This document shows positions 1 to 64,000 of a stretch of 64,000 nt of DNA, in pieces. The translations under genes were made by a program, and so were the position numbers. The notes beneath the pieces were generated by a model. It saw only the letters and a program-made list of their open reading frames with translations, did not search any database and had not been told where the DNA came from. The first letter of the stretch is position 1. Every line of letters starts with the position of its first letter. The DNA comes from Rickettsiales bacterium (GTDB taxonomy: Bacteria; Pseudomonadota; Alphaproteobacteria; Rs-D84): assembly GCA_031266915.1 (NCBI GenBank), contig JAISAB010000002.1, positions 76,738 through 140,737 of the forward strand. The letters are read 5' to 3'.

Positions 1-66
1 TTTTTAAATCTTAAATCTGAATCCAAGTATGCGAGGAACGAGCAATTACGAGGATACGAGAGCAAA

Positions 67-570
67 GTGAGCGAAATCATAAATCTTAAATTATTTATGC
101 TTGTCTTTATCGGAATGGCAACCGTCGTACTGTCCGGGCCGTCACAGGCCGAAATCGCATCCAAGTCTTATGTGGATAGTCTGGCCGCGGCCGGCGGCGG
201 GACCATCGGCGGCGGTTCCGTCCCGTCGTGGGCCGTGCTGAAAGACGCGAACTGGGTATCGCCGAATTGGGGCGATATATGGGAAGTGGTTTCAGCCGAC
301 GGCGCATATAAAGCCGAAGGCGTCGCGGCATGTCTGTCAACAAAAGACAAATCCGGCAACGCCCCGGCTGACAGTGCATTCGGAGCTAATTGCTGGTGCA
401 AAATATTGGCTGTAAATAATGTAATTGTTTCTGGCGCCTGGGTGTTTGCTTACACGGACACCTTAGGGGCTTCGGCTTGCTACGCGCGTTGCGCGTTTGA
501 TTGTTCTTTTTGCGTTCGCAATAACGGAAGCAATTCGTGCACACGCGCCGCGCTGTTCGCCACGCAATGA
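67..570 (+). CDS. hypothetical small secreted cysteine-rich protein
   Basis: 167-aa ORF with an N-terminal hydrophobic signal-like segment (LFMLVFIGMATVVLSGPSQA). The C-terminal third is Cys-rich (CWC, C..C..C). No recognisable family. Confidence 0.5.
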   Translation: MSEIINLKLFMLVFIGMATVVLSGPSQAEIASKSYVDSLAAAGGGTIGGGSVPSWAVLKDANWVSPNWGDIWEVVSADGAYKAEGVAACLSTKDKSGNAPADSAFGANCWCKILAVNNVIVSGAWVFAYTDTLGASACYARCAFDCSFCVRNNGSNSCTRAALFATQ

Positions 571-689
571 TAACAAAGAGTAAAGAATAGAGAATAAAGA
601 ATAGATATGGCGCTATCGCTTGTTTCCTAAAATGGCTTTTTAAAAGCCTTTTTTTATGGTATAATCATTGCAACAAAAGGAGTTTTCCC

Positions 690-1913
690 ATGAGAAAGCA
701 ATTGTCTTTATTTATATGGGCCGTCACGGTTTTCGGAATGTCGCCAGTGTGGGCGGCGACGAACTCGGGCGCGTATGGCGCGTCCAGCGCGGACCTGACC
801 GGCGCGCCGGGAATACGCGAAAAAACAAGCGTCAATTATGAAAAGTATGAAACGCGGACATCGGCCAAGACATATGCGGCCAAGGACGGCAAGGACATTT
901 ATTACACCCAACCCGCGAAAAGAAGCGATTTGTACAAAGAATATTCGTCCAAATCGTCGTCTGCGCAATCGGCATCCGTACGCGCGAATCGCGCGGAAAC
1001 CGTCCGCAGCGAGGCCAAGCGCAAATACTATCTGGCGCATCCGTTCTTCCAGCCTTTGCAAGGCAAGTTCGGTTCCGTAACCGATTTGTCGTACGGGGCG
1101 GGTTCTTATGACTTTGCCATAAACCAGACGTATGTTCCGCCGTTGTCCAGTCCGTTAAGCGACACCGAGGCAAAATGGAAATCCACGCAGCTGTCGGTCA
1201 AAGAAGATTTCAGCTATGGCATAACCGATCGTTTGGCGGTGATGGGCATGCTCCGCTATGATTCGTCCAAGTACAAGATGGATTGGAAAAATCCGGCCAC
1301 ACCGGACGACACCATGTCGGATTCCGGCGTCAACCTGTACGGTTTGGGACTGCAGTGGCGCTTTACGGACAGCGCGGAATGGATTGCGACGCTGTCGGGA
1401 TATTATCAAAAGCATGTCGATGTGGCCAATATCGGCCTGGTGGACCTGAGGGGCGGATACAAGGTCGCGTCTTCCACCATATACGGATTGGCGCGCGGAT
1501 GGATAATCGGCTTTGATGGAAACGCGCACGGCAACGGGATTGAAAAAGGCGATGCCGGTTTGTTCATCGCTTATAAAATGGGCGAAAAAACGGCGACCTA
1601 TATCGAGGGCGGACTGGGAATCTTCAGCGTCCTGGACGAAGATTGGACTCTGAATTTCGAAGGCGTATTCGGAAATTATGACTGGCACAACCAGGCGTCG
1701 CTGAAGGCGGCGATTGGCTGGCAGCCCGGAAATTCGTTCGCCCTGAATCTGTACGGTACGGCCGCCGTTTACGACAGTGTGGACGGTCAAGACTTGGATG
1801 TCTATTGGAAAGAACCAGCCGCAAATATCAACAATTATACGCGCATCGGAACGGCCGCAATCGACAACTATTCAGAATGGACGGTCGGCCTGCAGGCAAC
1901 TTTGTATTTTTAA
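690..1913 (+). CDS. putative outer-membrane beta-barrel protein (signal peptide, C-terminal aromatic residue)
   Basis: 407-aa ORF. The signal peptide MRKQLSLFIWAVTVFGMSPVWAAT is followed by alternating hydrophobic/Gly-Tyr-rich strands, and the protein ends in ...ATLYF, a terminal Phe typical of OMPs. An RBS-like aaaggag lies upstream. Confidence 0.55.
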   Translation: MRKQLSLFIWAVTVFGMSPVWAATNSGAYGASSADLTGAPGIREKTSVNYEKYETRTSAKTYAAKDGKDIYYTQPAKRSDLYKEYSSKSSSAQSASVRANRAETVRSEAKRKYYLAHPFFQPLQGKFGSVTDLSYGAGSYDFAINQTYVPPLSSPLSDTEAKWKSTQLSVKEDFSYGITDRLAVMGMLRYDSSKYKMDWKNPATPDDTMSDSGVNLYGLGLQWRFTDSAEWIATLSGYYQKHVDVANIGLVDLRGGYKVASSTIYGLARGWIIGFDGNAHGNGIEKGDAGLFIAYKMGEKTATYIEGGLGIFSVLDEDWTLNFEGVFGNYDWHNQASLKAAIGWQPGNSFALNLYGTAAVYDSVDGQDLDVYWKEPAANINNYTRIGTAAIDNYSEWTVGLQATLYF

Positions 1914-1966
1914 TTCGCTTCGCCAATTAAAAATACAGTTAACAGATAACAGAGCACAGATAACAA

Positions 1967-2704
1967 ATGGTTTGCGGAACGTTTTTTTTGTCGAAAGTCG
2001 CAAAACAATTATCAATTGTTATCTGTTCATTGTTAATTGTTAATTATTCCAATGCGCAAAGCGCATTGGAATACGACATGGCCGACCCGATGTTTCTGAC
2101 GAAATCCGGCGACATTTGGTCCGATTCCAGCCTGCTGTTCAACAGCGATGTTCTGCGTCTGGCCCAAAAATTGTCGTACGGCGTGGGTGACAAGCTGTCG
2201 ATTGCGGCGGATATAAAATACCAGCAGGATTTTAACGGTCCCGAAGACGGCTTTTCCAATATCGGTGTCGGCGGCGTTTACAGATTATCGGACGTCGGTT
2301 CGAAAATCGTGACCGACGCGTTATTCGGGATAAATTTCGGCGGCGCAAAACGCGTCCGCGAGCCGGATTTCGCCGATACCATTTATCAAGCGGGCGTCCG
2401 GCTGGGGCGCCAGTGGTCCAGACTCACGCTGGCCGGAACAATCAAGACCAGCTGGATTTTTGACGAGAACCGCGGCATGGCATATATCGACGTCATCCCC
2501 GATGTCTACATCCGCCTGACCGACAGCTGGATGACCGGATTCGGGTTTGATATACGCAAATCGACCAATCCGAACTTTGACCGGCAATGGGCGAATTTCA
2601 AATTGGTCCGCCAATACGGCCGCACGCAGTACATGGGCCATGTGGATTATGAATTCGAAAATCGGAACTGGCAGTTCGGCGCAAAGGTCGATATATTGTT
2701 CTAG
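1967..2704 (+). CDS. putative outer-membrane beta-barrel protein (paralog-like of 690..1913)
   Basis: 245-aa ORF with a signal-like N-terminus (...SLLIVNYSNAQSA). It has a similar GxG/YxY-rich composition and ends in ...VDILF. The start codon is uncertain. Confidence 0.45.
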   Translation: MVCGTFFLSKVAKQLSIVICSLLIVNYSNAQSALEYDMADPMFLTKSGDIWSDSSLLFNSDVLRLAQKLSYGVGDKLSIAADIKYQQDFNGPEDGFSNIGVGGVYRLSDVGSKIVTDALFGINFGGAKRVREPDFADTIYQAGVRLGRQWSRLTLAGTIKTSWIFDENRGMAYIDVIPDVYIRLTDSWMTGFGFDIRKSTNPNFDRQWANFKLVRQYGRTQYMGHVDYEFENRNWQFGAKVDILF

Positions 2705-2807
2705 CCGCGGCGCGTTGGTAGTCGGCAATCCGTAATTGCTGGTTCGCGCCATGTTCGTGCTATGAATCGCACGCGCCGATTTGTTCGGCAAAAGCGGATA
2801 AATTTTT

Positions 2808-3046
2808 AAGCTCAACTGACATCGAATGTATCTTTTGTGGTGCCAAAAACTCAAGATTCGTCATACTGGCCACCGGGCCCCGCGAAAAACGACTGTTTTT
2901 CATGGGTGGTCTAAGCTGGTATGACGATGTGTGTTGTTCTCGGTTTTTTTGAAAAACAATAATCAATAGTTTTTCAAAATTCAATGCCGGTATGACGGCA
3001 AGAGAAAAGAATTTCGAAAAAGGTAAATTCGATGTCAGTTGAGCCT
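2808..3046. mobile_element. MITE-like palindromic element, copy A (28-bp terminal inverted repeats gctcaactgaca..gaatg / ..attc..tgtcagttgagc)
   Basis: The termini gctcaactgacatcgaatgtatctttt (2810-) and aaaaaggtaaattcgatgtcagttgagc (-3045) are inverted copies. The internal caagattcgtcatactggc and ccggtatgacggcaag are also inverted. The element is homologous to copies at 41195-41392 and 44649-44838 and to a truncated copy near 12570-12650. Confidence 0.6.
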
Positions 3047-3738
3047 TATAATTGCGGCGTTTTTCTTTTTAGCCCGACAGCCAGCACAATAGAATTCCCA
3101 ATACTTTTCATTTTTTTCTTTATTACAACTTTGTTTATACCATTCAAATAATTATTACTATTATAATGTAAATAGCTATTTACTCTATCCAGCAATTTAT
3201 TTGTCTTTGTTAGTGCACGATGTTCGTTATCAATCGGTGCTGGTTTATTCCGCCAAACATCAACCGGTGACAAATCCCCATTGTCCAAACGTTTTTTATA
3301 GGATTCAAGCTCAATTGTATAATCGGTAAGATTGGCGCCTTGTAATTCCGTATCATTCAGTTTGCTTAGGTATTTCAGCCTGTTCTCTATCATAAGAACT
3401 TCCAAAAGTTCAAACCATCGCTGTGTGGGAAACAAATCGTCTTCCATCAATTTTTTCTTTTTGGCATTTTTCTGCCGTTCTATCAAAATACCCCGTTTTT
3501 CTAATTCGGATTTTTTCAAAAGCCCCATTATTTCTATGCCATTTAAAATCGATGGCCAGTAATCTTTTCCAGAAGCCGGAATATTAAAGTCAGAACGTCT
3601 ATTTAGCTTATCGTTGCTTCTTTGGGAAATATGTGTAAAAAGCCGCTTTGCGTCAGTTATATAATCAACAGGTGTTCCCAATAATTCAATCTCGGATTGG
3701 CCAATAATTTCTTTTTTTGTTTTATTAGTTTTTGACAT
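3046..3738 (-). CDS. hypothetical protein on an AT-rich islet (Lys/Asn-rich)
   Basis: The probable start is MSKTNKTKKE..., 48 codons inside the longer ORF 3046..3882. The region is strongly AT-rich compared with neighbouring genes. The gene abuts the MITE terminus at 3045 and lies downstream of rarA on the same strand. Confidence 0.5.
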   Translation of the reverse strand: MSKTNKTKKEIIGQSEIELLGTPVDYITDAKRLFTHISQRSNDKLNRRSDFNIPASGKDYWPSILNGIEIMGLLKKSELEKRGILIERQKNAKKKKLMEDDLFPTQRWFELLEVLMIENRLKYLSKLNDTELQGANLTDYTIELESYKKRLDNGDLSPVDVWRNKPAPIDNEHRALTKTNKLLDRVNSYLHYNSNNYLNGINKVVIKKKMKSIGNSIVLAVGLKRKTPQL

Positions 3739-3797
3739 ATATAACCTCGTATCTATGTTGGGTCTATTATAGTTCAAAATCACGCAAAAAACAATGT

Positions 3798-5210
3798 TTA
3801 TTTCGCGCCGTTGGATGATATGATTTGGTCCCGAGCCTGGCCCGCCGTCTTCGGGGCCGTTTTCCAGCGCATGGAATCCCAATAATCCAGGCGCTTTTTT
3901 ATTTCGCGCTCGAATCCGATTTCTTTGGGATGATAGAAAGTCTGACGCCCCATTCCATCAGGGAAACAATTTTGGCCGGAAAATCCGGAATCTGTTTCCG
4001 GTTCATAAACATACCCGGAACCGTATCCCAAATTCTTCATCATTTTTGTCGGCGCGTTCAGGATATTCTTCGGCGGCATCAGGCTGCCGGTGGCACCGGC
4101 AGCCGCATAGGCCGATTTTTGCGCTTTGTAATTTCCGGTGCTTTTCGGCGCGGTCCCAAGATAGATGACCAATTGGGTCAGTGCCAAGTCGCCCTCAGGC
4201 GACCCCATTCTTTCGTAAACCTGCCATGCGGCCAGCGCAATCTGCATGGCGCTGGGGTCGGCCAGGCCAATATCCTCCATCGCGAACCGCGTTAGGCGGC
4301 GGAACAGATACATCGGGTCCTGGCCGGACGTCATCATGCGCGCGGTCCAGTAAAGCGCGGCGTCGGTGTCGCTGGCGCGCAGGGACTTGTGAACGGCCGA
4401 AATCAGGTTGTAATGTTCGTCGCCGCTTTTGTCGGATAGCGGCGCGCGCTTTTGAATGGCGTTGTCCAATTCGTCCGGCGACAAATCGTTCTTGAAATTG
4501 GCCGACATCAGATATTCGATGGTGTTCAGCAGGAACCGGGCGTCGCCGTCGGCCATCCGGACCAAGTGAATTCGCGCCTCGGGCGTCAGCGGCAAATGTC
4601 CAACGTTCGAAGCGCAAGATTCAATTTTTGTTTTCTTTTTACCTGCGCTCTGCGCCTTGCGCTCTACGCTCTTTTCGCCTTGCTGCGCGGTGAAATAACG
4701 TTCCGCGCGTTCCATCAGATTCAGCAAATCTTCGGCGGACAGCGGGGTCAATACCCCGATATGACAGCGCGACAGCAACGCGTTGTTCAGATTAAAGCTG
4801 GGGTTTTCGGTGGTCGCGCCGATAAAGACGACCGTTCCGTCCTCTAGATACGGCAGCAGGGTGTCCTGCTGCGTCTTGTTGAATCTGTGGATTTCGTCGA
4901 TAAACAACAGCGTGTTTCGGCCGATTTGACGCCGCATCTTGGCGGCCTCTACCGCCTTTTTAATATCGGCGGTGCCGCTGAAAACCGCGCTCATCGGGAC
5001 GAAGTCCATGTCGACGGAATTCGCCAATGCGCGCGCAATCGTGGTCTTGCCGCATCCCGGCGGCCCCCACAGCAGCAGGTTCGACAGGCGTTTGTTGTCC
5101 ACCATGTGGCGCACCAGGCCGTTTTCCCCCAGCAGGGCGGCTTGGCCCACGATTTCGTCGATGGTGTTCGGACGCATGATGTCCGCAAGCGGTCGGGTCG
5201 ATGGTTCCAT
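3798..5210 (-). CDS. rarA: replication-associated recombination protein A (AAA+ ATPase RarA/MgsA)
   Basis: The N-terminus PLADIMRPNTIDEIVGQAALLGENG, Walker A GPPGCGKTT and the LLFIDEIHRFNK motif are present. The C-terminal MgsA helical domain (ALYWTARMMTSGQDP, YVYEPE) is present. There is an extra ~25-aa Lys-rich segment, discussed in findings. Confidence 0.9.
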   Translation of the reverse strand: MEPSTRPLADIMRPNTIDEIVGQAALLGENGLVRHMVDNKRLSNLLLWGPPGCGKTTIARALANSVDMDFVPMSAVFSGTADIKKAVEAAKMRRQIGRNTLLFIDEIHRFNKTQQDTLLPYLEDGTVVFIGATTENPSFNLNNALLSRCHIGVLTPLSAEDLLNLMERAERYFTAQQGEKSVERKAQSAGKKKTKIESCASNVGHLPLTPEARIHLVRMADGDARFLLNTIEYLMSANFKNDLSPDELDNAIQKRAPLSDKSGDEHYNLISAVHKSLRASDTDAALYWTARMMTSGQDPMYLFRRLTRFAMEDIGLADPSAMQIALAAWQVYERMGSPEGDLALTQLVIYLGTAPKSTGNYKAQKSAYAAAGATGSLMPPKNILNAPTKMMKNLGYGSGYVYEPETDSGFSGQNCFPDGMGRQTFYHPKEIGFEREIKKRLDYWDSMRWKTAPKTAGQARDQIISSNGAK

Positions 5211-5281
5211 TGTTTTACTTTGATTTTACTTGGGCTTTATTTGTGATATAATGACTGTAATATAAAAAACAAGAAAAGAAA

Positions 5282-5662
5282 ATGAAAAATACGAATCATG
5301 AATTACTGGCCGCGACCCGCGAATTTACCCTGGCGGTGGCCAACCTGGCCGCGGCCGCGATGTCCGGCAATCCGGCGATGTCGATGGCGGATGCTGTGCG
5401 GCAGGCGACCGATTCCCTGCGCCGCGCGTCGGTGACGCCCGCCCGGATAAAAGAATCGGTCAGGCCCGATAAGATTCAGTGCTTGGAGGACGAAACCTGG
5501 CACATCATGCTGCGTCGGTATATAAAGCGAAAATTCAACTTGACGCCCGAACAGTATCGCAAGAAATGGGGCCTGGCGGACGATTATCCTTTCGTTGCGC
5601 CGAACTATTCGAAGATGCGTTCGAAAATCGCCAAGAAAACAGGACTTGGAAAGGGGAAATGA
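5282..5662 (+). CDS. mucR: MucR/Ros family transcriptional regulator
   Basis: The C-terminal ...YIKRKFNLTPEQYRKKWGLADDYPFVAPNYSKMRSKIAKK matches the Ros/MucR DNA-binding domain signature (HGLTPeeYRekWgLp.DYPmVAPnY). The zinc ligands are partly degenerate. This family is specific to Alphaproteobacteria. Confidence 0.8.
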   Translation: MKNTNHELLAATREFTLAVANLAAAAMSGNPAMSMADAVRQATDSLRRASVTPARIKESVRPDKIQCLEDETWHIMLRRYIKRKFNLTPEQYRKKWGLADDYPFVAPNYSKMRSKIAKKTGLGKGK

Positions 5663-5665
5663 GCC

Positions 5666-7555
5666 ATGATTAAGAAAACCGTTAGGAAAGCCAGGAATTA
5701 TTTCGACCAATCGAAGACGGTCAAAAAGCTGGGCGCGGGATTTGAAAAAATTCCATCCGGTCTGGGCCGTGCGCGCAGAAAACTGGCGCGCGCGGACGCG
5801 AAAACCTGGTACGGAAAAACGGGAAAATGGACGGGCGCCGGTTTGCTGCTGGCGCTGCAGGCCGCGGCAAAAGTCGTCAAAATTATGGGCGTGGACAATC
5901 TGGTGCTGCGCGCGGTCGAGATTGAGTTCGCGACAATCAAACCCGGGAAAAATAAAAAAGGCAACGACAAGAAGTTCGCCACGTTTATAAAAAAACATCC
6001 GTGGATTCCGGCCTATCTGACAAACTATATGATTATGGCGTCATTTTTGTTCGGCGCCAACGTCGGCGGCATACGCGACGGCGCCGTCGACGGGATAAAA
6101 TCCGGCGTGGAAAGCCTGAAAGACTATTTTTCAAAGGACAAGGAAAGCGGAGAAAAAATAGACATTTCAACCATGAAAATGACCGGCGCCCAGTGGTGCA
6201 AAACGGATTTTGTGAACGCGCTGTGCGTGGCGATTCCGCTGGTGTTCGAAGAATGCTATACGACCGCAAAGCTGACATCTGAACGCGGCGGCGTATATAA
6301 CATCGGATATTGCATGACCCGTATGCCCGCGAATAAAAGCAAACCGTACGGCAAATGGCGCAAGGTCAGAAAAGGGGATACCTGTACCGAGGAACAAGCG
6401 GCCCTGTGGGCGGCCGTTTACAGTCAGAAAAATATTTTCCCGACTATCAGCGAGAAACTGACCGTCGAAGTGTCCTGCGGAATGATTTTGGCGCTGGCGG
6501 ACTTGTCTTATAATGCCGGCGCATTGGGTGTCATGATTGCGCGTTTGAACGACGGCTGGACCGAAGAACGTGTCCTGAACAGGATGTTGGAATACCGATA
6601 TGCGAAAATAAAAAACGAAAAAACAGGCAAAATGGTTCCCATAATTTTGGACGGTCTGATAGTCCGCCGCTGGTGGGATTATGCGGCCGGCCATAATAAA
6701 TTGGATTACGAAAAACTGTTGGACTGCAATCTGACGGCCGTATCGCAAATAGGCAGCGGCAACCTTTATTCGGATAAAGCAAAATACAAACCAATCATAA
6801 CCGATAAAAAAGTCGAACAGGTTTTAACCGCAAGCGTCCCGGGCAAACCAAGCGTCCGCGATATATTCAGCCGAAGCGAAACCGGCAGAAAATACATCGC
6901 GTCGATAGAAAATGCCGATGTCAGCATAGCAAAGACAGCCGAACCGGTTGAGGCAATAGAACAGGATTCGGAAAGCTATCTGGTCAATAATATCGCGTTC
7001 GAGGCGCAGACGGCTTTTGACAAAGGGCACTATAAAATCGCTGCGGACAAATTCAGGAAAATGATTGAACTGGTCCCGGACGCGTATGATTCTTACAATG
7101 ATTTGATATTCACGTTATATAAACTTGGAAATTACGACGAAGGCTTGAAATACGCCAGAATACTGATAGACCTGGGCCACGCCAATGATGTCAGCGAGGA
7201 TAAAATGTTCGGCTCGGCTTATTTTAACGCCGGTCTTTGCCGCGAAGCCAAGGGCGAATTGGAAAAGGCGAGGGCGAATTACGAGACCGCATCGCTTAGA
7301 ATGCCGAACAATATATTCGTAAAAAATGCCTTGGACAGAATTGATAAAAAGATAAAAGAACAAAACGATAAGAAACGTAAAAGCGGCAACAGCGGCAAGA
7401 AAAAAAGCGCTGGGGCGACAACGTCGGCAAAGTCTAAATTCAATCGTGCGTCTTCTAAAATAAAGAACGTGGTCGCAGAGGTCAAACCTGAAAAGGGCAG
7501 CACGTTCGATGCGACGTATTTTTTCATAAACCCCTACGATAATGGCATGGCGTGA
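5666..7555 (+). CDS. membrane-anchored GH24 (phage-type) lysozyme-like domain protein with C-terminal TPR repeats and Lys-rich tail
   Basis: The segment FEECYTTAKLTSERGGVYNIGYCMT...GDTCTEEQAALW...ILALADLSYNAGALG...GLIVRRWWDYAAG aligns motif by motif with T4/lambda lysozyme (catalytic E..D/T-EG-Y.IG.GH, TEEQA, the helix-loop FNvG, GL..RR..E). There is a hydrophobic N-proximal segment (WTGAGLLLALQAAAKVVKIMG). The C-terminal region contains TPR-like repeats (YNDLIFTLYKLGNYDEGLKYA... ELEKARANYETA). Confidence 0.65.
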   Translation: MIKKTVRKARNYFDQSKTVKKLGAGFEKIPSGLGRARRKLARADAKTWYGKTGKWTGAGLLLALQAAAKVVKIMGVDNLVLRAVEIEFATIKPGKNKKGNDKKFATFIKKHPWIPAYLTNYMIMASFLFGANVGGIRDGAVDGIKSGVESLKDYFSKDKESGEKIDISTMKMTGAQWCKTDFVNALCVAIPLVFEECYTTAKLTSERGGVYNIGYCMTRMPANKSKPYGKWRKVRKGDTCTEEQAALWAAVYSQKNIFPTISEKLTVEVSCGMILALADLSYNAGALGVMIARLNDGWTEERVLNRMLEYRYAKIKNEKTGKMVPIILDGLIVRRWWDYAAGHNKLDYEKLLDCNLTAVSQIGSGNLYSDKAKYKPIITDKKVEQVLTASVPGKPSVRDIFSRSETGRKYIASIENADVSIAKTAEPVEAIEQDSESYLVNNIAFEAQTAFDKGHYKIAADKFRKMIELVPDAYDSYNDLIFTLYKLGNYDEGLKYARILIDLGHANDVSEDKMFGSAYFNAGLCREAKGELEKARANYETASLRMPNNIFVKNALDRIDKKIKEQNDKKRKSGNSGKKKSAGATTSAKSKFNRASSKIKNVVAEVKPEKGSTFDATYFFINPYDNGMA

Positions 7556-7995
7556 TGAAAGTCGTAGCAAATTATAATGACAACCGCTGGCGGAAATACA
7601 AAATCGACTTCGCGCGCATCGCGCGCATGGCGGCCAGTTCTATGCGCAAAGATTCCGAGGTTTCGATTATTCTGACCAACGACGTCGAGGTTCGCGCCCT
7701 GAACAAGCGATACCGCGGGATTAACAAGGCGACAAATGTGCTGTCTTTTGAAACGGGCGACGACCAATTGTTGGGCGATATATTTATCTCGTTCGACACG
7801 GTTTCGCGTGAGGCCATGGGCGACGGCAAGACATTCCAAGACCACGCCGCACATATGGTCGTGCACGGCATGTTGCATTTGCTGGGGTATGACCATATGA
7901 ATGATTCTGATGCGGACACGATGGAAAATCTGGAGATTAAAATATTAAGGAAACTGGGCGTGAGTAATCCGTATGAACAAATAAAAGGAACGAGG
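7552..7995 (+). CDS. ybeY: endoribonuclease YbeY domain; no in-frame stop, so it reads through into lnt as a single 704-codon ORF 7552..9666
   Basis: The metal-binding motif HMVVHGMLHLLGYDH and the surrounding YbeY consensus are present. The expected C-terminus (~148 aa) coincides with the start of a palindromic repeat element (7986-8114), and no stop codon precedes lnt. Confidence 0.85.
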
Positions 7996-8114
7996 AACGG
8001 GAACAAGGAACCCGCCTTCGCCAAGGCTACGGCGGGCAGGCGGGAACGTGGAATGGGGCATAATACAAAGTTTCCAGTTCCTTGTTCCTGTTCCTTATTT
8101 CTGTTCCTTATTCC
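7986..8114. repeat. palindromic repeat element (RPE-like), copy 1, at the ybeY/lnt junction, in frame
   Basis: The sequence ggaacgggaacaaggaacccgccttcgccaaggctacggcgggcaggcgggaac ... gtttccagttccttgttcctgttcc has inverted arms and an inner hairpin cccgcc..ggcggg. It is about 85 percent identical to the copy at 8213-8316. Confidence 0.6.
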
Positions 8115-9666
8115 TATTTTATGCGGCGCAGTCGCTGCGCTGGGCTATGCGCCGTTTAATTTATGGTGGGCGACGTTACTCGGAATCGGCGGCATGTATT
8201 ATCTGGTGGTAAAAGGAACAGGAACAAGGAACCCGCCTTCGCCGAGGCTACGGCGGGCAGGCAGGAACTCGGCACAGTGCAAAGTTTCCCATTCCTTGTT
8301 CCCGTTCCTGTTCCCCTACCTGTTCGGCGCGGCATATGCCGTCGGGATGTTCTGGTGGGTCGTCAATTCTATATTCGTCGTCCCGGAATTGGCCGCGCAA
8401 TTCGCGATATTCGCTGCGCCGGCAATTCTGGGTATCGGGCTATTCGGCGGGCTGATATTCGAGATTCCATTCGTGGTAATTCGCTGTATGCGGCCAAATC
8501 ATGCGTATAGGGCGATTTTGTTCGCGTTGTTATGGACAGTTATCCTATGGCTGCGCGAATGGCTGTTGACAGGATTTCCATGGAATCCGGTCGCGAATAT
8601 TTCCATGCCGTTTCCAATCCTTTCCAATTCCATGTCGCTGTGGGGGGCGATGGGGCTGACGTTTGTCATCATCGGCCTGGTTGCGTCCATCGTAGAAATT
8701 ATCCGCAACGTAAAATCCAAGGGCGCATACGTTCAGTTGATTATTTTTTCGGTATTAATGTCTGTCGGAATATTTTTCGGTTATAAAAATATCCAGTCAT
8801 CTAAATTCGAAACTGATGAAAAAACACCAGTTATCCGAATAGTTCAGCCCGCGAGTTCTGCCGAAGACAAGGCCACCCATTCGCGCGAGCAGGCCATCGC
8901 CAACGCCGAGAAAAATATTCAGAATCTGATTCGTCTGGCAACTGAAAATCCGATTAAGCCGGACTTGTACGTTTTTCCGGAAACGGCGTATCCGTACATG
9001 GTTGTCGACGGCTATTTTCCTTTGGCGCAGGTATTGAAGACGCCGACGATTATGGGCGCGATGTCGTACGACGACGGCCGTTTTTACAATTCTTTGCTGA
9101 TTGCAAATCCAGCCGGCCGGATTGAAAAGATATACAGCAAGTCGCATCTGGTGCCGTTCGGCGAATACCGCCCGCTGGGCGATATTATTCCAACGCCCGG
9201 CCAGCTGACGCCTGGCGCCGGTCCTGAGATTCTGCAAGTCGCCGCTGGGGACAAGGCCGCGATTGATTTTGCGCCGGCGATTTGTTACGAGATTATTTTT
9301 TCTGATTCATTGGTGCCGGGCGGCGCGCCGGTCGAACCGGACGTCATCGTCAACATTACGAACGATACATGGTTCGGCAAGACGCCGGGCAGCTATCAGC
9401 ACTTGGACATGGTCCGCCGCTATGCGATTGAATCGGGACTGCCGGTCGTTCGTGCGAACTATTCGGGAATCAGCGCGTTCATCGATTCCGACGGCCGGGT
9501 TGCATCACGGTTGCCAATCGGCGTCGCGGGATATTTGGACGGTCGGATCGGCGGCGGCCATATGACGATTTATCGCCGGATAGGGCGCGATTTGTGGATG
9601 GTTATAATTTTGCTGTTTTCAGCAACCGCCGCAGGATGTATATCCTTATTTCAGAAGAGAGATTAG
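8053..9666 (+). CDS. lnt: apolipoprotein N-acyltransferase
   Basis: The N-terminal TM helices are present. The motif WLLTGFPWNP is present. The C-terminal CN-hydrolase domain carries the catalytic triad context (FPETAYP...; HLVPFGEYRP; ICYEIIF). The candidate start ATG at 8053 lies inside the repeat element and is in frame with ybeY. The true start and any fusion are unresolved. Confidence 0.85.
   Translation: MGHNTKFPVPCSCSLFLFLIPILCGAVAALGYAPFNLWWATLLGIGGMYYLVVKGTGTRNPPSPRLRRAGRNSAQCKVSHSLFPFLFPYLFGAAYAVGMFWWVVNSIFVVPELAAQFAIFAAPAILGIGLFGGLIFEIPFVVIRCMRPNHAYRAILFALLWTVILWLREWLLTGFPWNPVANISMPFPILSNSMSLWGAMGLTFVIIGLVASIVEIIRNVKSKGAYVQLIIFSVLMSVGIFFGYKNIQSSKFETDEKTPVIRIVQPASSAEDKATHSREQAIANAEKNIQNLIRLATENPIKPDLYVFPETAYPYMVVDGYFPLAQVLKTPTIMGAMSYDDGRFYNSLLIANPAGRIEKIYSKSHLVPFGEYRPLGDIIPTPGQLTPGAGPEILQVAAGDKAAIDFAPAICYEIIFSDSLVPGGAPVEPDVIVNITNDTWFGKTPGSYQHLDMVRRYAIESGLPVVRANYSGISAFIDSDGRVASRLPIGVAGYLDGRIGGGHMTIYRRIGRDLWMVIILLFSATAAGCISLFQKRD
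8213..8316. repeat. palindromic repeat element (RPE-like), copy 2, inserted in frame within lnt between TM1 and TM2
   Basis: The sequence is aaaaggaacaggaacaaggaacccgccttcgccgaggctacggcgggcaggcaggaac...gtttcccattccttgttcccgttcctgttcc. It encodes an extra ~30 aa (TRNPPSPRLRRAGRNSAQCKVSHS) that is absent from E. coli Lnt at this position. Confidence 0.6.
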
Positions 9667-9817
9667 AACCATCGCCGCGAACAGCGTCGATGGAATCGAT
9701 AACGGCCGCGACGGACATCCCGTCAGCGTCAGCCATTTTCCGTAACGTGTCCGCGAATTCATTTTCCAGCGAAATGCTGGTCTGGTGTCCCTGCAAAGAT
9801 ACCGATATTTTCTTCAT
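9602..9817 (-). CDS. ribbon-helix-helix domain protein (conserved alphaproteobacterial RHH family)
   Basis: The 71-aa protein MKKISVSLQGHQTSISLENEFADTLRKMADADGMSVAAVIDSIDAVRGDGSNLSSEIRIYIL matches the conserved RHH protein family (MKKRSVSISGHRTS.SLE..F...L..IA...G.S...L..EID..R....NLSSAIR.FVL). Its 3' end overlaps the end of lnt (convergent). Confidence 0.6.
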   Translation of the reverse strand: MKKISVSLQGHQTSISLENEFADTLRKMADADGMSVAAVIDSIDAVRGDGSNLSSEIRIYILRRLLKTAKL

Positions 9818-10252
9818 TCACATTTTTCCCACAATCAAGCAATCGGTCAGCGCATGCCACGGGTCGCTGTATTTGCGCAGGGGGCGCAGCGTCGTATTGT
9901 CCATCATAAAGCATGTGCCGAACGCGTCGAACGCGAACCAGAACAAATCGTTGCGGCCAAAGACGGTCTTGCCGCGCATCTGCGGCAAAGCGGAAATATC
10001 ATTGTTGACCTGCAGAATGCCCGGGACCGGGAATTTCTTGGTGACCCGGTTTTCCGTCGGTCCGAATACATAGGCGTCGCCCAGAACGATGCCGCCGGTC
10101 GTCTTGTACAAATCTATCATGAACATCGGCAGCACGGCCGCGCGCACGGCCTGCAGGCCGTTGCTGGCCAAGGTAATCGCAATATCCGACGCCGCCGGCG
10201 CGAAATGCGCCCCGTTTGATTTCATGGAAGATAAAAAGTTATTCATAGTCAT
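9818..10252 (-). CDS. hypothetical protein
   Basis: 144-aa ORF immediately upstream of the RHH gene on the same strand. It has only a weak resemblance to the SspB-like PFDA..F.DP region, so no confident family. Confidence 0.45.
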   Translation of the reverse strand: MTMNNFLSSMKSNGAHFAPAASDIAITLASNGLQAVRAAVLPMFMIDLYKTTGGIVLGDAYVFGPTENRVTKKFPVPGILQVNNDISALPQMRGKTVFGRNDLFWFAFDAFGTCFMMDNTTLRPLRKYSDPWHALTDCLIVGKM

Positions 10253-10364
10253 ATTAGTAACTAGTGTATAGTGTTTAGTGCTTAGTTAATAGTGCATAGT
10301 GATTTAATTATCAGGTTATAACACTATAAACTATACACTAATCACTATGCACTACTAACTTGTT

Positions 10365-10877
10365 TTATTCCATCCCTCGTTCGGCGGCGATTTGCGCCGC
10401 CATCTGCGATAATCGGTCCTCGGTCGCGTTGCCGCCGTCGCCCCCGCCGGCGGTGTGCGCCGGAACATATACCTTTTTCGCGGGACTTGGCAGCCAGATT
10501 GTCGGATTGCCGGCCTGTTCGATTATAAATCTGTCCATGTTGTGGCTGTGCGGAAACGTGCGGCACAGAAACATGTTCTCGGGTTCCAACCGGCCGCCCC
10601 AAAGCAGCGGCACGCGCAGGCGCAAGGATAAATTGTCGGGCATCCTGCGTCCCGTTATCAGACCCATGAATTCGTCCTGGGATAAATTCATAAAGGCCAA
10701 ATCTTCCACAGAATCAGTCAGCGAGCGCATGAATTCCCGGCGCAGATTCTTGTACCGGACGAACCAGTCAGGGGCCACGGAGGACACCGCCGCAGCAAAT
10801 TCCATTACCGGCAAATCATCCATGAAAAGGTCGGCAAGGCGTTTTTCCGCGGCTGCCTTTCTTATCTGCGCATTCAT
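10365..10877 (-). CDS. hypothetical protein
   Basis: 170-aa ORF with coding-like composition, followed downstream (10262-10360) by a tagt-rich palindromic hairpin. No family recognised. Confidence 0.5.
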   Translation of the reverse strand: MNAQIRKAAAEKRLADLFMDDLPVMEFAAAVSSVAPDWFVRYKNLRREFMRSLTDSVEDLAFMNLSQDEFMGLITGRRMPDNLSLRLRVPLLWGGRLEPENMFLCRTFPHSHNMDRFIIEQAGNPTIWLPSPAKKVYVPAHTAGGGDGGNATEDRLSQMAAQIAAERGME

Positions 10878-10896
10878 TCGTCAGCACCCAAAGTCG

Positions 10897-11769
10897 TTAC
10901 GATTTGTTAAAATAATCCGCCACCGTGTCCACGTATTCGGAATAGGCGTCGAAATCCCCCTTTTCGCTGTCCGTCAATTCGCGATTGCGATGGGCGTCCA
11001 TATAATCGCGCAGCGCGTCGACCGAATCGAACCGTTCGATGTTGTCCGCGTTCGCGGCGTCGCCCGTTTTCGGATTGATGACGAACGCACGGATGTCAAT
11101 CCTGATGTCTTCCAGCGTTTCGGTGAATATTGTATTCAGTTTGTCGGCCGCGGCGGCCAACATTTCGGGCGCGACCCCGACAGCGCCCATCCACAGCGTT
11201 TCATCAGCGCCGACTGCGAACAGGGCCGGCCGCATCCCGCCGATGCGCGGCGGTTTCTTGACCGTGTATCCTGCGGACTTGAATATCTGTTCGATGTCCG
11301 CGAAATTGTCAGGCGTGTTTTCTGGCGCAAATACAGGTGCGGGCGCGGCCATCGGCGCAAAGCTTGGCGCGTCTGTGCCGCGCGGCGCGGCGCCATGACC
11401 GCCCGCCGCCGGCAATTTCAGTCGTGGCGGCCGCGCGTCCGACGCGCTATTCGTTGTCGCCGTGGTTGCGGACGGCTTGGTAGCCGGTTCGACGTTCTCC
11501 GCCGGGCCGGGTTTAAATTTGATTTTTCTGAACCTGGGGCGCGCAATCAGGTACAGGCCCGCCACCATCGCCGCGACAATCACAATCAGCGATATATAGA
11601 ACGACGGCCGGACGGCGGTCCCGGACGCCTGCAGATGGCCCAGATAGCGCCAATGCGCGCCGGAAAACAGATTGAATCCGAACTTGGCGTCGAACCAAAA
11701 GCACGCGCCCAGAGTCGATGCCAGCAGCCACAACAGCCCCAGCAAAAAATGGTCGATTTGTTTTTTCAT
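10897..11769 (-). CDS. hypothetical membrane protein with Pro/Ala-rich linker
   Basis: 290 aa with two N-terminal TM helices (LLGLLWLLASTLGACFWF; ISLIVIVAAMVAGLYLIA). It has a Pro/Ala/Thr-rich low-complexity linker and an acidic C-terminal domain. Confidence 0.5.
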   Translation of the reverse strand: MKKQIDHFLLGLLWLLASTLGACFWFDAKFGFNLFSGAHWRYLGHLQASGTAVRPSFYISLIVIVAAMVAGLYLIARPRFRKIKFKPGPAENVEPATKPSATTATTNSASDARPPRLKLPAAGGHGAAPRGTDAPSFAPMAAPAPVFAPENTPDNFADIEQIFKSAGYTVKKPPRIGGMRPALFAVGADETLWMGAVGVAPEMLAAAADKLNTIFTETLEDIRIDIRAFVINPKTGDAANADNIERFDSVDALRDYMDAHRNRELTDSEKGDFDAYSEYVDTVADYFNKS

Positions 11770-11829
11770 ACCGTTTCAATTGTATCATATTTGTGGTACA
11801 CTGAAAAGAATAAAACAAGATGGGCGAAC

Positions 11830-12525
11830 ATGGTGACGGCATCCGCTTCGGCGCTTTTTGACGAAATAAAAAACATTGCGGCGCTGGACTGTCCGGACGG
11901 CCGGGACTCGGCCGAATTGATTCATATTGCGGAAAAGGCGGCGGCGACCGGCATACCGCTGGTATCCGCCGGACCCGAATCGGTCGAGGCGCTGTGGACA
12001 TGGCTGGAAAAAAAGCCCGCAAAGATACTGGCCAGATTTTTCCTGGCCAATTCCAAAAGCAAGAGCTTTGATTTGGAACGCGAAATATCCGCCTTGTCGC
12101 GGAACGTGAACGGCGTATTAAAAAAGGGCGCGTCCGGCGCGCAGGTCTTTGTTCCCCCAACTGCGCTGGATTCGTTTGTGAACGGACTGCTGCCGGTACG
12201 GGACGGCCTGTTTTTCAACAAGGATTTGGCGATATGCCTGGACATGACCAAAATCGACGCGACGGATTGGCCGGCGCTGCTGGGAAAGTTGAAAAAAATC
12301 CGGGCCGACGCCATGGGGCTGTACCTGCCGGCCGGCAAAAAGGGGCCGCCAGATTTCGTCGGCCGCGTTTACGGATTGCTGGAAAGCTTGGATGATTCGG
12401 AATTCGGCGGAGAATTGCACTTTTTACTGGGCGACGACTTTGAAAAGATAGAGCAGGTTTGGCGTCTGGCGAATAAAATGCGCCCCGACGCCGCGCGCAC
12501 AATAAGGTTCTTCATAGGAATTTAA
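11830..12525 (+). CDS. hypothetical protein (C-terminal part of the long ORF 10360..12525; only this part is non-overlapping)
   Basis: The start MVTASASALFDEIKNIAALD... is at 11830. The first 490 codons of the 721-aa ORF are antisense to two convincing minus-strand genes, so only this C-terminal 231 aa is plausible. Confidence 0.4.
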   Translation: MVTASASALFDEIKNIAALDCPDGRDSAELIHIAEKAAATGIPLVSAGPESVEALWTWLEKKPAKILARFFLANSKSKSFDLEREISALSRNVNGVLKKGASGAQVFVPPTALDSFVNGLLPVRDGLFFNKDLAICLDMTKIDATDWPALLGKLKKIRADAMGLYLPAGKKGPPDFVGRVYGLLESLDDSEFGGELHFLLGDDFEKIEQVWRLANKMRPDAARTIRFFIGI

Positions 12526-12569
12526 TTTATATATTTAAAATTTGCTCAATTAATAGAATATACTTTATT

Positions 12570-12650
12570 TTTTGGCTCCTAAAACTCAATATCAGGGTGA
12601 CGGCAAGCGATAAGAATGTTGAAAAGATACATTTTTGTCACTTGGGCGTT
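12570..12650. repeat. truncated copy of the MITE-like element (internal part only)
   Basis: The sequence aaaactcaatatcagggtgacggcaagcgataagaatgttgaaaagatacattttt matches the MITE internal/3' portion (..aaaacttcaagattcgtcata.. / ..tatgacggcaagagaaaagaatttcgaaaaaggtacatt..) and lies upstream of the autotransporter gene. Confidence 0.4.
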
Positions 12651-12717
12651 AGGATTTAAACCAAATATATGATATAATTCATTGAATTGGTATATATGAA
12701 AAGCAAATTAGCAGGTC

Positions 12718-15576
12718 ATGAGTATATTTAAAAATATTTTTCTGGGTTCGCTGCTGTTGGTCGCGTGCGCTGGCGGCGCATTTGCCATAACTGGGGAGGG
12801 ATTGGTCGAAAATTCGAACGATTCCAGTTCCATGGGGTACGGCGGATATAATAATATAACCATCATGTCCGACGCGTCGCTGATTGTCGACGCCACCAGC
12901 GGCGGATATATAAACGTTACGAACACTTTTTCAGTCGCGAAAAATTTTCTGCACAACGGCAAGGACATTTCAGTATTGACGGGCGACCCAACTTTTTATA
13001 AAAAAGGCGGTTTCGCGTTCACAGGCAGCGATTCCATCGTCACGGCGAAAAATCTGGTGGTCGGCGGTGACTTTATCAACGGCGACGGCGCGTCTGCTTT
13101 GAATTTGGCGCTGAATGTCGATGCAATCAATGTGACTGGAACATTTTATGCCAATCAGAACAGCACGATTGTCGTAACGCCGAATGATTGGTCGGCCAAT
13201 CCGTCCTTGACGGCCGGCGATATTAATGTTGCCGGCAGCGTGTATATGGGCGATTCCGGCACGGGCACCGTTAAAATTGCGTCCGCTGCGGATGATAATG
13301 TTTATAAAATCTCCACGGCCGGAACTTTGGATGTCGACGGCAATATCCAGGCCCAGAAAGGCCGGCTGGTCATCAACGGAGATACGGTCAAAGTGGCAGG
13401 GAATGTAGAGGGCCAGGTGGTAATCGAAAAAGGCGTGGTCGAAGTAGCGGGGAATGTCTTGGGCAAGGTGGATTTCGACGTCGGCAATCTGAACATCGGA
13501 AATCTGACCGTCGATTCGAATGCGTCGCTGGATTGGAAAGACAGATTCACTGATCAAGGAACGGGCGATTTGCTGGCGGACGGAACATTAAATTCGACCG
13601 GCGATATATTAATCGGCGGCACGGTGAACGGCAAGCTGAATATCAAGGGCGACGCCGACATGTGGATTGGCGAAGATTTGCTGGGCTATCTGGGCGTAGA
13701 TGTGGATAATTTGTACGTTTTAGGAAAAATCGAAGGCTCTGGAAACATCAAGGCCGACACAGTGAATGTCGGCGGCAACCTGGCGGGCGGCAGCGGCGGT
13801 CTGGTCGTCGACGCGGGAAAGGTTAACGTCGACGGCGATTTGTCGGGCAATTTGAACATTGACGCCGACGATATTCTGGTCAACCACGATGTATTGGGCG
13901 GAACGAAATTTAGGCCGAATCTGCCGGGCGGCGGCAATACCGGCGACGCCGAGACGCAATTCCACATAAATCCAAACGGCGGCGCGCCCGGCAGTATGTT
14001 CAAGCAGACGGATTTGACGATAGCCGGGACGTACAACTTTGACGACGATTCGTATCTGCAGCTGGTTCTGAATTCCAAAACGGCGAACAGCGACGGAACG
14101 GCCGGGTACAACCCGAATACTGACGATGCGCTGATAACGGTGGGCGTTTTCGATGCGCGCGGCGTCTCGTCGTCGCCGAATTTCCTGAATATGGATTTGC
14201 CGCCCAATATCGAGATACTGGTCGATAATCTGAAAGAAACGATTCCCAAAATCAGGCTGATAAACGTGACCAGCGGAACGATAGACATGGGCGGATTGGA
14301 CTTCGCGGGCCTATGGTTCTATTGGGACAAAGATAACGACGGCGCCGCCGATTTTCGCCTGTTCCAGGAAGCAAGATTGGTCGCGGACGGCAACAATATC
14401 TATGCGATGGTCGCGATGATGAATTCTATCCAGCGTCTGACGCGCGACGCGGCGGGCGCCGTCAGCAACGATATTCAGGCCGCGGGCGCTGTCGACGATT
14501 TGATTCTGCAAAGGCTGCATGGCTATTCGGAATATACCACGGACGATTTAACCAATTATTACACGTCGGTGATGCGCCTGTTGTTTCCGGATTCGGACGT
14601 TTATTACGATTTGATGCTGAACGGCGGCGCTTATCGCGACGCTATGGATGTGATGGTTTCAGAAAATCCGGACTATGCGCTGGGATTTGTGCGCGGCATC
14701 GGACTGGACAGCGTTTCAACAATCAGAAACAAGCTGGAGCTGTCAGGCCGAACGGCCCGCAACGCTGTGTCCGACCAGCTGATGGAAGACTATTCCTGGA
14801 AGCGATATTATGACAAAAGCGTCGCGTGGGTCCGCGTGGGATTCGGGGATGCGCTTATGTCCTTTGACTTCGGCGCTGACACTAGAGTTAACAAAAAGTT
14901 CATCGCAGGATTCAACTTCGGATATAACTTGCTTGATTTCGGCGATTTGGACGGCCGGACGATAAATCTGGGGTTATATGGCGCGTACGACCTGAATGAT
15001 TGGGCGCGCCTGCACGCGAATCTGAATCTGGCGCTCCATTCCGTCGACGCCAAGACGAACAGCATGATTGTCAGGGAAATGAAAACCCATCTGCGCACGG
15101 CGGACACGGTTTTGGATGTCGGCGTCCTGCATAAAATCTTAGACCAGTATGTCACGGGACGCGGATATGTGGCGTTCGGACTGCTGGGGGGATATGAATT
15201 CACGCAAAAGTACAAGGGCAGCGACTTTATGGATGTCGCCGTCGGCAATCGCGTGATTTTGGCGCCGGGATACGAAATCTCGATGGGCAAGGATATATGG
15301 CTATCGGTCGGCGGCTTTGTGCGTCCGTCGTTGAAATTTGGAATCGAATACGATTTGCTGGACGGCGGCAGTCGCAATGTGGACTTCAAATTTTCAGAGG
15401 TCAGCGCTTATCGCACCTGGCAGGCGTCCGATTCCGACAGTTTGTGGCTGCGTTACGGTGCGCAGATTGATTTCTCGTTCATCGTCGGAACGAATATTTC
15501 TGTCGGATACGAAGTGCTGAAAAACGGCGATTTCAAAGCTAATCAATTCAAACTGAACGGGGTGTACAGGTTCTAG
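12718..15576 (+). CDS. autotransporter (type Va) outer-membrane protein with beta-helical Gly/Asn/Val-rich passenger and C-terminal beta-barrel
   Basis: 952 aa with signal peptide MSIFKNIFLGSLLLVACAGGAFA. The passenger has repetitive VNVGGNLAGG/GNVEGQVVIEKG motifs. The C-terminal ~280 aa show alternating amphipathic strands (GFNFGYNLLDFG..., LGLYGAYDLNDWARLHANLNLAL) and end in ...GVYRF. Confidence 0.75.
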   Translation: MSIFKNIFLGSLLLVACAGGAFAITGEGLVENSNDSSSMGYGGYNNITIMSDASLIVDATSGGYINVTNTFSVAKNFLHNGKDISVLTGDPTFYKKGGFAFTGSDSIVTAKNLVVGGDFINGDGASALNLALNVDAINVTGTFYANQNSTIVVTPNDWSANPSLTAGDINVAGSVYMGDSGTGTVKIASAADDNVYKISTAGTLDVDGNIQAQKGRLVINGDTVKVAGNVEGQVVIEKGVVEVAGNVLGKVDFDVGNLNIGNLTVDSNASLDWKDRFTDQGTGDLLADGTLNSTGDILIGGTVNGKLNIKGDADMWIGEDLLGYLGVDVDNLYVLGKIEGSGNIKADTVNVGGNLAGGSGGLVVDAGKVNVDGDLSGNLNIDADDILVNHDVLGGTKFRPNLPGGGNTGDAETQFHINPNGGAPGSMFKQTDLTIAGTYNFDDDSYLQLVLNSKTANSDGTAGYNPNTDDALITVGVFDARGVSSSPNFLNMDLPPNIEILVDNLKETIPKIRLINVTSGTIDMGGLDFAGLWFYWDKDNDGAADFRLFQEARLVADGNNIYAMVAMMNSIQRLTRDAAGAVSNDIQAAGAVDDLILQRLHGYSEYTTDDLTNYYTSVMRLLFPDSDVYYDLMLNGGAYRDAMDVMVSENPDYALGFVRGIGLDSVSTIRNKLELSGRTARNAVSDQLMEDYSWKRYYDKSVAWVRVGFGDALMSFDFGADTRVNKKFIAGFNFGYNLLDFGDLDGRTINLGLYGAYDLNDWARLHANLNLALHSVDAKTNSMIVREMKTHLRTADTVLDVGVLHKILDQYVTGRGYVAFGLLGGYEFTQKYKGSDFMDVAVGNRVILAPGYEISMGKDIWLSVGGFVRPSLKFGIEYDLLDGGSRNVDFKFSEVSAYRTWQASDSDSLWLRYGAQIDFSFIVGTNISVGYEVLKNGDFKANQFKLNGVYRF

Positions 15577-15604
15577 TCAACAAATAACAAAAAACAGATA
15601 ACAA

Positions 15605-16261
15605 ATGATTTTGAAAAAATTATTTTCAATGAAGACGACGCGTGGGATGCTGGTGGCCGTATGTTTGCTGATGATTATCGCGCCGTGCGCGCATGCCGTT
15701 CGCGACGAGACTTTGGATTACTGGTGCCGTCCGCGCTGGGACAAATATATCGTCGATGTCAATGCGACGGACTGGGACAGGGACGCGGTGGCGTGCTATG
15801 ACAAGGACGGCAACGAAATCAGCCCGGCGAAATTATACGGCGCGCCGAAGATGTACGGCGAATACGAGGGCGGCGCGTCGAAGTCAGTCTTGAAGCTGTA
15901 TGGCCCGCAGTCTGCGCCCGCGCCCAAAAAGGCGAATGCCAAGAAAATTGCAAAACCAAAGCCGTTGAAATCAAAGTCGGTCAAATCGAAACCGGCGGCG
16001 CTCGCGCTAATAGCGAAAGCAGAATCCGTCGAAGTGCCATCGCCTGCGTCGATTGCACCAGATTGCGCACCGGCTGCAGCGGCGGCGGCAAGACCCGCGC
16101 CTGATGCCCAGGCGCAGAATATCGCAAAACTTGCGCGCGAAAAAATCGTTACAGAAGAATCGTATTGCACGCAGATTAATCCGGCCGTCAAGGGACCGTT
16201 GCCAAAGGGAATTGTCTTGATGAGGGGGCGGCCTGATTTAATGAATTGTGTAAAAAATTAG
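15605..16261 (+). CDS. hypothetical secreted Lys/Ala/Pro-rich protein
   Basis: Signal-like N-terminus (MKTTRGMLVAVCLLMIIAPCAHA), several cysteines and a KPKPLKSKSVKSKPAA low-complexity region. Confidence 0.5.
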   Translation: MILKKLFSMKTTRGMLVAVCLLMIIAPCAHAVRDETLDYWCRPRWDKYIVDVNATDWDRDAVACYDKDGNEISPAKLYGAPKMYGEYEGGASKSVLKLYGPQSAPAPKKANAKKIAKPKPLKSKSVKSKPAALALIAKAESVEVPSPASIAPDCAPAAAAAARPAPDAQAQNIAKLAREKIVTEESYCTQINPAVKGPLPKGIVLMRGRPDLMNCVKN

Positions 16262-16420
16262 AAAATTAATTTCTGCGGGTGCCTGCTTGTTTTGAATTCC
16301 GGTCATGTACGTTGCGTACACTCCCTGCATTCAAAACCGCGCATTCGTCTCGCATAAATTAATTTTTAGTCTGCGGAATATTTCCCGCCGTCGCACATAA
16401 ATTAATTTTTCAATAAGGTT
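16262..16420. repeat. intergenic repeats bounded by aaattaatttt motifs (family shared with 58818-59030)
   Basis: Two units end in ...cattcgtctcgcataaattaattttt and ...gtcgcacataaattaattttt. They share gtacactcc...cattc(g/a)tctc..ata(a/t)atttaattttt with the tandem units at 58818-59030. Confidence 0.45.
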
Positions 16421-16468
16421 GAACAACCAAAAAAGGCGATGAAAATCGGCGCGGACAGATAAAACGCG

Positions 16469-17140
16469 CTAGCGCGACAAAACTAAATATTTCGGGGCCG
16501 ATGTTTCGGCCTTGTTTTTTTTCTGATAGCGCGTACGGATAATTTCCATTTTCGTTGTTTTGATTTTCAAGTCAGTGTTTTTGACCTGGGCCACAATCCA
16601 ATCGTAGTATTCATGGTGGTCAGTGCCGATAATGATTTGACCGTCCGCATCCAGCCGCGACGCCAGCAGGTTCAGAAAATCGGCGTTCAACAGCCGGCGC
16701 TTTTCATGCCTTGCCTTGGGCCATGGGTCGGGATGCAGGATATAGATAGCAGATAGGAGATACGAGATACGAGATAAGAGTTTTCGCACATCATCAGGCC
16801 AGATACAGATATTTCTATATTCTGGTTTTACTATATCTCCTATCTCTGTTATCGAAGATAACAGAGACGCCACGCCGTTGATAAAGGGCTCGGCGCCGAT
16901 AACGATAGCGTCCGGATTGCCGATTGCGACTTCGCGCAGATGTTCGCCGTTTCCAAAGCCTATTTCCAGGATTTTCTCCCCCCTCAGTGAGTGCGGCACA
17001 GGCAGCAGCACTGGCAACAGATTCTCAACCAGCCACTGCTGGCGCGCTGATAGTTTCTTTCCGTGAACCCGCCCGAATGTGCGGATGGGACCGTAATCGG
17101 CCCCCTGTTCATATTTTCTGATTCCTGATTGATTTTTCAT
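16469..17140 (-). CDS. trmB: tRNA (guanine46-N7)-methyltransferase
   Basis: The SAM-binding EIGFGNGEHL motif and the HPDPWPKARHEKRR motif (FPDPWhKarH in E. coli TrmB) are present. The gene is divergent from gltX. Confidence 0.9.
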   Translation of the reverse strand: MKNQSGIRKYEQGADYGPIRTFGRVHGKKLSARQQWLVENLLPVLLPVPHSLRGEKILEIGFGNGEHLREVAIGNPDAIVIGAEPFINGVASLLSSITEIGDIVKPEYRNICIWPDDVRKLLSRISYLLSAIYILHPDPWPKARHEKRRLLNADFLNLLASRLDADGQIIIGTDHHEYYDWIVAQVKNTDLKIKTTKMEIIRTRYQKKNKAETSAPKYLVLSR

Positions 17141-17343
17141 ATTTTTAATATAGAATTCTTTTTATCAGAAAACAAGGCTTATCGAACATGAGACAGGGAT
17201 TATCACCCGATTTAATTGCGCGCGTATTGGGTGCCGCGCCGAGGTACACGATTGCGCAGCTAGAGGAAAAATTCCCGCCGCGCACCGCCGCGCACGCGCA
17301 AGACGGCGCCGACACCCCCCCGTCGGGTGGGAATTCCGGCGCG

Positions 17344-18930
17344 ATGGTGACGCGCTTCGCGCCAAGCCCCACGGGATTCTTTCATACCGGAAATTTATAT
17401 CCGACGATTATAGACAAAAAGCTGGCCCAGCAGTCCAGCGGCGTGTTCATTCTGCGTATCGAGGATACGGATACCAAACGCGAGGTTCCGGGCGCGGTTG
17501 ACATTATCGTGAATTCACTGGCGAAATTCGGTCTGGGCGTGGACGAGGGCATGATTGGCGACAACAAGGAAATCGGCGCATACGGCCCGTATGTGCAATC
17601 AAAACGCAAAGACATTTATCAATCTGTCGCGGCGGAGCTGATGGCGGCAGGCAAGGCGTATCCGTGTTTTCTGACCGCCGAAGAAATGGATGAAATCCGC
17701 GCCAAACAATCCGCCGGCGGATGGCGAACCGGCATATACGGCGAATGGGCGCGCGACCGTGACCTGACCGTGGAAGAAATCGCGGCGCGTCTGGACAAGG
17801 GCGAAGTTCCATCAATTCGCTTGTATTCCGCCGGCGATTGCAACAGGAAGATTTATTGCAAGGAGGCGATTCGCGGCAGCATCGCTTTTCCCGAAAGCGA
17901 CGAGGATATAGTCATTATAAAATCGAACGACGGATTGCCGACATATCATTTCGCGATGCTTTGCGACGACCATTTTATGCGCATTACGCATGTCGTGCGC
18001 GGAAACGAATATACGGCGAGTCTGCCTCTGCACGCGCAGCTGTTCAACGTGATGGGCTGGACGCCGCCGGTATTCATCCATAACGCGACGATTGATATTC
18101 TGGACGAAGAGACCGGAAACCGGCGCAAGTTGTCCAAGCGCAAGGACAGGGTGGCCAGCGTGGCGCTGCTGCTGGCCGACGGATGGCCGCCGGAATCGGT
18201 GTTGGAATATGTGTTTAATCTGGCTGTTTCCGGATATGAAGAAGCCAAAATGAAGAATCTCGCGCTGACCATTTGGGATTACCCGATAAATATTAAGAAA
18301 TTGCCGGCATCCGGGGCATTGTTCGATATGAAGAAAATGGAATGGTGGGCCAAAGAATTTATCGCGACGCTGCCGGTCGACGAACTGCTGGCCCGGGTTG
18401 TCGCGTGGGCAAACGAATACTCGCCGGACTGGGCGGCTCGGCTGACCCACCCCTCGTCCGTCGCCGCAAGCGGCGCCGGGACACTCCCCCCGCAGGGGGG
18501 GGAGACAAGCCCCCTGGAATATCTGCGCAATATTCTGGCCATCGAGCGCGACAATCCCAAACGAATCAGAAAAGATTTTATCACCTGGTCGCAGACGCTG
18601 GAAGAGGTCGCATATTTCTGGGACGACATATTCGAAAAGGCAGAAGGCAAAAGGCAGAAGGCAGAAGGCATAGAAAACGACGTATATGCACTGTTTCTGA
18701 GGAATTTCGATATAAACGACGACAAGGATACTTGGTGGAACAAGATTGTCGCCATCGCGTCACAACTTGGAATTAAAAACGGTGAGGTCGCAATGGGTCT
18801 GCGCGTGGCCCTGACGGGCCGCACCAACACGCCGGACCTGTATTCCATTATCCAGGTCATGGGCGCGGCCCGCGTCAAAAAGAGAGTGGAGAATGTTCTG
18901 AACCAAAAGGAGCAGTCATGTATCAAATAG
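17344..18930 (+). CDS. gltX: glutamyl-tRNA synthetase (ORF extends upstream to 17188; ATG at 17344 preferred)
   Basis: Class I synthetase motifs are present: RFAPSPTGFFHTGNL (HIGH region), ILRIEDTD and KLSKRKD (KMSKS). The C-terminal anticodon-binding domain is present. Confidence 0.9.
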   Translation: MVTRFAPSPTGFFHTGNLYPTIIDKKLAQQSSGVFILRIEDTDTKREVPGAVDIIVNSLAKFGLGVDEGMIGDNKEIGAYGPYVQSKRKDIYQSVAAELMAAGKAYPCFLTAEEMDEIRAKQSAGGWRTGIYGEWARDRDLTVEEIAARLDKGEVPSIRLYSAGDCNRKIYCKEAIRGSIAFPESDEDIVIIKSNDGLPTYHFAMLCDDHFMRITHVVRGNEYTASLPLHAQLFNVMGWTPPVFIHNATIDILDEETGNRRKLSKRKDRVASVALLLADGWPPESVLEYVFNLAVSGYEEAKMKNLALTIWDYPINIKKLPASGALFDMKKMEWWAKEFIATLPVDELLARVVAWANEYSPDWAARLTHPSSVAASGAGTLPPQGGETSPLEYLRNILAIERDNPKRIRKDFITWSQTLEEVAYFWDDIFEKAEGKRQKAEGIENDVYALFLRNFDINDDKDTWWNKIVAIASQLGIKNGEVAMGLRVALTGRTNTPDLYSIIQVMGAARVKKRVENVLNQKEQSCIK

Positions 18931-19517
18931 TCAGAGGACGCAAAATCCTGTTAAGAGCCGGTTATACGGATGAACAAATCGATTCTATGAAAACCAGTGA
19001 ACGCTGGTCCGCGATTAGCAATATCATCAATGTCGGCGACAAATATGAGACCTTGGAAATAAAAGAAACGGGCAGGGATGTTCGGATTTCGCAATCAAAC
19101 AAGTATAATGTCCAGTATGTTTTTCAGGAAGATTTTCATCCGTTCGGTTTTGCGAGAATGGACGAGAAAATATATGGAAAAGAAACGGTCCTGCATCTGT
19201 CCAGAATTCACATAAATCGCGACAAGGCCCAGGATACCCTGTACAGGATGACCGAGAACCTGGTCGCGCAGTGCAATGCCCCACGCGGGTATGTTATGAC
19301 GAAAGTTTTGGCTTGCTGCATTGGCACCGGGAATATTATAAAAGACGGTTCGCAAATTCTTTTACTGGCAGGTCCAAGCTATCAGAACCCCGTAGATATA
19401 CTGATAAATGCGGATGAAATAAACGCGGTTGTAAATTGCGGGGACATACGTGGAGAGAGGCATAACAAGCCGGAATTGGTTCGCAAAGCACTGGAGGATG
19501 CGTATTATGGAAGATAG
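18918..19517 (+). CDS. hypothetical protein (inserted between gltX and the GNAT gene)
   Basis: 199-aa ORF. Its start overlaps the gltX stop and it uses the RBS aaaaggag inside the gltX 3' end. No family recognised. Confidence 0.5.
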   Translation: MYQIVRGRKILLRAGYTDEQIDSMKTSERWSAISNIINVGDKYETLEIKETGRDVRISQSNKYNVQYVFQEDFHPFGFARMDEKIYGKETVLHLSRIHINRDKAQDTLYRMTENLVAQCNAPRGYVMTKVLACCIGTGNIIKDGSQILLLAGPSYQNPVDILINADEINAVVNCGDIRGERHNKPELVRKALEDAYYGR

Positions 19518-19587
19518 AACATAATCGTGCGCGCGTCCCGCGTTAATAAAAGAGAGTAGAGAATGTTCTGAACCAAAAGGATGAAGT

Positions 19588-19857
19588 ATGGAAGAAATCA
19601 ATTATAAAGAAATAAAGAGAGATAGAAAAATGCACACAAGTGCCTCTCTGCTAGCCGTTGGTGTCTATGTGGTGTTAATAATGGCGCCGGTTGCCTGCGC
19701 ATACAATATTATGAGCGATGGGCTAAGAGCGCGTGATAAAAAAAGCAGGGCAATAAATGCTAACAGGAAATCGTACGACGCTTTGCTGGAAAAGAAAAAG
19801 GCCGCGGAAAAAGAATTAAACGATTCGCTGTCTATATGGACACAAATGGTTAAATAA
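19588..19857 (+). CDS. hypothetical small membrane protein
   Basis: 89 aa with one TM helix (LLAVGVYVVLIMAPVACAY). It is preceded by a duplicated copy of the gltX 3' end, including its RBS. Confidence 0.4.
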   Translation: MEEINYKEIKRDRKMHTSASLLAVGVYVVLIMAPVACAYNIMSDGLRARDKKSRAINANRKSYDALLEKKKAAEKELNDSLSIWTQMVK

Positions 19858-20292
19858 ATGTCTGAAAGTATAATCGTGCGCGCGGCGCAGCAGCAAGATT
19901 TCCAGGCAGTGCAAGTCGTGCAGGCGCAGGGCGGGGACGCGCTGCAGACAAACGGCGATGTTATCGAAATCGCGGATATGGAAATCCAGGCGGCCAGCCC
20001 GAACGGCATTTTCGGCGTGGCGGAGGCTGATGGTAAAATAGTCGGATTTGTTTATGGTGAAAAACTGGTCGCGCGTTGGGCAATGGCGTCTTATTTTACG
20101 GTTGTGCCGGATTTTCGCGGAACGGACGCTTATCGCAGGTTGGGCGACTGGTTCATGAATCAGGCCAAGGCGCTGGGCGCGAAATATGTCCTGTTGTACG
20201 CCGACGCCGATAACAAAAGGCTGATACGTTTTTATGAACATTTTGGTTTCGTACAGGGCGGAAAGTATGCGGAGATGGTAAAAGAAGTATAG
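19858..20292 (+). CDS. GNAT family N-acetyltransferase
   Basis: The acetyl-CoA-binding core pattern R..G.G..L...........G......L.V...N..A..FY...GF is present (RGTDAYRRLGDWFMNQAKALGAKYVLLYADADNKRLIRFYEHFGF). Confidence 0.75.
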   Translation: MSESIIVRAAQQQDFQAVQVVQAQGGDALQTNGDVIEIADMEIQAASPNGIFGVAEADGKIVGFVYGEKLVARWAMASYFTVVPDFRGTDAYRRLGDWFMNQAKALGAKYVLLYADADNKRLIRFYEHFGFVQGGKYAEMVKEV

Positions 20293-20339
20293 ATGATGAA
20301 TTGATTGGTTATTTATAAAACAAAAAAAGGAAAACGAAA

Positions 20340-21110
20340 ATGGCGAAAATTGAAAGACAAAGAAAAAAACAGCTTAAAGACGCGAAGAAAGACAAGATTA
20401 AAATAGTTAAAAATGACGAGCGCGCAAACGGTTTGCTGAAGTTCCTGAAAAGGACAGGATTGTTCCGGTGGGAGCGCCCCAACACCCACAGCGAGGAAAT
20501 ACTGAACATCCTGACTCATGGAATCGGAATCGGCCTGGCGGTTGCGGCGCTGACGCTGCTGGTCGTGTTCGCGGGGCTGAAAGGCGACGCGTGGGCGGTC
20601 GTGTCGTGCGCGATATTCGGACTGACGATGTTCACGCTGTATTTCGGCTCAACCATGTGCCACGCGATGACGGGCCGCAAATCCGAAAGCTTTTTCGAAG
20701 TATGGGACAGCATCGCCATCTATGCCCTGATTGCCGGAACGTATACGCCGTTTCTGTTGGTCAATCTGCGCGGCGGATTGGGCTGGACGGTGTTCGGAAT
20801 TCTGTGGGCGGTTACGATTGCCGGCAGCGTTATGAAAATCCGCAATCCGAAGTACCAGCCGCGCTGGATTGCGCTGCTGTATCTGATTATGGGCTGGACG
20901 ATGGTGTTTATCCTGCCTTGGATGATTAAATACATCCCGGCGCGCGGCATGTGGTTTATTCTGGCGGGCGGACTGTCGTACTCGCTGGGCATTATCTTTT
21001 ACCTGTGGCGGCGGATGAAATTCAGCCACGCCGTCTGGCATCTGTTGGTTATTGGCGGGACTGTCTGCTTTTTCTTCGCGGTATTGTTCGGAACAATCAT
21101 TGATTTTTAA
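20340..21110 (+). CDS. hemolysin III family channel protein (PAQR/YqfA)
   Basis: EEILNILTHGIG precedes 7 predicted TM helices, and His-rich motifs (CHAM, FSHAVWHL) are characteristic of HlyIII. Confidence 0.85.
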   Translation: MAKIERQRKKQLKDAKKDKIKIVKNDERANGLLKFLKRTGLFRWERPNTHSEEILNILTHGIGIGLAVAALTLLVVFAGLKGDAWAVVSCAIFGLTMFTLYFGSTMCHAMTGRKSESFFEVWDSIAIYALIAGTYTPFLLVNLRGGLGWTVFGILWAVTIAGSVMKIRNPKYQPRWIALLYLIMGWTMVFILPWMIKYIPARGMWFILAGGLSYSLGIIFYLWRRMKFSHAVWHLLVIGGTVCFFFAVLFGTIIDF

Positions 21111-21127
21111 CCCGAAATTGCGGTGCT

Positions 21128-21182
21128 TGTGAAAAAGGCCCCTAGTGTACAAGACGTGCACTAGGGGCCTTTTTCACAAGCA
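21128..21182 (+). terminator. long hairpin repeat (terminator-like) downstream of hlyIII; family also at 32186-32242
   Basis: The palindrome cttgtgaaaaaggcccctagtgtacaagacgtgcactaggggcctttttcacaag has a ~17-bp stem, and the flanking ...gcagtcaacccaact is shared with the copy after ftsI. Confidence 0.5.
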
Positions 21183-21564
21183 GTCAACCCAACTTGCAAA
21201 ATTATTTGGCTTTAACAGATGCAGCGTTTGTACACTATGCTGCCCCGAACGCGCACAGTCGGCAAAGTTTATAAAACCGTTCGAATTTTTCCTGAATTTA
21301 TGATGGATCCAAACATTTTCCTTGTATCAGAACTTTGCGCGTATTATGATACAAGCGTCGGCGGGTGTTCCGCCGGCGGGGTATCGAAACCTCCATAAGA
21401 CGCGCGCATGGGCAGTACTGTGCGATGTTCTCCAATCATTTGGTTGGAGGGCTGGTGGAATAAGGCATTACGCTGAATACGCCGCACTATATCTTATGTA
21501 GTTTCGAACCTCCAACCACCTTTTTCGGGTGGTTTTTCATTCGCTGAAAAAAAAGGAGGTTGGA

Positions 21565-22164
21565 ATGAGAAAATTAATGTTTCTTGTTGTTTCGTTTCTG
21601 GTTGTTTTGTCTCTGGCGCCGAGATTGTTCGCCGCCAGTTGCAGCGGCAGCTGCTGCGACAGCGGCAATGTATTGGGAGGTTCTAACATAATGGATTATT
21701 GCATTGGCTCCAGCGTTAGATTTATTGGGTGTTACGACACATATATAGTTTATACATGCGATGCGTGCATATCCGGCTACTATACCAGGTACAAAATCGA
21801 TAGTGATTATCCTGGCGAAATATATGGATGCCATTATGACCCGCCAGCATGCGGCACATGCAACGAAACGGTCACCGACTGGGTAAATGTAGACTCGAGC
21901 CGCCAAAGGCGGACCGTCACCAAAACATGCGCCAGCGGATGCACTTGTACCAATTGCAGCGGCACTGTCACGGAATACCAATGCGGCGCCAATTATTACG
22001 GCACCGCGACCAACAACAGCACCAGTTGTACCAGTTGCCTGAACAACGGGAAGAAAGCAGTGGGCAACGGCGATATAACGGACTGCTATATTCCGGCCGG
22101 TCAGGAAATCAGCGACGACACGGGCAAATTTACATTTGATCAGGACTGCCATTATTCGAAATGA
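21565..22164 (+). CDS. cysteine-rich secreted protein
   Basis: Signal peptide MRKLMFLVVSFLVVLSLAPRLFAA, followed by ~30 Cys in 175 aa (CSGSCCDSG, CTCTNCSG). The RBS is aaggaggt. Confidence 0.6.
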   Translation: MRKLMFLVVSFLVVLSLAPRLFAASCSGSCCDSGNVLGGSNIMDYCIGSSVRFIGCYDTYIVYTCDACISGYYTRYKIDSDYPGEIYGCHYDPPACGTCNETVTDWVNVDSSRQRRTVTKTCASGCTCTNCSGTVTEYQCGANYYGTATNNSTSCTSCLNNGKKAVGNGDITDCYIPAGQEISDDTGKFTFDQDCHYSK

Positions 22165-22381
22165 CGCGAATATGTTGACTTTTTAGTGCCGGGGCGGTAC
22201 AATTGACGGGCGATGAGATATATGTCAGCCATTTTCGCCACAACGACGACCCCGTTTGGGGTATAATTTCTATTGCGGAATTCCGCATCATCAGTATAAT
22301 CAAATAAATTAATTTATGACTTCGGGTTGCCGATTTATGATTTGAATCAGAAATCCGAAGTTCGAAATCAGGAATATAAAA

Positions 22382-24175
22382 ATGTCAGACAACAAATATC
22401 CAATTGAACAGATTCGCCACAGCTTGGCGCATGTCTTGGCGGCAGCGGTTCAAAAATTACATCCGGATGTGAAATTCGGGGGCGGGCCCGCCATCGAGAA
22501 CGGCTTTTACTATGACTTTGACACGGAATACCGTTTTTCCGAATCGGATTTCGCGGCCATCGAAAAGGAAATGAAATCGCTGATTAAATCGGATGGCAGG
22601 TTCGTCCGCCGCGAGGTATCGTTGCCCGAAGCCAAAGAGATATTCAAAGACCAGCCATATAAAATGGAATGGCTGGGCGATATGGATGATGGAAAATGGA
22701 TAAGGGATGATGTAGATTCCATATCATCCATCATCCATCATCCATCATCCATTATATCCGTTTACACATTCCGCGACTTCACGGACCTATGCCGCGGGCC
22801 GCATGTGGAATCTTCCGCCGCGCTGCCGCGCGATTCGTTCAAGATTCGCAGCGTTGCCGGCGCGTACTGGAAGGGCGATTCGAAAAACAAAATGCTGCAG
22901 CGCATCTATGTCGACGCGTTCGCGACCGCGGTTGAGTTGGCGGAATTTCTAAAGATGCAGGAAGAGGCCGCCCAGCGCGACAACCGAAAACTGGGGCGCG
23001 AGATGGACCTGTTCCATTTCGAGCCCGACTATGCCCCGGGCGCCGTGTTCTGGCACGACAAGGGGTTCAGGATTTATCGCCGCCTGATAGACTACGTCCG
23101 CATGCGCCAGGAACAGGCGGGGTACCTGGAAATTTCGACTCCGTCAGTAATGGACCGCAGTTTGTGGGAAAAATCCGGCCACTGGGCCAAATACGGCGAG
23201 CATAATTATTCCGGCAAGACCCAGGATGGCAAGACCTTTTGCGTAAAACCGATGTCCTGTCCGGGCGGCATGCTGGTGTTCGGCCACGGCCAGGTGTCGT
23301 ACAAGGACCTGCCGATGTACGTGGCCGAATTCGGCAAGGTCAACAGGTACGAGGCGGCGGGCGGCCTGTCGGGCCTGATGCGCGTGCGCGAATTCACCCA
23401 GGACGACGCCCATATCTTCTGCACTGAAAATCAGCTGGAGGAAGAGGTCGTCAAAGTCCTGCGCTTTATCAAGGATATTTATGCCAAGTTCGGATTCGAC
23501 AAAATTTCGATGAAACTGGCGACGCGCAAGGAATCTGAATTCCGCATCGGCGACGACGCGATTTGGGACAAGGCCGAGGGCGCGCTGAAATCCGCGCTGG
23601 ATAAAAACGGAATCGAATATGAAATCGCAGAGGGCGACGCGGCGTTCTATGGCCCGAAGATTGATAACTATCTGAAAGATTCCATGGGCCGCGTATGGCA
23701 ATGCGGAACGGTTCAACTGGATATGAATCTGCCCCAGCGCTTTGATTTGTCCTATATCGGCGAAGACGGCGAAAAGCACCGCCCGATTATGCTGCACCGC
23801 GCGATGCTGGGGTCAATCGAACGCTTTATGGGAATCCTGCTGGAATCGACGGGGGGCAATCTGCCACTGTGGCTGTCGCCGGAACCGGTCGTCGTCACGC
23901 CGATTTCCGAAAAGTATCGGGAATACGCCGCGGAAGTCGTTGATATGCTGAAACACGCGGGCGTCCATGCCGCCGGCGATATGCGCGATGAAAAGGTCAA
24001 CTATAAAATCCGCGAACTGTCCCTGGCCAAGACGCCGGTTATCGCCGTTGTCGGCGAAAAGGAACGGGACGACAAGACCGTTACTCTGCGTCATTTGGGC
24101 AGCGAGAAACAGGAAACCGTTTCCCTGGACGCGTTTATAAATCAAATGGCGCAAGCCGTCCAAATGCCGGAGTAA
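22382..24175 (+). CDS. thrS: threonyl-tRNA synthetase (lacks N-terminal TGS domain; contains an in-frame palindromic insertion at ~22679-22757)
   Basis: The second N-terminal domain (HSLAHVLA), class II motifs (FRDFTDLCRGPH, GLMRVREFTQDDAHIF, GPKID, QCGTVQLD) and a C-terminal anticodon-binding domain are present. The protein begins at the position equivalent to E. coli residue ~70. Confidence 0.93.
   Translation: MSDNKYPIEQIRHSLAHVLAAAVQKLHPDVKFGGGPAIENGFYYDFDTEYRFSESDFAAIEKEMKSLIKSDGRFVRREVSLPEAKEIFKDQPYKMEWLGDMDDGKWIRDDVDSISSIIHHPSSIISVYTFRDFTDLCRGPHVESSAALPRDSFKIRSVAGAYWKGDSKNKMLQRIYVDAFATAVELAEFLKMQEEAAQRDNRKLGREMDLFHFEPDYAPGAVFWHDKGFRIYRRLIDYVRMRQEQAGYLEISTPSVMDRSLWEKSGHWAKYGEHNYSGKTQDGKTFCVKPMSCPGGMLVFGHGQVSYKDLPMYVAEFGKVNRYEAAGGLSGLMRVREFTQDDAHIFCTENQLEEEVVKVLRFIKDIYAKFGFDKISMKLATRKESEFRIGDDAIWDKAEGALKSALDKNGIEYEIAEGDAAFYGPKIDNYLKDSMGRVWQCGTVQLDMNLPQRFDLSYIGEDGEKHRPIMLHRAMLGSIERFMGILLESTGGNLPLWLSPEPVVVTPISEKYREYAAEVVDMLKHAGVHAAGDMRDEKVNYKIRELSLAKTPVIAVVGEKERDDKTVTLRHLGSEKQETVSLDAFINQMAQAVQMPE
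22679..22757. repeat. palindromic in-frame insertion inside thrS
   Basis: The arms gatatggatgatggaaaatggataagggatgatg...ccatatcatccatcatccatcatccatcatcc are complementary. It encodes ~16 extra residues (DDGKWIRDDVDSISSIIHHPSS) relative to E. coli ThrRS between the ...SIL and DMCRGPH equivalents. Confidence 0.55.
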
Positions 24176-24240
24176 ATAAATCCCCTTCGCTGGCGAAGGG
24201 GTGGATGCGAGTGAAGCGAGCAGACGGGGTAGTGGTCCTT
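24175..24240. repeat. half-copy of the ccccttcgctggcgaagggg palindromic element (full copy inside gatB)
   Basis: The sequence aaatccccttcgctggcgaaggggtg...cggggtagtgg is identical to the left arm of the gatB element at 53880-53993. Confidence 0.5.
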
Positions 24241-24341
24241 GTATATTGTCCATTATCCTGTTTTGCCATATCAGCAAAAAATCGTAATTCGTGTTGCGAG
24301 GTCGCATAGGATTACTGGGGCAAAAATTTAACAAAAGGTAA

Positions 24342-24491
24342 ATGAAGATGAAAAAATTAATCGCGGTTATGGGATTATGTTCCCTGGTATTGGCGCTGGG
24401 CGCATGCTCGAGAACATGCGAGACCGAGCCGATTGTCGAGCAGAATCACAAACTGATTGTGCCGAAGAATTTCGGCAGCCAGCCGAAATAA
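24342..24491 (+). CDS. small putative lipoprotein (49 aa)
   Basis: MKMKKLIAVMGLCSLVLALGACSR has a lipobox LALGAC. The ORF is below the ORF-track size cutoff and is preceded by the RBS aaaagg. Confidence 0.4.
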   Translation: MKMKKLIAVMGLCSLVLALGACSRTCETEPIVEQNHKLIVPKNFGSQPK

Positions 24492-24543
24492 CCATTAGTA
24501 GTTAGTAACTAGTGGCTAGTTACTAACTACTAGCTACTAATGG
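24488..24543. repeat. tagt-rich perfect-like palindrome (hairpin)
   Basis: aaccattagtagttagtaactagtggctagttactaactactagctactaatggtt; this family is also at 10262-10360, 32262-32395 and 38190-38240. Confidence 0.5.
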
Positions 24544-24574
24544 TTTTTTGTGATACAATGGGCCCGAAGAACAA

Positions 24575-25312
24575 ATGGGGGAAGCGATGAATAACAATGA
24601 ATTGGACGACAGCTTGGATTTGTTGGACCTGGAAGACGACGCGGCTTTGGACACATTGCCCGAGGCCAGTCCCTTTGCGTCCGCGCCCCGGCCCAAGAAG
24701 CCTTGGCTGCTGATGGGGGTCGGGCTGTTGGTCGTTGTGTTGGCGACGTATATCATCGTCCGCACGGTGGGCTCTGATTCTGGGTCTTCGGTGGAAATTG
24801 ATTTGGACGCGCCGGAAGTCGTGACGACGGACACGGGCGCGACGGATACTTTGGTTGTGCCTGACGCGCCGTCTGCGGCGCCATTGCCTGTTCCGGTCGC
24901 CGCGTCGCGCGCGCAGCCGATGGCACCGACGCCGGGCGTGCCTGTGCGCGAAGTGTCCGACCGCCGCGAAGTCACATTTAATCCGGACAAGCCGGCCGCC
25001 AAACCCGCACCCGCGGCGGTTGTCGCAAAACCAAAAGCACCCGCGCCAAAGCCGGCGCCGGCCGCCAAATCGGCATGGTATGCGCAATTCGGCTCGTACA
25101 GCGCGCGCGCGATGGCCGAATCCGCGCAGCGCAGGATTCAAAGCGGCCACGGCGGCCTGTTCGCCGGGAAACAGTTCGTTATTTTGGCGGCCACGCTGCC
25201 TAATGGCGCGACGACGTACAGATTGCGCGTCGGTTTTGCCTCGTCCGGCGAAGCAAACGGATTCTGCCAGAATGCGAAATCCGACGGCCTGGATTGTTAT
25301 GTTGCGAAATAA
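24575..25312 (+). CDS. SPOR domain-containing cell-division protein (single-pass, Pro/Ala-rich linker)
   Basis: There is a TM segment (WLLMGVGLLVVVLATYIIV) and an AKPAPAA-rich linker. The C-terminal WYAQFGSYSARAMAESAQRRIQ...YRLRVGFASSGEANGFCQNAK fits the SPOR peptidoglycan-binding fold. Confidence 0.7.
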   Translation: MGEAMNNNELDDSLDLLDLEDDAALDTLPEASPFASAPRPKKPWLLMGVGLLVVVLATYIIVRTVGSDSGSSVEIDLDAPEVVTTDTGATDTLVVPDAPSAAPLPVPVAASRAQPMAPTPGVPVREVSDRREVTFNPDKPAAKPAPAAVVAKPKAPAPKPAPAAKSAWYAQFGSYSARAMAESAQRRIQSGHGGLFAGKQFVILAATLPNGATTYRLRVGFASSGEANGFCQNAKSDGLDCYVAK

Positions 25313-25399
25313 AAACGTAATTCGTAAATCGTGATTCGTGAATCGCACGATACCGATTTTCGTTTTGCTTGTCTGCTAATCGAATAAGGAGTGTGTGAA

Positions 25400-25666
25400 A
25401 TGAGAGCAGGTTTTTGGGAAATACTTTTAATCGTTATTCTGGTTCTGATTCTGTTCGGACATTCCAAGATTCCGGATTTGATGAAGAATCTGGCCAACGG
25501 CATCAATATCTTTAAAAAAGAATTGAAAGGCAAGGACGATGACGGCGCCAAGGCGAAGCCCGCGCCGAAACTGGCACTCGCCGCGAAAAAAGTGTCCGCA
25601 CCGAAACTGGCTGTGAAAAAGGCTGCGCCGAAAAAATCGGCAAAGCTGGCGGCCAAGAAAAAATAA
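25400..25666 (+). CDS. tatA: twin-arginine translocase subunit TatA/E family
   Basis: MRAGFWEILLIVILVLILFGHSKIPDLMKNLANGINIFKK matches the TatA TM/hinge/amphipathic-helix pattern. The RBS aaggag lies 8 nt upstream, and the tail is Lys/Ala-rich. Confidence 0.7.
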   Translation: MRAGFWEILLIVILVLILFGHSKIPDLMKNLANGINIFKKELKGKDDDGAKAKPAPKLALAAKKVSAPKLAVKKAAPKKSAKLAAKKK

Positions 25667-25858
25667 AAAACGCGGATAAAAATAGTTCGCATCAAAAAAC
25701 AACCCGCAGGCACCACGGCTTGGCGGGTTATTTTTATTCTATGTAGCATTCTGCATCGTCCAAAAAGCATATAAAATCCAATATTGGTAGTTTTATAAAA
25801 ATATTGAAAATTTTGATACCGCGTTATATAATCCCCTTTATAAGAAAGGAATCATAAA

Positions 25859-26722
25859 ATGCCTAAAACAAAAGCGTTCATCGGTACGGATATGGAAGGC
25901 ATATCAGGTACATGTGAATGGGACCATGTTGATGATGATTGCCTAGTTTATAGCCAATTCACACAAATTATGACTGATGAATTAAAAGCGATTTGTGCAA
26001 CAATTGGTAATAATGCAGGTATTACAATCCGCGATGGACATGCGTCAGCAAAAAATGTTATCGCATCACAAATGCCAAATAATGTTAATATGATACAGTA
26101 TTGGAATACCAATCCGCTTAATATGATGTTAGGATTGGACGATAGTTTTAGTTTTGCAATGCTGCACGGGTATCATTCGGCAGGCGGTTCTAATCTTTCG
26201 CCACTGGCACACACGTTCAGCAATGATAATTTTGTTAGTTTTAAATTAAACGACAAACTGGCCGGAGAAGGGACTTTTGCATTATATACCGCCGCATACT
26301 TTGATGTACCAATGATATACATTGTCGGGGATTCCGGATTTGTTGCGGAAATCAAAAAATTAAGCCCAAAAACAGTCGGAACTATAACAAAAGACTTTCC
26401 GAAACAAAAATTATTATCCCCTGAACAAGTTCTGAAAAATATCAAAAACGATTGTAAAAAAGCCGTTATAGGTTTTAATAAAAATCCCAATATGTGCAAA
26501 ATCAAATTACCAAAATCATTTAAACTTGAGATAACGTATGTTGATTCTCGACAAGCCAAGTTGCATGCACAAAAAATTCCAAACATAGAACTTCTAAACT
26601 CTACAACAGTTGGCTATGAAACAAATGACTATTTGGATTTGCTGACCGTCATGCGTCTATTAAAGCTAAAGATTCATCGTCAAAATATATTTTTAAAGAT
26701 TTATCGAAAATTGATAAAATAG
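25859..26722 (+). CDS. M55 family D-aminopeptidase (DppA-like)
   Basis: The N-terminus AFIGTDMEGISGTCEWDHV matches the DppA signature (ISaDMEGisGv..w). The region is AT-rich compared with its flanks. Confidence 0.7.
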   Translation: MPKTKAFIGTDMEGISGTCEWDHVDDDCLVYSQFTQIMTDELKAICATIGNNAGITIRDGHASAKNVIASQMPNNVNMIQYWNTNPLNMMLGLDDSFSFAMLHGYHSAGGSNLSPLAHTFSNDNFVSFKLNDKLAGEGTFALYTAAYFDVPMIYIVGDSGFVAEIKKLSPKTVGTITKDFPKQKLLSPEQVLKNIKNDCKKAVIGFNKNPNMCKIKLPKSFKLEITYVDSRQAKLHAQKIPNIELLNSTTVGYETNDYLDLLTVMRLLKLKIHRQNIFLKIYRKLIK

Positions 26723-26890
26723 TTCAATCACTACATTGACTCGTTCCGTGTATTTAGCGTTTGTCTAGAAATCCTATGTCGGCATGCTCTGCCGACCCCA
26801 AGCAAATATATAAACCAATAATGATAGTTTTATTTACTATTGAAAATTTATCTATTATATTTTACTTTATAAATGTAAAAAGGTCTTTAT

Positions 26891-27304
26891 ATGCAAATAC
26901 GCAAAGCAAAAACATCAGATATTACAGCCGTTATGGAATTATTGAAAACAACGGATTTTATAGACCAAGAAACATCTTATAACAATCCGGAGTATTTTGA
27001 ATATTCGGTTGATAGCGGAATTTTTTTTGTTGCAGAAAGCAATAATGAAGTTATCGGCATGATTCATGGCGAAATACTTATATCAAACGGCGCTGTTATT
27101 TGGTATTTCGTTGTCAAAGAAAATATGCGAAGTGGTGGTATCGGCAAGCAGTTGTTGGCAGCGTTTGAGCAAGACTCAAAAACCAAAGGCGCAAAATGGA
27201 TGTTCGGGTCGGGCGATATAAATTGGAGAACGATGAATTTTTATAAAACTAACGGATATGAATTTGGCGATACTTATATTGAATTTACAAAGGAACTACA
27301 TTAA
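26891..27304 (+). CDS. GNAT family N-acetyltransferase
   Basis: The core motif RSGGIGKQLLAAFEQDSKTKGAKWMF...NFYKTNGYEF is present. The gene lies on the same AT-rich islet as the M55 peptidase gene. Confidence 0.75.
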   Translation: MQIRKAKTSDITAVMELLKTTDFIDQETSYNNPEYFEYSVDSGIFFVAESNNEVIGMIHGEILISNGAVIWYFVVKENMRSGGIGKQLLAAFEQDSKTKGAKWMFGSGDINWRTMNFYKTNGYEFGDTYIEFTKELH

Positions 27305-27412
27305 CTCGTTCTGCGTATATAATGAATATATAATTTTTTGCTACCCCGATACGACTCGTTGTGCCGATACTATAAAAAATCCGCTGGGCGGCGGATTTTT
27401 CTATCGGATTAA

Positions 27413-27841
27413 TTATTTGCGTTTTTCGTATTCTTCGCGCTCTTCGACCGTCATCGTCGCGAATGGGCTGGCCAGCATTCTGGACAGGCCGATTTCGTCG
27501 CCCGAAACCACGCTGTATCCGTACGTGCCGTTTTCCATCCGTGCCAGCGCGGTGTCGATTTTTTTCAACAGGTTGTTACTGCGCTCGGAAAGCCTCAGGT
27601 TCATGGCGATTTCCTGTTCGAATGTTGAATTGTCCGGATCATCGCCGCCGCCGCCAGATTCGTTCTTTTCGGCCAGTTTGATAGAGTTCAAAACAGAATC
27701 GGAATCTTGCATCAATTCATCCCTCTGCGCGACCAACAGTCGGTAAAAGTACGCCAATTGCTCGGCAGACATATATTTCTCCGACTTTTTCGGAACGTAT
27801 TTCGGGTCCAAATCCAAGGTCTTGTAATTCTTTCCTGCCAT
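27413..27841 (-). CDS. dksA: RNA polymerase-binding transcription factor DksA (Cys-less variant)
   Basis: The coiled-coil region with the DxxDxA-like acidic tip (DSDSVLNSIKLAEKNESGGGGDDPD) and the C-terminal globular region are present. The zinc Cys residues are absent, as in some alphaproteobacterial DksA. Confidence 0.8.
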   Translation of the reverse strand: MAGKNYKTLDLDPKYVPKKSEKYMSAEQLAYFYRLLVAQRDELMQDSDSVLNSIKLAEKNESGGGGDDPDNSTFEQEIAMNLRLSERSNNLLKKIDTALARMENGTYGYSVVSGDEIGLSRMLASPFATMTVEEREEYEKRK

Positions 27842-27844
27842 ATC

Positions 27845-28165
27845 TTAATTTCCTTTGAGTTCCGCGACCCACGCCGCCAAAGTCTCGCCGTCCATGACGC
27901 CGGTGCGCGCTTCGACCAATTCGCCGTCCTTGAACGCCAGGACGCTGGGAATGCTGCGTATGCCGTACTGTGCGGGGGTGCGGCGATTGGCATCGTCGAT
28001 TTCGAATTTCAAAAAGGTCGCGTCCGCGATTTTTGCGGCGGTCGCCTCGAAAATAGGGCCGAACATCTGGCACGGACCGCACCACGACGCCCAAAAGTCA
28101 ACCAAAGTAATACCTTTGGCGATTTTGTCCGAAAAGTTCGCGTCAGCAACATGTTCCAAAGCCAT
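27845..28165 (-). CDS. trxA: thioredoxin
   Basis: The WCGPC active site, 106 aa and the canonical fold pattern are present. Confidence 0.92.
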   Translation of the reverse strand: MALEHVADANFSDKIAKGITLVDFWASWCGPCQMFGPIFEATAAKIADATFLKFEIDDANRRTPAQYGIRSIPSVLAFKDGELVEARTGVMDGETLAAWVAELKGN

Positions 28166-28357
28166 TTCTTTCTCCTTGATTATGAATATTAGACAACCAT
28201 ATTACAATGGTGGTAAAAGTCAAGGAAAAATGCCGTGCGTTCCCCTAATTCGTCGTGTATTTATTCATATGGATTTTACCCATCGCGCGATAATATTTCG
28301 TTGGAAAATCGCGAAATATATGGGATAATCCAGCATCACGCAGCAAAGGCGGCACGA

Positions 28358-29491
28358 ATGAGCGAAATCATATATCTGGACAGCGCGGCCAGCAGTCTGA
28401 AACCGAAATCCGTCATAGACGCCGAGGTTGATTTCCTGGCTAATCGATACGCCAACGCGGGGCGGGGAATCTGCGCACGCAGCGTCGCCGTCGACAAGAT
28501 GGTGGATTCGGCCCGCGCGCGCGTCGCAAAATTCATAAATGCGTCCACGGACAATATCGTTTTCACATCCGGCGCGACGGACGGGCTGAATCGAATCGTT
28601 CGGATGATAAGCGAATCGAATCTGTTGAACGAAAATATGGTCGCGATGGTGTCAGACCTGGACCATCACTCGGCGCGCATGCCATGGCAGCGGGCCGCCC
28701 GCCGTGGCGACGTTCGATTCGCGGTGTGCCCGCTGGATTCGGAATTCAATTTGGACATCTGCAAAATGCCGCGCGCGGACGTGTTCGTTATCACCGCCAT
28801 GTCCAACGTGCTGGGCCGGGCCCAAGACGTCAAAAAAATAATCTCCGCGGCGCGTGCGCTGAATCCCGATGTCGTGACAATCGTGGACGCGGCACAATAT
28901 ATCGCGCACCGGTCAATCGACGTTGCGGACTGGGATTGCGATTTCCTGTGTTTTTCAGCCCATAAAATCGGCGCCGACACCGGGCTGGGCGTGATGTACG
29001 TCAAAGAGCCCGAGAAATGGCGGCCCGACAAGTTCGGCGGCGGAATGGTTGCCAGGATACAGGCCGGCCCGTCTGCCACGGACGACATCGAATGGATTCT
29101 GGCGGATGGCCCCGCGCGGTTCGAGGCCGGAACGCTGCCGCTGACGCAAATCGCGGGATTGGCGCCGGCAATCGACTATTTGGAAAGTCACAGGCCGAAT
29201 CATAGGCTGATAAAATATCTGCACGGCGAATTGTCGCGGATAAAGGGACTGACGATTCTGACGAAACCTGACGACGCGCTGCTGACGTTCGTAGTCGACG
29301 GCATGCATTGTCTGGATTTTGGCGCCCTGATGGGCGCGCGCGGCGTTTGTCTGCGCGTCGGAAATATGTGCGCGACCTGGATGTATAACGTGCTGGGGTA
29401 TGCGGGCTCTATCCGCATATCGGTCGGTCCGTGGAATACGATGGACGAGATGGAGCGCGTTGCCGATATAATAAATAAGATAATAAAATGA
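28358..29491 (+). CDS. sufS: cysteine desulfurase / class V aminotransferase (SufS-like)
   Basis: The N-terminus MSEIIYLDSAASS and the PLP-lysine region FSAHKIGADTGLGVMY are present. It is followed by sufT and sufE. The ORF extends to 28235 but the ATG at 28358 matches family N-termini. Confidence 0.8.
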   Translation: MSEIIYLDSAASSLKPKSVIDAEVDFLANRYANAGRGICARSVAVDKMVDSARARVAKFINASTDNIVFTSGATDGLNRIVRMISESNLLNENMVAMVSDLDHHSARMPWQRAARRGDVRFAVCPLDSEFNLDICKMPRADVFVITAMSNVLGRAQDVKKIISAARALNPDVVTIVDAAQYIAHRSIDVADWDCDFLCFSAHKIGADTGLGVMYVKEPEKWRPDKFGGGMVARIQAGPSATDDIEWILADGPARFEAGTLPLTQIAGLAPAIDYLESHRPNHRLIKYLHGELSRIKGLTILTKPDDALLTFVVDGMHCLDFGALMGARGVCLRVGNMCATWMYNVLGYAGSIRISVGPWNTMDEMERVADIINKIIK

Positions 29492-29823
29492 ATGATACAA
29501 ATGCAATGGATTCCCGCCTGCGCGGGAATATTATCGAAGCGCTGAAAACCGTCTATGACCCGGAAATCCCCGTAAACATATGGGATTTGGGATTGGTTTA
29601 TGGCGTCGATATTGCCAACGGCCGCATAGTCGTCACGATGACTTTTACCAGTCCGACATGTCCCATGATGGAGGAATTGCTGGCCATGGTCAAGTTGGCG
29701 GCGGAATCCGCCGCGGGCGTGGGCAACGTCGACGTAGAGTTGGTCTGGGACCCGCCCTGGGACATATCCAGGATGTCCGAAGCGGCCCGGCTTGAACTGG
29801 ATTTGACAGAGCAGGGCTGGTAA
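29488..29823 (+). CDS. sufT: Fe-S assembly protein SufT (DUF59/MIP18 family)
   Basis: YDPEIPVNIWDLGLVYGVDI...VTMTFTSPTCPM matches the DUF59 signature. The start overlaps the sufS stop. Confidence 0.8.
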   Translation: MNDTNAMDSRLRGNIIEALKTVYDPEIPVNIWDLGLVYGVDIANGRIVVTMTFTSPTCPMMEELLAMVKLAAESAAGVGNVDVELVWDPPWDISRMSEAARLELDLTEQGW

Positions 29824-29842
29824 CGCGCTGCACGGGGGTAAA

Positions 29843-30205
29843 ATGGAATACGACGAGATTAAAAAGATTCTGCTGGCGATACCTGACCCGGTCGAGAAAC
29901 TGGAAACGGTCATGGATTTCAGCCGGCACTTGGCGCCGATACCCCAGTCCGCCGCATGCGCCGAGATTTCCGGATGCGCGTCCCGGGTCCGCATATGTCG
30001 CGCGGACAACCGTTTTTACGGTTGGGCGGATTCGGCGCTGGTTCGCGGCGTCGTCGCCATAATCATTTCCATGGTCGATGGAAAAACGCCCGCGCAAATC
30101 AAGGAAACTGACATCGGCGCCGAATTCGCGGCGCTGCGGCTGGACCTGGGGGCGGGTCGGATGAACGGCGTCAATTCTATGATTCGTTTTTTGCGGAATT
30201 TATGA
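29843..30205 (+). CDS. sufE: cysteine desulfuration protein SufE
   Basis: The active-site region EISGCASRVRI (GC.S.VW in SufE) and the overall length fit SufE. Confidence 0.8.
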   Translation: MEYDEIKKILLAIPDPVEKLETVMDFSRHLAPIPQSAACAEISGCASRVRICRADNRFYGWADSALVRGVVAIIISMVDGKTPAQIKETDIGAEFAALRLDLGAGRMNGVNSMIRFLRNL

Positions 30206-30242
30206 TAGACTGGAAGCAAAACGGCAAAGGGGGATTCAAACC

Positions 30243-30533
30243 ATGGATGACGAAAGCGAACAGATGTTTCATTGGGGCTTGGGACTGGCGATGGCCGTGC
30301 TGATGCTGACCGCCGGCCTGCAGGTGTGCTATCGCGTCCAGGACAAGACCCGCGCCCGCATTCGTGCGGAAATCGTCAAGACACAACAGGAAACATCCGC
30401 CGCCGCCGCGAATTTCGCGTCGTTCGTCAGGCCTGAAATCCTGCGCAATCTGGTGACCAGCATTTATCCAAAGGCCGAGGTCGTCAGCTTTAAAAAATCC
30501 GTCGCAATCGACGAACTGCCGGTTATTGAATAA
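30243..30533 (+). CDS. FtsL-like small bitopic protein preceding ftsI
   Basis: 96 aa with a single TM helix (WGLGLAMAVLMLTAGLQVCY). The stop overlaps the ftsI start. The assignment rests on position only. Confidence 0.4.
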   Translation: MDDESEQMFHWGLGLAMAVLMLTAGLQVCYRVQDKTRARIRAEIVKTQQETSAAAANFASFVRPEILRNLVTSIYPKAEVVSFKKSVAIDELPVIE

Positions 30534-32158
30534 TGTTCGAAGTCGGAAAAGATGTTTTAAAGAACGGTTTTAAAGTCTCGGGCGCGGACGGGACGGGGCG
30601 CCGACGCCTGCAGATAATCTATTCGTTGTTCGTTATCGCTTTCGTAGTATTCGTCATCCGGACGCTGTCGCTGGGGGTTCAGGGAACGGACCGCGCGCGC
30701 CGCGGCAACGGCGCGGGCGCGTGGACCGTATCGCGCGCTGATATTGTCGACCGCAACGGCGACATCTTGGCCAAAAACGTCATGTCAGGGCACATCGTTT
30801 TGCGCCCCGCCCAAGTTGGTGACAGGGACGCGGTCGCCGCGCTGATTCATGACACTCTGCCCGCCGAATATACTGTGGCGGACGCGCTGAGGCTGATGGA
30901 TTCCGGCCGCCGCTTTATCTATGTCAAGAAACTGGCGTCGCCGCGCCAGCGCGAATCGATTATGACCGCGAAATTGCCGGGCCTGGATGTCGAGCAGGTC
31001 CAGACGCGCAAGTATCCTAAACGCCGGCTGTTCTCGCATATCGTGGGATTCGTCGGCAACGACGGTCGCGGACTGGAAGGGGCAGAGAGAATCTATGACA
31101 GCTATCTGGGCGAGAATAAAGACCCGCTGCGCTTGTCGCTGGATTCGCGCATTCAGTCCGTGTTCTACGAGCAGCTGTCCGTCGCCATGCAGAAATACCG
31201 GGCTGTGGCGGCGATGGGCATGCTGATGAATTCGCGCACCGGCGAAATGGTGGCGATTGTATCGCTGCCGGATTACGACCCGGAAAACCTGAATTCGGAC
31301 CCGGCCGCCAGCCGCATGTTCATGCCGCTGCGCGGTGTTTTCGAAATGGGTTCCATTTTCAAGATATTCAATACGGCGATGGCATATGAATACGGCATCG
31401 ACAAGGAATTCTATATTGAAAAGCCGTACAAAGTACTGGACAAGTTCGGCCGGACGGCGGCGACCATCAGCGATGTCCGCAGCTTTAAGCCACCGCGGCC
31501 GTATCTGTCCGTGGCGGAAATCATGCTGCATTCGTCAAATCCGGGCTCTGCGCAGATTGCGCTGGAATTGCCGGACGGCGCTCAGCGCGAATTCTTTGGG
31601 CGCGTTCATATGGACCAGGCGCTGCAATTGGAATTCGGCCGGACAGAAAAGCCTTTGATGCCGCAGAAATGGGGTCCGGTGGAAAAGGCGACGGTCGCGT
31701 TCGGACACGGAATTTCCGTGACGCCGATGCATACGCTGCTGGCGGTCAACGCGATGACGAACGGCGGCATATATATCTATCCTACATTGCAAAAGCGCGC
31801 GGTCGGCGCGGTCAGCGGCGGGCGCGTGATGTCTCCGGCAATATCCGAAATACTGCGCGGAATCATGTTCCGCGTGGCCGAAGAAACCAGCGCCAAGCAG
31901 GCCCGCATCGCCGGAATCAACATCGGCGGCAAAACGGCCACCGCGGAAAAGCGCGTGAATGGGATAATCGACCACAAAAAGAATCTGACCGCGTTCATCG
32001 GCGCATTTCCAATCGAAGCGCCGCAGTACACTATTCTAGTCGTTCTGGACGAGCCGCAGGGCACGGTCGAGACATGGAACCTGAGAACCGCCGCATGGAA
32101 TGCCGTGCCGACCACGGGCAAGATTTTGGACAGTATCTTGCCGCTGCTGTTCGATTGA
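30533..32158 (+). CDS. ftsI: peptidoglycan D,D-transpeptidase (class B PBP, FtsI-like)
   Basis: The N-terminal TM helix, the dimerisation domain and the transpeptidase motifs SIFK (SxxK), SSN and KTG (GGKTATAE) are present. Confidence 0.85.
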   Translation: MFEVGKDVLKNGFKVSGADGTGRRRLQIIYSLFVIAFVVFVIRTLSLGVQGTDRARRGNGAGAWTVSRADIVDRNGDILAKNVMSGHIVLRPAQVGDRDAVAALIHDTLPAEYTVADALRLMDSGRRFIYVKKLASPRQRESIMTAKLPGLDVEQVQTRKYPKRRLFSHIVGFVGNDGRGLEGAERIYDSYLGENKDPLRLSLDSRIQSVFYEQLSVAMQKYRAVAAMGMLMNSRTGEMVAIVSLPDYDPENLNSDPAASRMFMPLRGVFEMGSIFKIFNTAMAYEYGIDKEFYIEKPYKVLDKFGRTAATISDVRSFKPPRPYLSVAEIMLHSSNPGSAQIALELPDGAQREFFGRVHMDQALQLEFGRTEKPLMPQKWGPVEKATVAFGHGISVTPMHTLLAVNAMTNGGIYIYPTLQKRAVGAVSGGRVMSPAISEILRGIMFRVAEETSAKQARIAGINIGGKTATAEKRVNGIIDHKKNLTAFIGAFPIEAPQYTILVVLDEPQGTVETWNLRTAAWNAVPTTGKILDSILPLLFD

Positions 32159-32185
32159 AATTAATTTTCCACCCGGAATTGCATT

Positions 32186-32242
32186 GCACGTAAAAAATGC
32201 CCCTCATGTACGCCTTGTACACTACGGGGCATTTTTTACGTG
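32186..32242 (+). terminator. long hairpin repeat downstream of ftsI (same family as 21128-21182)
   Basis: cacgtaaaaaatgcccctcatgtacgccttgtacactacggggcattttttacgtg, followed by gcagtcaacccaact. Confidence 0.5.
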
Positions 32243-32261
32243 CAGTCAACCCAACTGATAA

Positions 32262-32395
32262 AATTAAAATAATCATTAGTCATTAGTTATTAGTGCTTAG
32301 TGATTAGTTGATAGTGCATAGTTAACTAGTTCACTAATAACTAAGCACTATGCACTATACACTAATGGTTATTGACTATGGACTAATGATTATTT
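32262..32395. repeat. tagt-rich imperfect palindrome (~130 bp)
   Basis: ttagtgcttagtgattagttgatagtgcatag...cactaataactaagcactatgcactatacactaatgg has complementary arms. Confidence 0.45.
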
Positions 32396-32434
32396 CCTTG
32401 CTATAATCGGAGCGAGAATAAAAAAGAGATTGCG

Positions 32435-34183
32435 TTGAAAACGATAGTGGAAAAATCCATGCTAGGCAGGGCCTGGGTTGTGGATTCTGGGGCGGATTCC
32501 ACTCCGTCCCTGACAGATGCTTCGGGCGATGATTTGGTCGGGCGGATATTGGCGCGCCGCGGTGTCACAACGCCGGGCGACATCGAAAAATTCCTGAACC
32601 CCAGCGTCAAGGAATACATGCCAGACCCCAGCCATCTGATGGATATGGACAATGCTGCGCGCATCATCGCCGACAATATCGTTCAAGAGAATAAGATCGC
32701 AATCTATGGCGATTATGACGTCGACGGAATAACTTCCACCGCGATTTTTGTGAAATACCTGCGGGAACTGGGCGCCGACGTCATATGGCATCTGCCTACG
32801 CGCGAGGGCGAGGGATACGGATTAAACTGCGAGGCCATCAATGCCATCGGCGCCGAGGGCGCGAAACTGATAATCACCGTGGATTGCGGAATCAGCGGCG
32901 TGAACGAGGTCGACTGCGCGAAGAAAAGGGGAATGCAGGTCGTCGTGACCGACCATCATTTGCCGGATTCGGTTTTGCCGTCCGCGGACGCGATTGTGAA
33001 TCCAAAACGCGACGGGGACACATCGGATTTGTCTTATCTGGCGGGTGTGGGCGTCGCGTTTCTGGCGCTGGTCGCGGTCAGCCGCGAATTGCGCCGGCGC
33101 GGCGGATTCCCGGAAATAAATCTGATGAATTATCTGGACTTGGTGGCGCTGGGGACAATATGCGACACGATGCCGCTGGTCGGGTTGAACCGCGCGTTCG
33201 TCGCGACGGGGTTGAAAGTGCTGTCGCTGCGCCGGAATATGGGCCTGAGGGTTTTGATGGAAATCGCCGGCATCAAAAAAACATCCGTTTACGCCGCCGG
33301 ATTCGCAATCGGCCCCAGGTTGAACGCCGCGGGGCGGCTGGATTCGGCCTCGCCGGCGCTGGAATTATTGCTGACGGACAATATACTGGTCGCGCACGAT
33401 TTGGCGAACAAGCTGCATCGGATGAACCAGGAACGCATAGACATTCAGAACGTCATCATGCTGCAGGCGACCGAGATGGCGGAAAAATGCCGCCAATCGG
33501 GAAAGTGCAGCCTGTTCGTCTGCGGCGACAACTGGCACGGCGGGGTAATGGGAATCATAGCCGGCCGGTTAAAGGATAAATTCAATCTGCCGTGCTGCGT
33601 CGCGACGAAATCAGACGGCGTGATAAACGGGTCGGGCCGTTCCATCGCGGGCGTCGATTTGGGAAAAATAATTCACGACGCCTTGGCGGCCGGCATAGTA
33701 TCCGAGGGCGGCGGCCACGCGGCGGCCGCGGGCTTTACATTGAACGCAGAAAACGAAGTGGCGTTTTGCGAATTTCTGGAACGCGCCGTCAATGACCAGT
33801 TGAACGGCGAAATACCGACCCGGGAAATTATGGTCGACGCCGAAATCGACGCGGGCGCGGCGGACATGAGGCTGGTTGAAAAACTGGCGTCGCTGGAACC
33901 GTTCGGCCAGGAAAATCCGGAACCGACGCTGGCGCTGCACGGCGCGACGCTGCGGTTCGCGTCGGTCATGGGCGGCGGGGCGCATCTGCGCGGAACGGTC
34001 GCGACCAGCCGCGGGACGCAACTGGCGTTTGTCGGGTTTAACCTGAGCGGTACGCCAATCGGCGATTTTTTGCTGGACGATGCCAACACAAACACTAAAA
34101 TGACAATGTTGGGCAAGCTGAAAGAAAACGAATACAACGGCCGGGTGTCGGCGCAATTCGTTTTGGAAGACTTGTTCGTGTAA
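32435..34183 (+). CDS. recJ: single-stranded-DNA-specific exonuclease RecJ
   Basis: DHH motifs (IYGDYDVDGITS, VTDHH), a DHHA1 region (GGGHAAAAGF) and a C-terminal OB-fold domain are present. The start is TTG at 32435 or ATG at 32459. Confidence 0.9.
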   Translation: MKTIVEKSMLGRAWVVDSGADSTPSLTDASGDDLVGRILARRGVTTPGDIEKFLNPSVKEYMPDPSHLMDMDNAARIIADNIVQENKIAIYGDYDVDGITSTAIFVKYLRELGADVIWHLPTREGEGYGLNCEAINAIGAEGAKLIITVDCGISGVNEVDCAKKRGMQVVVTDHHLPDSVLPSADAIVNPKRDGDTSDLSYLAGVGVAFLALVAVSRELRRRGGFPEINLMNYLDLVALGTICDTMPLVGLNRAFVATGLKVLSLRRNMGLRVLMEIAGIKKTSVYAAGFAIGPRLNAAGRLDSASPALELLLTDNILVAHDLANKLHRMNQERIDIQNVIMLQATEMAEKCRQSGKCSLFVCGDNWHGGVMGIIAGRLKDKFNLPCCVATKSDGVINGSGRSIAGVDLGKIIHDALAAGIVSEGGGHAAAAGFTLNAENEVAFCEFLERAVNDQLNGEIPTREIMVDAEIDAGAADMRLVEKLASLEPFGQENPEPTLALHGATLRFASVMGGGAHLRGTVATSRGTQLAFVGFNLSGTPIGDFLLDDANTNTKMTMLGKLKENEYNGRVSAQFVLEDLFV

Positions 34184-34202
34184 CGACGGAAAGGTTTTTT
34201 AT

Positions 34203-34826
34203 ATGAGAAAAATATTCGCTTTGTGTTCGGTTGTTTTCGCCCTGTGCGCCGCCTGCGCGGCGCGCGGCGCGCCGGACAAGAATCTGGTGGCAGCGGCCGA
34301 AACTTATCTGAATTCGATTACCGGGCTGTCCGGAAATTTCAACCAGACGGCAAACGGCAAAAAAAATTCAGGAACGTTTTCCATGCTGCGCCCAGGCAAG
34401 GTCCGCCTGGATTACCGGGATATGCCGGTACAGCTGATTTCGGACGGCAAGGATTTGTATTTCTTTGACCGGTCTCTGGACCAAATCACGACCGTGCCGC
34501 TGACCAGCACGCCGGCCGGCATTCTGGTTCGTAAGAATATAAACCTGCACAATTCCGATATTGTGGTGACCGAATCCAAGCAGAACAAAGACACTTTTTC
34601 GCTGGCAATGCATATGAAAGACAACGAGGGCGCCGGCCATATGATTGTCGCGTTCGACAACGCGCCGGTAAAGCTGAATTCGTGGACAGTTATGGACGCG
34701 ACCGGCAACAAGACCGACGTCGCGTTCGACGGGCTGAAAGCAAAGACGGATTTCGCAAAGAATTATTTCCAAATCCAGCGCCACAAGACCGTGTCGACCG
34801 CCGGGGGCGATTCGTATTATGATTAG
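34203..34826 (+). CDS. lolA: outer-membrane lipoprotein carrier protein LolA
   Basis: Signal peptide, the F.Q pattern (SGNFNQTANG), GTFSMLRPGKVRLDY and the overall LolA beta-barrel pattern are present. Confidence 0.75.
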   Translation: MRKIFALCSVVFALCAACAARGAPDKNLVAAAETYLNSITGLSGNFNQTANGKKNSGTFSMLRPGKVRLDYRDMPVQLISDGKDLYFFDRSLDQITTVPLTSTPAGILVRKNINLHNSDIVVTESKQNKDTFSLAMHMKDNEGAGHMIVAFDNAPVKLNSWTVMDATGNKTDVAFDGLKAKTDFAKNYFQIQRHKTVSTAGGDSYYD

Positions 34827-35301
34827 GATAACGCGACAAGATTTGGAATTTATGTCCCGGGCGATAGGCTTGTCGGCGCGCAGCGCGAAAAAGCGCCGGC
34901 CTGACGGCGGTCCATTCGGCGCGGTCGTCGTCAGGGGTAGAAAAATTATCGGGCGGGGATTCAATCGTGTCTTGGCCGATAATGACCCAACGGCGCACGG
35001 CGAGGTAATGGCAATCAGGGACGCGTGCAGAAAAATAAAGAGTTTCGATTTATCGGGCTGCGTTCTTTATACCAGCTGCAAGCCATGCCCAATGTGTTTG
35101 GCGGCCTGCCAATGGGCGAACATTGCGCAAGTGTTTTACGCGGCCGAATCGCGCGATGCGGCCAAATTGGGATTCCGGGATTCGATAATGTACAAGGAAT
35201 TCGAAAAGCCCAATGCCGGCGTTAAAATAAAATCCTGCGCGAAACAGGCAGCGGAAGCCATGCATGCATGGCATGAAAAGTTCGCAAAGGAAATATATTA
35301 A
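34819..35301 (+). CDS. nucleoside/tRNA deaminase (CDA fold, TadA/GuaD-like)
   Basis: The zinc-binding motifs HGEVMAI and CKPCPMC (HAE...PC..C) are present. Confidence 0.8.
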   Translation: MIRITRQDLEFMSRAIGLSARSAKKRRPDGGPFGAVVVRGRKIIGRGFNRVLADNDPTAHGEVMAIRDACRKIKSFDLSGCVLYTSCKPCPMCLAACQWANIAQVFYAAESRDAAKLGFRDSIMYKEFEKPNAGVKIKSCAKQAAEAMHAWHEKFAKEIY

Positions 35302-35302
35302 A

Positions 35303-35626
35303 ATGTTCGGGATTAGCTGGGCGGAACTCTTGGTCGTATTGTTGGTGGCGGTGCTGGTTATCCCAGTGAAGCACTGGCCCGATGTCGCCCGTTTCGTGGC
35401 GCGTTGCGTGAAATTCGTCCGCGATTTGATTTGGAAAATTTCCGACGCGACCGAGAATATCAAAGAGCAAATCGATTTGGAAAAGCCTATCGATGACTTG
35501 ATTAAACATACGACGGAAGATGTTCTGGCCAATTTTTCCGACGCGCTGCCAAAGAAAGCGAAGCCGGCCGTTAAAAAGAAAACGTCCAGTGCAAATCTGA
35601 AATCCAAAGCAAGGGGCGCGAAATGA
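35303..35626 (+). CDS. tatB: twin-arginine translocase subunit TatB-like (TatA/B family)
   Basis: MFGISWAELLVVLLVAVLVIPVKHWPDVARFV is an N-terminal TM helix plus amphipathic helix. The gene is immediately upstream of, and overlapping, tatC. Confidence 0.7.
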   Translation: MFGISWAELLVVLLVAVLVIPVKHWPDVARFVARCVKFVRDLIWKISDATENIKEQIDLEKPIDDLIKHTTEDVLANFSDALPKKAKPAVKKKTSSANLKSKARGAK

Positions 35627-36369
35627 GAACAACCGCGATTTCCCAAAAAAATAACGCGATGTCAAAAAACATGACGCTGATGCAGCATTTCACTGAACTG
35701 CGCCGGCGCGTTTTGTGGACGCTGCTTATATTCGCCGCGGCGTTCGGGCTGGGCTGGTTCGTGGCGCCGTACATCCAGGAATTTTTGACACAACCCCTGA
35801 TGGCCGTCTGGCCGGATGGGGCGATGCTGTACACGGGGCTGGCCGACGGCTTGCTGATACAGTTTTCACTTTCGACGCTGGTTGCGATTATAATTGCGCT
35901 GCCGGCGGCGCTGTGGCACGTCTGGGCGTTCGTGTCGCCGGGGCTGCATAAAAACGAAAGGCGGCTGATTCTGCCGGTTTTGTTTCTGTCGCCGCTGTTG
36001 TTCCTGACGGGCGCGGCGTTCGCGTTTTATATCCTGTTCCCGGTGGCGTTCAAGTTTTTTGTGGCGATGAATCAATCGTCGCTGGTGCCGGCCGTGCTGC
36101 TGCCGGCAGCCCGTGATTACCTGTCGTTCGCAATCGGATTGCTGAAGGTCTTTGGCATCGCGTTTCAAATGCCGCTGGTGCTGGTGCTGCTGAACAGGGC
36201 GGGAATCCTGCCGCGGGCCGCGGCGGTTCGGGCGCGCCGCTATGCGATTGTGGCGATATTTATCGTCGCCGCCATTTTGACGCCGCCGGATGTCGTGTCG
36301 CAATGCCTGTTGGCGATTCCGATGTGGGGATTGTTCGAGTTAAGCATTCTGTTTATGAAAAAGCCGTGA
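35623..36369 (+). CDS. tatC: twin-arginine translocase subunit TatC
   Basis: MTLMQHFTELRRRVLW is followed by 6 TM helices in the TatC pattern. Confidence 0.9.
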   Translation: MRTTAISQKNNAMSKNMTLMQHFTELRRRVLWTLLIFAAAFGLGWFVAPYIQEFLTQPLMAVWPDGAMLYTGLADGLLIQFSLSTLVAIIIALPAALWHVWAFVSPGLHKNERRLILPVLFLSPLLFLTGAAFAFYILFPVAFKFFVAMNQSSLVPAVLLPAARDYLSFAIGLLKVFGIAFQMPLVLVLLNRAGILPRAAAVRARRYAIVAIFIVAAILTPPDVVSQCLLAIPMWGLFELSILFMKKP

Positions 36370-36440
36370 ACCGATATTTAGACACTAGTGACTGAAAAAA
36401 GTATGTTGTTTTTTGTTTGAAAACCTGCTAAAATGCGTAA

Positions 36441-36698
36441 CGAATCCATTGGGAATGGGTTCGGGGTCTCAAAAGCCCATAGATAAACGGCGATGTAAAA
36501 ATCGTTGTATCCCGCACAATAAAATCGCGGGCGAAAGCCCGATTTTTTTATTGAATCCTCGCCAGTTGGTCGGGGAAGCTGCCGGTATATAAAACAGCCT
36601 CGGCGCCATTTATGGCGACGGGCGAAAACTGGCGGGGTCATTTTTATCTATGATTTTTGAACTCCCCGACCGCCAATTCCCATGGCGGTCTTTTTATT
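36441..36698 (+). ncRNA. structured ~255-nt 5' leader with antiterminator/terminator alternative; candidate riboswitch or attenuator L1, homologous to 43325-43580
   Basis: A sigma70-like promoter (TTGTTT-17-TAAAAT, ~36406-36434) precedes it. The 5' block gaatccattgggaatgggttcggggtctcaaaagcccatagataaacggc is conserved. ggtcgggga (36578-) is complementary to tccccgacc, which overlaps the 5' arm of the terminator gaccgcca-N7-tggcggtc plus tttttatt. The terminator ends at the ATG of the downstream gene. Confidence 0.5.
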
Positions 36699-37154
36699 AT
36701 GAAAAAATGCCTGTGTATATTTTTATCGATTATATTTGTTGCGCCATCGCCGGCGGCAACATCGCGCGGTCGCGCAAATTACAATGTTGTCCAAAATCCG
36801 CGCGCAACGGCAACGAATATTCAATCCGCGCCTGTGTCGCAGGCGCCTGAATCGGAAACTATTGAACCGCAGAAAACAATCGCTGATATTGAAGATGCGG
36901 CTGTGTCCGCGGCATCTGAAGATAATTCGTCGCAGATTTTGGAATTAAACGCCGCTATTCGTGAACTGGAAGACGAAATGTTCAAAATGGATTCCGAATT
37001 GCGTCGTTGCGACCGCATGCGCCGCGACTGGCGCACGGCGACAATTATCGGCGGAATCGGCGTCGTTGGAACCGCCACCGGGGCGATTATTCAGGCAGCG
37101 CAAATATCCAAACAGAAAAAAGAAAATACAAAAACGGATGCGCCCCAGGAATGA
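36699..37154 (+). CDS. secreted coiled-coil protein with C-terminal hydrophobic anchor (paralog A)
   Basis: The signal peptide MKKCLCIFLSIIFVAPSPAA is followed by an acidic region, a coiled-coil (LELNAAIRELEDEMFKMDSELRRCDRMRR) and a Gly-zipper TM (TIIGGIGVVGTATGAIIQAA). Confidence 0.55.
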   Translation: MKKCLCIFLSIIFVAPSPAATSRGRANYNVVQNPRATATNIQSAPVSQAPESETIEPQKTIADIEDAAVSAASEDNSSQILELNAAIRELEDEMFKMDSELRRCDRMRRDWRTATIIGGIGVVGTATGAIIQAAQISKQKKENTKTDAPQE

Positions 37155-37510
37155 GAATCGCAACGGCATTTTTATTTTATTCGTTTTTTATCGGCGCGTG
37201 TCCGGCGGCGCATGATGTTCAGGTCCAAATGCTGGCCGCGCGATTGGAATCTTTGCAGTCGGAACGCGACCACAAAGCCGCGGAACTGCGCGATTGCGAA
37301 AAAAATGTCAAGGGATTCAAGGTGGCAGGTATTGCGACCCTATCCGCAACTGGCATCGGAATCGGCATAAATGTTGCCTTGGCAAGCAAACTGGCGGCGA
37401 CGAAATCCGGCGGTTCAAACGGTGCGCGCGGCGGTGCGGCGGCGGATATGCGTTCATCCGAACAGGTATCACAAGACAACGCGGATTTATTCGCGGAGCT
37501 TGGGATTTAA
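37151..37510 (+). CDS. secreted coiled-coil protein with C-terminal hydrophobic anchor (paralog B)
   Basis: MRIATAFLFYSFFIGACPAA, then a coiled-coil (LAARLESLQSERDHKAAELRDCEKNVK) and a Gly-zipper TM (VAGIATLSATGIGIGINVALA). The architecture matches the upstream gene, and the start overlaps its stop (ATGA). Confidence 0.5.
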   Translation: MRIATAFLFYSFFIGACPAAHDVQVQMLAARLESLQSERDHKAAELRDCEKNVKGFKVAGIATLSATGIGIGINVALASKLAATKSGGSNGARGGAAADMRSSEQVSQDNADLFAELGI

Positions 37511-37541
37511 CAAAACAACAACCAAACCAAAAGGAAAGAAC

Positions 37542-38111
37542 ATGAAAAACAAAATGATGATCGGCGCAATGGCGGCAATGCTGGCTGCAACATCCGCGAA
37601 TGCGTATAACCAGGCGGATAAAGACCGCTGTCTGGCGAATCCTGACAAAGTTGTGTGGGTGGAATCCAAGGGCGCATGCGTACCAAAAAATCCGTGCGAT
37701 GGGAAATATGATTATAAATATATAGCTTATTGTTCCGAAAAGTTCGGGTCTGTGGTTGTAGATAGTGTTGATACAGCGATAAATATGGTTAAATCGTTTC
37801 ATGCAACTTCAATGAACGTACCCTGTAATAAAGCAGCCTATGTAATTGATTCTGCCGCCGATGTCTCTTGTTTTACAGGACCATATAATGAGTATTTCGT
37901 ATATGCTTTTTCTGGAGTTATGTCGTCTGGTATTACAACCAATATACTAAATGAAGATATATCTTTTTGCAGAAAATATAACTGCGGGTATGACGTTTCT
38001 TACAAAAAAGTATTTCAATGCGATTGTACCAACAATGATGCCAATTATGACGGTATAAAAAAAGTAGAAAAAGTTGAATGCGGCGAGGGCTATTGTGAAG
38101 TAAAACGCTAA
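37542..38111 (+). CDS. cysteine-rich secreted protein
   Basis: Signal peptide MKNKMMIGAMAAMLAATSANA with an RBS aaaggaaag upstream, and 20 Cys in the mature part. The 3' half is AT-rich. Confidence 0.55.
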   Translation: MKNKMMIGAMAAMLAATSANAYNQADKDRCLANPDKVVWVESKGACVPKNPCDGKYDYKYIAYCSEKFGSVVVDSVDTAINMVKSFHATSMNVPCNKAAYVIDSAADVSCFTGPYNEYFVYAFSGVMSSGITTNILNEDISFCRKYNCGYDVSYKKVFQCDCTNNDANYDGIKKVEKVECGEGYCEVKR

Positions 38112-38538
38112 ACTTTTGTTTAGTTGGCTGGACGTTATAACCGAAAACAAACCCGCAGGCGCAAAGACTTGCTGGTTTGTTTTGATTAGGTTCAGGGACA
38201 GCGTATAGTCAATAGTCGTTAGTCTATAGTTAGCAGTTCAAATTGTCGCCGTCGCGAAACGATGCGGACAAAACCGCATGCTGCGGCGTCAAACTGTCTT
38301 GCCGTATTAATATATGCCTTCGCCAGTTTTCCTGACATCATGCGATTTTCTCTCGCATCGTGCGTCTGAATTTAATGAGCCCTGACCCTAGTAAAACAGT
38401 TGATATAAGACAATGCACCAATCATTATCGATTATTGACCAACGACTATTGACAATTTTCTGGCATTTTATGAATCACGGTTTCCCCAAATCCAACAAAC
38501 GTTTTATTTATACCTGGTTTTGTGATACAATTTATACT

Positions 38539-39846
38539 GTGAAAAAGGTATTTGGATTTTTGGGTCTGGCTGTCGTGCTGATTTTATCGGCGTGCGATTT
38601 GCAGCCCGGAATTGTCAGCCTGCCCGATTCCGTCGGGGACTTTATTTCGACCCGGTATCCGGCCCTGTTGGCCGACCCGGCGACCCAGCCTGAAATCTAT
38701 AACTCGGCCGCCGCCGACTATGGCGTCTATGCGTCGCCCGACATGTACGGCGCGTCCGCGATGGACGATTATATCCTGTACGCCAGTGTCGACGACTATG
38801 CGCTGCCGCCGACCACCGCACCCGCGCAATCTCCTGTTTACGGCGGCACGCCGGTTGCGAACATTACGTCCGCGACACCGGACGATTATCTGATGATTCC
38901 TGTTTATGACGCCGCCGCGCACGCCCAACTGCAGCAGGTTGAAATTACCGTTCAGCAGGGCGACACGTTATATTCGCTGTCCAAAAGATATTCTCTGTCC
39001 GTCGACGATTTGGCCGGGATGAACAAATTGTCTGCGCCGTATAGTCTGGCGGTCGGCCAGAAATTAAAAGTCGCCAAGCCGAAAGAACTGGTCACGGCCG
39101 AGACCAAGGCCGAAATCAAAGGCGAACCAGTCAAAGCCCAACTGATTGACGTGACGGTCGGCGGTGGCGATACGCTGTATTCAATATCGCGTAAATTTTC
39201 GGTCCCGGTCAATGAACTGGCGGTGCTGAATAAATTGTCGGCTCCGTTTGTATTGTCAATCGGTCAGAATCTGAAAATCCCGGTCGTCGTTGTGGACAAA
39301 CCGGCTGCAACGCCGGTACGCGCCGCCGTGCCGGTCCAATCTGTGACACCAGTCATCGCGTCACCTGCGGCACCGTCGACACCGGTCGCGCCAACATCCG
39401 TCGTCGTGCCAAAGCAAAAGATTTCATCCGACCCGGCCAAGACGCTGCCCGCGATTGCGAAACGCTCGTCGGCAAAGTTCAGCTGGCCTGTGCGCGGTGC
39501 TATACTGTCTTCATATGGCGCCAAGAACAACGGCCTGTTCAACGACGGCGTTAATATCAGTGTCAAGGCGGGAACCAAGGTCGGCGCCGCCGAAAACGGC
39601 GTGGTCGCCTATGCCGGCAACGAGGTCAAAGGTATGGGCAATCTGGTCATTGTCCAGCACAGCGACGGCTGGATGACCGTATATGCCCATATGGACAAAA
39701 TGTCCGTCCGCCGCGGCGTCAAGGTAACGGTCGGCCAGCAAATCGGCACGGTCGGCCAGACAGGCAAGGTCGACAGTCCGCAGCTGCACTTTGAAATCCG
39801 CAAGGGAACCAAGGCTTATGACCCATCCAGCTATCTGAAGAAGTAA
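38539..39846 (+). CDS. nlpD: LysM-domain M23-family peptidase lipoprotein (NlpD-like murein hydrolase activator)
   Basis: There is a lipobox (VVLILSAC) and two LysM repeats (GDTLYSLSKRYSLSVDDLAGMNKL; GDTLYSISRKFSVPVNELAVLNKL). The C-terminal M23 domain reads ...VAYAGNEVKGMGNLVIVQHSDGWMTVYAHM....GQQIGTVGQTG. The start is GTG at 38539 or upstream (ORF from 38413). Confidence 0.8.
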   Translation: MKKVFGFLGLAVVLILSACDLQPGIVSLPDSVGDFISTRYPALLADPATQPEIYNSAAADYGVYASPDMYGASAMDDYILYASVDDYALPPTTAPAQSPVYGGTPVANITSATPDDYLMIPVYDAAAHAQLQQVEITVQQGDTLYSLSKRYSLSVDDLAGMNKLSAPYSLAVGQKLKVAKPKELVTAETKAEIKGEPVKAQLIDVTVGGGDTLYSISRKFSVPVNELAVLNKLSAPFVLSIGQNLKIPVVVVDKPAATPVRAAVPVQSVTPVIASPAAPSTPVAPTSVVVPKQKISSDPAKTLPAIAKRSSAKFSWPVRGAILSSYGAKNNGLFNDGVNISVKAGTKVGAAENGVVAYAGNEVKGMGNLVIVQHSDGWMTVYAHMDKMSVRRGVKVTVGQQIGTVGQTGKVDSPQLHFEIRKGTKAYDPSSYLKK

Positions 39847-40022
39847 TGTATATACGTCGTGTATATACAAGCAAAAAAGGAATGGTATCCGCCAGATTGC
39901 CAAAGAATTAAAAATCGTTGCGGCGCCGTCTGCTGTTTGTAAAACATGGCCGATAAAAAGCCTTGCAAAATATCAAAATGCATATATAATCTGCGGGTCT
40001 TACAAGACGAATACAATGACCC

Positions 40023-40098
40023 GGGTGCGTAGCTCAGTTGGTAGAGCAACTGACTCTTAATCAGTGGGTCTGGGGTTCGAATCCCCACGCGCCCACCA
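40023..40098 (+). tRNA. tRNA-Lys (anticodon CTT)
   Basis: The cloverleaf is acceptor gggtgcg/cgcgccc, D arm gctc-agttggta-gagc, anticodon arm actga-ctCTTaa-tcagt, T arm tgggg-ttcgaat-cccca, and an encoded CCA. Confidence 0.9.
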
Positions 40099-40109
40099 AT
40101 TTGAAACCG

Positions 40110-40215
40110 TTGGATTTCCGGCGGTTTTTCATTTAATTTGATTCAGTTATATTCACGAAAATGTTTGCTGTCAGGCGTTTTTTGTCCCGTTTTTGCCCCC
40201 GGGTGGTGTGAAAAT
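40110..40215. repeat. ~100-bp direct repeat, left copy (flanks AT-rich islet next to tRNA-Lys)
   Basis: ggcggtttttcatttaatttgattcagttatattcacgaaaatgtttgctgtcaggcgttttttgtcccgtttttgcccc...gtgtgaaaatggcgaatttc is about 85 percent identical to 41040-41145. Confidence 0.55.
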
Positions 40216-40472
40216 GGCGAATTTCTGCCGCATACAGCGTTTATTGTCGTGGGTTTGCCTTAGATTTGCTCTGTCCGCGTCTTAGAATAGCATAGAACAA
40301 ACAAGGGAGTTCATAAATGATATGAATACCATTGTTGGGCTGTTTTCTTATGCTTGCCTTATTCCGCGTGCAGTTCAAAGGCCTAATTCTGAAAATTCAC
40401 AAAATTTAGCCCCATTTCGAACATGATTTAAATAATGTATTTAATTTCTTTTTTTTGATATAATCACAACAT

Positions 40473-40955
40473 ATGCAAGCAAGGATTTGTACTATGACTA
40501 AGAAAAAAGATTTTGACACAGCGATTAAACAGATAAAAGAAAACACCAAAAGCAAAATCATAATTTCTAAAAAACTAGAAAAGGCTTGGGATGTTTCGCC
40601 ATTGGTTCCAACAGCGCAGCAAATGAAGTCATTCTTGGAAGAAATTATGTCAGTAAAAAATAAATTACAACAGAATATCGGTTCCATTGACCTGTCAAAA
40701 AAATCAAAAAATGCAGTATGGGGATTAAACGGCGGCGAACTGGTAAAGGATAAGGTTCCAGGTATTGAAGAAGATATGAAAAACTTGGACAAGTTGGTTA
40801 ATTCTTTGAATATTAAGTCGAATTCAAACGAGATTAGGTTCGTATTGGAAAAGATGACCTCGTTAGAACAAAGGGTCAGAGAACTGTTAATTGTGCAAAA
40901 TCAATCTCGTTTTCATAATTTCTTTCACGCAAATTTTCCTATTTTTGTAAGATAG
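40473..40955 (+). CDS. hypothetical protein on tRNA-Lys-adjacent AT-rich islet
   Basis: 160-aa ORF (alternative ATG at 40494). It is Lys/Asn-rich with low GC, and a -10-like gatataat lies just upstream. Confidence 0.45.
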   Translation: MQARICTMTKKKDFDTAIKQIKENTKSKIIISKKLEKAWDVSPLVPTAQQMKSFLEEIMSVKNKLQQNIGSIDLSKKSKNAVWGLNGGELVKDKVPGIEEDMKNLDKLVNSLNIKSNSNEIRFVLEKMTSLEQRVRELLIVQNQSRFHNFFHANFPIFVR

Positions 40956-41039
40956 TTTGTGTCGAAATTTTGAATTTGTCTTGCTAATCCTTGAAAATCG
41001 TCCCATATTCTCCAACATAAGATACAGCCGTCGCTACTT

Positions 41040-41145
41040 GCGGTGGTTTTTCATTTGATTCATTTATATTCACGAAAAGGTTTGTTGCAAGGCGTTTTTT
41101 GTCCCGTTTTTGCCCCAGAAAAGTGTGAAAATCAGCATTTCAGAA
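41040..41145. repeat. ~100-bp direct repeat, right copy
   Basis: ggtggtttttcatttgattcatttatattcacgaaaaggtttgttgcaaggcgttttttgtcccgtttttgccccagaaaagtgtgaaaatcagcatttc. Confidence 0.55.
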
Positions 41146-41194
41146 GTATTTCAGGTCATTGTTAATGAATTTAAGCTGAAATTATATGCCCTTG

Positions 41195-41392
41195 AAAACA
41201 ATCGTTCAACCGACAGGAATGTACCTTTATCGACATTCTTTTCACTTGCCGTCACCCCAGCCACCGCGGGGGTCCAATGTGTTTATCATACATGTATTGT
41301 TCACAGCTTGAATACAATGGATGCCGTCCTGCGACGTCATGACGAGTCTTGAGTTTTTGAGGCCAAAAAGGTACATTCCTGTCAGTTGAGCT
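41195..41392. mobile_element. MITE-like palindromic element, copy B (plus a solo terminal repeat at 41404-41422)
   Basis: The termini are cgttcaaccgacaggaatgtaccttt ... aaaaaggtacattcctgtcagttgagc. The interior is the reverse complement of the copy C interior (ggtccaatgtgtttatcata..gttcacagcttgaatacaatggat). It is followed by ccattcctgtcagctgaac. Confidence 0.6.
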
Positions 41393-41423
41393 ATTATATT
41401 AAAGCCATTCCTGTCAGCTGAAC

Positions 41424-42971
41424 TTATCGTATCGTATGATAAGTATTTCCCGAATAGTTGACATTTATCGCATTGCTGGCCGAACCATTGCCCAGGCTGG
41501 CGTAGCATACGGTTCCTGATGCGCTTTTTATATTTATGGATGGAATTGTGTTCTTGACAGCGTACAGAGGAATGATAAGACTTCCCGCGCGCAGGGTGGC
41601 GAATCCTGCGGCGCACATCTGCGCGCACCCACCGGCGTCCGTCTGCGAATACCCTGAATCGCAATCCCACGGGCAATTATTTCCGGTCACGCCTGCGCTG
41701 TTGCTATAACTGGAATTTGCCGGCTTGTTGGTGCAGTTGTTGCACGATGTCTGACCGGTCAGATTCTGATAGGTTCCCGCGGCGCACGCATCGCAGGAAT
41801 AGTGCCCGCTGCCGCCGGTATCGTATATCACCGTTCCGTCGTAAAGCGCCTCGCTGCCCGATACGCCGTAATGACCCGCAGGGCACGGAACGCACGAGTT
41901 AAGAAAGTCGGGGCCTTCTGGAATATCGACGGTGTAATATCCGCTGGCGCATTCGCCCCAATATCTCTTCTGGCAATTGTCGAAATTACTGCCGCCCCAC
42001 CAGCAAGTGCCGGATATGGAACTTTGTTCCGTCCAAAAGCCCGTTCCGGACCAATACCAGAAATTTCCCTTCGTATGGCAGTCGGTCGAATCATCAGAGC
42101 CAGAATCGGATGTGACTTTTGTGCTATTAGCCGCATGTCCCGGTATAAGGTCCTGACATGAATATCTGGCGGAACCATAAGAAATACCAGGACAGTAATA
42201 GCCTTGCTCGCACATGACACATTGCCCGTCAGACAGATAATATCCTTTGTCGCAGCTGACCGCGCAACCGGACGTCGCGCCCCAGGTATAGCACCCGCTG
42301 ACCCCGTTCTTGGTCGCGTTGCATGTCTGGGTGCCGTTGATTGTTCCGTTTGCAACGCTGCCGCAGCTGGCTGTCTGCGAAGTGTTGTACGTGCAGTCGC
42401 TGGTGCATGTGGCGACAGCGGGGCACGCGGTTCCGCCTGCGCAGGTGTATCCGCTGCCGTAATCCGAGCATGGCCGGCACAGCCTGGCATCCGAATTTGG
42501 GGTGCATATTGTCTGACTTGGGCTGGGCGCCATGTAGTATCCGGCTTCGCAAGTCTGCGGCACGCAAGCCCCCCAATCGTCGCCATAGGAACAGTTGTTG
42601 AAGCCGTAGTAGCTGCTGCAGTCGCCGACCAGGGTGATGCGGGATTGCTTTCCGACGCCGTTGGCTATCGCGCAGTTCTGCGATGGCGCCAAATTATCAC
42701 AACTGCATGTGTTGACGGCGCCTGGAACGCATCCTGCATTTTCTGGCCAGTCGCATATTTCCAGAGACCAATTCCAAAAAAGACCATCGGGGCAACTTAT
42801 TCTTTGATTAACAAAAGCCCCGCAAATATAAAGCGACTGACAGTCGTTGAAATCGGGAGTATAAACGGGATTTTCATCCACAAAAAACTTCTCCGAGCAG
42901 GCAGGCACTCCATAGGCCATATTGGTCGCGCATTGCACGCAAAATATGATGATAAATATAAATTTTCTCAA
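41424..42971 (-). CDS. large cysteine-rich secreted protein with Ephrin-receptor-like / VSP-like CxxC...GxY repeats
   Basis: It has a TTG start and the signal peptide MRKFIFIIIFCVQCATNMA. It contains ~70 Cys with repeated units (CVPCPAGHYGVSG; CDACAAGTYQNLTGQTSCNNC; CRPCSDYGSGYTCAGGTAC) that resemble eukaryotic GCC2/GCC3 (Ephrin-receptor-like) or Giardia VSP repeats. The antisense ORFs here are GC artefacts. Confidence 0.6.
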   Translation of the reverse strand: MRKFIFIIIFCVQCATNMAYGVPACSEKFFVDENPVYTPDFNDCQSLYICGAFVNQRISCPDGLFWNWSLEICDWPENAGCVPGAVNTCSCDNLAPSQNCAIANGVGKQSRITLVGDCSSYYGFNNCSYGDDWGACVPQTCEAGYYMAPSPSQTICTPNSDARLCRPCSDYGSGYTCAGGTACPAVATCTSDCTYNTSQTASCGSVANGTINGTQTCNATKNGVSGCYTWGATSGCAVSCDKGYYLSDGQCVMCEQGYYCPGISYGSARYSCQDLIPGHAANSTKVTSDSGSDDSTDCHTKGNFWYWSGTGFWTEQSSISGTCWWGGSNFDNCQKRYWGECASGYYTVDIPEGPDFLNSCVPCPAGHYGVSGSEALYDGTVIYDTGGSGHYSCDACAAGTYQNLTGQTSCNNCTNKPANSSYSNSAGVTGNNCPWDCDSGYSQTDAGGCAQMCAAGFATLRAGSLIIPLYAVKNTIPSINIKSASGTVCYASLGNGSASNAINVNYSGNTYHTIR

Positions 42972-42991
42972 TTTTTAACCAGCTAATTTAA

Positions 42992-43081
42992 ACGTCCCTT
43001 TGGATTAGGCAACGCTTCTGCTTTCAATAATCCCTGATTTCCGCTGCTTTCTCTCTCTACGTTTTGCCTAATCCAAAGGGA
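42992..43081. promoter_or_regulatory. 21-bp perfect inverted repeat in the divergent promoter region of the two Cys-rich genes
   Basis: aaacgtccctttggattaggc (42992-43012) pairs with gcctaatccaaagggacgttt (43061-43081). It lies ~20 nt upstream of the TTG start of the minus-strand gene and shares aatccaaaggga with the start of leader L2. Confidence 0.4.
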
Positions 43082-43324
43082 CGTTTGAATCAGGCATGGC
43101 AATATGCTTATTTACGTTTTGAATTATCTCGTATATTCATCTTTCTGTCAATGAAAAAAATGGCGTCTTTAGATATTTATATTCGGATTGTATTTCTGCA
43201 GGAGTATGTTTTGCAATCCTGGCGCGGCGAAACCATCACGAGCGGTGGTTATAAAATAGAGCATGGCCATAAAAATCAATTAATTTTTCTTTGAAAAAAT
43301 TTAGTTTTAGTTTACAATACATGT

Positions 43325-43580
43325 GAATCCAAAGGGATTTGGGTTCGGGGCCTTCAAAAAGCCCATATAAGAACGGCATTGTAAATGTCGAAATCCGCAT
43401 GATAAGACACGGCGCGGATGCGCCTTTTGTTTTATCATGAATGCCCCGCAAAGGTCGGGGGGCCGCCGGTTATGCAACAGGGTTATCCCAAAGGCCAGCG
43501 GGGTCATTTTCTTATATGATTTTTTGAACTCCCCGACCGCCATTTTCTTGGCGGTTTTTTATATAAAAAAAGGAAATCAT
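43325..43580 (+). ncRNA. structured ~255-nt 5' leader with antiterminator/terminator alternative, L2, homologous to 36441-36698
   Basis: A promoter TTGAAA-16-TACAAT (43291-43318) precedes it. The conserved 5' block is gaatccaaagggatttgggttcggggccttcaaaaagcccatataagaacggc. ggtcgggg (43455-) is complementary to ccccgacc, which overlaps the terminator gaccgcca-ttttctt-ggcggt plus tttttt (43533-43562). The RBS aaaggaaa and the ATG follow. Confidence 0.5.
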
Positions 43581-44642
43581 ATGAAAAAAACAATCCGCAT
43601 GTTATTCTTCCTGGCATGCGTCTTTTGCGCGCTGGACGCGCGCGCCGGATGCAAAGGCACCGAATGGACGTACAAGCGGAACAATCACGGCAACAACGGC
43701 AACGCCATAGGATGTGACTGCAGCGAGAAATCCAGCGGATACCGAATATACGAGCGCGGATACAACTCTAAAGCGTTTGTTGACGGCAACAAGACCAGAT
43801 GCAACTTTCCAAATCGCAGCTATTGCCATGATACCAGCGGCGCCCGCGACACGTGGGAGAACTGTACCGGAAAAATCATATATTCCGGAACTCCGTCAAG
43901 CCATGATTCCAGCGGTCTGGGGCATCAGATTCCGGCGGACGTTCTTTTCGAAGTGTCGTCGCTGCCGCTGAACAGCACGGCACGGCCGCACCTAAATGAC
44001 GGCGGCGACGAGAGCAACTGCAAACAGGACGGCAAAAATGGCGAGTGCGGATGGGTCGCATTTTGCAACAGCGGATTCGAATGGAATTCGACACACAAAA
44101 AGTGCGTTTGCCCCGCTGGCCGGGTCTCGTCTCCGGATGGCAAATCGTGCGTGACAATCGCCGAATGCGAATCGGATTCCAGCTATGAGGCAACGGACGG
44201 CGCCTGCATCACGTCGAAATGGTGCAGCCCGGAATGGAGGACCAGCTTCGACAACGCGCAACACGCGACGAAACTCGTCAACAACTGCGACGAATTCCGA
44301 TGCATAGACGGATACGGATTCAAATCGGCGTCGGACAAGTCCTGTGTGCCGGCCGAGGGCGACAAGTTCGGCGGCCAATACCCTGATTCGACAACCGGGA
44401 TTATGAAAAATTGCATGAAAACGCAAAAAGTGAGAATAACCAAAAGCGGCGATACTTCGGAATATTCGTGCGCAGAGGCCGATTATAAGGCGTCCGACGA
44501 CGAAATGAAGAAATGCTTTCGCTGCGAGGAAACCGAAGATTTCAAAAATTGCATAAAATTCCAAGGCAAAGACGGGATAAACGGAGTTTTGCTGAAATGT
44601 GCGAAATGTATGGAGTTAGACGCGATGCCGTGCTGGGAATAA
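43581..44642 (+). CDS. cysteine-rich secreted protein
   Basis: Signal peptide MKKTIRMLFFLACVFCALDARA, then ~40 Cys in 330 aa with EGF/TNFR-like spacing (CVCPAG, CNSGFEWNSTHKKC). Confidence 0.6.
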   Translation: MKKTIRMLFFLACVFCALDARAGCKGTEWTYKRNNHGNNGNAIGCDCSEKSSGYRIYERGYNSKAFVDGNKTRCNFPNRSYCHDTSGARDTWENCTGKIIYSGTPSSHDSSGLGHQIPADVLFEVSSLPLNSTARPHLNDGGDESNCKQDGKNGECGWVAFCNSGFEWNSTHKKCVCPAGRVSSPDGKSCVTIAECESDSSYEATDGACITSKWCSPEWRTSFDNAQHATKLVNNCDEFRCIDGYGFKSASDKSCVPAEGDKFGGQYPDSTTGIMKNCMKTQKVRITKSGDTSEYSCAEADYKASDDEMKKCFRCEETEDFKNCIKFQGKDGINGVLLKCAKCMELDAMPCWE

Positions 44643-44648
44643 AATAAG

Positions 44649-44838
44649 GCTCAACTGACAGGAATGCACCTTTTTTGCCCCAAAACTTCAAGATTCGTCA
44701 TACCGGCGCCAGCTGGTATCCATTGTATTCAAGCTGTGAACAATACCCGTATGATAAACACATTGGACCCCGTCCTGCGACGGGGTGACGCCAAGTGAGA
44801 AGAATATCGAAAAAGGTACATTCCTATCGGTTGAGCGA
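44649..44838. mobile_element. MITE-like palindromic element, copy C
   Basis: The termini are gctcaactgacaggaatgcaccttttttg ... aaaaaggtacattcctatcggttgagc. The interior has caagattcgtcataccgg and the same sequence as the copy B interior in inverted orientation. Confidence 0.6.
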
Positions 44839-44901
44839 AAATAAATATAAGTCGATTTCGAACTTTTTTAATGCGAATTTGGATTTAGTATTATAGAATA
44901 T

Positions 44902-45444
44902 ATGAATCAAAGAGAATCCGTAATGACACGAATAATAGCAGGTTTTGGCGGTGTTGGCAAAACGACACTTGCGAAAAAATATAAAAATGTTTTGGATTTA
45001 GAGTCTACTCCATATAAATATCTTATTGATAATTATAAAAGATTGGATTCCGAGGCCATAAAAGGCGAAGGAATCACTGACAAAAAGCTACATCCTGATT
45101 TTCCAAATAATTATATTTCTGCAATAAAAAACAATATGGATAAATACGATTATATCTTGGTGTGGTGTCACCCGGAAGAGATATTGCCTCACTTTGATAG
45201 AAATGGTATTGACTATGAGCTTTTTATTCCGACCAGAGATGCGTTGGATGAATATCGGCAACGATTTATCAACCGTGGCAACACGGAAGAATATGTAAAT
45301 CGTGTCAGCAGTAAAGAAGGTTATGACGTGCGCTTGCCACAATTTCAAGCCACTGGAAAACCAATCGTATTTTTAAAAAGTGGCGAGACATTGGAAAGTT
45401 ATTTCAAGAACAATAGTGATTATCCGCCGCTGTTGGCTGCTTGA
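44902..45444 (+). CDS. small P-loop NTPase with NB-ARC-like Walker A (GFGGVGKTTLA)
   Basis: MTRIIAGFGGVGKTTLAKKY, a Walker B-like hydrophobic stretch plus acidic residues (YDYILVWCHPEE), 180 aa, and an AT-rich islet location. Confidence 0.5.
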   Translation: MNQRESVMTRIIAGFGGVGKTTLAKKYKNVLDLESTPYKYLIDNYKRLDSEAIKGEGITDKKLHPDFPNNYISAIKNNMDKYDYILVWCHPEEILPHFDRNGIDYELFIPTRDALDEYRQRFINRGNTEEYVNRVSSKEGYDVRLPQFQATGKPIVFLKSGETLESYFKNNSDYPPLLAA

Positions 45445-45618
45445 TATTATTTATAAAGATTCGAATGTTTTGTATGTAAAGCGCGACAGACGGGGGAATT
45501 CCCGTGCGCCTGCACAAGCCGACAGCAATCAAATCCAGTTCGTGACGCATGATGTTCAAATATTGATTTCTGCCGATACCGCGGTATAATAACTGTGTAA
45601 AAACGCGAGGAACATGAA

Positions 45619-46515
45619 ATGGCATTCGATAAATTTCTTCAAGAAGACAAAGCGGCGCTGTACATAGAAGGTCGATCCGAGGCTTGGGCGCATCCGTTCG
45701 ACGATTGGAGGGAATCGTTAAAAATCGCCTTCGCCATTTTGATTTACTGCGCCGAGAACGGATTAAAAATCTCATACGCTGGATTGGGAAGAATATCCAA
45801 TATGCCGGAACAATATACCACGACGGGCCGTCAGGCCCTGGGCATTGTCGCCGGATATATGTTGGAATGCATAGGCAGATATTGTCAAACTTTGCCGAGC
45901 AAGCCCAGGCTGACTTCGTTATGTGTTTCGTATGTTTCTGGATTTCCGGGCGGCAGGTACTACGAGTTTTTCGACCCGGAAAACGCGAATAAGTCGCTTG
46001 AGCGGCAAAAGCAAATTCTACTTGAACTGTTCAGGGTTTTGCAAGAATACGACTGGGGCGATGTAAAGCACGACTTGGGTGTAAATATTGACGGTATGGC
46101 GGAAAAGATTAATGCTGAGACGTTTGCCCAGGACAATTTTTATATTCCCAAAAATCAGCGGGACTTAGACGAAAAAGTCGCACAATTAAAGGAAGAGGCA
46201 AAGTACGATCCGGATAAAATAGAGGAAATCGACGCGGATGCGAAAGAGGAAAGCAGAAAGTTGTCGGGGGACGACAGACGATTCGAACAAGATACGGATT
46301 TAAAAAAATTCGAGGCGTATTTTGTGGCCGGATTCATATCAGTTTGGTCTGTCGCCGTATTGGTGATTTTATGCTCGGATTACTGGTCTGGCGGCGAGAA
46401 TATCCCGACGTCGGTATACATCACGCTTTTCGCGACGACTTTGGTGGAAGTTTTCGGGTTGCAATGGCTGGTGCTGAAGCACCTGTTTCCGAACGGTCAA
46501 AAGTCTAAAAAATAG
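45619..46515 (+). CDS. hypothetical protein with C-terminal double TM segment
   Basis: 298 aa. The soluble N-domain is followed by an acidic coiled region (EEAKYDPDKIEEIDADAKEESRK) and two C-terminal TM helices (FVAGFISVWSVAVLVILC; VYITLFATTLVEVFGLQWLVL). It lies on the same AT-rich islet as the P-loop gene. Confidence 0.5.
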   Translation: MAFDKFLQEDKAALYIEGRSEAWAHPFDDWRESLKIAFAILIYCAENGLKISYAGLGRISNMPEQYTTTGRQALGIVAGYMLECIGRYCQTLPSKPRLTSLCVSYVSGFPGGRYYEFFDPENANKSLERQKQILLELFRVLQEYDWGDVKHDLGVNIDGMAEKINAETFAQDNFYIPKNQRDLDEKVAQLKEEAKYDPDKIEEIDADAKEESRKLSGDDRRFEQDTDLKKFEAYFVAGFISVWSVAVLVILCSDYWSGGENIPTSVYITLFATTLVEVFGLQWLVLKHLFPNGQKSKK

Positions 46516-46559
46516 CACGACCGTTTCAGTGCGGCGCTGGTGAAACAAGGGCTTGGAAA

Positions 46560-47021
46560 ATGAAATTAAAAATAAAGTTCGCATCAGATTATGTCCGACA
46601 GATTTATCAGAAATCCGAAAAACGCGGAATAGAATGGTCGCGCGGGGATTCCGGAATAGACCTGCGCTCGGTCGAAGATGATTTAATATTACAGCCCGGT
46701 GAAACAAAGATTATTGATTCCGGCGTTGCGTGCGAAATATCCGATTGCGACGGCGATTGTTATGAAATCCAATTGCGGCCGCGCTCTGGTTTAACCAAGG
46801 CCGGCATATTGGGGCATTTTGGAACAATCGATTTCGCCTATCGCGGATTCATCGGAATGAGCGTCACGAATATTTCCGGCGCACCGTTTGAAATCAAAAA
46901 GGGTGAAAGAATTAAACAAATGATAGTCGCCCCTATACTGAAACCGGTGATTGAATTCTGCGATGATTTATCCAATACCGAACGCGGCGCCGGCGGATTC
47001 GGTTCGACAGGGCGGGCGTGA
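46560..47021 (+). CDS. dut: dUTP diphosphatase
   Basis: All five dUTPase motifs are present (GDSGIDLRS; RPRSGL; GTIDFAYRG; ERI.Q; TERGAGGFGSTG). Confidence 0.9.
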   Translation: MKLKIKFASDYVRQIYQKSEKRGIEWSRGDSGIDLRSVEDDLILQPGETKIIDSGVACEISDCDGDCYEIQLRPRSGLTKAGILGHFGTIDFAYRGFIGMSVTNISGAPFEIKKGERIKQMIVAPILKPVIEFCDDLSNTERGAGGFGSTGRA

Positions 47022-47108
47022 CGGCGCAAGGTCCCATGTCGATAAATAAAAAATATGGAAATATAATATACTGATAAAACCAATATGGTTTTTTCTGCAA
47101 TCAGAATC

Positions 47109-47140
47109 GCTGTATATGCATGATTTCATGCATATACAGC
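47109..47140 (+). terminator. perfect 14-bp-stem hairpin between convergent dut and atl, followed by a T-run
   Basis: gctgtatatgcatga-tttc-atgcatatacagc, then cgttttt. Confidence 0.6.
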
Positions 47141-47146
47141 CGTTTT

Positions 47147-47512
47147 TCAAAATACCAGCGGCGCGTCTTTCAGGTCTTCGGGACGGATGGATATTTCGGT
47201 CGCGCCGGACCATTGATGTTGTTCCAATTTCACTTTTTTGTCGCGCGTGAACGCGACGCCCTCGGCACGCAGGGACTTGTACTGCTCGTTCGTCCAGCCG
47301 GACGAATCGGGGCACAAACTGCCGTCCTTGAACACGACGCGATGCCACGGCAGATGCCACATTTTCTGATTATTGGATGCGAATCCGACGAATCGCGCCA
47401 TGCGCGGCCGGCCAATCATGCGCGCGATTTGGCCATAGGTCGCGACCTTTCCTGACGGGATTTTTTCCACGATGTCATAAACTTGCTCGTTAAATGTTTT
47501 CATAATTTTCAT
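47147..47512 (-). CDS. atl: alkyltransferase-like protein (MGMT-fold DNA-binding domain without the active-site Cys)
   Basis: The HTH region YGQIARMIGRPRMARFVG and PWHRVV, with Trp replacing Cys in the PCHRV motif, are the hallmark of ATL proteins (E. coli YbaZ). Confidence 0.75.
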   Translation of the reverse strand: MKIMKTFNEQVYDIVEKIPSGKVATYGQIARMIGRPRMARFVGFASNNQKMWHLPWHRVVFKDGSLCPDSSGWTNEQYKSLRAEGVAFTRDKKVKLEQHQWSGATEISIRPEDLKDAPLVF

Positions 47513-47634
47513 TCTATAGCATAAAACATTTTATTCAACGATAATCTTTCCAAGCGTCGCATCCCAGAATCGAGACAGGGCAGTCGTCCAAATAATCGCG
47601 GATTCAAAAGCGCGTGAAACAAACTATCAATCAT

Positions 47635-47666
47635 CTGTATATGCATGATTTAGTGCATATACAGAC
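47635..47666. repeat. hairpin of the same family as 47109-47140
   Basis: tctgtatatgca-tgatttag-tgcatatacaga, on the other side of atl. Confidence 0.5.
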
Positions 47667-47669
47667 GAT

Positions 47670-48506
47670 TTAACTATTCCTGTTATGACCGTTGCAGTAA
47701 CAAATTCCGTGCGCCGTCAGAATATTTTTCAGGGTTTCTTTGGACCGTCCGACTGTGCGCGAAAGCTCGCTTATATTATCGTACAGCGCCGCTTTTTCGA
47801 TAATGACCTGTTCTTCCTGCTCAGATATGGTTTTCCGTTTGCCTCCTGTCCGAGTTTTGAAAATATTGAGGGTTTTGTTCCAGCAGTACAGAGTTCGGTA
47901 ATTCAGACCGTGTTTTTTCGACACGACCATGACCCCTTTGCAATTTCCATGAAAGATATTGTAATCGCGAACTTCCCGCAGAATGACGGCGCGCTGCGCG
48001 GACGGAATCGCCTTGGGATTCTTTTTCGCTTTGAATATATGCAGCGGCTCGTTCCATTCGGAAATGGTTACGTTATTGATGTTGAAGCGGCGGCTGGCTG
48101 CCATAATGCCGTTGCGGGCGGCATATGACAGAATCGCTATTTTTTCGGAATGCGTGTAAGTTTTGCGTTTTTTGACATCCAGTATTTTCAAAATGCCGTT
48201 GTGGTATTTTAATTTATTCAGATTAAATTCTGGATTTTCCCGCGCAATATCGGAAAGGCTTTTATTGTTTTCTTTCGCCCGGATTAAAAGTTGTTCGATT
48301 TTTTTCGCGTTTTTGCCGTCTTGTTCCAGTTTCTGCAAATAATCCGGGTCGGATTTGAAACGTTTGTTCCAATACTTTACGGATTTATAACTGTATTCGG
48401 TATAGTGGCTGGCGACGTAGGTCAGCGGCTGTCCCGCCGCTTTTGCCTGGGCCAGCAGGTCTTTTAATTTAACAAGCTGTTCGTATGTCAAAGTATTATC
48501 GGTCAT
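47670..48506 (-). CDS. transposase-related protein with two HTH domains (possible IS630/Tc1-type or IS3-orfA-type N-terminal remnant; no DDE domain)
   Basis: HTH-like segments (SEKIAILSYAARNGIMAASRRFNINNVTISEW; ISEQEEQVIIEKAALYDNISELSRTVGRSKETLKNIL) are present. The gene is AT-rich, with no catalytic domain downstream. Confidence 0.4.
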   Translation of the reverse strand: MTDNTLTYEQLVKLKDLLAQAKAAGQPLTYVASHYTEYSYKSVKYWNKRFKSDPDYLQKLEQDGKNAKKIEQLLIRAKENNKSLSDIARENPEFNLNKLKYHNGILKILDVKKRKTYTHSEKIAILSYAARNGIMAASRRFNINNVTISEWNEPLHIFKAKKNPKAIPSAQRAVILREVRDYNIFHGNCKGVMVVSKKHGLNYRTLYCWNKTLNIFKTRTGGKRKTISEQEEQVIIEKAALYDNISELSRTVGRSKETLKNILTAHGICYCNGHNRNS

Positions 48507-48811
48507 AATTGTATCCTATTGATTTATACACCGTATTATAATTGACTTTAATGATATTTGTCAAATAAAAAATAACTATAAAATATTAACATCGGGGCTT
48601 GTCAAATTCGCGCGCGCGGCGGCGGAATTCAACAATCCCGGAATTCGGCCGGCGAATTGCCGCCATAGTTTTTTACAGATACGCCGGTATGCGATAAAAA
48701 TCGCCGTATGCGGCGAATTCGGCTTTATTCCTAGGAAATCAAACCGGGCGGCGAATCGTCGAAAGTGCGATACAATGGCTGACGCTGCAAAAGCAAAAAA
48801 AGGAGACATAA

Positions 48812-49360
48812 ATGAAAAACTTGATAAGAAATTTTTTAACGTTTGCATCCGTTTTAAGCGTTGCGGGGATGCTGGCGGCCTGTTCGTCCGATTCCAAGAC
48901 GACACAAGCCGATTCGAACGATGGCGTGGAATACTATCAGACTCGGGAAAAATCTGACGTGAGAAGAGTAAGCGCGAAAATGTACACGCGCGGCGCCGCC
49001 GGCGAATCGCGAATGGGAGAGATTAGATTCCACGAAACGGAATCCGGCTTGAAGATGGATGTCGATTTGAAAGACATGCGTCCGGGCGTCGATTATTCGA
49101 TAAATGTCTATCGGTTCGACTGTCCGAAGATGAAAGAAATGAAAAAAATGAAAGACAAGAAAAACGGGGATAAAACCTGCGCCAAGGAAAAGATGTCCGT
49201 TAATTTGCCAACGCTGCGCGCGGACGCATCGGGCGCGGTAAAGGAAACGTTCATGATTCACGGATTTTCTGCAAAGCAGCTGAAGAACGCGAAGATAGTA
49301 TTGTCGCGCGACGGCAATGATAAAGCGGCGTGGGGCAGGGCGGAAAAGACCTTATTCTAG
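48812..49360 (+). CDS. lipoprotein, possibly degenerate Cu/Zn-SOD-like beta-sandwich
   Basis: The lipobox is MLAACSS. GEIRFHETESGLKMDVDLKDMRPGVDYSINVYRFDC loosely parallels the SodC G.v.F.q...l.gL.pG.HGFHVHe.GdC region, but the metal-binding His residues are replaced. Confidence 0.4.
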   Translation: MKNLIRNFLTFASVLSVAGMLAACSSDSKTTQADSNDGVEYYQTREKSDVRRVSAKMYTRGAAGESRMGEIRFHETESGLKMDVDLKDMRPGVDYSINVYRFDCPKMKEMKKMKDKKNGDKTCAKEKMSVNLPTLRADASGAVKETFMIHGFSAKQLKNAKIVLSRDGNDKAAWGRAEKTLF

Positions 49361-49601
49361 GGTTCGAGACCGATTGAATTCAATCGCGCTCGGCGGATGA
49401 TTTCATCCGCCGGGCCCCCGCGGGAACAAAGTTTTCGCGCGGTGGGATTTTTCCTGAAACCGGCGTTGTCCGCATTGCCGTACGGGCAAGGCCGATGATG
49501 CCGCGGCGGGCGGCACCAACACCCGCCGCCGCGCCGCCGGTTTTTACACAGAAAGAACCCCTGGGGATGCCCGGGGGTTCGCGTTTTGCAATCCAGCCGA
49601 A

Positions 49602-50054
49602 TCAGCGATTGTATTTTTCTTTGGTTTTAAAGTTTTTTATCTGTTCGGAATAAACGGCGTGAAATCGTTTGGCGCCATCTTTGATTATTTTGCGTTCGTC
49701 CCGCGACAGGACGCGAATCAGACCCTCGCGTTTAATGTCTTGAATAGAGCACATATCGACAGCGTATTTTTCATCGGCGGACAACGCGCCGCCGGGCCCC
49801 TTGGCGCCAAGCAAATCTTTGGCCGCGTGTTCGGCGCGTTTGCGAATTGTGTCGATATTTCTGATGACCGATTCCACCAGCGCCCTGGTTTCCCGCAGTA
49901 TCCGGTCATCGCCCAGGTCGATGGCAATCCCTTTGGTTTTTTTGATTCTGGCGCTGTTTAGTTCCGATTTTATAGCCGCCTTTAAGAAGTCTATCACGAT
50001 ATTCAAGTCATTTTTAACAAACAGTTTGCCATTCGCTTTTCTGAATAAATTCAT
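49602..50054 (-). CDS. hypothetical protein
   Basis: 150-aa basic protein with no recognised family. It is convergent with the lipoprotein gene, across a GC-rich hairpin-rich spacer. Confidence 0.45.
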   Translation of the reverse strand: MNLFRKANGKLFVKNDLNIVIDFLKAAIKSELNSARIKKTKGIAIDLGDDRILRETRALVESVIRNIDTIRKRAEHAAKDLLGAKGPGGALSADEKYAVDMCSIQDIKREGLIRVLSRDERKIIKDGAKRFHAVYSEQIKNFKTKEKYNR

Positions 50055-50198
50055 GGTTTTTCTCCTTGTTCCAAATAATATGTAGGTCGTTTGGGATTTT
50101 TTTCAAGCGTCCGGAAATCTTAAATTTTTCATCTTGACGAAGAAATAATAAATAACCGCTTGTATTGACATGAATTCGCTTCAAGAAATGATTCCTAT

Positions 50199-51788
50199 TT
50201 GTTAATCTCAATCACGGAGATGAGAAACCTAATCACATATTTTTTAATGGGATATATTTCGACCATGACTTTTGCAGCGGCCGGGCCGCTGCCCATCGAT
50301 TCGGTCGTCAGCGGTCCTGTTTGGAATGTTTATCAAGATGTTTTCATTTCCGAGCGCGCGATTGTGGATGTGGGCCGGATTGATATTGCCGAACCCGTCT
50401 ATATCGAAAACGAGGGCAGTATTTCCGGCAACATGTTTCTTTGTGACATATGTTCCGTCAAAATTCGCAACGCCGGCGAGATAAACGGGAGAATATATGT
50501 GCCCGACGGGGCCGGGCTGGTTCAGGTCATCAATACCCAAGACGATATAACGAAGTTAAAGGTGCAGGCTTTGGATTTTTCCATTTTTGTCAGCAGCGCC
50601 ACGCCCCTGAATTTGTCCGACATTATGAAAATATCTGGCAATGCGGAAAAAATCGTGTTGGGCGATTCGTTCATAATTCTGGGGTCTGCCGTAAACATTC
50701 AGCCGCTGGGGCGGACGCCGCCCGAAATCGAATTGGCCGGAACCGTAGTAATGGAAATTGATGACATCGCAACACTGGACGGTGAACGTATATTGTCGAA
50801 CGTATCCGGCGACGGCATAGTCATGGTCGCGTCCAAAAACATTGACCCTTTGCATGTCGTGCGAACTAGCGTGGACAACGGCGGCCTTTATGCGTCCATA
50901 GTGCGCGAAACGGATTATCGGAAATTTCTGGGCGACGGGTTGGGCGGATTCCTGAACAAATTGAGAATATCCGACCCGGACAATCCGACGCTGCGGGCGA
51001 TGGATGGCGCCGCCAGCATGTCCGAACTGAACGATGTGATGGGCAAATCTGTTTCGCTGAATCCGATAAAGCTGATGGCGCCAGTCGCGGCATTCGAGAA
51101 TTTCGAAATGAATTCTGCCAAGGAAATGTCCGATTCGAAAAATATCAATTTCGAAGCGACACATATTTTTTCCGGCGCGTACGGGCTGTATGCGGTAAAG
51201 ACGTCTTGGTCGGCCCGTGCCGGCGATGCGGCGGCCAGCGCATCCGCGTACCTTGGCGCGTTTGAAAACAACGGCGATTTGAACGAATTTTCAGGAATGA
51301 TGTACGGTGCGAACCTTTACGGTCGTTATTCCGGCAAAAGCCTGTGGATGGACGCCAGTCTGGGGTTCACGGTTTCTGATTTCAAGACAGGCATGATTTT
51401 CGATGGAAAAAATGTCCGCCGCGACCCAACTGGAATTTCCATATACGAAGCCGGCGACGCCGGAATGAAATTCGAAATCGACGACGATTTCCGCGTGTCG
51501 CCGTTCATCGGAATCGGCGGCCGACACGCGCGCGTCCTTCATCAATCCGAAAACGATATTTTTGTCCGCGGCGGCGCAGTCGCGGAATTCAGCGCCGAGG
51601 CCGCCGGCATCAGAAATGATTATCGGATTTCCGTAACCGCGTACGACGCCGGCGCCTATGCTGCGGACATTGGGATGAAATTCTTTTCTATATCCGATAT
51701 GGCCGGCGGCGGGATTTCCTATGGAATAATCAATGACCGCAACGGCATAAGCCACAAAATATCCGCCACCGCGCGTTTTGATTTTTAG
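50199..51788 (+). CDS. autotransporter-like outer-membrane protein (probable start at 50220)
   Basis: The signal peptide is MRNLITYFLMGYISTMTFAAAG. The C-terminal ~250 aa have alternating beta-strand patterns (YGANLYGRYSG, GFTVSDFKTGMIF, VSPFIGIGGRHARV) and end in ...ATARFDF. Confidence 0.6.
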   Translation: MLISITEMRNLITYFLMGYISTMTFAAAGPLPIDSVVSGPVWNVYQDVFISERAIVDVGRIDIAEPVYIENEGSISGNMFLCDICSVKIRNAGEINGRIYVPDGAGLVQVINTQDDITKLKVQALDFSIFVSSATPLNLSDIMKISGNAEKIVLGDSFIILGSAVNIQPLGRTPPEIELAGTVVMEIDDIATLDGERILSNVSGDGIVMVASKNIDPLHVVRTSVDNGGLYASIVRETDYRKFLGDGLGGFLNKLRISDPDNPTLRAMDGAASMSELNDVMGKSVSLNPIKLMAPVAAFENFEMNSAKEMSDSKNINFEATHIFSGAYGLYAVKTSWSARAGDAAASASAYLGAFENNGDLNEFSGMMYGANLYGRYSGKSLWMDASLGFTVSDFKTGMIFDGKNVRRDPTGISIYEAGDAGMKFEIDDDFRVSPFIGIGGRHARVLHQSENDIFVRGGAVAEFSAEAAGIRNDYRISVTAYDAGAYAADIGMKFFSISDMAGGGISYGIINDRNGISHKISATARFDF

Positions 51789-53083
51789 GCGACGATTTCC
51801 CCGCGCAGGCACGACTTGTTCGCGCCCGTGATTTTAACGTCGACCATTGCGCCGATTTCAAAGTCCGGCCTGGACACGATACATTGCTGCATATGCGGCG
51901 TGCGGCATAATAAATTATCGCCGCTTTTGTCTGGGCCTTCCAACAAACAGGCGACGGTCTTGCCGACAAACGATTCGTTAAATTCGCGCTGGACCTCGTT
52001 CAAATAATCATCCAGGATTTTAAGGCGCTGTTTCTTGATATTTTCAGGAATCTGATTTTTCATTCCGATGGCGGCCGTATGCGGTCGCGGCGAATATTTG
52101 AATGAATACGAATTTATGTATCCTACGCGCCGGGCGATTTCCATAGTCTGGGCGAAGTCCGCGTCTGTTTCCCCAGGAAAGCCCACGATAAAGTCGCTGG
52201 ATATTCGGATGTCCGGACGCGCTGCGCGCAGCCGGTCGACAATATCCATATACAGTTCGATGGAATAGGGCCGGTTCATCGCCGCCAATATATCCGGCGA
52301 GCCGCTTTGGACCGGCATGTTCAAGAACGGCAGCAGTTTCGGCTCGGTCTTGAATAATTCGATTAAATCGAACGTCATCTCGGTCGGATAGCTGGATGTA
52401 AAGCGTATGCGTTTGACGGCGTCCAGTTTGGCCGCTGCGCGTATCAAATCGGCCAGATTGTACCGTTTGCCGCTGTCGTCCATATATCTGTATCCGTTGA
52501 CGTTCTGGCCCAGAAAACAAATCTCGACCGCGCCGGTTTTCGCGGCGTGGGCCGCGTCACGGATAACGTCGCCGAACGGGCGCGATATTTCGCGGCCGCG
52601 GGTATAAGGCACAATGCAATAAGTGCAGTTGTGATTGCAGCCCTCTTGTATCGGGATATACGCGATTGTGGGCGAGGTTTCCATCCGCGGCAATTCATCG
52701 AATTTTTCCAATCCGCCCAGGTCGATGTTCAGCAATTTGCTTTCTGGGTTTTCCAAAATGTCCGGCAATTTGTGATAGCTCTGCGGTCCCAGGACGAAGT
52801 TGAGTTCTGGGATGCGCAGGAAAGCATCGGCGCCGGACTCGCGCGCGACGCAGCCGACAATGCCGAACAGGGCGCCGGGCTTTTTCGCGCGGCGGATGCG
52901 GCCCAATGCGCTGAAGACTTTGTTGGTGGCCTTTTCGCGAACGCTGCATGTGTTCAGGATAATCAAATCGGCGTCCGTTAATTCTTCGGTCGGCGTCCAG
53001 CACATGCCCGTCAGCATGGACGCGATTCGTTGTCCGTCATATACATTCATCTGGCAGCCAAAGGTCTGGATATGGAACTTCAA
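51785..53083 (-). CDS. miaB: tRNA-i6A37 methylthiotransferase MiaB
   Basis: An MTTase N-domain (TFGCQMN), the radical-SAM motif CNHNCTYC and a C-terminal TRAM domain are present. Confidence 0.92.
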   Translation of the reverse strand: MKFHIQTFGCQMNVYDGQRIASMLTGMCWTPTEELTDADLIILNTCSVREKATNKVFSALGRIRRAKKPGALFGIVGCVARESGADAFLRIPELNFVLGPQSYHKLPDILENPESKLLNIDLGGLEKFDELPRMETSPTIAYIPIQEGCNHNCTYCIVPYTRGREISRPFGDVIRDAAHAAKTGAVEICFLGQNVNGYRYMDDSGKRYNLADLIRAAAKLDAVKRIRFTSSYPTEMTFDLIELFKTEPKLLPFLNMPVQSGSPDILAAMNRPYSIELYMDIVDRLRAARPDIRISSDFIVGFPGETDADFAQTMEIARRVGYINSYSFKYSPRPHTAAIGMKNQIPENIKKQRLKILDDYLNEVQREFNESFVGKTVACLLEGPDKSGDNLLCRTPHMQQCIVSRPDFEIGAMVDVKITGANKSCLRGEIVA

Positions 53084-53529
53084 GTTATCCTCCTGTGGAG
53101 GAGTACCGGCGCATCCGGGTAGGTGGTTAGAGAATTAATAAATAATAAAGAATAGAGAATAAAGAATAAATAATCAGAGCTTAATCTAAAAGTCTCGAAC
53201 CACCCCGTCATGCTTCGCATGCCACCCCTCCGCCGGATGTGAACAGTTCTCCTCCTGTGTAGGGGTACGTTGCCGCATAGCAAGAATTTGCCGCAGGTCA
53301 GCTTATCTGCCATTATCTTTTCTTCCGGTAAATCTGTTTTGTTTTTGCGCACGAATTTGCCGTTGGCCGGTTATGGGCGGATATTTTTCTGAAACTTTGT
53401 TCTGTGGCAATTCCTGTCCTGTGGGCTGCGTGAAGTCGAATCGGCATATTCCTGTTATTTCATAAGTCGCGTCTTTGATGACTTTTACTGCTTTCATATT
53501 TTTTCCTTTAAGGTTCATTCTCTCTCGCG

Positions 53530-55131
53530 CTATCCTAATTTCTTTTTCAAAATTTCATTCACGGTTGCGGGGTTGGCGCTGCCGCCGGTGGCCTTCATGA
53601 TCTGGCCGACAAAGAATCCCATCAGGCCGACCTTGCCGCTGCGATACTGTTCCAGCGGTCCCTGGTTGGCGGCGATAACGTCGTCGACGGCTTTTTCAAT
53701 CGCGCTAGTATCCGTGATTTGCTTCATGCCGAATTTGTCCGCGATTGCACGTGGTGAACCTGTTTCGCCGTCCAGCATTTTGATAAAGATGTCTTTGGCC
53801 TGTTTGCCGTTGACGTCGGCCGCGGCAATCATATCGACCAATTCGGCCAAGTCGTCGGGCGTGATTATTCGCGGTGGCAAATCCCCTTCGCTGGCGAAGG
53901 GGTGCCCGCAGGGCGGGGTAGTGGTTGCCGAATCATTTTCAACTACCCCGTCCGGCTTCGCCGGCCACCCCTTCGCCAGCGAAGGGGAATAATTCTCGGG
54001 GTGCGCGAACAGTTCGCTTATCAGCCAATTCGCAATCGGCTTGGCGCGCACCGGTTTGTCGCCGACGGCCGATTCGAACCATTTGGAAATATCGACGCTT
54101 TCGGTCAGACGCGCCGCGTCGTATTCGGATAATCCCAGTTCGTCGATATAGCGCGTGCGCCGCGCGGACGGCAATTCCGGCAGGGTCGCGCGAATGCGCT
54201 CAATCGTTTCGTCTTCAATCACCAGCGGCAATAAATCCGGGTCCGGAAAGTAACGGTAATCCAGCGCGTCTTCTTTGCTGCGCGCAACCGATGTTGTGCC
54301 GGAATCTTGATTATAATGCATTGTATCCTGGGACACCGTGCCGCCATTTTCATAGATTTCGATTTGACGGCGGGCCTCGTATTCAATGGCTGTCTTGATA
54401 AACTTGAAAGACACCATGTTTTTTGTCTCGGTGCGGGTTCTGAATTCAGTGCTGCCGGCGGGGCGGACCGATACGTTGACGTCGGCGCGCATGCTGCCTT
54501 CCTCCATATTCGCCTTGGACACATTCAGGGCGCGCGCGATTTCGCGAATCTGGCGCAGATAGCGCTCAGCTTCATCGGGACTGGTTATGTAGGAATTATT
54601 TTCCGGATTTTTCACATCCAGAAACGTCACGATTTCCAACAGCATGACCCCGCTGCGATTCAAGTCCACAAAAGTTTTTGTCGGATGCGCATCGTGCTTG
54701 TTTTTTGCGGCGTCTTGCTCCATGTGCGCGCGTTCGATATATATTTTTTTCGGTTCGCCGTCATCCGACATGATTTCAAGCCATCCGCGGCCGACGACGG
54801 GCGGCTCTTCGGCGGGCTGTGAAATCTGGTATCCCTGGGGCAGGTCGGGATAGAAATATTGCTTGCGCGCGAATTTGCTGACGCGCGAAATTTCAGCGTT
54901 TATCCCCAGGCCGAAGCGAATCGTCTGTTCGACGCAGAATTCATTCAGCACCGGCAGCATGCCCGGCATGGCGGCGTCGACCATCGACACCTGGGTGTTG
55001 GGCGGCACGGTCGGGTTATAGTCCGCGGACGCGCCGCTGAACAATTTTGATTCAGATAAAACCTCTATATGGGTTTCCAGTCCGATGACCAGTTCCCAAT
55101 CGCCCGTTTTACCCTTGATAGTGTATGTCAT
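53530..55131 (-). CDS. gatB: aspartyl/glutamyl-tRNA(Asn/Gln) amidotransferase subunit B (with in-frame palindromic insertion)
   Basis: The N-terminus MTYTIKGKTGDWELVIGLETHIEV and the GatB core and tail domains are present. There is an extra ~35-aa segment encoded by a palindromic element (53880-53993). Confidence 0.92.
   Translation of the reverse strand: MTYTIKGKTGDWELVIGLETHIEVLSESKLFSGASADYNPTVPPNTQVSMVDAAMPGMLPVLNEFCVEQTIRFGLGINAEISRVSKFARKQYFYPDLPQGYQISQPAEEPPVVGRGWLEIMSDDGEPKKIYIERAHMEQDAAKNKHDAHPTKTFVDLNRSGVMLLEIVTFLDVKNPENNSYITSPDEAERYLRQIREIARALNVSKANMEEGSMRADVNVSVRPAGSTEFRTRTETKNMVSFKFIKTAIEYEARRQIEIYENGGTVSQDTMHYNQDSGTTSVARSKEDALDYRYFPDPDLLPLVIEDETIERIRATLPELPSARRTRYIDELGLSEYDAARLTESVDISKWFESAVGDKPVRAKPIANWLISELFAHPENYSPSLAKGWPAKPDGVVENDSATTTPPCGHPFASEGDLPPRIITPDDLAELVDMIAAADVNGKQAKDIFIKMLDGETGSPRAIADKFGMKQITDTSAIEKAVDDVIAANQGPLEQYRSGKVGLMGFFVGQIMKATGGSANPATVNEILKKKLG
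53880..53993. repeat. palindromic element inserted in frame in gatB
   Basis: The outer arms are aaatccccttcgctggcgaaggggtg ... caccccttcgccagcgaaggggaata, and the inner arms are ggggtagtggttg...caactaccccg. It encodes SLAKGWPAKPDGVVENDSATTTPPCGHPFASEGDLPP, which is absent from other GatB proteins. Confidence 0.55.
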
Positions 55132-55475
55132 TTTGTTATACCTTTTTCCAGTTTCAAAGCAAAAATCATATCTTTTTTAATTTGTTTTTTCCATGTTCTT
55201 GGGAATTTATTGTAAAGTCCGAATCTGTGAAGACGCCCGGAAGAACCGATGACAGCCGCGCCCTGGTTAAAATAAGTCGATACCACAGCGACGTGCTCAC
55301 CGATTTGATATTCCAGTTTTCTTTTGGTTAGCGAAATGAATCCGCCTGCGGCGGTTTTAACGCCCGAAAAGCTCGGTATTTCCGGCGCGCCTTGATACAA
55401 GCCGTAATCTATGGCGCCAACAAGGTCGGGTTCGTAGCAATATTCGCCCGTATGAACTTTATATTTATAATTCAT
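55128..55475 (-). CDS. hypothetical protein between tRNA-Phe and gatB
   Basis: 115-aa ORF. Its stop overlaps the gatB start (ATGA) and it lies where gatA-gatB are normally contiguous. Confidence 0.4.
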   Translation of the reverse strand: MNYKYKVHTGEYCYEPDLVGAIDYGLYQGAPEIPSFSGVKTAAGGFISLTKRKLEYQIGEHVAVVSTYFNQGAAVIGSSGRLHRFGLYNKFPRTWKKQIKKDMIFALKLEKGITK

Positions 55476-55675
55476 TTTTGTTTTGCCTTGCTAAATTTAT
55501 AATGAGAATTTCGACCATGTTTGGATTCATGGTCTTGAATATTCGCCACACCCAGCCAAAAAGGGGCGATGTTCCGCCAATTTTCACGATTTTTAATTTC
55601 AAAAGATGCATCAAGCTTTGAAAGAGTCATTTTTCCTTGCTTTTTTGTTTCACGTGCCCTAATATCGCGACTGTC

Positions 55676-55751
55676 GGCCAGGTAGCTCAGTTGGTAGAGC
55701 AAGGGACTGAAAATCCCTGTGTCGGCGGTTCGATTCCGTCCCTGGCCACCA
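55676..55751 (+). tRNA. tRNA-Phe (anticodon GAA)
   Basis: The cloverleaf is acceptor ggccagg/cctggcc, D arm gctc-agttggta-gagc, anticodon arm aggga-ctGAAaa-tccct, T arm ggcgg-ttcgatt-ccgtc, and an encoded CCA. It is followed by the hairpin cccctcctgcggagggg. Confidence 0.9.
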
Positions 55752-55865
55752 GTAAATTCCCCTCCTGCGGAGGGGTGATTTTTTGCATATAATGCAAAAA
55801 ATCGGGGAGGGTTCCGTCCGCGCCGCGCGAAGCGCAAATCCCTGTGTCGCTTGGTGGACAGTGTT

Positions 55866-57350
55866 TTACTTCCCCATTATTTTACTCGGGCGGTTGTCCA
55901 ACCCTGCGAATTTTTCAATATGTTTTGCCAGTTGCAAAACGCGCACATCGTCGAATTTGTTTCCGACGACCTGCATGCCCAATGGCAATCCGTTTTCCGC
56001 CAATCCGCACGGAACGCTGCACGCCGGAATTCCCGCCAAATTCATCGCGACCGTAAACAAATCCAATGCGTAATATTCCAACGGCGTCAAATCCGAATTC
56101 AGCGGCATCGCCGGGCCGGCCCCCGACGGGCATAGAATCAAATCGCATTCGGCGAACGCGCGGTCGAACGCGTCCGCAATCAGGCGGCGAACGCGCGCGG
56201 CCTGCATGAAATAAACCTCGTAACTTTCCGACGACAGCACGGCCGTGCCGACAACCATGCGGCGCTGGACCTCGGTCCCGAAGCCGGCCGCGCGGGTTTT
56301 CTTGTACGTGTCATTCAAATCGACGCCGTCCACCCGCAGGCCGTAACGCATGCCGTCATATCGGGCCAGGTTCGACGATGCCTCGGCCGGCGCGATGACA
56401 TAATAAGCGGCCAGGGCGTCCAAGACATTCGGAATTGAAACATCGACAATCTCGGCGCCCGCGGCGCGCAGGTCGGCGACGCGCGCGTCGAATAATTTTT
56501 TCATATCGGCGGAAATTTCAACGTCGGCGAATTCGCTGATAATGCCGATTTTTAAGCCATGCAGGGCGCAAGTATGCGCCCCTACGAATTCGCGCAATTG
56601 TGCCGCAACTTCATCAGATTCTGGCGCGGACGTGGAATCCTTGTCGTCATTGCCCGCCATAACCGACAGCAGCAGCGCCGCGTCGTCGACCGTGCGCGCA
56701 ATCGGGCCCGGCGTGTCCAGGCTGGACGCGAAAGCCACGCAGCCCCAGCGGCTGCACAATCCATAGGTCGGCTTCATCCCGACCAGGCCCGTAATCGCCG
56801 CTGGAAAACGGATGGAGCCGCCCGTGTCCGTTCCTGTGCCGCCGATGGCCAGGCCGCCCGCGATGGCGGCCGTCGCGCCGCCGGACGAGCCGCCCGCGGT
56901 CAATTTGTGTTCCCGCTGCCACGGATTAATCGGCGCGCCGAAATAGCTGGTCTTGGAAAAGGTTCCCATCGCGAATTCGTCCAGATTCGTCTTGCCCAGC
57001 AAAACGGTGCCGGCATCGATGAATTTCTGCGAAACGGTCGATTCGTATTCCGGAACAAAATTTTCCAGCATCTTGCTGGCCGCCGTCGTGCGGATGCCGC
57101 GCGTGGCGAACAAATCTTTCATCCCAATCGGAATCCCGTCCAGCGCCCGCGGTTCGCCCGCGCCGTAGCGTTCGTCCGCCGCCGCCGCGTCGGCCAATGC
57201 GCGTTCGGGTGTTACGGTGATATAGCAATTCAATTCATCGCCGAATTTTTCGATGCGTTCCAAATAGGCCCGCGTCAATTCCACCGACGTAATTTCGCCG
57301 GACTTTAATTTCGCCAATGCTTCGGCAATGGTCAGGTCTGTCAAGTTCAT
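55866..57350 (-). CDS. gatA: glutamyl-tRNA(Gln) amidotransferase subunit A
   Basis: The amidase signature (GGSSGGATAAIAGG), the Ser-cisSer-Lys triad context and the N-terminus MNLTDLTIAEAL are present. Confidence 0.92.
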   Translation of the reverse strand: MNLTDLTIAEALAKLKSGEITSVELTRAYLERIEKFGDELNCYITVTPERALADAAAADERYGAGEPRALDGIPIGMKDLFATRGIRTTAASKMLENFVPEYESTVSQKFIDAGTVLLGKTNLDEFAMGTFSKTSYFGAPINPWQREHKLTAGGSSGGATAAIAGGLAIGGTGTDTGGSIRFPAAITGLVGMKPTYGLCSRWGCVAFASSLDTPGPIARTVDDAALLLSVMAGNDDKDSTSAPESDEVAAQLREFVGAHTCALHGLKIGIISEFADVEISADMKKLFDARVADLRAAGAEIVDVSIPNVLDALAAYYVIAPAEASSNLARYDGMRYGLRVDGVDLNDTYKKTRAAGFGTEVQRRMVVGTAVLSSESYEVYFMQAARVRRLIADAFDRAFAECDLILCPSGAGPAMPLNSDLTPLEYYALDLFTVAMNLAGIPACSVPCGLAENGLPLGMQVVGNKFDDVRVLQLAKHIEKFAGLDNRPSKIMGK

Positions 57351-57385
57351 AATTTATCCGTTTGTTTTTGCACTGTGTGGAATCG

Positions 57386-57679
57386 TTATTCGTCCATAAC
57401 CTTGGGTACGGCGAAATAACCGCGGGACACGCCGGCGTCATCGGGCGCGTTTTTCAAAACCAAATCGCGGATGTTCCCGTCGGTCACGATGTCCCTGCGC
57501 CGCGGCAGGGCGTGTTCGACCGGCGACAGCATCGGGCTGACCCCGGCCGTGTCAATCTGTTGCAATTTGTCCAGCCACTCGATGATAGAGTCGATGTTCA
57601 TTTCGGATAGTTTTTCGTCGCTGATTTCAATCCGGATAAGATTGGCGAATTTCTGCAATTGCTGCTTGCTAAATGACAT
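57386..57679 (-). CDS. gatC: glutamyl-tRNA(Gln) amidotransferase subunit C
   Basis: 97 aa, MSFSKQQLQKFANLIRIEISDEKL... matching the GatC pattern, immediately upstream of gatA. Confidence 0.85.
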   Translation of the reverse strand: MSFSKQQLQKFANLIRIEISDEKLSEMNIDSIIEWLDKLQQIDTAGVSPMLSPVEHALPRRRDIVTDGNIRDLVLKNAPDDAGVSRGYFAVPKVMDE

Positions 57680-57727
57680 AATGGGTCCTATGATTCAAAT
57701 AATTTAACATCAGCGGGGAATTGTACC

Positions 57728-58177
57728 ATGGTTTTGACAGATTTCAAGAATTTTCCGCATGTTGGAAAGATTTTGGGAATAGATTGGGGCGCGCGGCGCA
57801 TCGGGCTGGCGATTTCCGACGCGGGTCGGGAATTTTTCTTTGTCCGTCCGATAATGGAAAATAAACCGCGGCCGGCAAACGCGGCGGCCGATGTCGCCGC
57901 CGTGGCCCGGGCAGAGGGGGTCGCGGGCATTGTCGTCGGACTGCCGCTGCGCGGGGACGGCTGCGAATCTGATACTACGCGGGCCGTGCGCCGGTTCGCC
58001 GATGAGTTGGCGTCCATAATCGATTTGCCGATTGTTTTCATCAACGAAAACCTGACCAGCGTCGAGGCCCAAGAAAGGCAGAAGGCAAAAGGCAAAAGGC
58101 AGAAGTATATCGATTCCGAGAGTGCAAGGGTTATACTGGAAAACGCCGCGGCGATGATTCGTCGTAGTGCGAAATAA
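57728..58177 (+). CDS. ruvX: YqgF/RuvC-like putative pre-16S rRNA nuclease
   Basis: ILGIDWGARRIGLAISD, VVGLPL and ENLTSVEA motifs are present. Confidence 0.85.
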   Translation: MVLTDFKNFPHVGKILGIDWGARRIGLAISDAGREFFFVRPIMENKPRPANAAADVAAVARAEGVAGIVVGLPLRGDGCESDTTRAVRRFADELASIIDLPIVFINENLTSVEAQERQKAKGKRQKYIDSESARVILENAAAMIRRSAK

Positions 58178-58186
58178 AGAAAAAAG

Positions 58187-58819
58187 ATGATGAGCATGAA
58201 TATTATTTATCTTCAGGAAGATTTGTCGGACGCCCAAGCCGCCGCGCTGATGGCATCGCCCGAGCTGGCCGTCGACACGGAACTGACGGGCCTGGAAATT
58301 CACAACGACAACCTGTGCCTGGTGCAGCTGCGCGCGCGCGACAGCGACGACTTTTATCTGGTCCAGGTTCGTGACAACAAGGATTATCCGAATCTGGCGC
58401 GCGTTCTGTCCAATCCGAACAGCATCAAGATTTTCCATTACGCCCGCATGGATTTGTTGATGATATACAAGCGTCTGGGCGTCTGGGCCGCGCCGGTGTT
58501 CTGCACCAAAATCGGCGTCTTGCTGGCGCGGCCGAAAAAAGGGCACACGCTACAGAACGCCTTGCGCGAAATTTTCAAAATCGAAATCGAAAAGGACGAA
58601 TGCCTGTCGGACTGGACCAAGAAACTGAATTCCAAACAGCAGAAATACGCCGCTAACGATGTCCTGTACCTGCACATGTTAAAGGATTATCTGACCGACA
58701 CCCTGGCCGATAAAAACAGAACGCATCTGGCGCAAAAATGTTTCGAGTTTCTGCCGACCCGCTGCCAGCTGGATATGGACTGGGGCGAGCGGGACATCTT
58801 CGGATACAACCCGAAATAA
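58187..58819 (+). CDS. rnd: ribonuclease D-like 3'-5' exonuclease (DEDDy domain only)
   Basis: Exo motifs LAVDTELTGL, FHYARMDL and the Y..D motif KYAANDVLYLHML are present. It is the short single-domain form. Confidence 0.8.
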   Translation: MMSMNIIYLQEDLSDAQAAALMASPELAVDTELTGLEIHNDNLCLVQLRARDSDDFYLVQVRDNKDYPNLARVLSNPNSIKIFHYARMDLLMIYKRLGVWAAPVFCTKIGVLLARPKKGHTLQNALREIFKIEIEKDECLSDWTKKLNSKQQKYAANDVLYLHMLKDYLTDTLADKNRTHLAQKCFEFLPTRCQLDMDWGERDIFGYNPK

Positions 58820-59030
58820 AAATTAATTTCTATGGACGACTGTCGCGTTCACATCCCCTCGCGTAACATTTGTACGCGTCGGGTCTGCGAAACGCCTCCA
58901 TTCATCTCATATAAATTAATTTTGTATTCAAACTATGGATGCCTGCTTGCGTTAACCGCCGAGTCGTGAACGTCTTTGTACACTCCCCTTTGGTTAATGC
59001 GGTGCATTCATCTCATATAATTTAATTTTT
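58818..59030. repeat. two tandem ~105-bp repeat units ending in cattcatctcatata(a)atttaattttt
   Basis: Unit 1 is 58818-58923 and unit 2 is 58924-59030. Both contain gtacgcgtc.../gtacactccc and end in the aattaattt(t) motif shared with 16262-16420. Confidence 0.45.
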
Positions 59031-59134
59031 GAAATAATTTTATAAAAAATCCCGGAAACAATGCATATAGCAGACGGCAGGGTTATCTATGCTCTGTTAA
59101 TTGTTAACTGAATAAAAACGCCCATCGGGCGTTT

Positions 59135-60169
59135 TTATTCGTCGCGTTTGTCCGGGATTTCGCCGTTCGCGCTCAGCAATACCGCTATCCATCGCGTGGA
59201 ATCGAACTGGGCGGTGATGATGAACGTCGCCACCAGCAGCGGCACGCTGAAGAACATTCCCGCCACGCCCCACAGCATTCCCCAGAACACCAGGTTGATT
59301 AAAATCGCCAGCGTCGACAGGTTCAGCGTCTTGCCGGTCAGCTTTGGTTCCAGGATGTTTCCGAACACTACCTGCAGGCCGATTAATCCGACCGCGACCA
59401 GAATCGGCATATTCATCGAATCGGCCGTAACCAGCGAATACAGTATCGGCAGCGAGCACGCGACAATCGCGCCGATTGTCGGAATATAGCTGACTATGAA
59501 CACGATGAATGCCCAGACGCCCGCGAATTCCAGTCCCAGAAAATGCAGCCAGAAATAAGACACCAATGCCGTGACGGCGGAAATGAACGTCTTCATGAAC
59601 ATGTATTTCTTCATGTTTTCGTCGATGCTGGCGAAGATATAGCGCATCTTTTTCGACTGGGTCTTGTTCGGGAACAAGGCGGCGAACTTTTTGTGGAACG
59701 TGCTTTGTTCGATGAACATAAAGAAGATGTATACCAGAACCATCCCCAGGGTCGCCGCAAGCCCCGTGACGGACGATCCGATGCCGGCCGCGATGCTTGT
59801 TATGTTCGGCACGGCGCCCGGCGACAGCGACCCGCCGAAATACCCGGTGATGTAATCGGTCAGCAATGTCAGCTTGCTCTGGATTTCAGGCATGCGCGCC
59901 ATCAATTCCGAAAACATCGGGCGGACCTGGGTGACGAACAGATAAGTTAGCCCGGCGAATGTCGCCAACGACAATGCGCCCGATAGCCAGTCGAAAACGA
60001 TGTGCGGGACTTTGCCGTCTTTTTTTCTGAACGGCATGGCCTTGCGGTAATAGGCCGAAATGGCGTTAATCAGGTACCATAAAAACGCGGCGATAACGAC
60101 CGGGATGAAAATAGGACGCCCCAGCCACAAGACAAAGATTATACCGACAAAAAGAATCAAACCGTTCAT
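59135..60169 (-). CDS. AI-2E family transporter (PerM/YhhT, UPF0118)
   Basis: 8 TM helices and the conserved C-terminal region ...GLIGLQVVFGNILEPKLTGKTLNLSTLAILINLVFWGMLWGVAGMFFSVPL are present. Confidence 0.8.
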   Translation of the reverse strand: MNGLILFVGIIFVLWLGRPIFIPVVIAAFLWYLINAISAYYRKAMPFRKKDGKVPHIVFDWLSGALSLATFAGLTYLFVTQVRPMFSELMARMPEIQSKLTLLTDYITGYFGGSLSPGAVPNITSIAAGIGSSVTGLAATLGMVLVYIFFMFIEQSTFHKKFAALFPNKTQSKKMRYIFASIDENMKKYMFMKTFISAVTALVSYFWLHFLGLEFAGVWAFIVFIVSYIPTIGAIVACSLPILYSLVTADSMNMPILVAVGLIGLQVVFGNILEPKLTGKTLNLSTLAILINLVFWGMLWGVAGMFFSVPLLVATFIITAQFDSTRWIAVLLSANGEIPDKRDE

Positions 60170-60238
60170 ATTCGCGCCTTTTGCATACGGATGAATCGCA
60201 AACCGTTCCCGGGCGATAGAGCCATGGGAACAGGCGGG

Positions 60239-61237
60239 CTATTCATTCGCCTCAGTTTCTTCTATTTCCAAAGACACAGCGCCGCCGTTCGCGTCAACCA
60301 GCTGAATCCCGTCGGGCGACATATAGTCGGCGTTGTTTTGCGCCCGCTGTGAAAACATCGCGAACAGGCCGACGCACAGAAGGATAATCGCAATGTTCAG
60401 CGCGCCCGCGACGGTGGAATACATACCGCCGATGTTCTTTTGGAATTTCTTTGTGCCCGCAATCAGCAGCCACACAGCGAATATCGCGCCGAAGAACAAT
60501 TCAAACAGCGCGGCGTAGATGTTGGAACACAGCGCCGTAATCGCTATCATCACCAGAAACGCCAGAAACGCGTTCAGGGGTTTGGCGACGACCCAGTCCG
60601 TCAATTTCGAATACCATTTTGCATGAATAGCGACTGCCGGCTTGGCCTTGGAATCATCCGCCAGCAGATACCCCGGAAACCAGAACATGATGGCGGCAAA
60701 TGGCATGGCCAGCAGCGCCTTGAATCTTGATACGCCCATGGTCAGCGCGCGGCGATATGTCGCGCACAAGCCGGCGATGAACAGGCCGATGATATAAAGG
60801 CCCGCGACAAGTACGGCGACGCCTGGTAACAAGAACCACAACAACAGTGTCGACACGCTGTGATACGGCATCCACATCGCGTACATCATTAATTCAAGCG
60901 CGCGGCTGGCGACAAAGACGGCGAACAGCACGACCACCGCGCAATATACGAACGCCAGTCCATTACTGACGGCGACGAAGCTTTTTCTGTCCAGATTTTC
61001 CTTGGGCAGCCATCCGATGTATTTGCGTATTGAGAAAATCATTGCCGCCGCCATCAGGGTGGCGGCCGCCCAATGCGACAAATCCGCGCCCGGGCCGGCG
61101 GCGATGCGCGTAATCAATGCGTAAATCAGAACAAGCCCGACCATCAGTCCCAGGGACAGAAGGGCGAATTTCACCGGCGCTTTGAAAAACCAAGACATCA
61201 ATTTCGATTTGTTCCCGGCGGTTGGTTTTTGTGCCAT
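60239..61237 (-). CDS. hypothetical polytopic membrane protein (occupies the position downstream of sufC where sufD is usually found)
   Basis: 332 aa with ~8 hydrophobic helices and no SufD similarity. Confidence 0.5.
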   Translation of the reverse strand: MAQKPTAGNKSKLMSWFFKAPVKFALLSLGLMVGLVLIYALITRIAAGPGADLSHWAAATLMAAAMIFSIRKYIGWLPKENLDRKSFVAVSNGLAFVYCAVVVLFAVFVASRALELMMYAMWMPYHSVSTLLLWFLLPGVAVLVAGLYIIGLFIAGLCATYRRALTMGVSRFKALLAMPFAAIMFWFPGYLLADDSKAKPAVAIHAKWYSKLTDWVVAKPLNAFLAFLVMIAITALCSNIYAALFELFFGAIFAVWLLIAGTKKFQKNIGGMYSTVAGALNIAIILLCVGLFAMFSQRAQNNADYMSPDGIQLVDANGGAVSLEIEETEANE

Positions 61238-61267
61238 TATATACTCCTTCAGTTTATAATGTTCAGA

Positions 61268-61951
61268 TTATATCACAATTTTGCCAGACGACAAAGTCGT
61301 AGTTTGACTTGGGCAAACCAGCCGAGTGAAGTTTTCCTGATGGCTGATAAACAGGAATGTCGTCCCCTGCATTTCATTCATAATGTCGGCAATCATTTTT
61401 TGAACGGATGCGTCCGCGCCGGAATCCGGTTCGTCCAAAATCGCCAATTTCGGCGGCGTCATCAGCAATCGCAGCAGCATCAGCCTTTTCCGCTCGCCGC
61501 CGGAAAATCCGACGTTGACGCCGCGGTTCAGCCATTCCTTTGGGATGTCCAGCCGCGCCCGCGCTGTTTCCAAATCGGCCAGGAATTCGCCCATGGACAA
61601 ATCCTTGCCGGTTTGAAAGTGCCTGTGCGCGGCAGCGGAATGCTTTAAAAAGCTCATCACGGTCAGGCCCGGAATTTCCGGCACGTTCTGCGCGCCCAGA
61701 AATATCCCCAACAGCGCGCGCGTCGTCGCGTTTTCATCCGTTACGTTGCGGCCGTCGAAAATAATCCGGCCGCCGCCGATGGTGTAATCGGGATTGCCCG
61801 CGATGGTCTGGGCCAGCGTGGATTTGCCGCTGCCGTTGTGCCCGGACAGCAGATGCCGCGCACCGGCGCCGACGGACAAGTTTATGCCGTCCAACAATTT
61901 CCTGTCGCCTAAATTTACGGTCAGATTTTGTATTTCTAATATATTGCTCAT
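61268..61951 (-). CDS. sufC: Fe-S cluster assembly ATPase SufC
   Basis: Walker A GHNGSGKST, ABC signature FSGGERKR, Walker B LAILDEPDSG and the SufC-type Q-loop are present. Confidence 0.9.
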   Translation of the reverse strand: MSNILEIQNLTVNLGDRKLLDGINLSVGAGARHLLSGHNGSGKSTLAQTIAGNPDYTIGGGRIIFDGRNVTDENATTRALLGIFLGAQNVPEIPGLTVMSFLKHSAAAHRHFQTGKDLSMGEFLADLETARARLDIPKEWLNRGVNVGFSGGERKRLMLLRLLMTPPKLAILDEPDSGADASVQKMIADIMNEMQGTTFLFISHQENFTRLVCPSQTTTLSSGKIVI

Positions 61952-61979
61952 TCCTGATTCCTAATTTCTGATTTCTTTA

Positions 61980-63320
61980 TTACTCTTTGCTTAACGCCAT
62001 TTTGATCAGCTGTTTCGATTCAACCAGAAATTCCATCGGCAGGCGGCTGATTATCGGCGACGCCATGCCGGCGATAATTAGCGCGGTCGCCTCGTCCTCT
62101 TCCATTCCGGACTGCCGCAGATACAGCAGGGACGCCGCGTCGATTGCGCCGGTCGTCGCCTCGTGGCTTTGTTCGTTTTCGCCGTTGGCGTGGACAATTG
62201 TCGGCAATGTGTTCGCGACGCATTTGTCCCCGATTAGCCGGCTGTCGCATTTGCAGGCGTTTTTGCCGCCGGTGCCCGCAAAGCTGACCAGGCTGCGATA
62301 AGTCTGCGTCGATTCCTCCAATGCGACGCCGTATGATACGATATTGGATTTGGTGTCATTTCCGATATGGAGCATTTTGGTGCCGGTGTCGGCCTGCTGC
62401 CGGCCGCGCGTGATGGTCAATGAATAAAAGTCGCTGGCGGCGCCGTTGCCCTTTAAAATCGTCGACGGATATTTCCAGGTCATGGCGCTGCCGATTTCGA
62501 CCTGGGTCCAGTCCAGCCGGGCGTCGGCGTGGCAGATTCCGCGCTTGGTCACAAAATTCAATATCCCGCCGACCCCATCAGAATCGCCGGTGTACCAGTT
62601 CTGAACGGTCGCGTATTTGACGACCGCATCGTCCATCGCGATTACTTCGACCACGCCGCTGTGCAGCTGGTGATTGGGACGGCGCGGTGCGCTGCAACCC
62701 TCGAGATACGAAAGCTGGGCGCCAGAGTCAGCGACAATCAGCGTGCGTTCGAACTGGCCGATTTTTGCCGTTTCGATTCTGAAATAGCTGGCCAAATCAA
62801 TCGGGCATTTCGTGTCTCGTGGAACGTAGACAAATGTGCCGTCGGAAAACACGGCCGCGTTCAGCGCGGCGAAGAAATTGTCGGCCGCCGGCACGACCGA
62901 GCCCAGATATTTCCTGACCAGGTCGGGATGTTTTTCAACCGCCTCGGAAAACGGCAGAAAGATGATGCCAAGACGTTCCAGCTGGGCGGTGTAGGACGTG
63001 TGGACGCTGCGGCTGTCGACGACGGTGTCGGTCGCCATGCCAAGCAGGGCGCGCTGTTCGCTTTCCGGCAGACCCATTTTGTCATAGGCGGCCTTTAAAT
63101 CGGAATTGTCAATCGGCGCCGGTTCCTTGTAATAATCCAGCGCGTCGTAATCAATCGGGTCGTATTCGATTTCTGCCCAGTGGGGCTCTTTCATTTTTCG
63201 CCAGGCGTCGAAAGCATCCAGCCGCCATTGCAGCAGCCAATCCGGCTCGTTCCGGCGGTGCGATATTTCCAAAATTGTGTCTCTGTTCAACATGGATGCA
63301 ATTATAGCTGAAAAAATCAT
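61980..63320 (-). CDS. sufB: Fe-S cluster assembly protein SufB
   Basis: The conserved SufB core is present (DTGTKMLHIGNDTKSNIVSYG; SDFYSLTITRGRQQ; LYLRQSGMEEDEA). Confidence 0.88.
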   Translation of the reverse strand: MIFSAIIASMLNRDTILEISHRRNEPDWLLQWRLDAFDAWRKMKEPHWAEIEYDPIDYDALDYYKEPAPIDNSDLKAAYDKMGLPESEQRALLGMATDTVVDSRSVHTSYTAQLERLGIIFLPFSEAVEKHPDLVRKYLGSVVPAADNFFAALNAAVFSDGTFVYVPRDTKCPIDLASYFRIETAKIGQFERTLIVADSGAQLSYLEGCSAPRRPNHQLHSGVVEVIAMDDAVVKYATVQNWYTGDSDGVGGILNFVTKRGICHADARLDWTQVEIGSAMTWKYPSTILKGNGAASDFYSLTITRGRQQADTGTKMLHIGNDTKSNIVSYGVALEESTQTYRSLVSFAGTGGKNACKCDSRLIGDKCVANTLPTIVHANGENEQSHEATTGAIDAASLLYLRQSGMEEDEATALIIAGMASPIISRLPMEFLVESKQLIKMALSKE

Positions 63321-63475
63321 AAACGCAAATTAGCTGGCAATTAACAGAGCACAGATAACGGTTAATGGATGATGTATGAGGGATAATTTGAGTATTAAAG
63401 CTGAATAAATCTTAAATCATAAATCTTCAATCTTAAATAAAAGAAACTGCGTGTTAAGCATAATAGCTCTTTTTC

Positions 63476-64000
63476 TTATTCCCCGGCCGCCAATTGCTTG
63501 GCCTGGGCGAAAAAGGTCAGCGACTGGCCCAGCAGTCCGTCTGTGAACGTCGCGGACAGAATTCCGTTCGGCTCGGTCGCGGTCAGGTGGCTTAAAAATC
63601 CGTCGGCGCGGTTCAGATAATTGTCGACGCTGCGCGCGACTTCGCCGTCCAGCTTGATGGCGCGGCGCATTTTTTCCAGCGCGAATGGATTTTTCGCGTA
63701 CTCGTCCATAATTCCGCCCAGCGCGCGCCACAGGGGATGCTCGGCCGTGGCGCGCGGCATGATGTCGATGGCCGCCATGATAGGAATCAGATTCTGCAGC
63801 AGGTCCTGGTAAATCATCTCGGCGTTTTCGGTGACGACGTTCGTCGCGTATTTGCTTTTCAGCACGGACTGCATCTTAACAATCAGGGCATACTGGTGGG
63901 ACAGGGTTTGCGCGATGGTTTTTATCTTGGCATTTATACCGAACGCGGCGACGCCGACGGCAATCAGGCCGCAAATAATCACTATTATGGAAATTAGGAT
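63476..64000 (-). CDS. hypothetical protein, partial (continues beyond window end)
   Basis: The ORF is open to the window edge and has no family assignment. Confidence 0.3.
   Translation of the reverse strand: MLISIIVIICGLIAVGVAAFGINAKIKTIAQTLSHQYALIVKMQSVLKSKYATNVVTENAEMIYQDLLQNLIPIMAAIDIMPRATAEHPLWRALGGIMDEYAKNPFALEKMRRAIKLDGEVARSVDNYLNRADGFLSHLTATEPNGILSATFTDGLLGQSLTFFAQAKQLAAGE

Follow-up and report, generated by a model that had tools for sequence, protein, structure and literature searches.

The ybeY and lnt genes in the 64-kb stretch of DNA analysed here (the window) very probably form a genuine and ancient gene fusion, in which two in-frame hairpin repeats, named E1 and E2, are probably later and non-essential passengers and not the cause of the fusion (Table 1). 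Both YbeY and Lnt are encoded in full by one stop-free ORF on the forward strand (7552..9666, 704 aa), which confirms the single continuous reading frame noted in the preliminary description. GTG 7552 is the first codon of the mechanical ORF; the database protein MDR1337571.1 (703 aa) starts at ATG 7555, which has one A in common with the TGA stop codon of the upstream gene. The NCBIfam equivalog profiles for YbeY (TIGR00043, 128.3 bits versus a cutoff of 45) and Lnt (TIGR00546, 233 versus 132.9 bits) were both passed, as was the Pfam profile for YbeY (PF02130, 118 versus 25 bits), and the Pfam domains span aa 20-135 (YbeY), 192-375 (LNT_N) and 455-655 (CN_hydrolase). The YbeY part aligns with E. 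coli YbeY (1xm5) up to residue 151 of 155, including the intact zinc motif HGMLHLLGYDH (H-x3-H-x5-H), of which the zinc histidines H105, H109 and H115 are invariant in an alignment of 82 sequences. The catalytic residues of Lnt are also kept (Glu in FPETAYP, Lys in YSKSHLVPFGEY and Cys in AICYE), with the triad E477, K530 and C578 invariant in the alignments and the motifs aligning to P. aeruginosa Lnt (5n6m). An AlphaFold2 model (mean pLDDT 84) shows eight membrane helices, the nitrilase domain being placed after helix 7 and before helix 8; confidence is low in three stretches only, namely aa 145-175, about 225-245 and 535-541. The Lnt part therefore has the equivalog profile match, the membrane and nitrilase-type domains and the Glu-Lys-Cys triad of the family, and at the level of sequence the uninterrupted ORF and an architecture common to the orthologs are those of a single polypeptide.

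Table 1. Features of the fused ybeY-lnt gene and its palindromic elements (positions in the window).
Feature	Position	Strand	Description or basis
Fused ybeY-lnt CDS	7555..9666	+	ORF, profile matches, database protein
YbeY endoribonuclease domain, ending at conserved NPY	7555..7974	+	Profiles, alignment
Element E1, palindromic, arms built of GGAACN(N) repeats	7981..8122		142 nt, predicted hairpin
E1 core side hairpin, CCCGCCTTCGCCAAGGCTACGGCGGGCAGG(C)	8011..8041	+	Fits cross-phylum consensus YCCGCCTTCGCCAAGGCTACGGCGGRCARG
In-frame ATG within E1	8053..8055	+	Candidate internal start; not conserved in relatives
Segment between E1 and E2	8123..8212	+	Most of H1, periplasmic GYAPFNLWW turn, H2
Element E2, second copy	8213..8316		104 nt, predicted hairpin
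E2 core side hairpin, CCCGCCTTCGCCGAGGCTACGGCGGGCAGG(C)	8232..8262	+	Sequence search, fold
Lnt helices H3-H7, remainder of membrane part	8317..8832	+	Pfam, AlphaFold2 model
Periplasmic nitrilase-type (CN_hydrolase) domain	8833..9543	+	Pfam, alignments, AlphaFold2 model
C-terminal membrane helix H8	9586..9651	+	AlphaFold2 model

All of the best 120 homologs (119 plus the window's own protein) are full-length fusions of YbeY, LNT_N and CN_hydrolase (BLASTP identity 50–66%, query coverage 96-100%, length 639-797 aa), and the linker is continuous in every aligned fusion sequence. When 1.84 billion representative sequences were searched by phmmer with the YbeY part, 24,819 matches were obtained, among which proteins of >600 aa or fusion fragments occurred only within the top ~20, with the others being about 150 aa in length. 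That the best homologs are all fused, and that only the closest YbeY matches are fusion-like, indicates that the fusion is an old trait of a single clade of MAGs labelled Rickettsiales or Alphaproteobacteria. Most of the fusion orthologs have a palindrome at neither site and display a conserved ancestral loop motif there instead, as exemplified by the element-free orthologs L002 and L158, which are both fused and in both of which the ancestral loop is conserved. As orthologs without the element are fused as well, the element did not create the fusion, which by this comparison of sequences is older than the palindromic element and independent of it. The YbeY–Lnt fusion considered in the preliminary description was hence upheld, but not the role of the element as its bridge, and the expectation that orthologs lacking the element would have separate genes was contradicted by the compared loci, which are fused and free of internal stops in all eight cases. 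More distant members of the family share a conserved Cys-rich linker.

In E. coli, ybeY and lnt are located in one operon, ybeZYX-lnt (10.1101/2023.03.20.533420). The fusion resembles other 'Rosetta stone' fusions of operon neighbours in that these two partners are combined in one protein, but differs from the E. coli arrangement in the absence of ybeX/corC between ybeY and lnt, and in being found in one uncultured clade only. Lnt has eight helices with both the N- and the C-terminus in the cytoplasm (PMC5500888), and since its N-terminus is cytoplasmic, joining YbeY to it fits this topology. No description of a YbeY–Lnt fusion was found in the searchable literature, and the NCBI name for these fusion proteins is plain 'apolipoprotein N-acyltransferase'.

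The palindrome reported at the ybeY–lnt junction corresponds to E1, for which the predicted hairpin has a folding energy of -64.2 kcal/mol (z = -6.2), with none of 200 shuffled sequences being as stable. Its arms are 40 nt in length (7972-8011 and 8077-8116); those of E2 are 24 nt (8208-8231 and 8292-8315), with a folding energy of -54.5 kcal/mol (z = -4.8). The two elements are direct repeats of 80-87% identity, in identical orientation and in a different reading frame, and each is a composite of a GGAACN(N)-repeat palindrome and a ~30-nt core hairpin nested in the 5′ arm. The repeat units in the arms are 6–7 nt (TRF periods 6, 7 and 13), and both elements have terminal inverted repeats. No flanking direct repeat was seen by eye around either element, and the replacement of ancestral sequence has made their boundaries indistinct. 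Neither the 30-nt core nor the arm motif was found anywhere else in the 64 kb (chance expectation 0), and a search of Rfam gave no meaningful match.

The E1 site is the linker between YbeY and H1, where the peptide encoded by the element is at first basic and modelled with low confidence (aa ~145-175) and then hydrophobic, forming the beginning of H1; the E2 site is the cytoplasmic H2–H3 loop, where the element encodes a basic loop together with the hydrophobic beginning of H3. The second copy was correctly recognised as a homologous in-frame palindrome in the preliminary description, but was placed there between TM1 and TM2, and its proposed addition of about 30 residues has to be revised, as E2 encodes about 35 aa but, compared with relatives, the H2-H3 loop has gained only about 17 aa; for the linker at E1 the gain is about 30 aa. 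The gain in length at E2 being smaller than the peptide encoded, ancestral residues were replaced as well as added, and such replacement also fits a local template-switch origin. In the model the helices begin at residues 182 and 244, within the 3′ arms. The purine fraction is 0.84-0.85 in the 5′ arms versus 0.13-0.17 in the 3′ arms, and the polar parts of the element peptides contain 7-8 Lys and Arg and 0-2 Asp and Glu residues, with the peptides from the 3′ arms being uncharged. Only the used forward frame is open in E1, and all three are open in E2. The cytoplasmic linker and loop may represent two permissive positions that were later occupied in frame by a hairpin repeat, with the purine-rich 5′ arm and core giving a basic disordered segment suited to the cytoplasmic side, and the pyrimidine-rich 3′ arm giving an uncharged hydrophobic stretch with which an in-to-out helix would now begin, in place of the ancestral residues. 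The elements would then be tolerated because of the nature of the peptide encoded, and since either strand reads purine-rich and then pyrimidine-rich, the palindrome would fit such sites in both orientations.

Palindromes are also present at both the E1 and E2 sites in the related loci L001, L155, L156 and L157, so that the same two positions are occupied in at least five lineages, with differing arm sequences. Such same-site occupation in several lineages could mean function or targeting, beyond mere tolerance. In L001 both sites have the GGAACN(N)-repeat palindrome but lack the core, and as E1 and E2 are more like each other than like the L001 copies, their similarity suggests duplication within the locus or gene conversion, the two copies being about 220 bp apart. 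Neighbour-joining bootstraps weakly favour grouping P0005 with P0006, which is element-free (71%), rather than with the window (27%), so that the insertions in the window and in L001 may or may not have a common origin. In L155 the unit is present in both orientations (109 nt, 94% complementary) and has a non-palindromic centre, which argues for a discrete element. The core hairpin sequence occurs verbatim in >150 loci from many phyla, so that it cannot be a product of local chance, and its closing pair covaries (C-G versus T-A), being paired in 89% compared with 65±2% in shuffles. The reverse strand of the core reads CCGCC-GTAG-CCTTGGCGAAGG-CGG, with the GTAG within the loop of the outer stem and not 5′ of the whole hairpin. 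No copy of the core was present in 72,556 plasmids or in 50,697 phages, and the whole element was found at a second locus in none of 32 metagenome matches to GGAAC plus core; with no second locus in these matches or in the 64 kb, dispersal as a family is not supported.

In the window, three housekeeping genes contain in-frame palindromes, four in all (ybeY-lnt twice, thrS and gatB), those in thrS and gatB being insertions relative to solved homologs; several further palindromes are intergenic. The repeat unit is peculiar to each palindrome, and no dispersed palindrome family with a conserved sequence was found in the 64 kb. The suggested likeness to Rickettsia palindromic elements (RPEs, reviewed in PMC10969869) therefore held for the in-frame insertions, but not for a dispersed family, and the genome proved not to be GC-rich, with a GC content of the window of about 50% (range 0.40-0.58). 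As with RPEs, palindromic units of ~100-150 bp are located in frame in several housekeeping genes of an alphaproteobacterium, where they lengthen the host protein by a peptide and do not destroy it. Unlike RPEs, the arms consist of tandem 6-7-nt repeats and enclose a cross-phylum 30-nt core, some of the ancestral residues are replaced, only two adjacent copies are present in the 64 kb in place of many dispersed ones with a family consensus, and the host is a MAG of ~50% GC and not Rickettsia. We consider the likeness good in kind, judged by form and placement rather than by consensus sequence.

The elements also resemble MITEs and REP/BIME sequences, which are likewise short non-coding hairpin-forming repeats, and REPs in particular by the core of about 30 nt and, in part, by the GTAG before a small hairpin on its reverse strand. 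REP sequences are typically lineage-specific and extragenic, whereas the core here is intragenic and identical across phyla; the intragenic position also distinguishes the copies from MITEs, no target-site duplication was visible at their indistinct edges, and the absence of the core from plasmids and phages sets it apart from both classes. Heptameric tandem repeats have been described in Calothrix/Nostoc, Xanthomonas (GGGAATC) and Geobacter (GGACCGG), with some inverted arrays in Xanthomonas able to form stem-loops, and those of Geobacter located both inside and between genes (PMC4692102, PMC2700814). Outside E1 and E2, TRF detected many arrays of period 7 in the window, some as inverted arrays capable of forming stem-loops, but here arrays form complete palindromes that are translated in frame in essential genes, and the arms of E1 and E2 mix 6- and 7-nt units and have an added core hairpin.

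E1 and E2 are probably hairpin modules of the MITE, REP or RPE kind that spread by copy-and-paste or were duplicated locally. It is conceivable, though rather doubtful, that no mobile element was involved and that the palindromes arose in place, with slippage producing the 6-7-nt arrays, template switching their inversion, and gene conversion the copy at the other site. This would account for the private repeat unit of every palindrome in the window, for the paralogous copies being neighbours (160-230 bp apart) and for the ancestral residues being replaced and not displaced, and polymerase slippage has already been invoked for the over-representation of heptameric repeats in bacteria (PMC4692102); it does not readily explain an identical core in so many phyla, nor the L155 unit with its non-palindromic centre in both orientations. 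A functional role of the hairpins is unlikely, be it as RNA or DNA structures tuning translation, in ribosome pausing for membrane targeting, in mRNA stability, or as required linker and loop peptides, with selection maintaining both sites. Most fusion orthologs do without a palindrome at either site, the encoded segments are of low confidence in the AlphaFold2 model, comparable palindromes occur in unrelated genes and intergenic DNA, and promoter-like and terminator-like signals were no more frequent than expected by chance, although the repeated use of the same two positions, the similarity of the copies within a genome and the covariation in the core are as expected under such selection.

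We regard it as very improbable that two proteins are made, with E1 lying between cistrons as a site of processing or re-initiation (for instance after RNase III cleavage), Lnt initiated at ATG 8053 and YbeY ended by other means. The ATG is in frame, and RNase III could plausibly cleave a long stable hairpin such as E1, but no start codon in the linker is conserved among the relatives (L001 and L002 have only TTG codons, inside the hydrophobic segment), and a ybeY stop codon is present in 0/8 loci. The internal Lnt start put forward in the preliminary description also lies within the folded region of E1, preceded by only weak GGA/GGGAA purine stretches (read by eye) and no clear Shine-Dalgarno sequence, and the Cys-rich linker of the distant members argues for one polypeptide. 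The probability of an artefact, in which a missing stop or chimeric join generated the fused ORF or duplicated the palindrome, is close to negligible: the sequence derives from one metagenome-assembled contig and palindromes are difficult to assemble, but the same fused architecture is present in >100 independent assemblies (JGI, ENA, NCBI, Logan), both elements are in frame and directly abut conserved motifs, and comparable palindromes are located at the same sites in related loci.

We propose that the fusion originated when the gene between ybeY and lnt was lost in this clade and both reading frames merged, giving a single polypeptide in which the eight-helix Lnt would carry the YbeY RNase at its N-terminus via a short linker, with both the RNase and this N-terminus in the cytoplasm. 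YbeY and Lnt would thereby genuinely be made as one protein throughout this uncultured alphaproteobacterial lineage.

The ybeY and lnt sequences of the window lie in one continuous ORF of 704 codons, running from a GTG at 7552 to 9666 on the plus strand, in which YbeY, LNT_N and CN_hydrolase domains were all found (table), bearing out the single reading frame of the preliminary description; the YbeY and Lnt equivalogs of NCBIfam both scored above their cutoffs. An identical database protein (MDR1337571.1, 'MAG: apolipoprotein N-acyltransferase [Rickettsiales bacterium]', encoded on a 151-kb contig) starts at the ATG at 7555, the A of which doubles as the A of the TGA stop codon of the upstream gene (TGATG overlap). 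E. coli YbeY (1xm5, 155 aa) could be aligned up to residue 151, which corresponds to the NPY of the query, and YbeY is thus complete at the start of the linker. The upstream gene (5666–7555, plus strand, 629 aa) encodes a phage-lysozyme-like domain and TPR repeats, and the gene order ROS/MucR, lysozyme-like/TPR gene, ybeY-lnt is also kept in three loci of relatives (L001, L002 and L158). A convergent 71-aa ORF on the minus strand (9602–9817) covers the last 65 nt of lnt (9602–9666, plus strand); this ORF corresponds to a ribbon-helix-helix (RHH_4) gene in relatives, and the layout is the same in L002. The mean GC content of the window is ~50%, and hence the earlier label 'GC-rich' is inaccurate.

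The best 120 matches in a search of 5.8 billion proteins (50–66% identity, 96–100% coverage, 639–797 aa) all contained YbeY, LNT_N and CN_hydrolase (120/120), and originated from JGI, ENA, NCBI and Logan assemblies, every one being a MAG with the label Rickettsiales or Alphaproteobacteria. The linker was unbroken in all aligned fusion homologs, the alignments showed no variation in the histidines with which YbeY binds zinc or in the Lnt motifs with Glu, Lys and Cys, and none of the eight loci read had an internal stop codon. The possibility that the fused ORF is an assembly artefact is contradicted by these >100 independent fused orthologs, while initiation of Lnt at the internal ATG at 8053, previously offered as an alternative, is disfavoured since no start codon is conserved in the linker of the eight loci compared, and this ATG itself lies inside the hairpin of the first palindromic element. 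The closest relatives without any palindrome (L002, encoding P0002, and L158, encoding P0006) are both fused, so that the genuine fusion proposed earlier stands, but does not depend on the element; the suggested comparison of orthologous loci did yield cases without the element, but no separate genes there. Judged from these sequences, the YbeY-Lnt fusion is real and conserved, and is independent of the palindromic element. When the YbeY part alone was compared with 1.84 billion cluster representatives, matches that were >600 aa or resembled truncated fusions were found only within the top ~20 of 24,819, with all others being ~150 aa, which marks the fusion as derived and as belonging to a single lineage. 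The E. coli genes for the two proteins are members of the ybeZYX-lnt operon (10.1101/2023.03.20.533420), and YbeY-Lnt is a fusion of operon neighbours. No description of a fusion of YbeY and apolipoprotein N-acyltransferase was found in a full-text search of the searchable literature.

The linker is ~46 aa long in a larger, more distant subclade (P0022–P0120), and contains a conserved motif rich in Cys (C-x4-5-CCPG), after which comes an amphipathic stretch; metal binding or membrane anchoring may take place here. Two homologs (P0016 and P0078) have a common ~31-aa insertion in the N-terminal part of the YbeY domain (…KTSEIMRKSDRILFPWMHNVRLSGAFGEI…; alignment columns 35–66). In the locus encoding P0078 (L159), no palindrome was detectable at this insertion, nor was a relic palindrome detectable in the linker.

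The fused gene of the window contains two homologous in-frame palindromic elements, E1 (7981–8122) in the linker between YbeY and the first membrane helix of Lnt (H1), and E2 (8213–8316). Their predicted folds have free energies of −64.2 kcal/mol (z = −6.2) and −54.5 kcal/mol (z = −4.8), respectively, matched by no shuffle. Nested in each element is a core of ~30 nt (8011–8041 and 8232–8262), which forms a side hairpin within the 5′ arm in the predicted fold of E1, and no further copies of the core or arm motif were found in the rest of the 64 kb (chance expectation 0). Rfam searches returned only two tRNAs over the whole window at gathering thresholds, and only meaningless sub-threshold hairpin matches over 7900–8400 (E ≤ 10), and a scan of 7300–8600 gave no promoters or terminators above chance.

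Domains and palindromic features in the window and in the related locus L157
Feature	Position	Strand	Remark
YbeY domain	aa 20–135	+	Pfam
LNT_N domain	aa 192–375	+	Pfam
CN_hydrolase domain	aa 455–655	+	Pfam
E1 arms	7972–8011 / 8077–8116		40 nt
E2 arms	8208–8231 / 8292–8315		24 nt
Intergenic palindrome	1935–2045		period-7 arms, own heptamer
Intergenic palindrome	10253–10360		period-7 arms, own heptamer; occupies entire gap between two minus-strand ORFs
Intergenic palindrome	24486–24549		period-7 arms, own heptamer
Intergenic palindrome	32267–32395		period-7 arms, own heptamer; after terminator-like hairpin 32185–32244
In-frame ATGGATG/ATCATCC palindrome, threonyl-tRNA synthetase	22682–22752 in ORF 22382..24175	+	aa 101–124
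In-frame GC-rich double hairpin, GatB	53882–53988 in ORF 53530..55131	-	aa ~382–417; TCCCCTTCGCTGGCGAAGGGG … CCCCTTCGCCAGCGAAGGGGA
L157 palindrome	1992–2090
L157 palindrome	2258–2347
L157 palindrome	2454–2543
L157 palindrome	3479–3613

Purines make up 84–85% of the 5′ arms of E1 and E2 and 13–17% of the 3′ arms. The polar segments of the elements contain 7–8 Lys+Arg and 0–2 Asp+Glu residues, and the peptides encoded by the 3′ arms (…CSCSLFLFLIP and …SLFPFLFPYLF) carry no charge and make up the initial turns of helices H1 and H3. Relative to homologs, the linker is ~30 aa longer and the H2–H3 loop ~17 aa longer, with the elements representing 47 and 35 codons, respectively, and the window protein, when aligned with relatives, lacks the conserved ancestral motif …N-x-FWKSLLQIMPF-GAAY. 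This shortfall in length, together with the missing motif, indicates that the elements partly replaced ancestral residues.

Lnt has eight membrane helices with both termini in the cytoplasm, a periplasmic nitrilase domain between H7 and H8, and Thr48 at the cytoplasmic end of H2 (PMC5500888); YbeY fused to its N-terminus therefore remains cytoplasmic. An AlphaFold2 model based on 82 sequences (mean pLDDT 84, pTM 0.73) contained helices at residues 182–196, 205–224, 244–275, 278–303, 317–338, 361–385 and 390–416, followed by the nitrilase domain and a helix at 679–700, and E2 (aa ~222–255) was located between H2 and H3. Helix parity and alignment to the FNRRPLQS loop of E. coli place the E2 loop on the cytoplasmic side, in the H2–H3 loop and not between TM1 and TM2 as initially assigned. 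Model confidence was <50 only at aa 145–175, 237–243 and 535–541, of which the first two stretches fall within the polar segments of the two elements, and ten-residue blocks over aa 221–250 had a mean confidence of 50–60. A purine-then-pyrimidine palindrome has the same pattern on both strands, and the encoded peptide would always run from a basic loop into a hydrophobic stretch, which would suit cytoplasmic positions just upstream of in-to-out helices. A basic loop on the cytoplasmic side accords with the positive-inside rule.

Palindromes were present at both sites, the YbeY-H1 linker and the H2–H3 loop, in four related loci: L001 (P0005), L155 (P0079), L156 (P0055) and L157 (P0029). Alignment with E1 and E2 showed that the L001 copies consist simply of GGAACCA repeats arranged as a palindrome, with AAGCT at the apex; they have their arms in common with the window units, the latter having extra central sequence. 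The two L155 copies are mutually inverted and in frame (2079–2187 and 2311–2419, 109 nt, 94% complementary); they flank a 123-nt segment coding for H1–H2, which formally is an invertible-segment geometry. In L157, the units at the two sites are unlike (CAAAGAG and GGCATAA). At least four in-frame palindromes of differing kinds were found in its fusion gene (797 aa); one has near-perfect 43-nt arms (…GTCATTGCGAGGAGCAGAGCGACGCGGCAATC…), and another, with GGGGACT-type heptamer arms, is situated farther downstream in this gene and, going by coordinates only, appears to lie in the nitrilase-domain part. Neighbour-joining bootstraps grouped the window with P0005 and P0006 at 84%, and within this group supported P0005 with P0006 at 71% versus the window with P0005 at 27%, values compatible with either common descent or repeated insertion of the window and L001 elements.

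Copies within one genome were more alike than copies of different genomes, which suggests local duplication or gene conversion. A purely local origin would account for the uniqueness of each palindrome and for the replaced ancestral residues, but leaves the imported core and the two orientations in L155 unaccounted for. Occurrence in both orientations of a unit whose centre is not palindromic speaks for a discrete element that can be copied. The hairpins may possibly have a functional role, as could be read from their recurrence at the same sites, but most orthologs lack them. We read E1 and E2 as in-frame passengers of the kind represented by Rickettsia palindromic elements (RPEs), with an unusual composite structure.

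The consensus of the core extends to YCCGCCTTCGCCAAGGCTACGGCGGRCARG, and this sequence was present verbatim in >150 loci from many bacterial phyla in genome and metagenome scans (L003–L154). An exact scan for CCTTCGCCNAGGCTACGGCGG using one genome per species gave at least 120 stretches, with about one match estimated by chance for 20 specified bases, and the matches listed included Acidobacteriota, Verrucomicrobiota, Bacteroidota, Planctomycetota, Patescibacteria, Alphaproteobacteria, Nitrospirales and Desulfobacterales, with Cerasicoccus arenae as an isolate. The stricter pattern GGAAC+core was found in 32 metagenome loci, none of which (0/32) had window-type arms or was the window's own contig, and none of the inspected core loci among the matches listed came from the organism of the window. 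The pair closing the 6-bp stem covaries among the matches listed (C-G in 65, T-A in 55), and is paired in 89% versus 65 ± 2% in shuffles, with no pairing seen beyond it; alternatively, the C-G/T-A pattern could stem from descent in two sub-lineages, without selection.

The sequence flanking the core varies from locus to locus. Exact flanking inverted repeats of at least 9 nt are not general (6% of cores versus 1% in shuffles) and there was no signal of 7-nt periodicity around the cores, making the association in single loci a minority pattern. Cores were rarer than random positions in open frames of at least 150 codons (67% versus 90%), were tandemly multiplied in some loci (L030, L054 and L132), and were in frame in N-terminal ORF regions of L077, L127, L140 and L144 (…ARRSLGEGG…); the core is able to sit inside genes as well as inside other palindromes. 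There was no full match in 72,556 plasmids and 50,697 phages using BLAST, none in Rfam, and nothing relevant in a full-text search of the searchable literature for the core sequence. The nearest analogy is a REP-like mobile hairpin, although the core does not fit the definition of REP sequences, being intragenic here and identical across many phyla.

Period-7 tandem arrays are plentiful in the window (TRF), and several form palindromes, each with its own unit. The in-frame palindrome of thrS is located just ahead of the tRNA_SAD domain and is extra compared with E. coli ThrRS (1qf6), while the gatB hairpin lies between GatB_N and the GatB/YqeY domain, a region of 46 residues versus 13 in Aquifex GatB (3h0l_B). 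With these insertions the window agrees in kind with the RPE phenomenon invoked beforehand, its in-frame palindromes in housekeeping genes being similar in kind to RPEs (PMC10969869). Heptameric repeats have been reported as over-represented in other bacteria, where inverted arrangements and copies inside genes have also been described (PMC4692102, PMC2700814). Two inverted-repeat pairs with non-repetitive arms (41191–41228/41367–41404, 38 nt, 84% complementary; 42983–43012/43064–43093, 30 nt, 93% complementary) are located near the tRNA gene at 40023–40095, and the 11-nt motif TTTTTGCCCCG occurs twice, at 40179 and 41096.

As the inserts show, selfish hairpins are carried in frame outside the AT-rich Rickettsia as well, and a simple rule of tolerance is suggested, in which purine-then-pyrimidine palindromes are accommodated immediately before in-to-out membrane helices. 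The core hairpin, as a cross-phylum repeat, merits a separate study, and naming the fusion proteins 'apolipoprotein N-acyltransferase' alone, as at present, conceals their YbeY half. Two readings would each be new if true, and we consider it rather doubtful that either or both hold, namely that the core is an undescribed cross-phylum module and that the fusion reflects real functional coupling. The YCCGCCTTCGCCAAGGCTACGGCGGRCARG hairpin may be an undescribed module, either spreading across phyla or held by some universal factor. YbeY is a universally conserved RNase with a mode of action that is still debated, and we know of no reason why ybeY and lnt share one operon in E. coli. The clade-wide fusion may reflect that YbeY is functionally coupled to the inner membrane or to lipoprotein maturation, a reading beside which stands the conserved Cys-x-CCPG linker motif of the larger subclade, and such coupling, if true, would account for the conservation of ybeZYX and lnt as neighbours. 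The clade-conserved fusion provides a concrete construct for testing this coupling, and indicates that YbeY can work when anchored next to Lnt on the cytoplasmic side of the inner membrane.

What the first reader, a model, noticed from the sequence alone, without database searches (positions are those of the whole stretch)
5666..7555. Phage-type (GH24) lysozyme domain fused to TPR repeats, encoded between mucR and ybeY-lnt
The central ~150 aa align motif by motif with T4 and lambda lysozymes, including the catalytic Glu context (FEEC…TSERGG…YNIGYCM), TEEQA, the helix-loop motif and GL..RR. The protein has an N-proximal hydrophobic anchor, C-terminal TPR repeats and a poly-Lys tail. It sits in a conserved housekeeping neighbourhood directly downstream of the global regulator MucR, not in a prophage. 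It may be a domesticated endolysin used for peptidoglycan remodelling or for attacking other cells.
Basis: partly seen in the sequence, partly recalled or inferred. Interest (0 to 1): 0.55.

Follow-up and report, generated by a model that had tools for sequence, protein, structure and literature searches.

The report
Domesticated phage-type lysozyme fused to TPR
A gut alphaproteobacterium carries, in a fixed chromosomal slot next to the regulator MucR, a probably membrane-anchored protein built from a phage-type lysozyme fold plus TPR repeats that keeps the catalytic glutamate but has replaced the other two catalytic residues, so it looks like a tamed cell-wall enzyme rather than a phage lysin.

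Summary
The ORF at 5666-7555 (+, 629 aa) is real and does contain a GH24 (T4/P22-type) lysozyme fold. Evidence: Pfam PF00959 above its cut-off, hhalign probability 99.7% against canonical lysozymes, and an AlphaFold model (pLDDT 89) that matches phage endolysins and SpmX. After the fold come a conserved ~85-aa extension, three TPR repeats and a Lys-rich tail.

It is not prophage DNA. The order rarA(-) | mucR > X > ybeY-lnt recurs in five divergent termite-gut and rumen alphaproteobacterial lineages. Start and stop codons are close enough for translational coupling.

The canonical Glu/Asp/Thr triad is not kept. Glu195 is invariant, but Thr204 sits where Asp20 should be and Asn212 where Thr26 should be, in all 8 full-length members. 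The more distant orthologues in the same slot also lack the Asp.

Two family members replace the N-terminal anchor with a Tat signal plus a C-terminal anchor. That places the lysozyme/TPR part in the periplasm.

The family is tiny: 6 clusters among 1.84 billion representative proteins, and 2 of 185,579 species genomes. It evolves much faster than its neighbours.

Best reading: a domesticated, attenuated or chemically altered peptidoglycan-binding/cleaving envelope protein, parallel to SpmX of Caulobacter. It is a new variant of a known kind, of moderate interest.

The parts
3798..5210 (-). rarA/mgsA (AAA+ ATPase), the divergent upstream neighbour. It is adjacent to the slot in every locus with a readable upstream flank.
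   Evidence: Pfam MgsA_C at 1.8e-57 and AAA. Same position in L001, L003, L004, L007, L012 and L033.
5225..5252 (+). Sigma-70-like promoter candidate upstream of mucR (TTTACT-16-TATAAT, with TG).
   Evidence: Consensus scan, 10 of 12 matches. This is a pattern match only.
5282..5662 (+). mucR/ros zinc-finger regulator (126 aa). Its stop codon lies 3 nt before the ATG of the lysozyme-TPR gene.
   Evidence: Pfam ROS_MUCR at 5.7e-26; junction sequence.
5666..7555 (+). Lysozyme-TPR gene ('X'), 629 aa.
5666..6001 (+). N-terminal region, residues 1-112. It is strongly basic (net +21) and includes an amphipathic/hydrophobic helix at 56-89. Inferred to be cytoplasmic.
   Evidence: Charge count. Conserved in P0002, P0007, P0003 and P0008, and recognisably in P0112 and P0076.
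6002..6070 (+). Moderately hydrophobic segment, residues 113-135 (WIPAYLTNYMIMASFLFGANVGG). Inferred single membrane anchor.
   Evidence: Hydropathy 1.1-1.6 across the orthologues, and this is the conserved hydrophobic block. Membrane insertion was not tested.
6173..6685 (+). GH24 (T4/P22-type) lysozyme-fold domain, residues about 170-340.
6248..6250 (+). Glu195 codon (GAA), equivalent to the catalytic Glu11 of T4 lysozyme. Invariant.
6275..6277 (+). Thr204 codon (ACA), which occupies the Asp20 position. Invariant Thr in all 8 full-length family members.
6299..6301 (+). Asn212 codon (AAC), which occupies the Thr26 position. Invariant Asn in all 8 full-length family members.
6686..6940 (+). Conserved extension of about 85 aa, residues 341-425. 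It belongs to the same confidently modelled unit as the lysozyme domain (pLDDT about 88-97). No solved or viral structure matched beyond about 160-180 aligned residues, so it has no structural match.
   Evidence: Invariant Y348, L351, C354, Y368, D370, S396, F401, S404, G407, Y410 and I414. Model. Fold matches limited to about 160-180 columns. Shared with P0012, P0016, P0033, P0112 and P0076.
6971..7390 (+). Three TPR repeats (helices at 436-545) plus a capping helix (550-574).
   Evidence: Pfam TPR_2 at 1.7e-8 and other TPR models. Matches to consensus TPR proteins in the PDB. Helices with pLDDT 80-90.
7334..7501 (+). Lys-rich, low-complexity tail, residues 557-612 (15 Lys in 56 residues). 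Its first residues overlap the capping helix.
7502..7528 (+). C-terminal motif TFDATYFFI. It is conserved in P0002 and P0003 and is degenerate in P0009.
   Evidence: Function unknown.
7552..9666 (+). ybeY-lnt fusion ORF (704 aa). Its GTG at 7552 or ATG at 7555 overlaps the TGA of X at 7553-7555.
   Evidence: Pfam YbeY at 2.8e-34, LNT_N and CN_hydrolase; junction sequence.

Best explanation
X is a vertically inherited, domesticated GH24-fold protein of a small clade of gut (termite and ruminant) Alphaproteobacteria. It is not a phage lysin.

Inferred topology: a basic N-terminal region of about 110 residues stays in the cytoplasm. One weakly hydrophobic helix (residues 113-135) anchors the protein in the inner membrane. 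The lysozyme fold, its 85-aa extension, the three TPR repeats and the Lys-rich tail lie in the periplasm.

Inferred action: the lysozyme cleft still binds the peptidoglycan glycan strand. The C-lobe motifs and the catalytic Glu195 are kept. The general-base Asp and the water-holding Thr have been replaced by an invariant Thr204 and an invariant Asn212. Hydrolysis is therefore either strongly attenuated or replaced by water-independent, lytic-transglycosylase-like chemistry that needs only the Glu. The TPR module docks an unknown periplasmic partner, so wall binding or local wall cleavage is tied to a protein complex at the inner membrane.

The gene is most likely co-transcribed and translationally coupled with mucR upstream and ybeY-lnt downstream.

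Shown: fold, residue substitutions, synteny, rarity, fast divergence. Inferred: topology, peptidoglycan binding, attenuated or altered catalysis, partner docking.
For: Fold and homology:
- PF00959 above its cut-off.
- Family profile against PDB GH24 endolysins, E 2e-8 to 3e-6.
- hhalign probability 99.7%.
- AF2 model with pLDDT 89.4.
- Foldseek hits to AbLys1, PHAb10, 6et6, LysF1, SpmX-Mur 6h9d, R21 and P22.

Active site:
- Glu is present in 91 of 91 aligned relatives.
- The Asp20 position is D or C in 75 of about 88 relatives, but Thr in all 8 family members.
- The Thr26 position is T in 75 relatives, but Asn in all 8 family members.
- The nearly invariant GH24 columns Y, G and G-L-x-x-R are kept.

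Domestication:
- The order rarA(-) | mucR > X > ybeY-lnt is the same in the window, L001, L003, L012/13 and L033/34. L004 has rarA | mucR > X | trmB, and L007 has rarA | X | trmB.
- No phage genes flank it.
- No member was found in 2.9 million viral contigs; the best viral hits are at most about 41% identical over short stretches of the lysozyme core.
- Against 50,697 phage records, the only hit is 37.5% identity over 41% of the query.

Periplasmic location:
- P0005 and P0006 replace the N-terminal part with twin-arginine signals (SRRKFL...VFA-A and GRRDFI...AFA-A) plus a C-terminal hydrophobic helix and basic tail.
- A tatA gene lies on the P0006 contig.
- In the window protein, residues 1-112 have net charge +21 and residues 136-200 have net charge -3.

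Operon: 3-nt and overlapping junctions, a promoter-like site upstream of mucR, and no plus-strand terminator-like site at either junction.

Precedent: the SpmX muramidase keeps Glu11, carries D20L/R and a variable residue 26, is attenuated but still active, and is a core gene derived from a phage lysin (bioRxiv 10.1101/418723).

The more distant same-slot orthologues P0112 and P0076 also lack the Asp.
Against: - No activity, localisation or expression data exist.
- The anchor helix is only weakly hydrophobic (Kyte-Doolittle about 1.1). A second hydrophobic stretch lies at 58-76. If both span the membrane, the lysozyme domain would be cytoplasmic.
- An acidic residue 2-3 positions after Thr204 (E206 here, D or E in the other members; equivalent to Glu22 of T4 lysozyme) is conserved. 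It might act as a displaced general base, so full activity is not excluded.
- Asn at the Thr26 position also occurs in one small phage-like lysozyme that keeps the Asp (P0061).
- Lysozyme-like endolysins without a catalytic Asp can be active (title of PMC5674055).
- Adjacency to mucR and ybeY-lnt may be mere inherited gene order. One lineage lacks mucR, and at least three (P0005, P0006, P0008) have trmB rather than ybeY-lnt next to X.
Confidence: 0.6

Rival explanations
1. It is a conventional, fully active housekeeping muramidase (autolysin). The Thr/Asn substitutions are harmless, and the enzyme cuts peptidoglycan hydrolytically for growth, division or insertion of envelope machines, like SagA of Brucella.
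For: The catalytic Glu and the cleft-forming motifs are conserved. A conserved acidic residue sits close to the Asp position. More distant relatives with the same TM-GH24-extension(-TPR) layout keep the canonical E/D(C)/T and are chromosomal (P0012/P0098, P0016, P0103). SagA is a precedent for a chromosomal T4-like muramidase in Alphaproteobacteria (PMC8334348).
Against: Asp20 is reported as very sensitive to substitution, with only D20C/A keeping activity (10.1101/418723). Here both Asp20 and Thr26 are replaced in every member, and the Asp is also missing in the remote same-slot orthologues. The gene diverges far faster than its neighbours, and in some orthologues (P0007, P0112) the Pfam lysozyme signal is lost. 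That fits poorly with a strictly constrained enzyme.
Confidence: 0.2
2. It is a catalytically dead scaffold. The lysozyme fold serves only as a peptidoglycan- or protein-binding module that positions a TPR hub, in the manner of a polar or division landmark (functionally like SpmX or PodJ).
For: Two of three triad residues are lost. There is a TPR module and a long cytoplasmic N-terminal region. Divergence is fast. SpmX provides a precedent.
Against: Glu195 is invariant across all members and remote orthologues, and the replacement residues Thr204 and Asn212 are themselves invariant rather than drifting. In SpmX, residue 26 is unconstrained. This points to continued selection on the cleft chemistry.
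Confidence: 0.25
3. It is an endolysin of a cryptic prophage or a signal-anchor-release (SAR) type lysin left over from a lysis cassette.
For: The nearest non-family relatives are phage endolysins. It has a weakly hydrophobic, Gly/Ala-rich anchor reminiscent of SAR domains.
Against: No phage genes lie within +/-10 kb in any locus. The chromosomal slot is the same in lineages whose X proteins share only 26-38% identity. It is absent from viral contig and phage collections. The anchor lies 112 residues from the N-terminus, and the E-x8-D/C-x5-T motif of SAR endolysins is not met.
Confidence: 0.03
4. It is an antibacterial weapon (a bacteriocin or secreted effector) that degrades the walls of competitors.
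For: Lysozyme-fold toxins exist; pesticin appears as a weak fold match. The fast evolution would suit an arms race.
Against: Every full-length member has a membrane anchor at one end or the other. No secretion-system, receptor-binding or Pfam-recognisable immunity gene lies in the conserved flanks, although several neighbours are uncharacterised. The catalytic residues are weakened rather than preserved.
Confidence: 0.05

Closest known systems
SpmX muramidase domain (Caulobacterales; PDB 6H9D)
   Same: A GH24 fold co-opted into a vertically inherited alphaproteobacterial core gene. The catalytic Glu is kept and the Asp20 and Thr26 positions are replaced. It is membrane-anchored. It appears as a fold match at E 1.7e-4.
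   Different: SpmX has the muramidase at the N-terminus, then a Pro-rich linker and two C-terminal TM helices, and has no TPR. Its Asp20 position is L or R and position 26 is unconstrained, whereas here T and N are invariant. Sequence identity is only 19%, and 6H9D is not a sequence-level hit. This is an independent event in a different lineage.
Phage GH24 endolysins of the T4/P22/P21 type (AbLys1 8APP, PHAb10 9KBQ, 6ET6, LysF1 7M5I, P22 2ANV, R21 3HDE)
   Same: Same fold and the same core motifs: fEG, TIGYG-like hairpin, GDTCTEEQA, YN.G and GL..RR.
   Different: Those are proteins of about 150-190 aa with the E/D(C)/T triad, encoded in lysis cassettes. X is 629 aa with an anchor, an extension and TPR repeats, has E/T/N, and sits in a housekeeping slot.
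Uncharacterised chromosomal TM-GH24-extension(-TPR) proteins of gut bacteria (P0012/P0098 = MBO4682957.1; P0016; P0033/P0103)
   Same: N-terminal anchor, GH24 domain and the same extension of about 85 aa. P0012 also has TPR repeats and a C-terminal anchor. All are chromosomal.
   Different: They keep the canonical E/D or C/T triad and lie in other genomic contexts. They match the family profile only at E 1e-9 to 1e-5.
SagA (Brucella abortus) / TtsA (Salmonella Typhi) autolysins
   Same: Chromosomal T4-lysozyme-like muramidases of Gram-negative bacteria that serve an envelope function (PMC8334348).
   Different: They retain Glu/Asp/Thr, are small soluble proteins with a helical peptidoglycan-binding domain, and have no TPR. 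They are not among the sequence or fold matches listed.
PodJ-type bitopic polarity factors of Alphaproteobacteria (from my own knowledge, not tested here)
   Same: Overall logic: a cytoplasmic N-terminal region, one TM helix, and a periplasmic part that combines three TPR repeats with a peptidoglycan-binding module.
   Different: PodJ uses a PG_binding_1 domain rather than a lysozyme fold, and its cytoplasmic part is a long coiled coil. No homology was detected or sought.

Membership tests
GH24 / Pfam PF00959 Phage_lysozyme | Significant match to the family HMM | tested here: met
   E 2.1e-6, 28.5 bits against a gathering cut-off of 22.3, residues 200-335. hhalign against canonical members: probability 99.7%, E 9.5e-26.
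GH24 / Pfam PF00959 Phage_lysozyme | T4-lysozyme two-lobe fold, with the Glu at the end of helix 1 and a beta-hairpin carrying the other catalytic positions | tested here: met
   AF2 model with pLDDT 89.4. Helix 181-194 is followed by E195, and strands 198-204 and 210-214 carry T204 and N212. Foldseek TM-scores (normalised to the target) are 0.6-0.78 against GH24 structures.
GH24 / Pfam PF00959 Phage_lysozyme | Catalytic general acid Glu (T4L Glu11) | tested here: met
   E195 is invariant in the family and present in 91 of 91 aligned relatives.
GH24 / Pfam PF00959 Phage_lysozyme | Asp (or Cys) nine residues after the Glu (T4L Asp20) | tested here: not met
   T204 aligns with the Asp in the HMMER, MAFFT and hhalign alignments. 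It is Thr in all 8 members.
GH24 / Pfam PF00959 Phage_lysozyme | Thr in the T-I-G-x-G hairpin (T4L Thr26) | tested here: not met
   N212 (NIGY) aligns with the Thr. It is Asn in all 8 members.
GH24 / Pfam PF00959 Phage_lysozyme | Muramidase activity on peptidoglycan | not testable with these tools
   Needs purified protein and sacculi.
Lambda-type lytic transglycosylase (GH104) | Specific sequence or fold similarity to lambda R | tested here: not met
   No lambda lysozyme chain appears among the PDB sequence hits at E<=10 or among the 50 Foldseek matches listed.
SAR endolysins (P1 Lyz, R21) | Extreme N-terminal signal-anchor-release helix, E-x8-D/C-x5-T motif, lysis-cassette context | tested here: not met
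   The anchor is at residues 113-135, not at the N-terminus. The motif is E-x8-T-x7-N here. There is no phage context.
SpmX | N-terminal muramidase, Pro-rich intermediate domain, two C-terminal TM helices; restricted to Caulobacterales | tested here: not met
   The domain order is different and TPR repeats are present. There is only a fold-level match to 6H9D, at 19% identity.
TPR repeat proteins | Matches to TPR HMMs and paired antiparallel helices | tested here: met
   TPR_2 at E 1.7e-8, above its cut-off. Consensus TPR proteins in the PDB match at E 1e-10. Six paired helices at 436-545.
Tat-exported, tail-anchored proteins (applies to paralogous members P0005 and P0006 only) | S/T-R-R-x-F-L motif, hydrophobic region, A-x-A cleavage site; C-terminal TM helix with a basic tail | tested here: inconclusive
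   The motifs were read by eye in the alignment (SRRKFL...VFA|A and GRRDFI...AFA|A). C-terminal hydrophobic windows score 1.8-2.0. No dedicated signal-peptide predictor was available.

The most novel reading that the evidence does not exclude
This is a second, independent case, after SpmX, of a phage-type lysozyme fixed as a syntenic core gene and 'detoxified' by loss of the Asp general base. Here, however, the new residues (Thr and Asn) are under strict constraint. That would mean the fold has been converted to a new chemistry, for example a Glu-only lytic transglycosylase. The enzyme would be anchored in the inner membrane, wired to a TPR partner and co-expressed with the global regulator MucR, and it would evolve rapidly as an envelope determinant of gut Alphaproteobacteria.
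Probability: 0.3. Interest if true: 0.6.

Novelty: new variant of a known kind. Interest (0 to 1): 0.42.

Why it matters
Few cases are documented in which a lethal phage lysin became a harmless housekeeping gene; SpmX is the textbook one. This locus would add an independent case with a different architecture (anchor, GH24, extension, TPR) and a different, strictly conserved remodelling of the catalytic hairpin (Asp to Thr, Thr to Asn). A graded series of relatives is available: canonical-triad paralogues, same-slot orthologues that have lost only the Asp, and orthologues so diverged that the Pfam lysozyme signal is gone. That series makes the path of 'detoxification' reconstructable, and T204D/N212T reversion would test it directly. 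It also flags an unannotated envelope protein ('hypothetical' or 'TPR repeat protein' in the databases) in uncultured termite and rumen Alphaproteobacteria. The limits are that the family is very small, the organisms are uncultured, and nothing here shows what the protein does in the cell.

Tried and rejected
- The full-length AF2 model built from the 7-sequence alignment was poor (pLDDT 52). I replaced it with a domain model built on a 90-sequence alignment.
- PHROGs gave no lysozyme family, and NCBIfam gave only weak TPR matches.
- The first word-indexed homologue search found only 6 relatives. The exhaustive profile search confirmed that this is real rarity and not a limit of sensitivity.
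- Prophage origin was rejected on synteny and on the absence of phage genes.
- Lambda-lysozyme kinship was rejected.
- SpmX membership was rejected on architecture and sequence.
- A functional link to ybeY-lnt was considered but not adopted. P0005, P0006 and P0008 have trmB next to X instead.
- A literature search for GH24 plus TPR in Alphaproteobacteria found nothing specific.
- dN/dS was not attempted because synonymous sites are saturated at 38-68% protein identity. Relative protein divergence against the neighbours was used instead.
Full report
**1.

The window has a single long ORF at 5666-7555 on the + strand (629 aa, ATG start). Its product is identical to an NCBI MAG protein, LBJ73_00900 ('Rickettsiales bacterium'). 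NCBI calls it hypothetical and JGI calls it a TPR repeat protein.

Pfam finds two things in it:
- PF00959 Phage_lysozyme at residues 200-335, E 2.1e-6, 28.5 bits against a curated cut-off of 22.3.
- Several TPR models at about residues 445-550, with TPR_2 at E 1.7e-8.

- a ROS/MucR regulator at 5282-5662;
- one ORF at 7552-9666 that fuses YbeY with apolipoprotein N-acyltransferase (LNT_N plus CN_hydrolase);
- rarA/mgsA on the other strand at 3798-5210.

**2. It is a GH24 fold**

- A profile of the conserved region of the family (alignment A2) hits solved GH24 endolysins 9KBQ, 9KBS, 6ET6 and 8APP at E 2e-8 to 3e-6.
- Profile-profile comparison with 23 canonical small lysozymes gives probability 99.7% and E 9.5e-26 over 131 columns.
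- A full-length AlphaFold model from seven sequences was poor (pLDDT 52). A model of residues 160-445 from a 90-sequence alignment was confident (pLDDT 89.4, pTM 0.86).
- Foldseek matched that model to AbLys1, PHAb10, the A. baumannii prophage muramidase, LysF1, the SpmX muramidase domain, R21, P22 lysozyme and P1 Lyz. It also matched phage endolysins in BFVD.
- All these matches cover only about 160-180 residues. Residues about 341-425 are a conserved, confidently modelled extension with no structural match.
- No lambda-type lysozyme appears in any list, so the kinship is with the T4/P22/P21 type.

**3. The catalytic triad is not conserved**

Three independent alignments agree (HMMER against 8APP; MAFFT of about 90 relatives; hhalign):

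| T4 lysozyme residue | Residue here | In the 8 full-length family members | In other GH24 relatives retrieved |
|---|---|---|---|
| Glu11 | Glu195 | invariant Glu | Glu in 91 of 91 aligned |
| Asp20 | Thr204 | Thr in all 8 | D or C in 75 of about 88 |
| Thr26 | Asn212 | Asn in all 8 | T in 75 |

An acidic residue two to three positions after Thr204 is conserved (E206 here). It corresponds to Glu22 of T4 lysozyme. A displaced base therefore cannot be excluded.

According to the SpmX study, Asp20 tolerates only Cys or Ala. D20L leaves attenuated activity, and loss of the Glu abolishes activity (10.1101/418723).

There is a GH24 HMM hit, but the triad is E/T/N, not E/D/T.

**4. It is a fixed chromosomal gene, not phage DNA**

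The gene order around X in the lineages found is as follows.

| Locus (X protein) | Gene order |
|---|---|
| window | rarA(-), mucR, X, ybeY-lnt |
| L001 (P0007, 38% identical) | same |
| L003 (P0002, 68%) | same |
| L012/L013 (P0112, rumen MAG) | same |
| L033/L034 (P0076) | same |
| L004-6 (P0006) | rarA, mucR, X, trmB(-) |
| L007-9 (P0005) | rarA, X, trmB(-); no mucR |

P0112 has no Pfam hit at all. It is still homologous to the family from the N-terminal region through the extension (hhalign probability 95.6%, E 1.2e-8).

No phage genes flank any copy. No family member was found in 2.9 million viral contigs; those hits share only the lysozyme core, at about 28-41% identity. Among 50,697 phage genomes there is one weak hit, at 37.5% identity over 41% of the query.

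In the window, the mucR stop lies 3 nt before the ATG of X, with an AAGGGGA ribosome-binding site. The TGA of X overlaps the start of ybeY-lnt. A promoter-like site lies upstream of mucR, and no plus-strand terminator-like site lies at either junction. An operon is therefore likely but not shown.

**5. The family is tiny and fast-evolving**

- An exhaustive HMMER search of 1.84 billion representative proteins finds six clusters below E 1e-30. The scores then drop sharply to generic lysozymes at E 1e-11 or worse.
- Only 2 of 185,579 GTDB species genomes carry a member.
- X diverges much faster than its neighbours:

| Window compared with | rarA | mucR | ybeY-lnt | X |
|---|---|---|---|---|
| L001 | 81% | 77% | 58% | 38% |
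| L012 | 76% | 66% | 49% | about 26% over 106 residues |

**6. Wider relatives**

The same anchor-GH24-extension layout occurs in other chromosomal proteins that keep the canonical triad.
- P0012/P0098 (MBO4682957.1, a rumen alphaproteobacterial MAG) also has TPR repeats and a C-terminal anchor. It sits between an HU/acetyl-CoA carboxylase pair and rfbC.
- P0016 and P0103 sit next to LysR regulators.

The same-slot orthologues P0112 and P0076 have the Glu and the Thr but no Asp. The simplest history (an inference) is:
- an old chromosomal, membrane-anchored GH24 family, ultimately of phage type;
- loss of the Asp in the mucR-linked lineage;
- then fixation of Thr204 and Asn212 in the termite-gut subgroup.

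**7. Topology (inferred)**

- Residues 1-112 carry 28 K+R against 7 D+E. Residues 136-200 are slightly acidic.
- The hydrophobic block conserved across orthologues is 113-135. It is only moderately hydrophobic.
- The stretch at 58-76 contains two Lys and is not hydrophobic in P0003, P0008 or P0112, so I read it as an amphipathic helix.
- P0005 and P0006 replace the whole N-terminal part with twin-arginine signal peptides placed directly before the lysozyme domain. They also add a C-terminal hydrophobic helix with a basic tail. A tatA gene is on the same contig.
- The topology inferred for both versions is therefore a periplasmic lysozyme-TPR module tethered to the inner membrane.
- The organism makes peptidoglycan. 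The window encodes a PBP transpeptidase and a LysM-M23 peptidase.

**8. Most likely mechanism**

X is a tethered periplasmic protein that binds glycan strands through a remodelled GH24 cleft. It either cleaves them slowly or by Glu-only (lytic-transglycosylase-like) chemistry. It recruits a partner through three TPR repeats.

Probabilities, as I judge them:

| Claim | Probability |
|---|---|
| GH24 fold | about 0.97 |
| Domesticated, non-phage gene | about 0.9 |
| Periplasmic and membrane-tethered | about 0.8 |
| Attenuated or altered catalysis rather than full muramidase activity | about 0.6-0.7 |
| A specific role in wall remodelling or an envelope complex | about 0.5 |

The rivals are a fully active autolysin, a dead scaffold, a cryptic endolysin and an antibacterial weapon. 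They are weighed in the rival-explanations section.

**9. Comparison with what is known, and novelty**

The closest concept is SpmX, a phage GH24 lysin co-opted and 'detoxified' into a core gene of Caulobacterales. X is not a member of that family. The domain order differs, X has TPR repeats, identity to 6H9D is 19%, and the replacement residues here are constrained rather than free.

X belongs to GH24 by fold and by HMM, but it fails two of the three catalytic-residue criteria.

I rate it a new variant of a known kind, with interest about 0.4. It is a clean, testable second example of lysin domestication, but it comes from uncultured organisms and there is no functional evidence.

Noticed in passing
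window 7972-8116 and 8208-8315: Two copies of a palindromic, MITE- or RPE-like element of about 110-145 nt. The terminal inverted repeats are AAGGAACAGGAACAAGGAAC and GTTCCTTGTTCCTGTTCCTT, and the GC-rich core is CCCGCCTTCGCCRAGGCTACGGCGGGC. Both copies sit in frame inside the ybeY-lnt ORF and add about 35-58 residues compared with orthologues (704 aa against 646-670 aa). No other copies occur in the window.
   Followed up: partly
window 7552-9666; L001 11776-13788; L003 7336-9276; L012 9403-11403; L033 7390-9384: The rRNA-maturation nuclease YbeY and apolipoprotein N-acyltransferase Lnt are fused into one ORF in all five lineages. This is an unusual fusion of two unrelated housekeeping functions and may be a marker of this clade.
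   Followed up: partly
window 41424-42971 (-): A 515-aa ORF with a CBM_14 peritrophin-A chitin-binding domain (E 4.6e-7). This domain is typical of insects, and here it is in a bacterium that appears to come from a termite gut.
   Followed up: no
window 3001-4000: A low-GC stretch (0.35-0.40 against about 0.5-0.57 around it) with an orphan 278-aa ORF at 3046-3882 (-) that has no Pfam match. The corresponding gap between the 240-aa ORF and rarA in L003 holds no called gene, so this may be a recent insertion.
   Followed up: no
window 690-2704, 9818-11769, 12718-16261: Seven neighbouring ORFs, including a 952-aa one at 12718-15576 (L003 has a 953-aa, Pfam-less gene at the corresponding position), have no Pfam family at all. 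This lineage is rich in uncharacterised conserved genes.
   Followed up: no
window 7502-7528 (residues 613-621 of X): A C-terminal motif, TFDAT.FF(I/L), is conserved in the window protein, P0002 and P0003, and is degenerate in P0009. It is absent from P0004, P0007, P0008 and the Tat-type members. It could be a docking peptide, possibly for the protein's own TPR groove; this is speculation.
   Followed up: no
L004 6269-8050 (P0006); L007 5242-7065 (P0005): Two members swapped the N-terminal anchor for a twin-arginine signal plus a C-terminal tail anchor. This is a change of membrane-tethering mode within one orthologous group.
   Followed up: partly
L118 10001-10858 (P0016); L119 10001-11026 (P0103): TM-anchored GH24 proteins with the same C-terminal extension and a canonical E/C/T triad sit next to divergent LysR regulators in chromosomal contexts of other gut bacteria. 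This hints at a wider, unstudied family of membrane-bound housekeeping lysozymes.
   Followed up: partly

Follow-up and report, generated by a model that had tools for sequence, protein, structure and literature searches.

Small hairpin repeats of several unrelated classes lie in frame within conserved genes of an uncultured gut alphaproteobacterium

Repeat-derived segments in conserved genes

Several conserved genes in the stretch of DNA analysed here (64 kb, hereafter the window) contain repeat-derived segments that keep the reading frame and encode residues absent from close orthologues, as the initial annotation had proposed. These repeats fall into at least three unrelated classes, namely (a) tandem heptamer arrays and the hairpins built of them, which include the thrS element, the arms of the lnt elements and the segments in rarA, gltX, ruvX and trmB; (b) a GC-rich unit with two hairpins; and (c) a hairpin of 30 nt embedded in the lnt elements. 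As the classes have no common sequence, the reading of all these segments as one family of palindromic elements is ruled out. Nor are all host genes essential, as had been stated, a counterexample being rarA, which we take to be non-essential. Comparison with L121, a syntenic relative, revealed that every large in-frame indel coincides with a repeat.

Probably several classes of small, non-coding and presumably selfish hairpin repeats, similar to REPs and RPEs, colonise this genome and are filtered by selection. The repeats would spread or arise genome-wide, chiefly in intergenic regions, and copies in essential genes would persist only if they lengthen the gene by a multiple of three, if the copy carries no stop codon in the frame of the host gene, and if it falls in a loop or linker tolerant of extra residues; the surviving in-gene copies would then be translated as additional peptide loops.

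The source is an uncultured animal-gut MAG labelled "MAG: Rickettsiales bacterium", whose relatives include Candidatus Enterousia and whose lineage is placed among Alphaproteobacteria incertae sedis. The window is the part of the host's own sequence that was analysed, and copy numbers within the host refer to it. In addition to the elements annotated initially, it contains a GC-rich unit in gltX, heptamer arrays in gltX, ruvX and trmB, and a fifth GC-rich unit after tRNA-Phe.

The heptamer palindrome in thrS

22382-24175, + strand: thrS gene
22682-22752, + strand: thrS heptamer palindrome, 71 nt, imperfect

The left arm of the thrS palindrome (22682-22716) is a degenerate (GGATGAT)n array and the right arm (22718-22752) a perfect (ATCATCC)4.3 array; the arms are 83% complementary, are separated by a 1-nt spacer, and encode the peptide ...MDDGKWIRDDVDSISSIIHHPSSI... 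When folded as single-stranded DNA, the region 22679-22757 has an energy of -20.8 kcal/mol (z = -4.1), and none of 200 shuffled sequences was equally stable, i.e. the palindrome is real. The number of extra residues, estimated earlier at about 16, is 17 according to the alignment with ten orthologues (82-91% identity), all of which lack this clean insertion. The ThrRS encoded in the window has 597 aa, compared with 577-587 aa in the orthologues (577-582 aa in nine of the ten). At the DNA level, 81 nt (22676-22756) occupy the place of 30 orthologous nt, which corresponds to a net gain of 51 nt.

The sequence (ATCATCC)n contains no stop codon in any frame, whereas its complement contains TGA in every frame. 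At 6 nt the left arm deviates from perfect complementarity to the right arm, and two of these deviations abolish an in-frame TGA; the absence of the TGA expected of a perfect palindrome suggests that the insert is translated. With one arm perfect and the other purged of the stop codon, this copy would preserve a compact trace of how selection has acted on selfish DNA in an essential gene. An AlphaFold2 model of ThrRS calculated from an 11-sequence alignment (mean pLDDT 51.7, and 33-46 in the insert) was too poor for placing the insert with respect to the protein surface.

The GC-rich double-hairpin unit

53530-55131, - strand: gatB gene
53880-53993, not oriented: gatB element, inverted dimer of the GC-rich double-hairpin unit, 114 nt
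24182-24235, + strand: single GC-rich double-hairpin unit after thrS, 5' flank AAAT
18445-18504, - strand: variant single unit in gltX, in reverse orientation, in frame, +20 aa, THPSSVAASGAGTLPPQGGE
55759-55813, + strand: variant unit directly after tRNA-Phe, intergenic

The GC-rich unit is 40-70 nt long and occurs either as single copies or as inverted dimers. Its first hairpin is conserved and is followed by a second, hypervariable one and by a canonical tail, GGGGTAGTGG. In other subfamilies, with the tails GGGGTGGTTG or GGGGTGGTTA, GTGG replaces the GTAG of the canonical tail. The segment after thrS, correctly recognised before as a half-copy of the gatB element, is one such unit (24182-24235), which begins 6 nt past the thrS stop codon and consists of the first hairpin CCCCTTCGCTGGCGAAGGGG, TG, the second hairpin, and CGGGGTAGTGG. 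The unit at 55759-55813 has the same order, i.e. the first hairpin CCCCTCCTGCGGAGGGG, TG, an AT-rich second hairpin, and CGGGGAGGGTT.

The gatB element is a dimer of unit A (53883-53924, + strand) and unit B (53940-53987, - strand), whose second hairpins differ. It is in frame on the - strand, where it encodes the peptide NYSPSLAKGWPAKPDGVVENDSATTTPPCGHPFASEGDLPP. The 114-nt palindrome annotated here is confirmed by its folding (53880-53993, -48.3 kcal/mol, z = -10.5), but the associated count of about 35 extra residues is not: GatB has 533 aa in the window vs 505-508 aa in the orthologues, and since most of a pre-existing variable linker has given way to the element, the net gain amounts to 26 aa. 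In another lineage, a second, variant dimer has been inserted independently in the same linker.

An exact 22-mer of the unit occurs three times in the window, with zero occurrences expected, and has at least 173 exact matches in the window together with 117 stretches belonging to about 36 gut MAGs related to it, including at least 48 copies in a single MAG; among the matches listed, 149 of 173 are located outside long ORFs. The 235 units contain 138 distinct second hairpins, 87% of which fold with at least 4 bp, at a mean energy of -4.4 kcal/mol as compared to -1.2 kcal/mol for shuffled sequences and with a predominance of GNA triloops. These statistics were obtained by folding each sequence separately instead of with RNAalifold, which for 73 aligned units recovered only 4 pairs, because length variation throws the hairpins out of register. 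The first hairpin also varies, by compensatory changes.

The presence of the unit varies among related genomes. The site immediately after the thrS stop codon is occupied by a single unit in the window and by a variant dimer in L121 and L122, and is empty in L003, while inverted dimers are found also in L009, L025, L040, L042, L045 and L047. In relatives, in-frame units are present in genes for PriA, MutS, PheT, a UvrD-like helicase, PolA, XseA, RlmN, FtsW, a MiaB-like protein and FBA, and Pfam domains match on either side of the unit. A phmmer search of 1.84 billion representative proteins with the 41-aa gatB insert returned three matches, of which two are unrelated repeat proteins and the third is a spurious ORF that crosses tandem copies of a variant unit; it yields no census of host proteins, because the query is too short.

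The elements had been regarded as mobile or formerly mobile, and for the gatB-type unit, which is dispersed and variable in its presence, mobility is well supported. The units share a conserved 5' AAA[T/G]T. Around them we detected no flanking direct repeats above chance that would indicate target-site duplication, so classical MITE transposition is unsupported. Class (b) may move as single-stranded DNA by means of a tyrosine (Y1/RAYT-like) transposase.

Heptamer arrays in rarA and other loci

4643-4672, - strand: rarA (AGAGCGC)x4 heptamer array in a variable Lys-rich linker, non-palindromic
18637-18670, + strand: gltX (AAGGCAG)x5 heptamer array, about +4 aa vs a relative
58074-58105, + strand: ruvX (AAAGGCA)x4.6 heptamer array, near the C-terminus (ruvX, 57728-58177)
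16744-16780, - strand: trmB heptamer array (AGATACG on the + strand)
32267-32395, not oriented: largest intergenic heptamer hairpin, with TAGTNAT arms
1935-2045, 10255-10360 and 24486-24549: similar intergenic heptamer hairpins
575-605, 15579-15606, 25312-25345, 38205-38230, 53137-53174, 61950-61973 and 63367-63438: one-armed heptamer arrays

The rarA gene had been described as carrying an extra Lys-rich segment of about 25 aa, probably a palindromic insertion. Close RarA orthologues possess a Lys-rich linker of 13-17 aa at the same place, which in the window is longer by about 15 residues; thus the lengthening stands, but the segment is not a palindrome (z = -0.57, with 58 of 200 shuffled sequences folding as well).

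The excess of tandem repeats is specific to period 7: the window contains 12 period-7 runs vs 0.1 in shuffled sequences and at most 3 at any other period, and 904 kb of sequence from relatives contains 78 vs 2-19 at other periods. Long ORFs harbour 19 of the 89 arrays, which in the window means thrS, the YbeY-Lnt ORF, gltX, rarA, trmB and ruvX. The heptamers found in coding DNA are stop-free; those found only in intergenic regions (TAGTCAT, ACAGATA, AAAGAAT) carry stop codons. Because 7 and 3 are coprime, a heptamer array yields one and the same cyclic heptapeptide in whichever frame it is read, which makes such arrays exceptionally convenient starting material for new loops in proteins.

The composite elements of YbeY-Lnt

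7983-8116, + strand: first copy of the lnt-type composite element, within the linker between YbeY and Lnt (z = -6.6)
8211-8320, + strand: second copy of the lnt-type composite element, within the N-terminal domain of Lnt (z = -5.1)

The lnt ORF encodes a YbeY-Lnt fusion, which exists also in a relative that lacks the elements; relative to it the fusion has gained 30 aa and about 17 aa. Both copies of what had been noted as a different element from that of gatB fold significantly. In copy 1 the arms are GGAACNN heptamer arrays, and a 30-nt hairpin, CCGCCTTCGCCAAGGCTACGGCGGGCAGGC, lies within the left arm (8012-8041); in copy 2 the 30-nt hairpin is at 8233-8262.

The 30-mer of the lnt cores has exact matches in more than 120 unrelated metagenome contigs of 32-74% GC. 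It may resemble the small dispersed repeats of Nostoc, which Elhai and colleagues reportedly described in 2008 as mobile, imperfectly palindromic sequences of 21-27 nt that lie within other repeats. We also considered whether the heptamer arrays are built by a 7-bp target duplication of the 30-mer, an explanation that is at best partial, as 7-nt flanking repeats accompany 12 of 117 copies. As a speculation that we would sooner doubt than defend, heptamer arrays and the tiny hairpins nested in them could reflect one uncharacterised DNA-level mechanism that operates across phyla and in this lineage would act within genes as well, where it would build inverted 7-nt arrays in or around coding segments and so keep seeding new peptide loops in essential proteins; the reach across phyla is proposed because of the wide range of contigs that contain the 30-mer. 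If the heptamer arrays and the cross-phylum hairpin are indeed linked, the long-unexplained excess of heptamers in bacteria would become directly testable.

Origin and persistence of the repeats

The heptamer palindrome of thrS and the heptamer arms found in the lnt elements might have arisen in place, by slippage that expands a 7-nt motif and quasipalindrome template switching that inverts it, followed by survival of the stop-free products whose length is a multiple of three. This alternative deserves serious attention, even if we hold it to be somewhat doubtful. Heptameric repeats are over-represented in bacteria, slippage has been proposed as their source, and inverted pairs are known in Xanthomonas (PMC4692102). 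In the genomes analysed here, several observations suit this origin better than an insertion. Inverted arms are found around native coding segments: in MurG of L031, arms of the thrS type (GGATGAT and ATCATCC) enclose 16 native residues, and in a RluD-like gene of L065 a native S4 segment lies between AAGGCAG and CTGCCTT arms. The homologous site of trmB contains a different heptamer array (AGTCGAA) in L121 with the length unchanged, and the orthologous (ancestral) thrS site, ATATGATG, already resembles the heptamer. Furthermore, many arrays are one-armed. Against this origin, the same few heptamers (GGATGAT, AAGGCAG, TAGTCAT, AAAGAAT, GGAACAG) recur at unrelated loci and in different genomes; the two lnt copies have an 87%-identical core together with common arms, which implies that the composite was copied as a whole; and for 36 of the 89 arrays an inverted partner is located within 250 nt, a proportion that calls for a dedicated mechanism. 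The thrS palindrome would derive from a pre-formed element rather than have been built in place, yet the indications of its mobility are weak, and it could have formed where it now lies.

It is improbable that the inserts are adaptive modules kept by positive selection, either for a role of the hairpin in mRNA or for a new function of the peptide. Such a role would agree with the maintenance of hairpin structure in the GC-rich unit through compensatory changes, with the elements of two lineages in the same gatB linker, and with the frequent location of units just 3' of stop codons, a position for which REPs have been credited with a role as RNA elements (PMC3733652). However, the insertions are specific to lineages or single genomes and are missing from orthologues at 82-91% identity, they fall in variable linkers, and the same unit occupies many functionally unrelated proteins in either orientation and in any frame. 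In addition, the Rfam search revealed no family match, only generic eukaryotic miRNA hairpins far under the threshold.

Some amplification and assembly methods are known to generate palindromes, and the source is a MAG, but it is extremely unlikely that those described here result from assembly or binning, or that bypassing or splicing eliminates the inserts on the way to the mature protein, given that the window agrees in every position with an independent Logan assembly of SRR14710922 over 3,827 nt covering thrS and its flanks, that about 36 independent MAGs contain related elements, that all inserts keep the frame without stops, and that the loss of TGA from the left arm of thrS is expected only for a translated insert.

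Search for a mobilising enzyme

In the genome fragments searched, no mobilising enzyme could be linked to any of the repeat classes. A tblastn search of the window with E. coli RayT detected no RAYT-like gene (E-values of 5 or worse), and no RAYT flanked by GC-rich units was found in the fragments. The one Y1_Tnp gene found in a relative, which is RAYT-like (L036, Nl494_bin11, 6017-6514; PF01797, 25.2 bits), has palindromes of another family on its flanks. Viral contigs returned a single, uninformative match, and a literature search by sequence gave no match.

Comparison with known repeat systems

The closest parallel at the level of the phenomenon is with the RPEs of Rickettsia, to which the elements had been likened from the start. 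According to the abridged accounts of Ogata et al. (2000, 2002) in PMC10969869 and PMC3733652, RPEs are in-frame palindromes of about 150 bp in genes; in-frame palindromic repeats were first presented as a peculiarity of Rickettsia and later reported sporadically for REPs. Both RPEs, as summarised in these papers, and the elements described here are small dispersed palindromes that lie in frame in unrelated housekeeping genes, add short peptides and leave the proteins intact, occur also in intergenic copies, and form several sequence families per genome. The likeness thus holds for the gatB-type repeat, which is a dispersed multi-copy palindrome with in-frame copies in many intact housekeeping genes and which nevertheless seems to belong to no RPE family. 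The host is a gut MAG lineage and not Rickettsia, and the elements are GC-rich and shorter, the units measuring 40-70 nt and the dimers about 110 nt. As far as the descriptions in those accounts allow the two to be set apart, the sequence is unrelated, with the canonical tail in place of the CGTC tag, and the tandem-heptamer class has no counterpart in what they report for RPEs.

With REPs and REPINs (PMC3733652, PMC3116915) the GC-rich unit shares the short GC-rich stem-loop structure, the high copy number and the mostly extragenic location near the 3' ends of ORFs, as well as the frequent arrangement in inverted dimers (Di Nocera et al. 2013, Bertels & Rainey 2011). GTAG- and CGTC-tagged REPs inside genes have already been described; as with our unit, the minority that is intragenic is often found in replication and repair genes, and the dimers encode 20-30 aa (PMC3733652). 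The canonical unit has GTAG just 3' of its second hairpin. The differences are that our unit comprises two hairpins, one conserved and one hypervariable (138 variants in 235 copies), that GTAG is changed to GTGG in other subfamilies, that the halves of a dimer carry different second hairpins, and that no cognate RAYT flanked by these units was found. The high-copy GC-rich stem-loop and the inverted doublets of REPINs are present, with no cognate RAYT in the genome fragments searched, and the combination of terminal inverted repeats with target-site duplication that defines MITEs is not a feature of the GC-rich units.

Heptameric simple repeats are known as the STRR of cyanobacteria and as the GGGAATC repeats of Xanthomonas and Nostoc (PMC4692102). 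As in those systems, tandem 7-nt repeats are specifically over-represented here, several types exist per genome, and some inverted pairs can form stem-loops. The repeats of PMC4692102 are reported to be intergenic, whereas about one fifth of ours (19 of 89) are in frame in long ORFs, and their paired arms form long in-gene palindromes or flank native coding segments. Coding palindromes in the mitochondria of Nematomorpha (PMC6649704) are likewise long inverted repeats in genes, with both arms translated; they differ in being mitochondrial and eukaryotic, in being perfect repeats of up to 284 bp, and in being neither built of heptamers nor members of a dispersed multi-copy family. Taken with these systems, the window suggests that an uncultured lineage of gut Alphaproteobacteria has arrived at an RPE-like outcome on its own, by way of two or more unrelated repeat types at once, with palindromes made of 7-nt tandem arrays as a new twist.

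Repeat-derived segments in thrS, lnt and rarA

The window has a GC content of ~50%, and proteins identical to its ThrRS, GatB and RarA are labelled "MAG: Rickettsiales bacterium" at NCBI. Its closest relatives are alphaproteobacterial MAGs from animal guts (termite gut, rumen, human or chicken gut), among them Candidatus Enterousia, which is classified as Alphaproteobacteria incertae sedis. Since run SRR14710922, assembled independently by Logan, gives the identical 3,827 nt around thrS, the sequence is not a quirk of one assembler. The initial annotation described one family of palindromes, in frame in thrS, gatB, lnt and probably rarA. The observation holds up and had been somewhat understated; the rarA item is weak, and the elements do not form a single family, as the thrS and lnt arms are arrays of tandem 7-nt repeats (heptamers), and gatB carries a GC-rich two-hairpin repeat of 40-70 nt (the "unit"). 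Heptamers are the thread that had been overlooked.

Repeat-related features of the window
7552-9666, YbeY-Lnt fusion ORF
7983-8116, lnt composite element, copy 1, in the YbeY-Lnt linker (+30 aa, z = -6.6)
8211-8320, lnt composite element, copy 2, in the Lnt N-terminal domain (~+17 aa, z = -5.1)
18445-18504, variant unit in gltX, reverse-oriented (+20 aa)
22382-24175, + strand, thrS
22682-22716 and 22718-22752, arms of the thrS palindrome, 83% complementary, 1 nt apart
24182-24235, single unit, 6 nt past the thrS stop codon
53530-55131, - strand, gatB
55759-55813, variant unit after tRNA-Phe
gltX (AAGGCAG), ruvX (AAAGGCA) and trmB, coding heptamer arrays
41185-41410, 44745-44855, 12580-12665 and 2975-3045, ~100-nt repeat family, reading ...GGACCCCGTCCTGCGACGGGGTGACGGCAAGTGAAAAGAAT.TCGAAAAAGGTACATTCCTGTCAGTTGAGC

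Folded as single-stranded DNA, the thrS stretch reaches -20.8 kcal/mol (z = -4.1), a stability equalled by none of 200 shuffles. The right arm consists of perfect tandem repeats, (ATCATCC)4.3, to which the left arm is a degenerate complement. The extra residues noticed initially were borne out: ThrRS has 597 aa in the window versus 577-587 aa in ten orthologues (82-91% identity), and the excess is one clean 17-residue insertion without counterpart in them, with 81 nt (22676-22756) occupying the place of 30 nt in two orthologues. The insert maps to approximately residues 159-172 of E. coli ThrRS (1qf6), N-terminal to the catalytic core, a region that corresponds to the N2 editing domain. With a mean pLDDT of 51.7, the AlphaFold model of ThrRS is too weak for further placement. 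In the window protein, as in all close orthologues (577-580 aa), the first residue corresponds to E. coli residue 67, so that ~60 residues at the N-terminus of the E. coli enzyme, its TGS domain, are missing. A small conserved lipoprotein encoded downstream of thrS has a signal peptide specified by 7-nt periodic DNA (TTTGCTC TTTGCTC TTTGTTA ..., at ~11880-11915 of L121 and ~3090-3130 of L003, stretches from other genomes).

Both lnt palindromes proved to be copies of one composite element, in which the arms are GGAACNN heptamer arrays and the left arm encloses a 30-nt hairpin, CCGCCTTCGCCRAGGCTACGGCGGGCAGGC. The relative L121 has the YbeY-Lnt fusion (1144-3105) without the elements (653 aa versus 704 aa in the window); therefore, the fusion is a feature of the lineage and not a read-through caused by repeats. 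Exact copies of the 30-mer (8012-8041 and 8233-8262 in the window) occur at least 120 times among JGI metagenome contigs whose GC content ranges from 32 to 74% (L126-L245). Among the matches listed, it is preceded by C in 114 of 117 copies, and its 7-nt flanks repeat each other in 12 of 117 (0.6 expected), so at those loci too it sits within a heptamer array.

In rarA the Lys-rich segment is indeed longer, by ~15 residues, than the 13-17-aa Lys-rich linker of close orthologues at the same position (a more distant orthologue has none), but its DNA, supposed to be palindromic, is not (z = -0.57); it contains (AGAGCGC)x4.

Heptamer arrays and reading frames

The window contains 12 runs of period 7, compared with 0.1 in shuffles and no more than 3 at any other period except 14; in 904 kb of relatives there are 78, versus 2-19 at other periods. 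An inverted partner lies within 250 nt of 36 of the 89 heptamer arrays, 19 of the 89 are in long ORFs, and a few identical heptamers recur across unrelated loci and different genomes.

Because 7 is coprime to 3, the three frames of an array give the same cyclic heptapeptide, and heptamers therefore fit genes. (ATCATCC)n encodes IIHHPSS in all frames, and its complement (GGATGAT)n has TGA in all frames. Compared with an exact complement of the right arm, the left thrS arm shows six mismatches, two of which convert an in-frame TGA (MDDG*WMMDD to MDDGKWIRDD), as would be expected if the insert were translated and selection had repaired one arm. Consistent with this, heptamers found in coding DNA (AAGGCAG, AGGAACG, AGAGCGC, AGATACG) are free of stops on either strand, whereas those seen only in intergenic DNA (TAGTCAT, ACAGATA, AAAGAAT) contain them.

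The two-hairpin unit

The gatB palindrome (114 nt, 53880-53993; z = -10.5) was delimited correctly, but not the ~35 extra residues ascribed to it: it stands in for most of the variable linker preceding the C-terminal YqeY-like domain, so that the net gain over orthologues of 505-508 aa is 26 aa. It is a dimer in which one unit is inverted relative to the other, the unit comprising hairpin 1 (CCCCTTCGC-TG-GCGAAGGGG), TG, hairpin 2, then CGGGGTAGTGG; the second hairpins differ between the halves. The partial copy noted after thrS is a single unit.

The unit is a repeat dispersed throughout the lineage: an exact 22-mer of it occurs in at least 117 stretches from at least ~36 MAGs, with at least 48 copies in one termite-gut MAG. 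Five of the MAGs with the 22-mer bear labels of other phyla (Deferribacteraceae, Spirochaetia, Schleiferiaceae, Acutalibacteraceae and Muribaculaceae; L009, L085, L101, L039, L052, L096, L104), which could represent mis-binned contigs or horizontal spread. The 752-aa predicted protein P0361 runs through 11 tandem copies (~201 nt each) of a variant unit plus constant spacer, and is probably a spurious ORF.

Among 235 units, hairpin 1 variants retain pairing via changes on both sides; hairpin 2 has 138 different sequences, 87% of them with a fold of at least 4 bp, and a mean energy of -4.4 kcal/mol versus -1.2 in shuffles. GNA triloops predominate in it; mini-hairpins of the d(GCGNAGC) type are unusually stable in DNA, a hint that the unit may exist as single-stranded DNA.

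The sequence AAA[T/G]T is conserved at the 5' flank of units; no target-site duplication was found around them. The site after the thrS stop codon holds one unit in the window and a variant dimer in L121 and L122, and is empty in L003. A variant dimer also lies in the gatB linker of another lineage (P0130, L124), a few codons from the window's position, and was inserted there independently.

Long open frames contain 24 of 173 exact 22-mer copies among the matches listed. Relatives commonly have in-frame copies; the hosts, confirmed by Pfam domains found both before and after the insert, are PriA, MutS, PheT, a UvrD-like helicase, DNA polymerase I, XseA, RlmN, FtsW/RodA, a MiaB-like enzyme and class II aldolase. 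The recurrent encoded peptides are PFAGEGV...GRGSG, SPSLAKGW, HPFASEGE and TPSPAKG. On either strand, frames 1 and 2 are favoured, in part because stop codons occupy the remaining forward frame.

Two further features were noted. The ~100-nt family has five copies, all intergenic, two of them forming an inverted pair with 38-nt arms. The hairpin ATTCCCGCCTGCGCGGGAAT (29510-29529) lies within the first codons of an FeS-assembly gene (29488-29823), whose product has an N-terminus ~8 aa longer than in L121.

Insertion or formation in place

Besides insertion, the heptamer class may have formed in place, by slippage followed by template switching. This explanation stays alive because of four loci that do not suit a simple insertion. 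In the MurG gene of L031, a termite-gut relative, GGATGAT/ATCATCC arms, the same as in thrS, encode MDDGRRMTDDG and SSIIHHPSSII and surround 16 apparently native residues, including the GxPVR motif; in an RluD-like gene (L065), a native S4 segment lies between AAGGCAG/CTGCCTT arms. In trmB, the window and L121 carry different heptamer arrays at the homologous site with no change in length, and the empty thrS site of orthologues already carries ATATGATG.

As to a mobilising enzyme, no RAYT-like gene was detectable within the 64-kb window. The most repeat-rich relative (Nl494_bin11) encodes a 165-aa Y1_Tnp protein (PF01797, 25.2 bits, cut-off 23) between copies of a different palindrome family. 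Inverted copies of GGGG[T/C]GGGGTC..GACCCC.CCCC GAACATTTTATCA border this RAYT-like gene (L036, 6017-6514) on either side, and the locus looks like a REPtron or TIRtron.

Comparison with known systems

No Rfam family matches the elements. The classic in-frame palindromes are the RPEs of Rickettsia (PMC10969869), which likewise lie in frame within genes. GTAG- and CGTC-tagged REPs also occur within genes in several species, often in replication or repair genes, and their dimers encode 20-30 aa (Di Nocera et al., PMC3733652). Over-represented heptameric repeats, sometimes in inverted pairs, have also been described; those are mostly intergenic (PMC4692102), whereas here heptamer-built palindromes lie within genes. 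Given these precedents, the phenomenon is already known; the novelty lies in the lineage and the sequence families, in a two-hairpin unit whose hairpin 2 is hypervariable, and in the heptamer-built intragenic palindromes.
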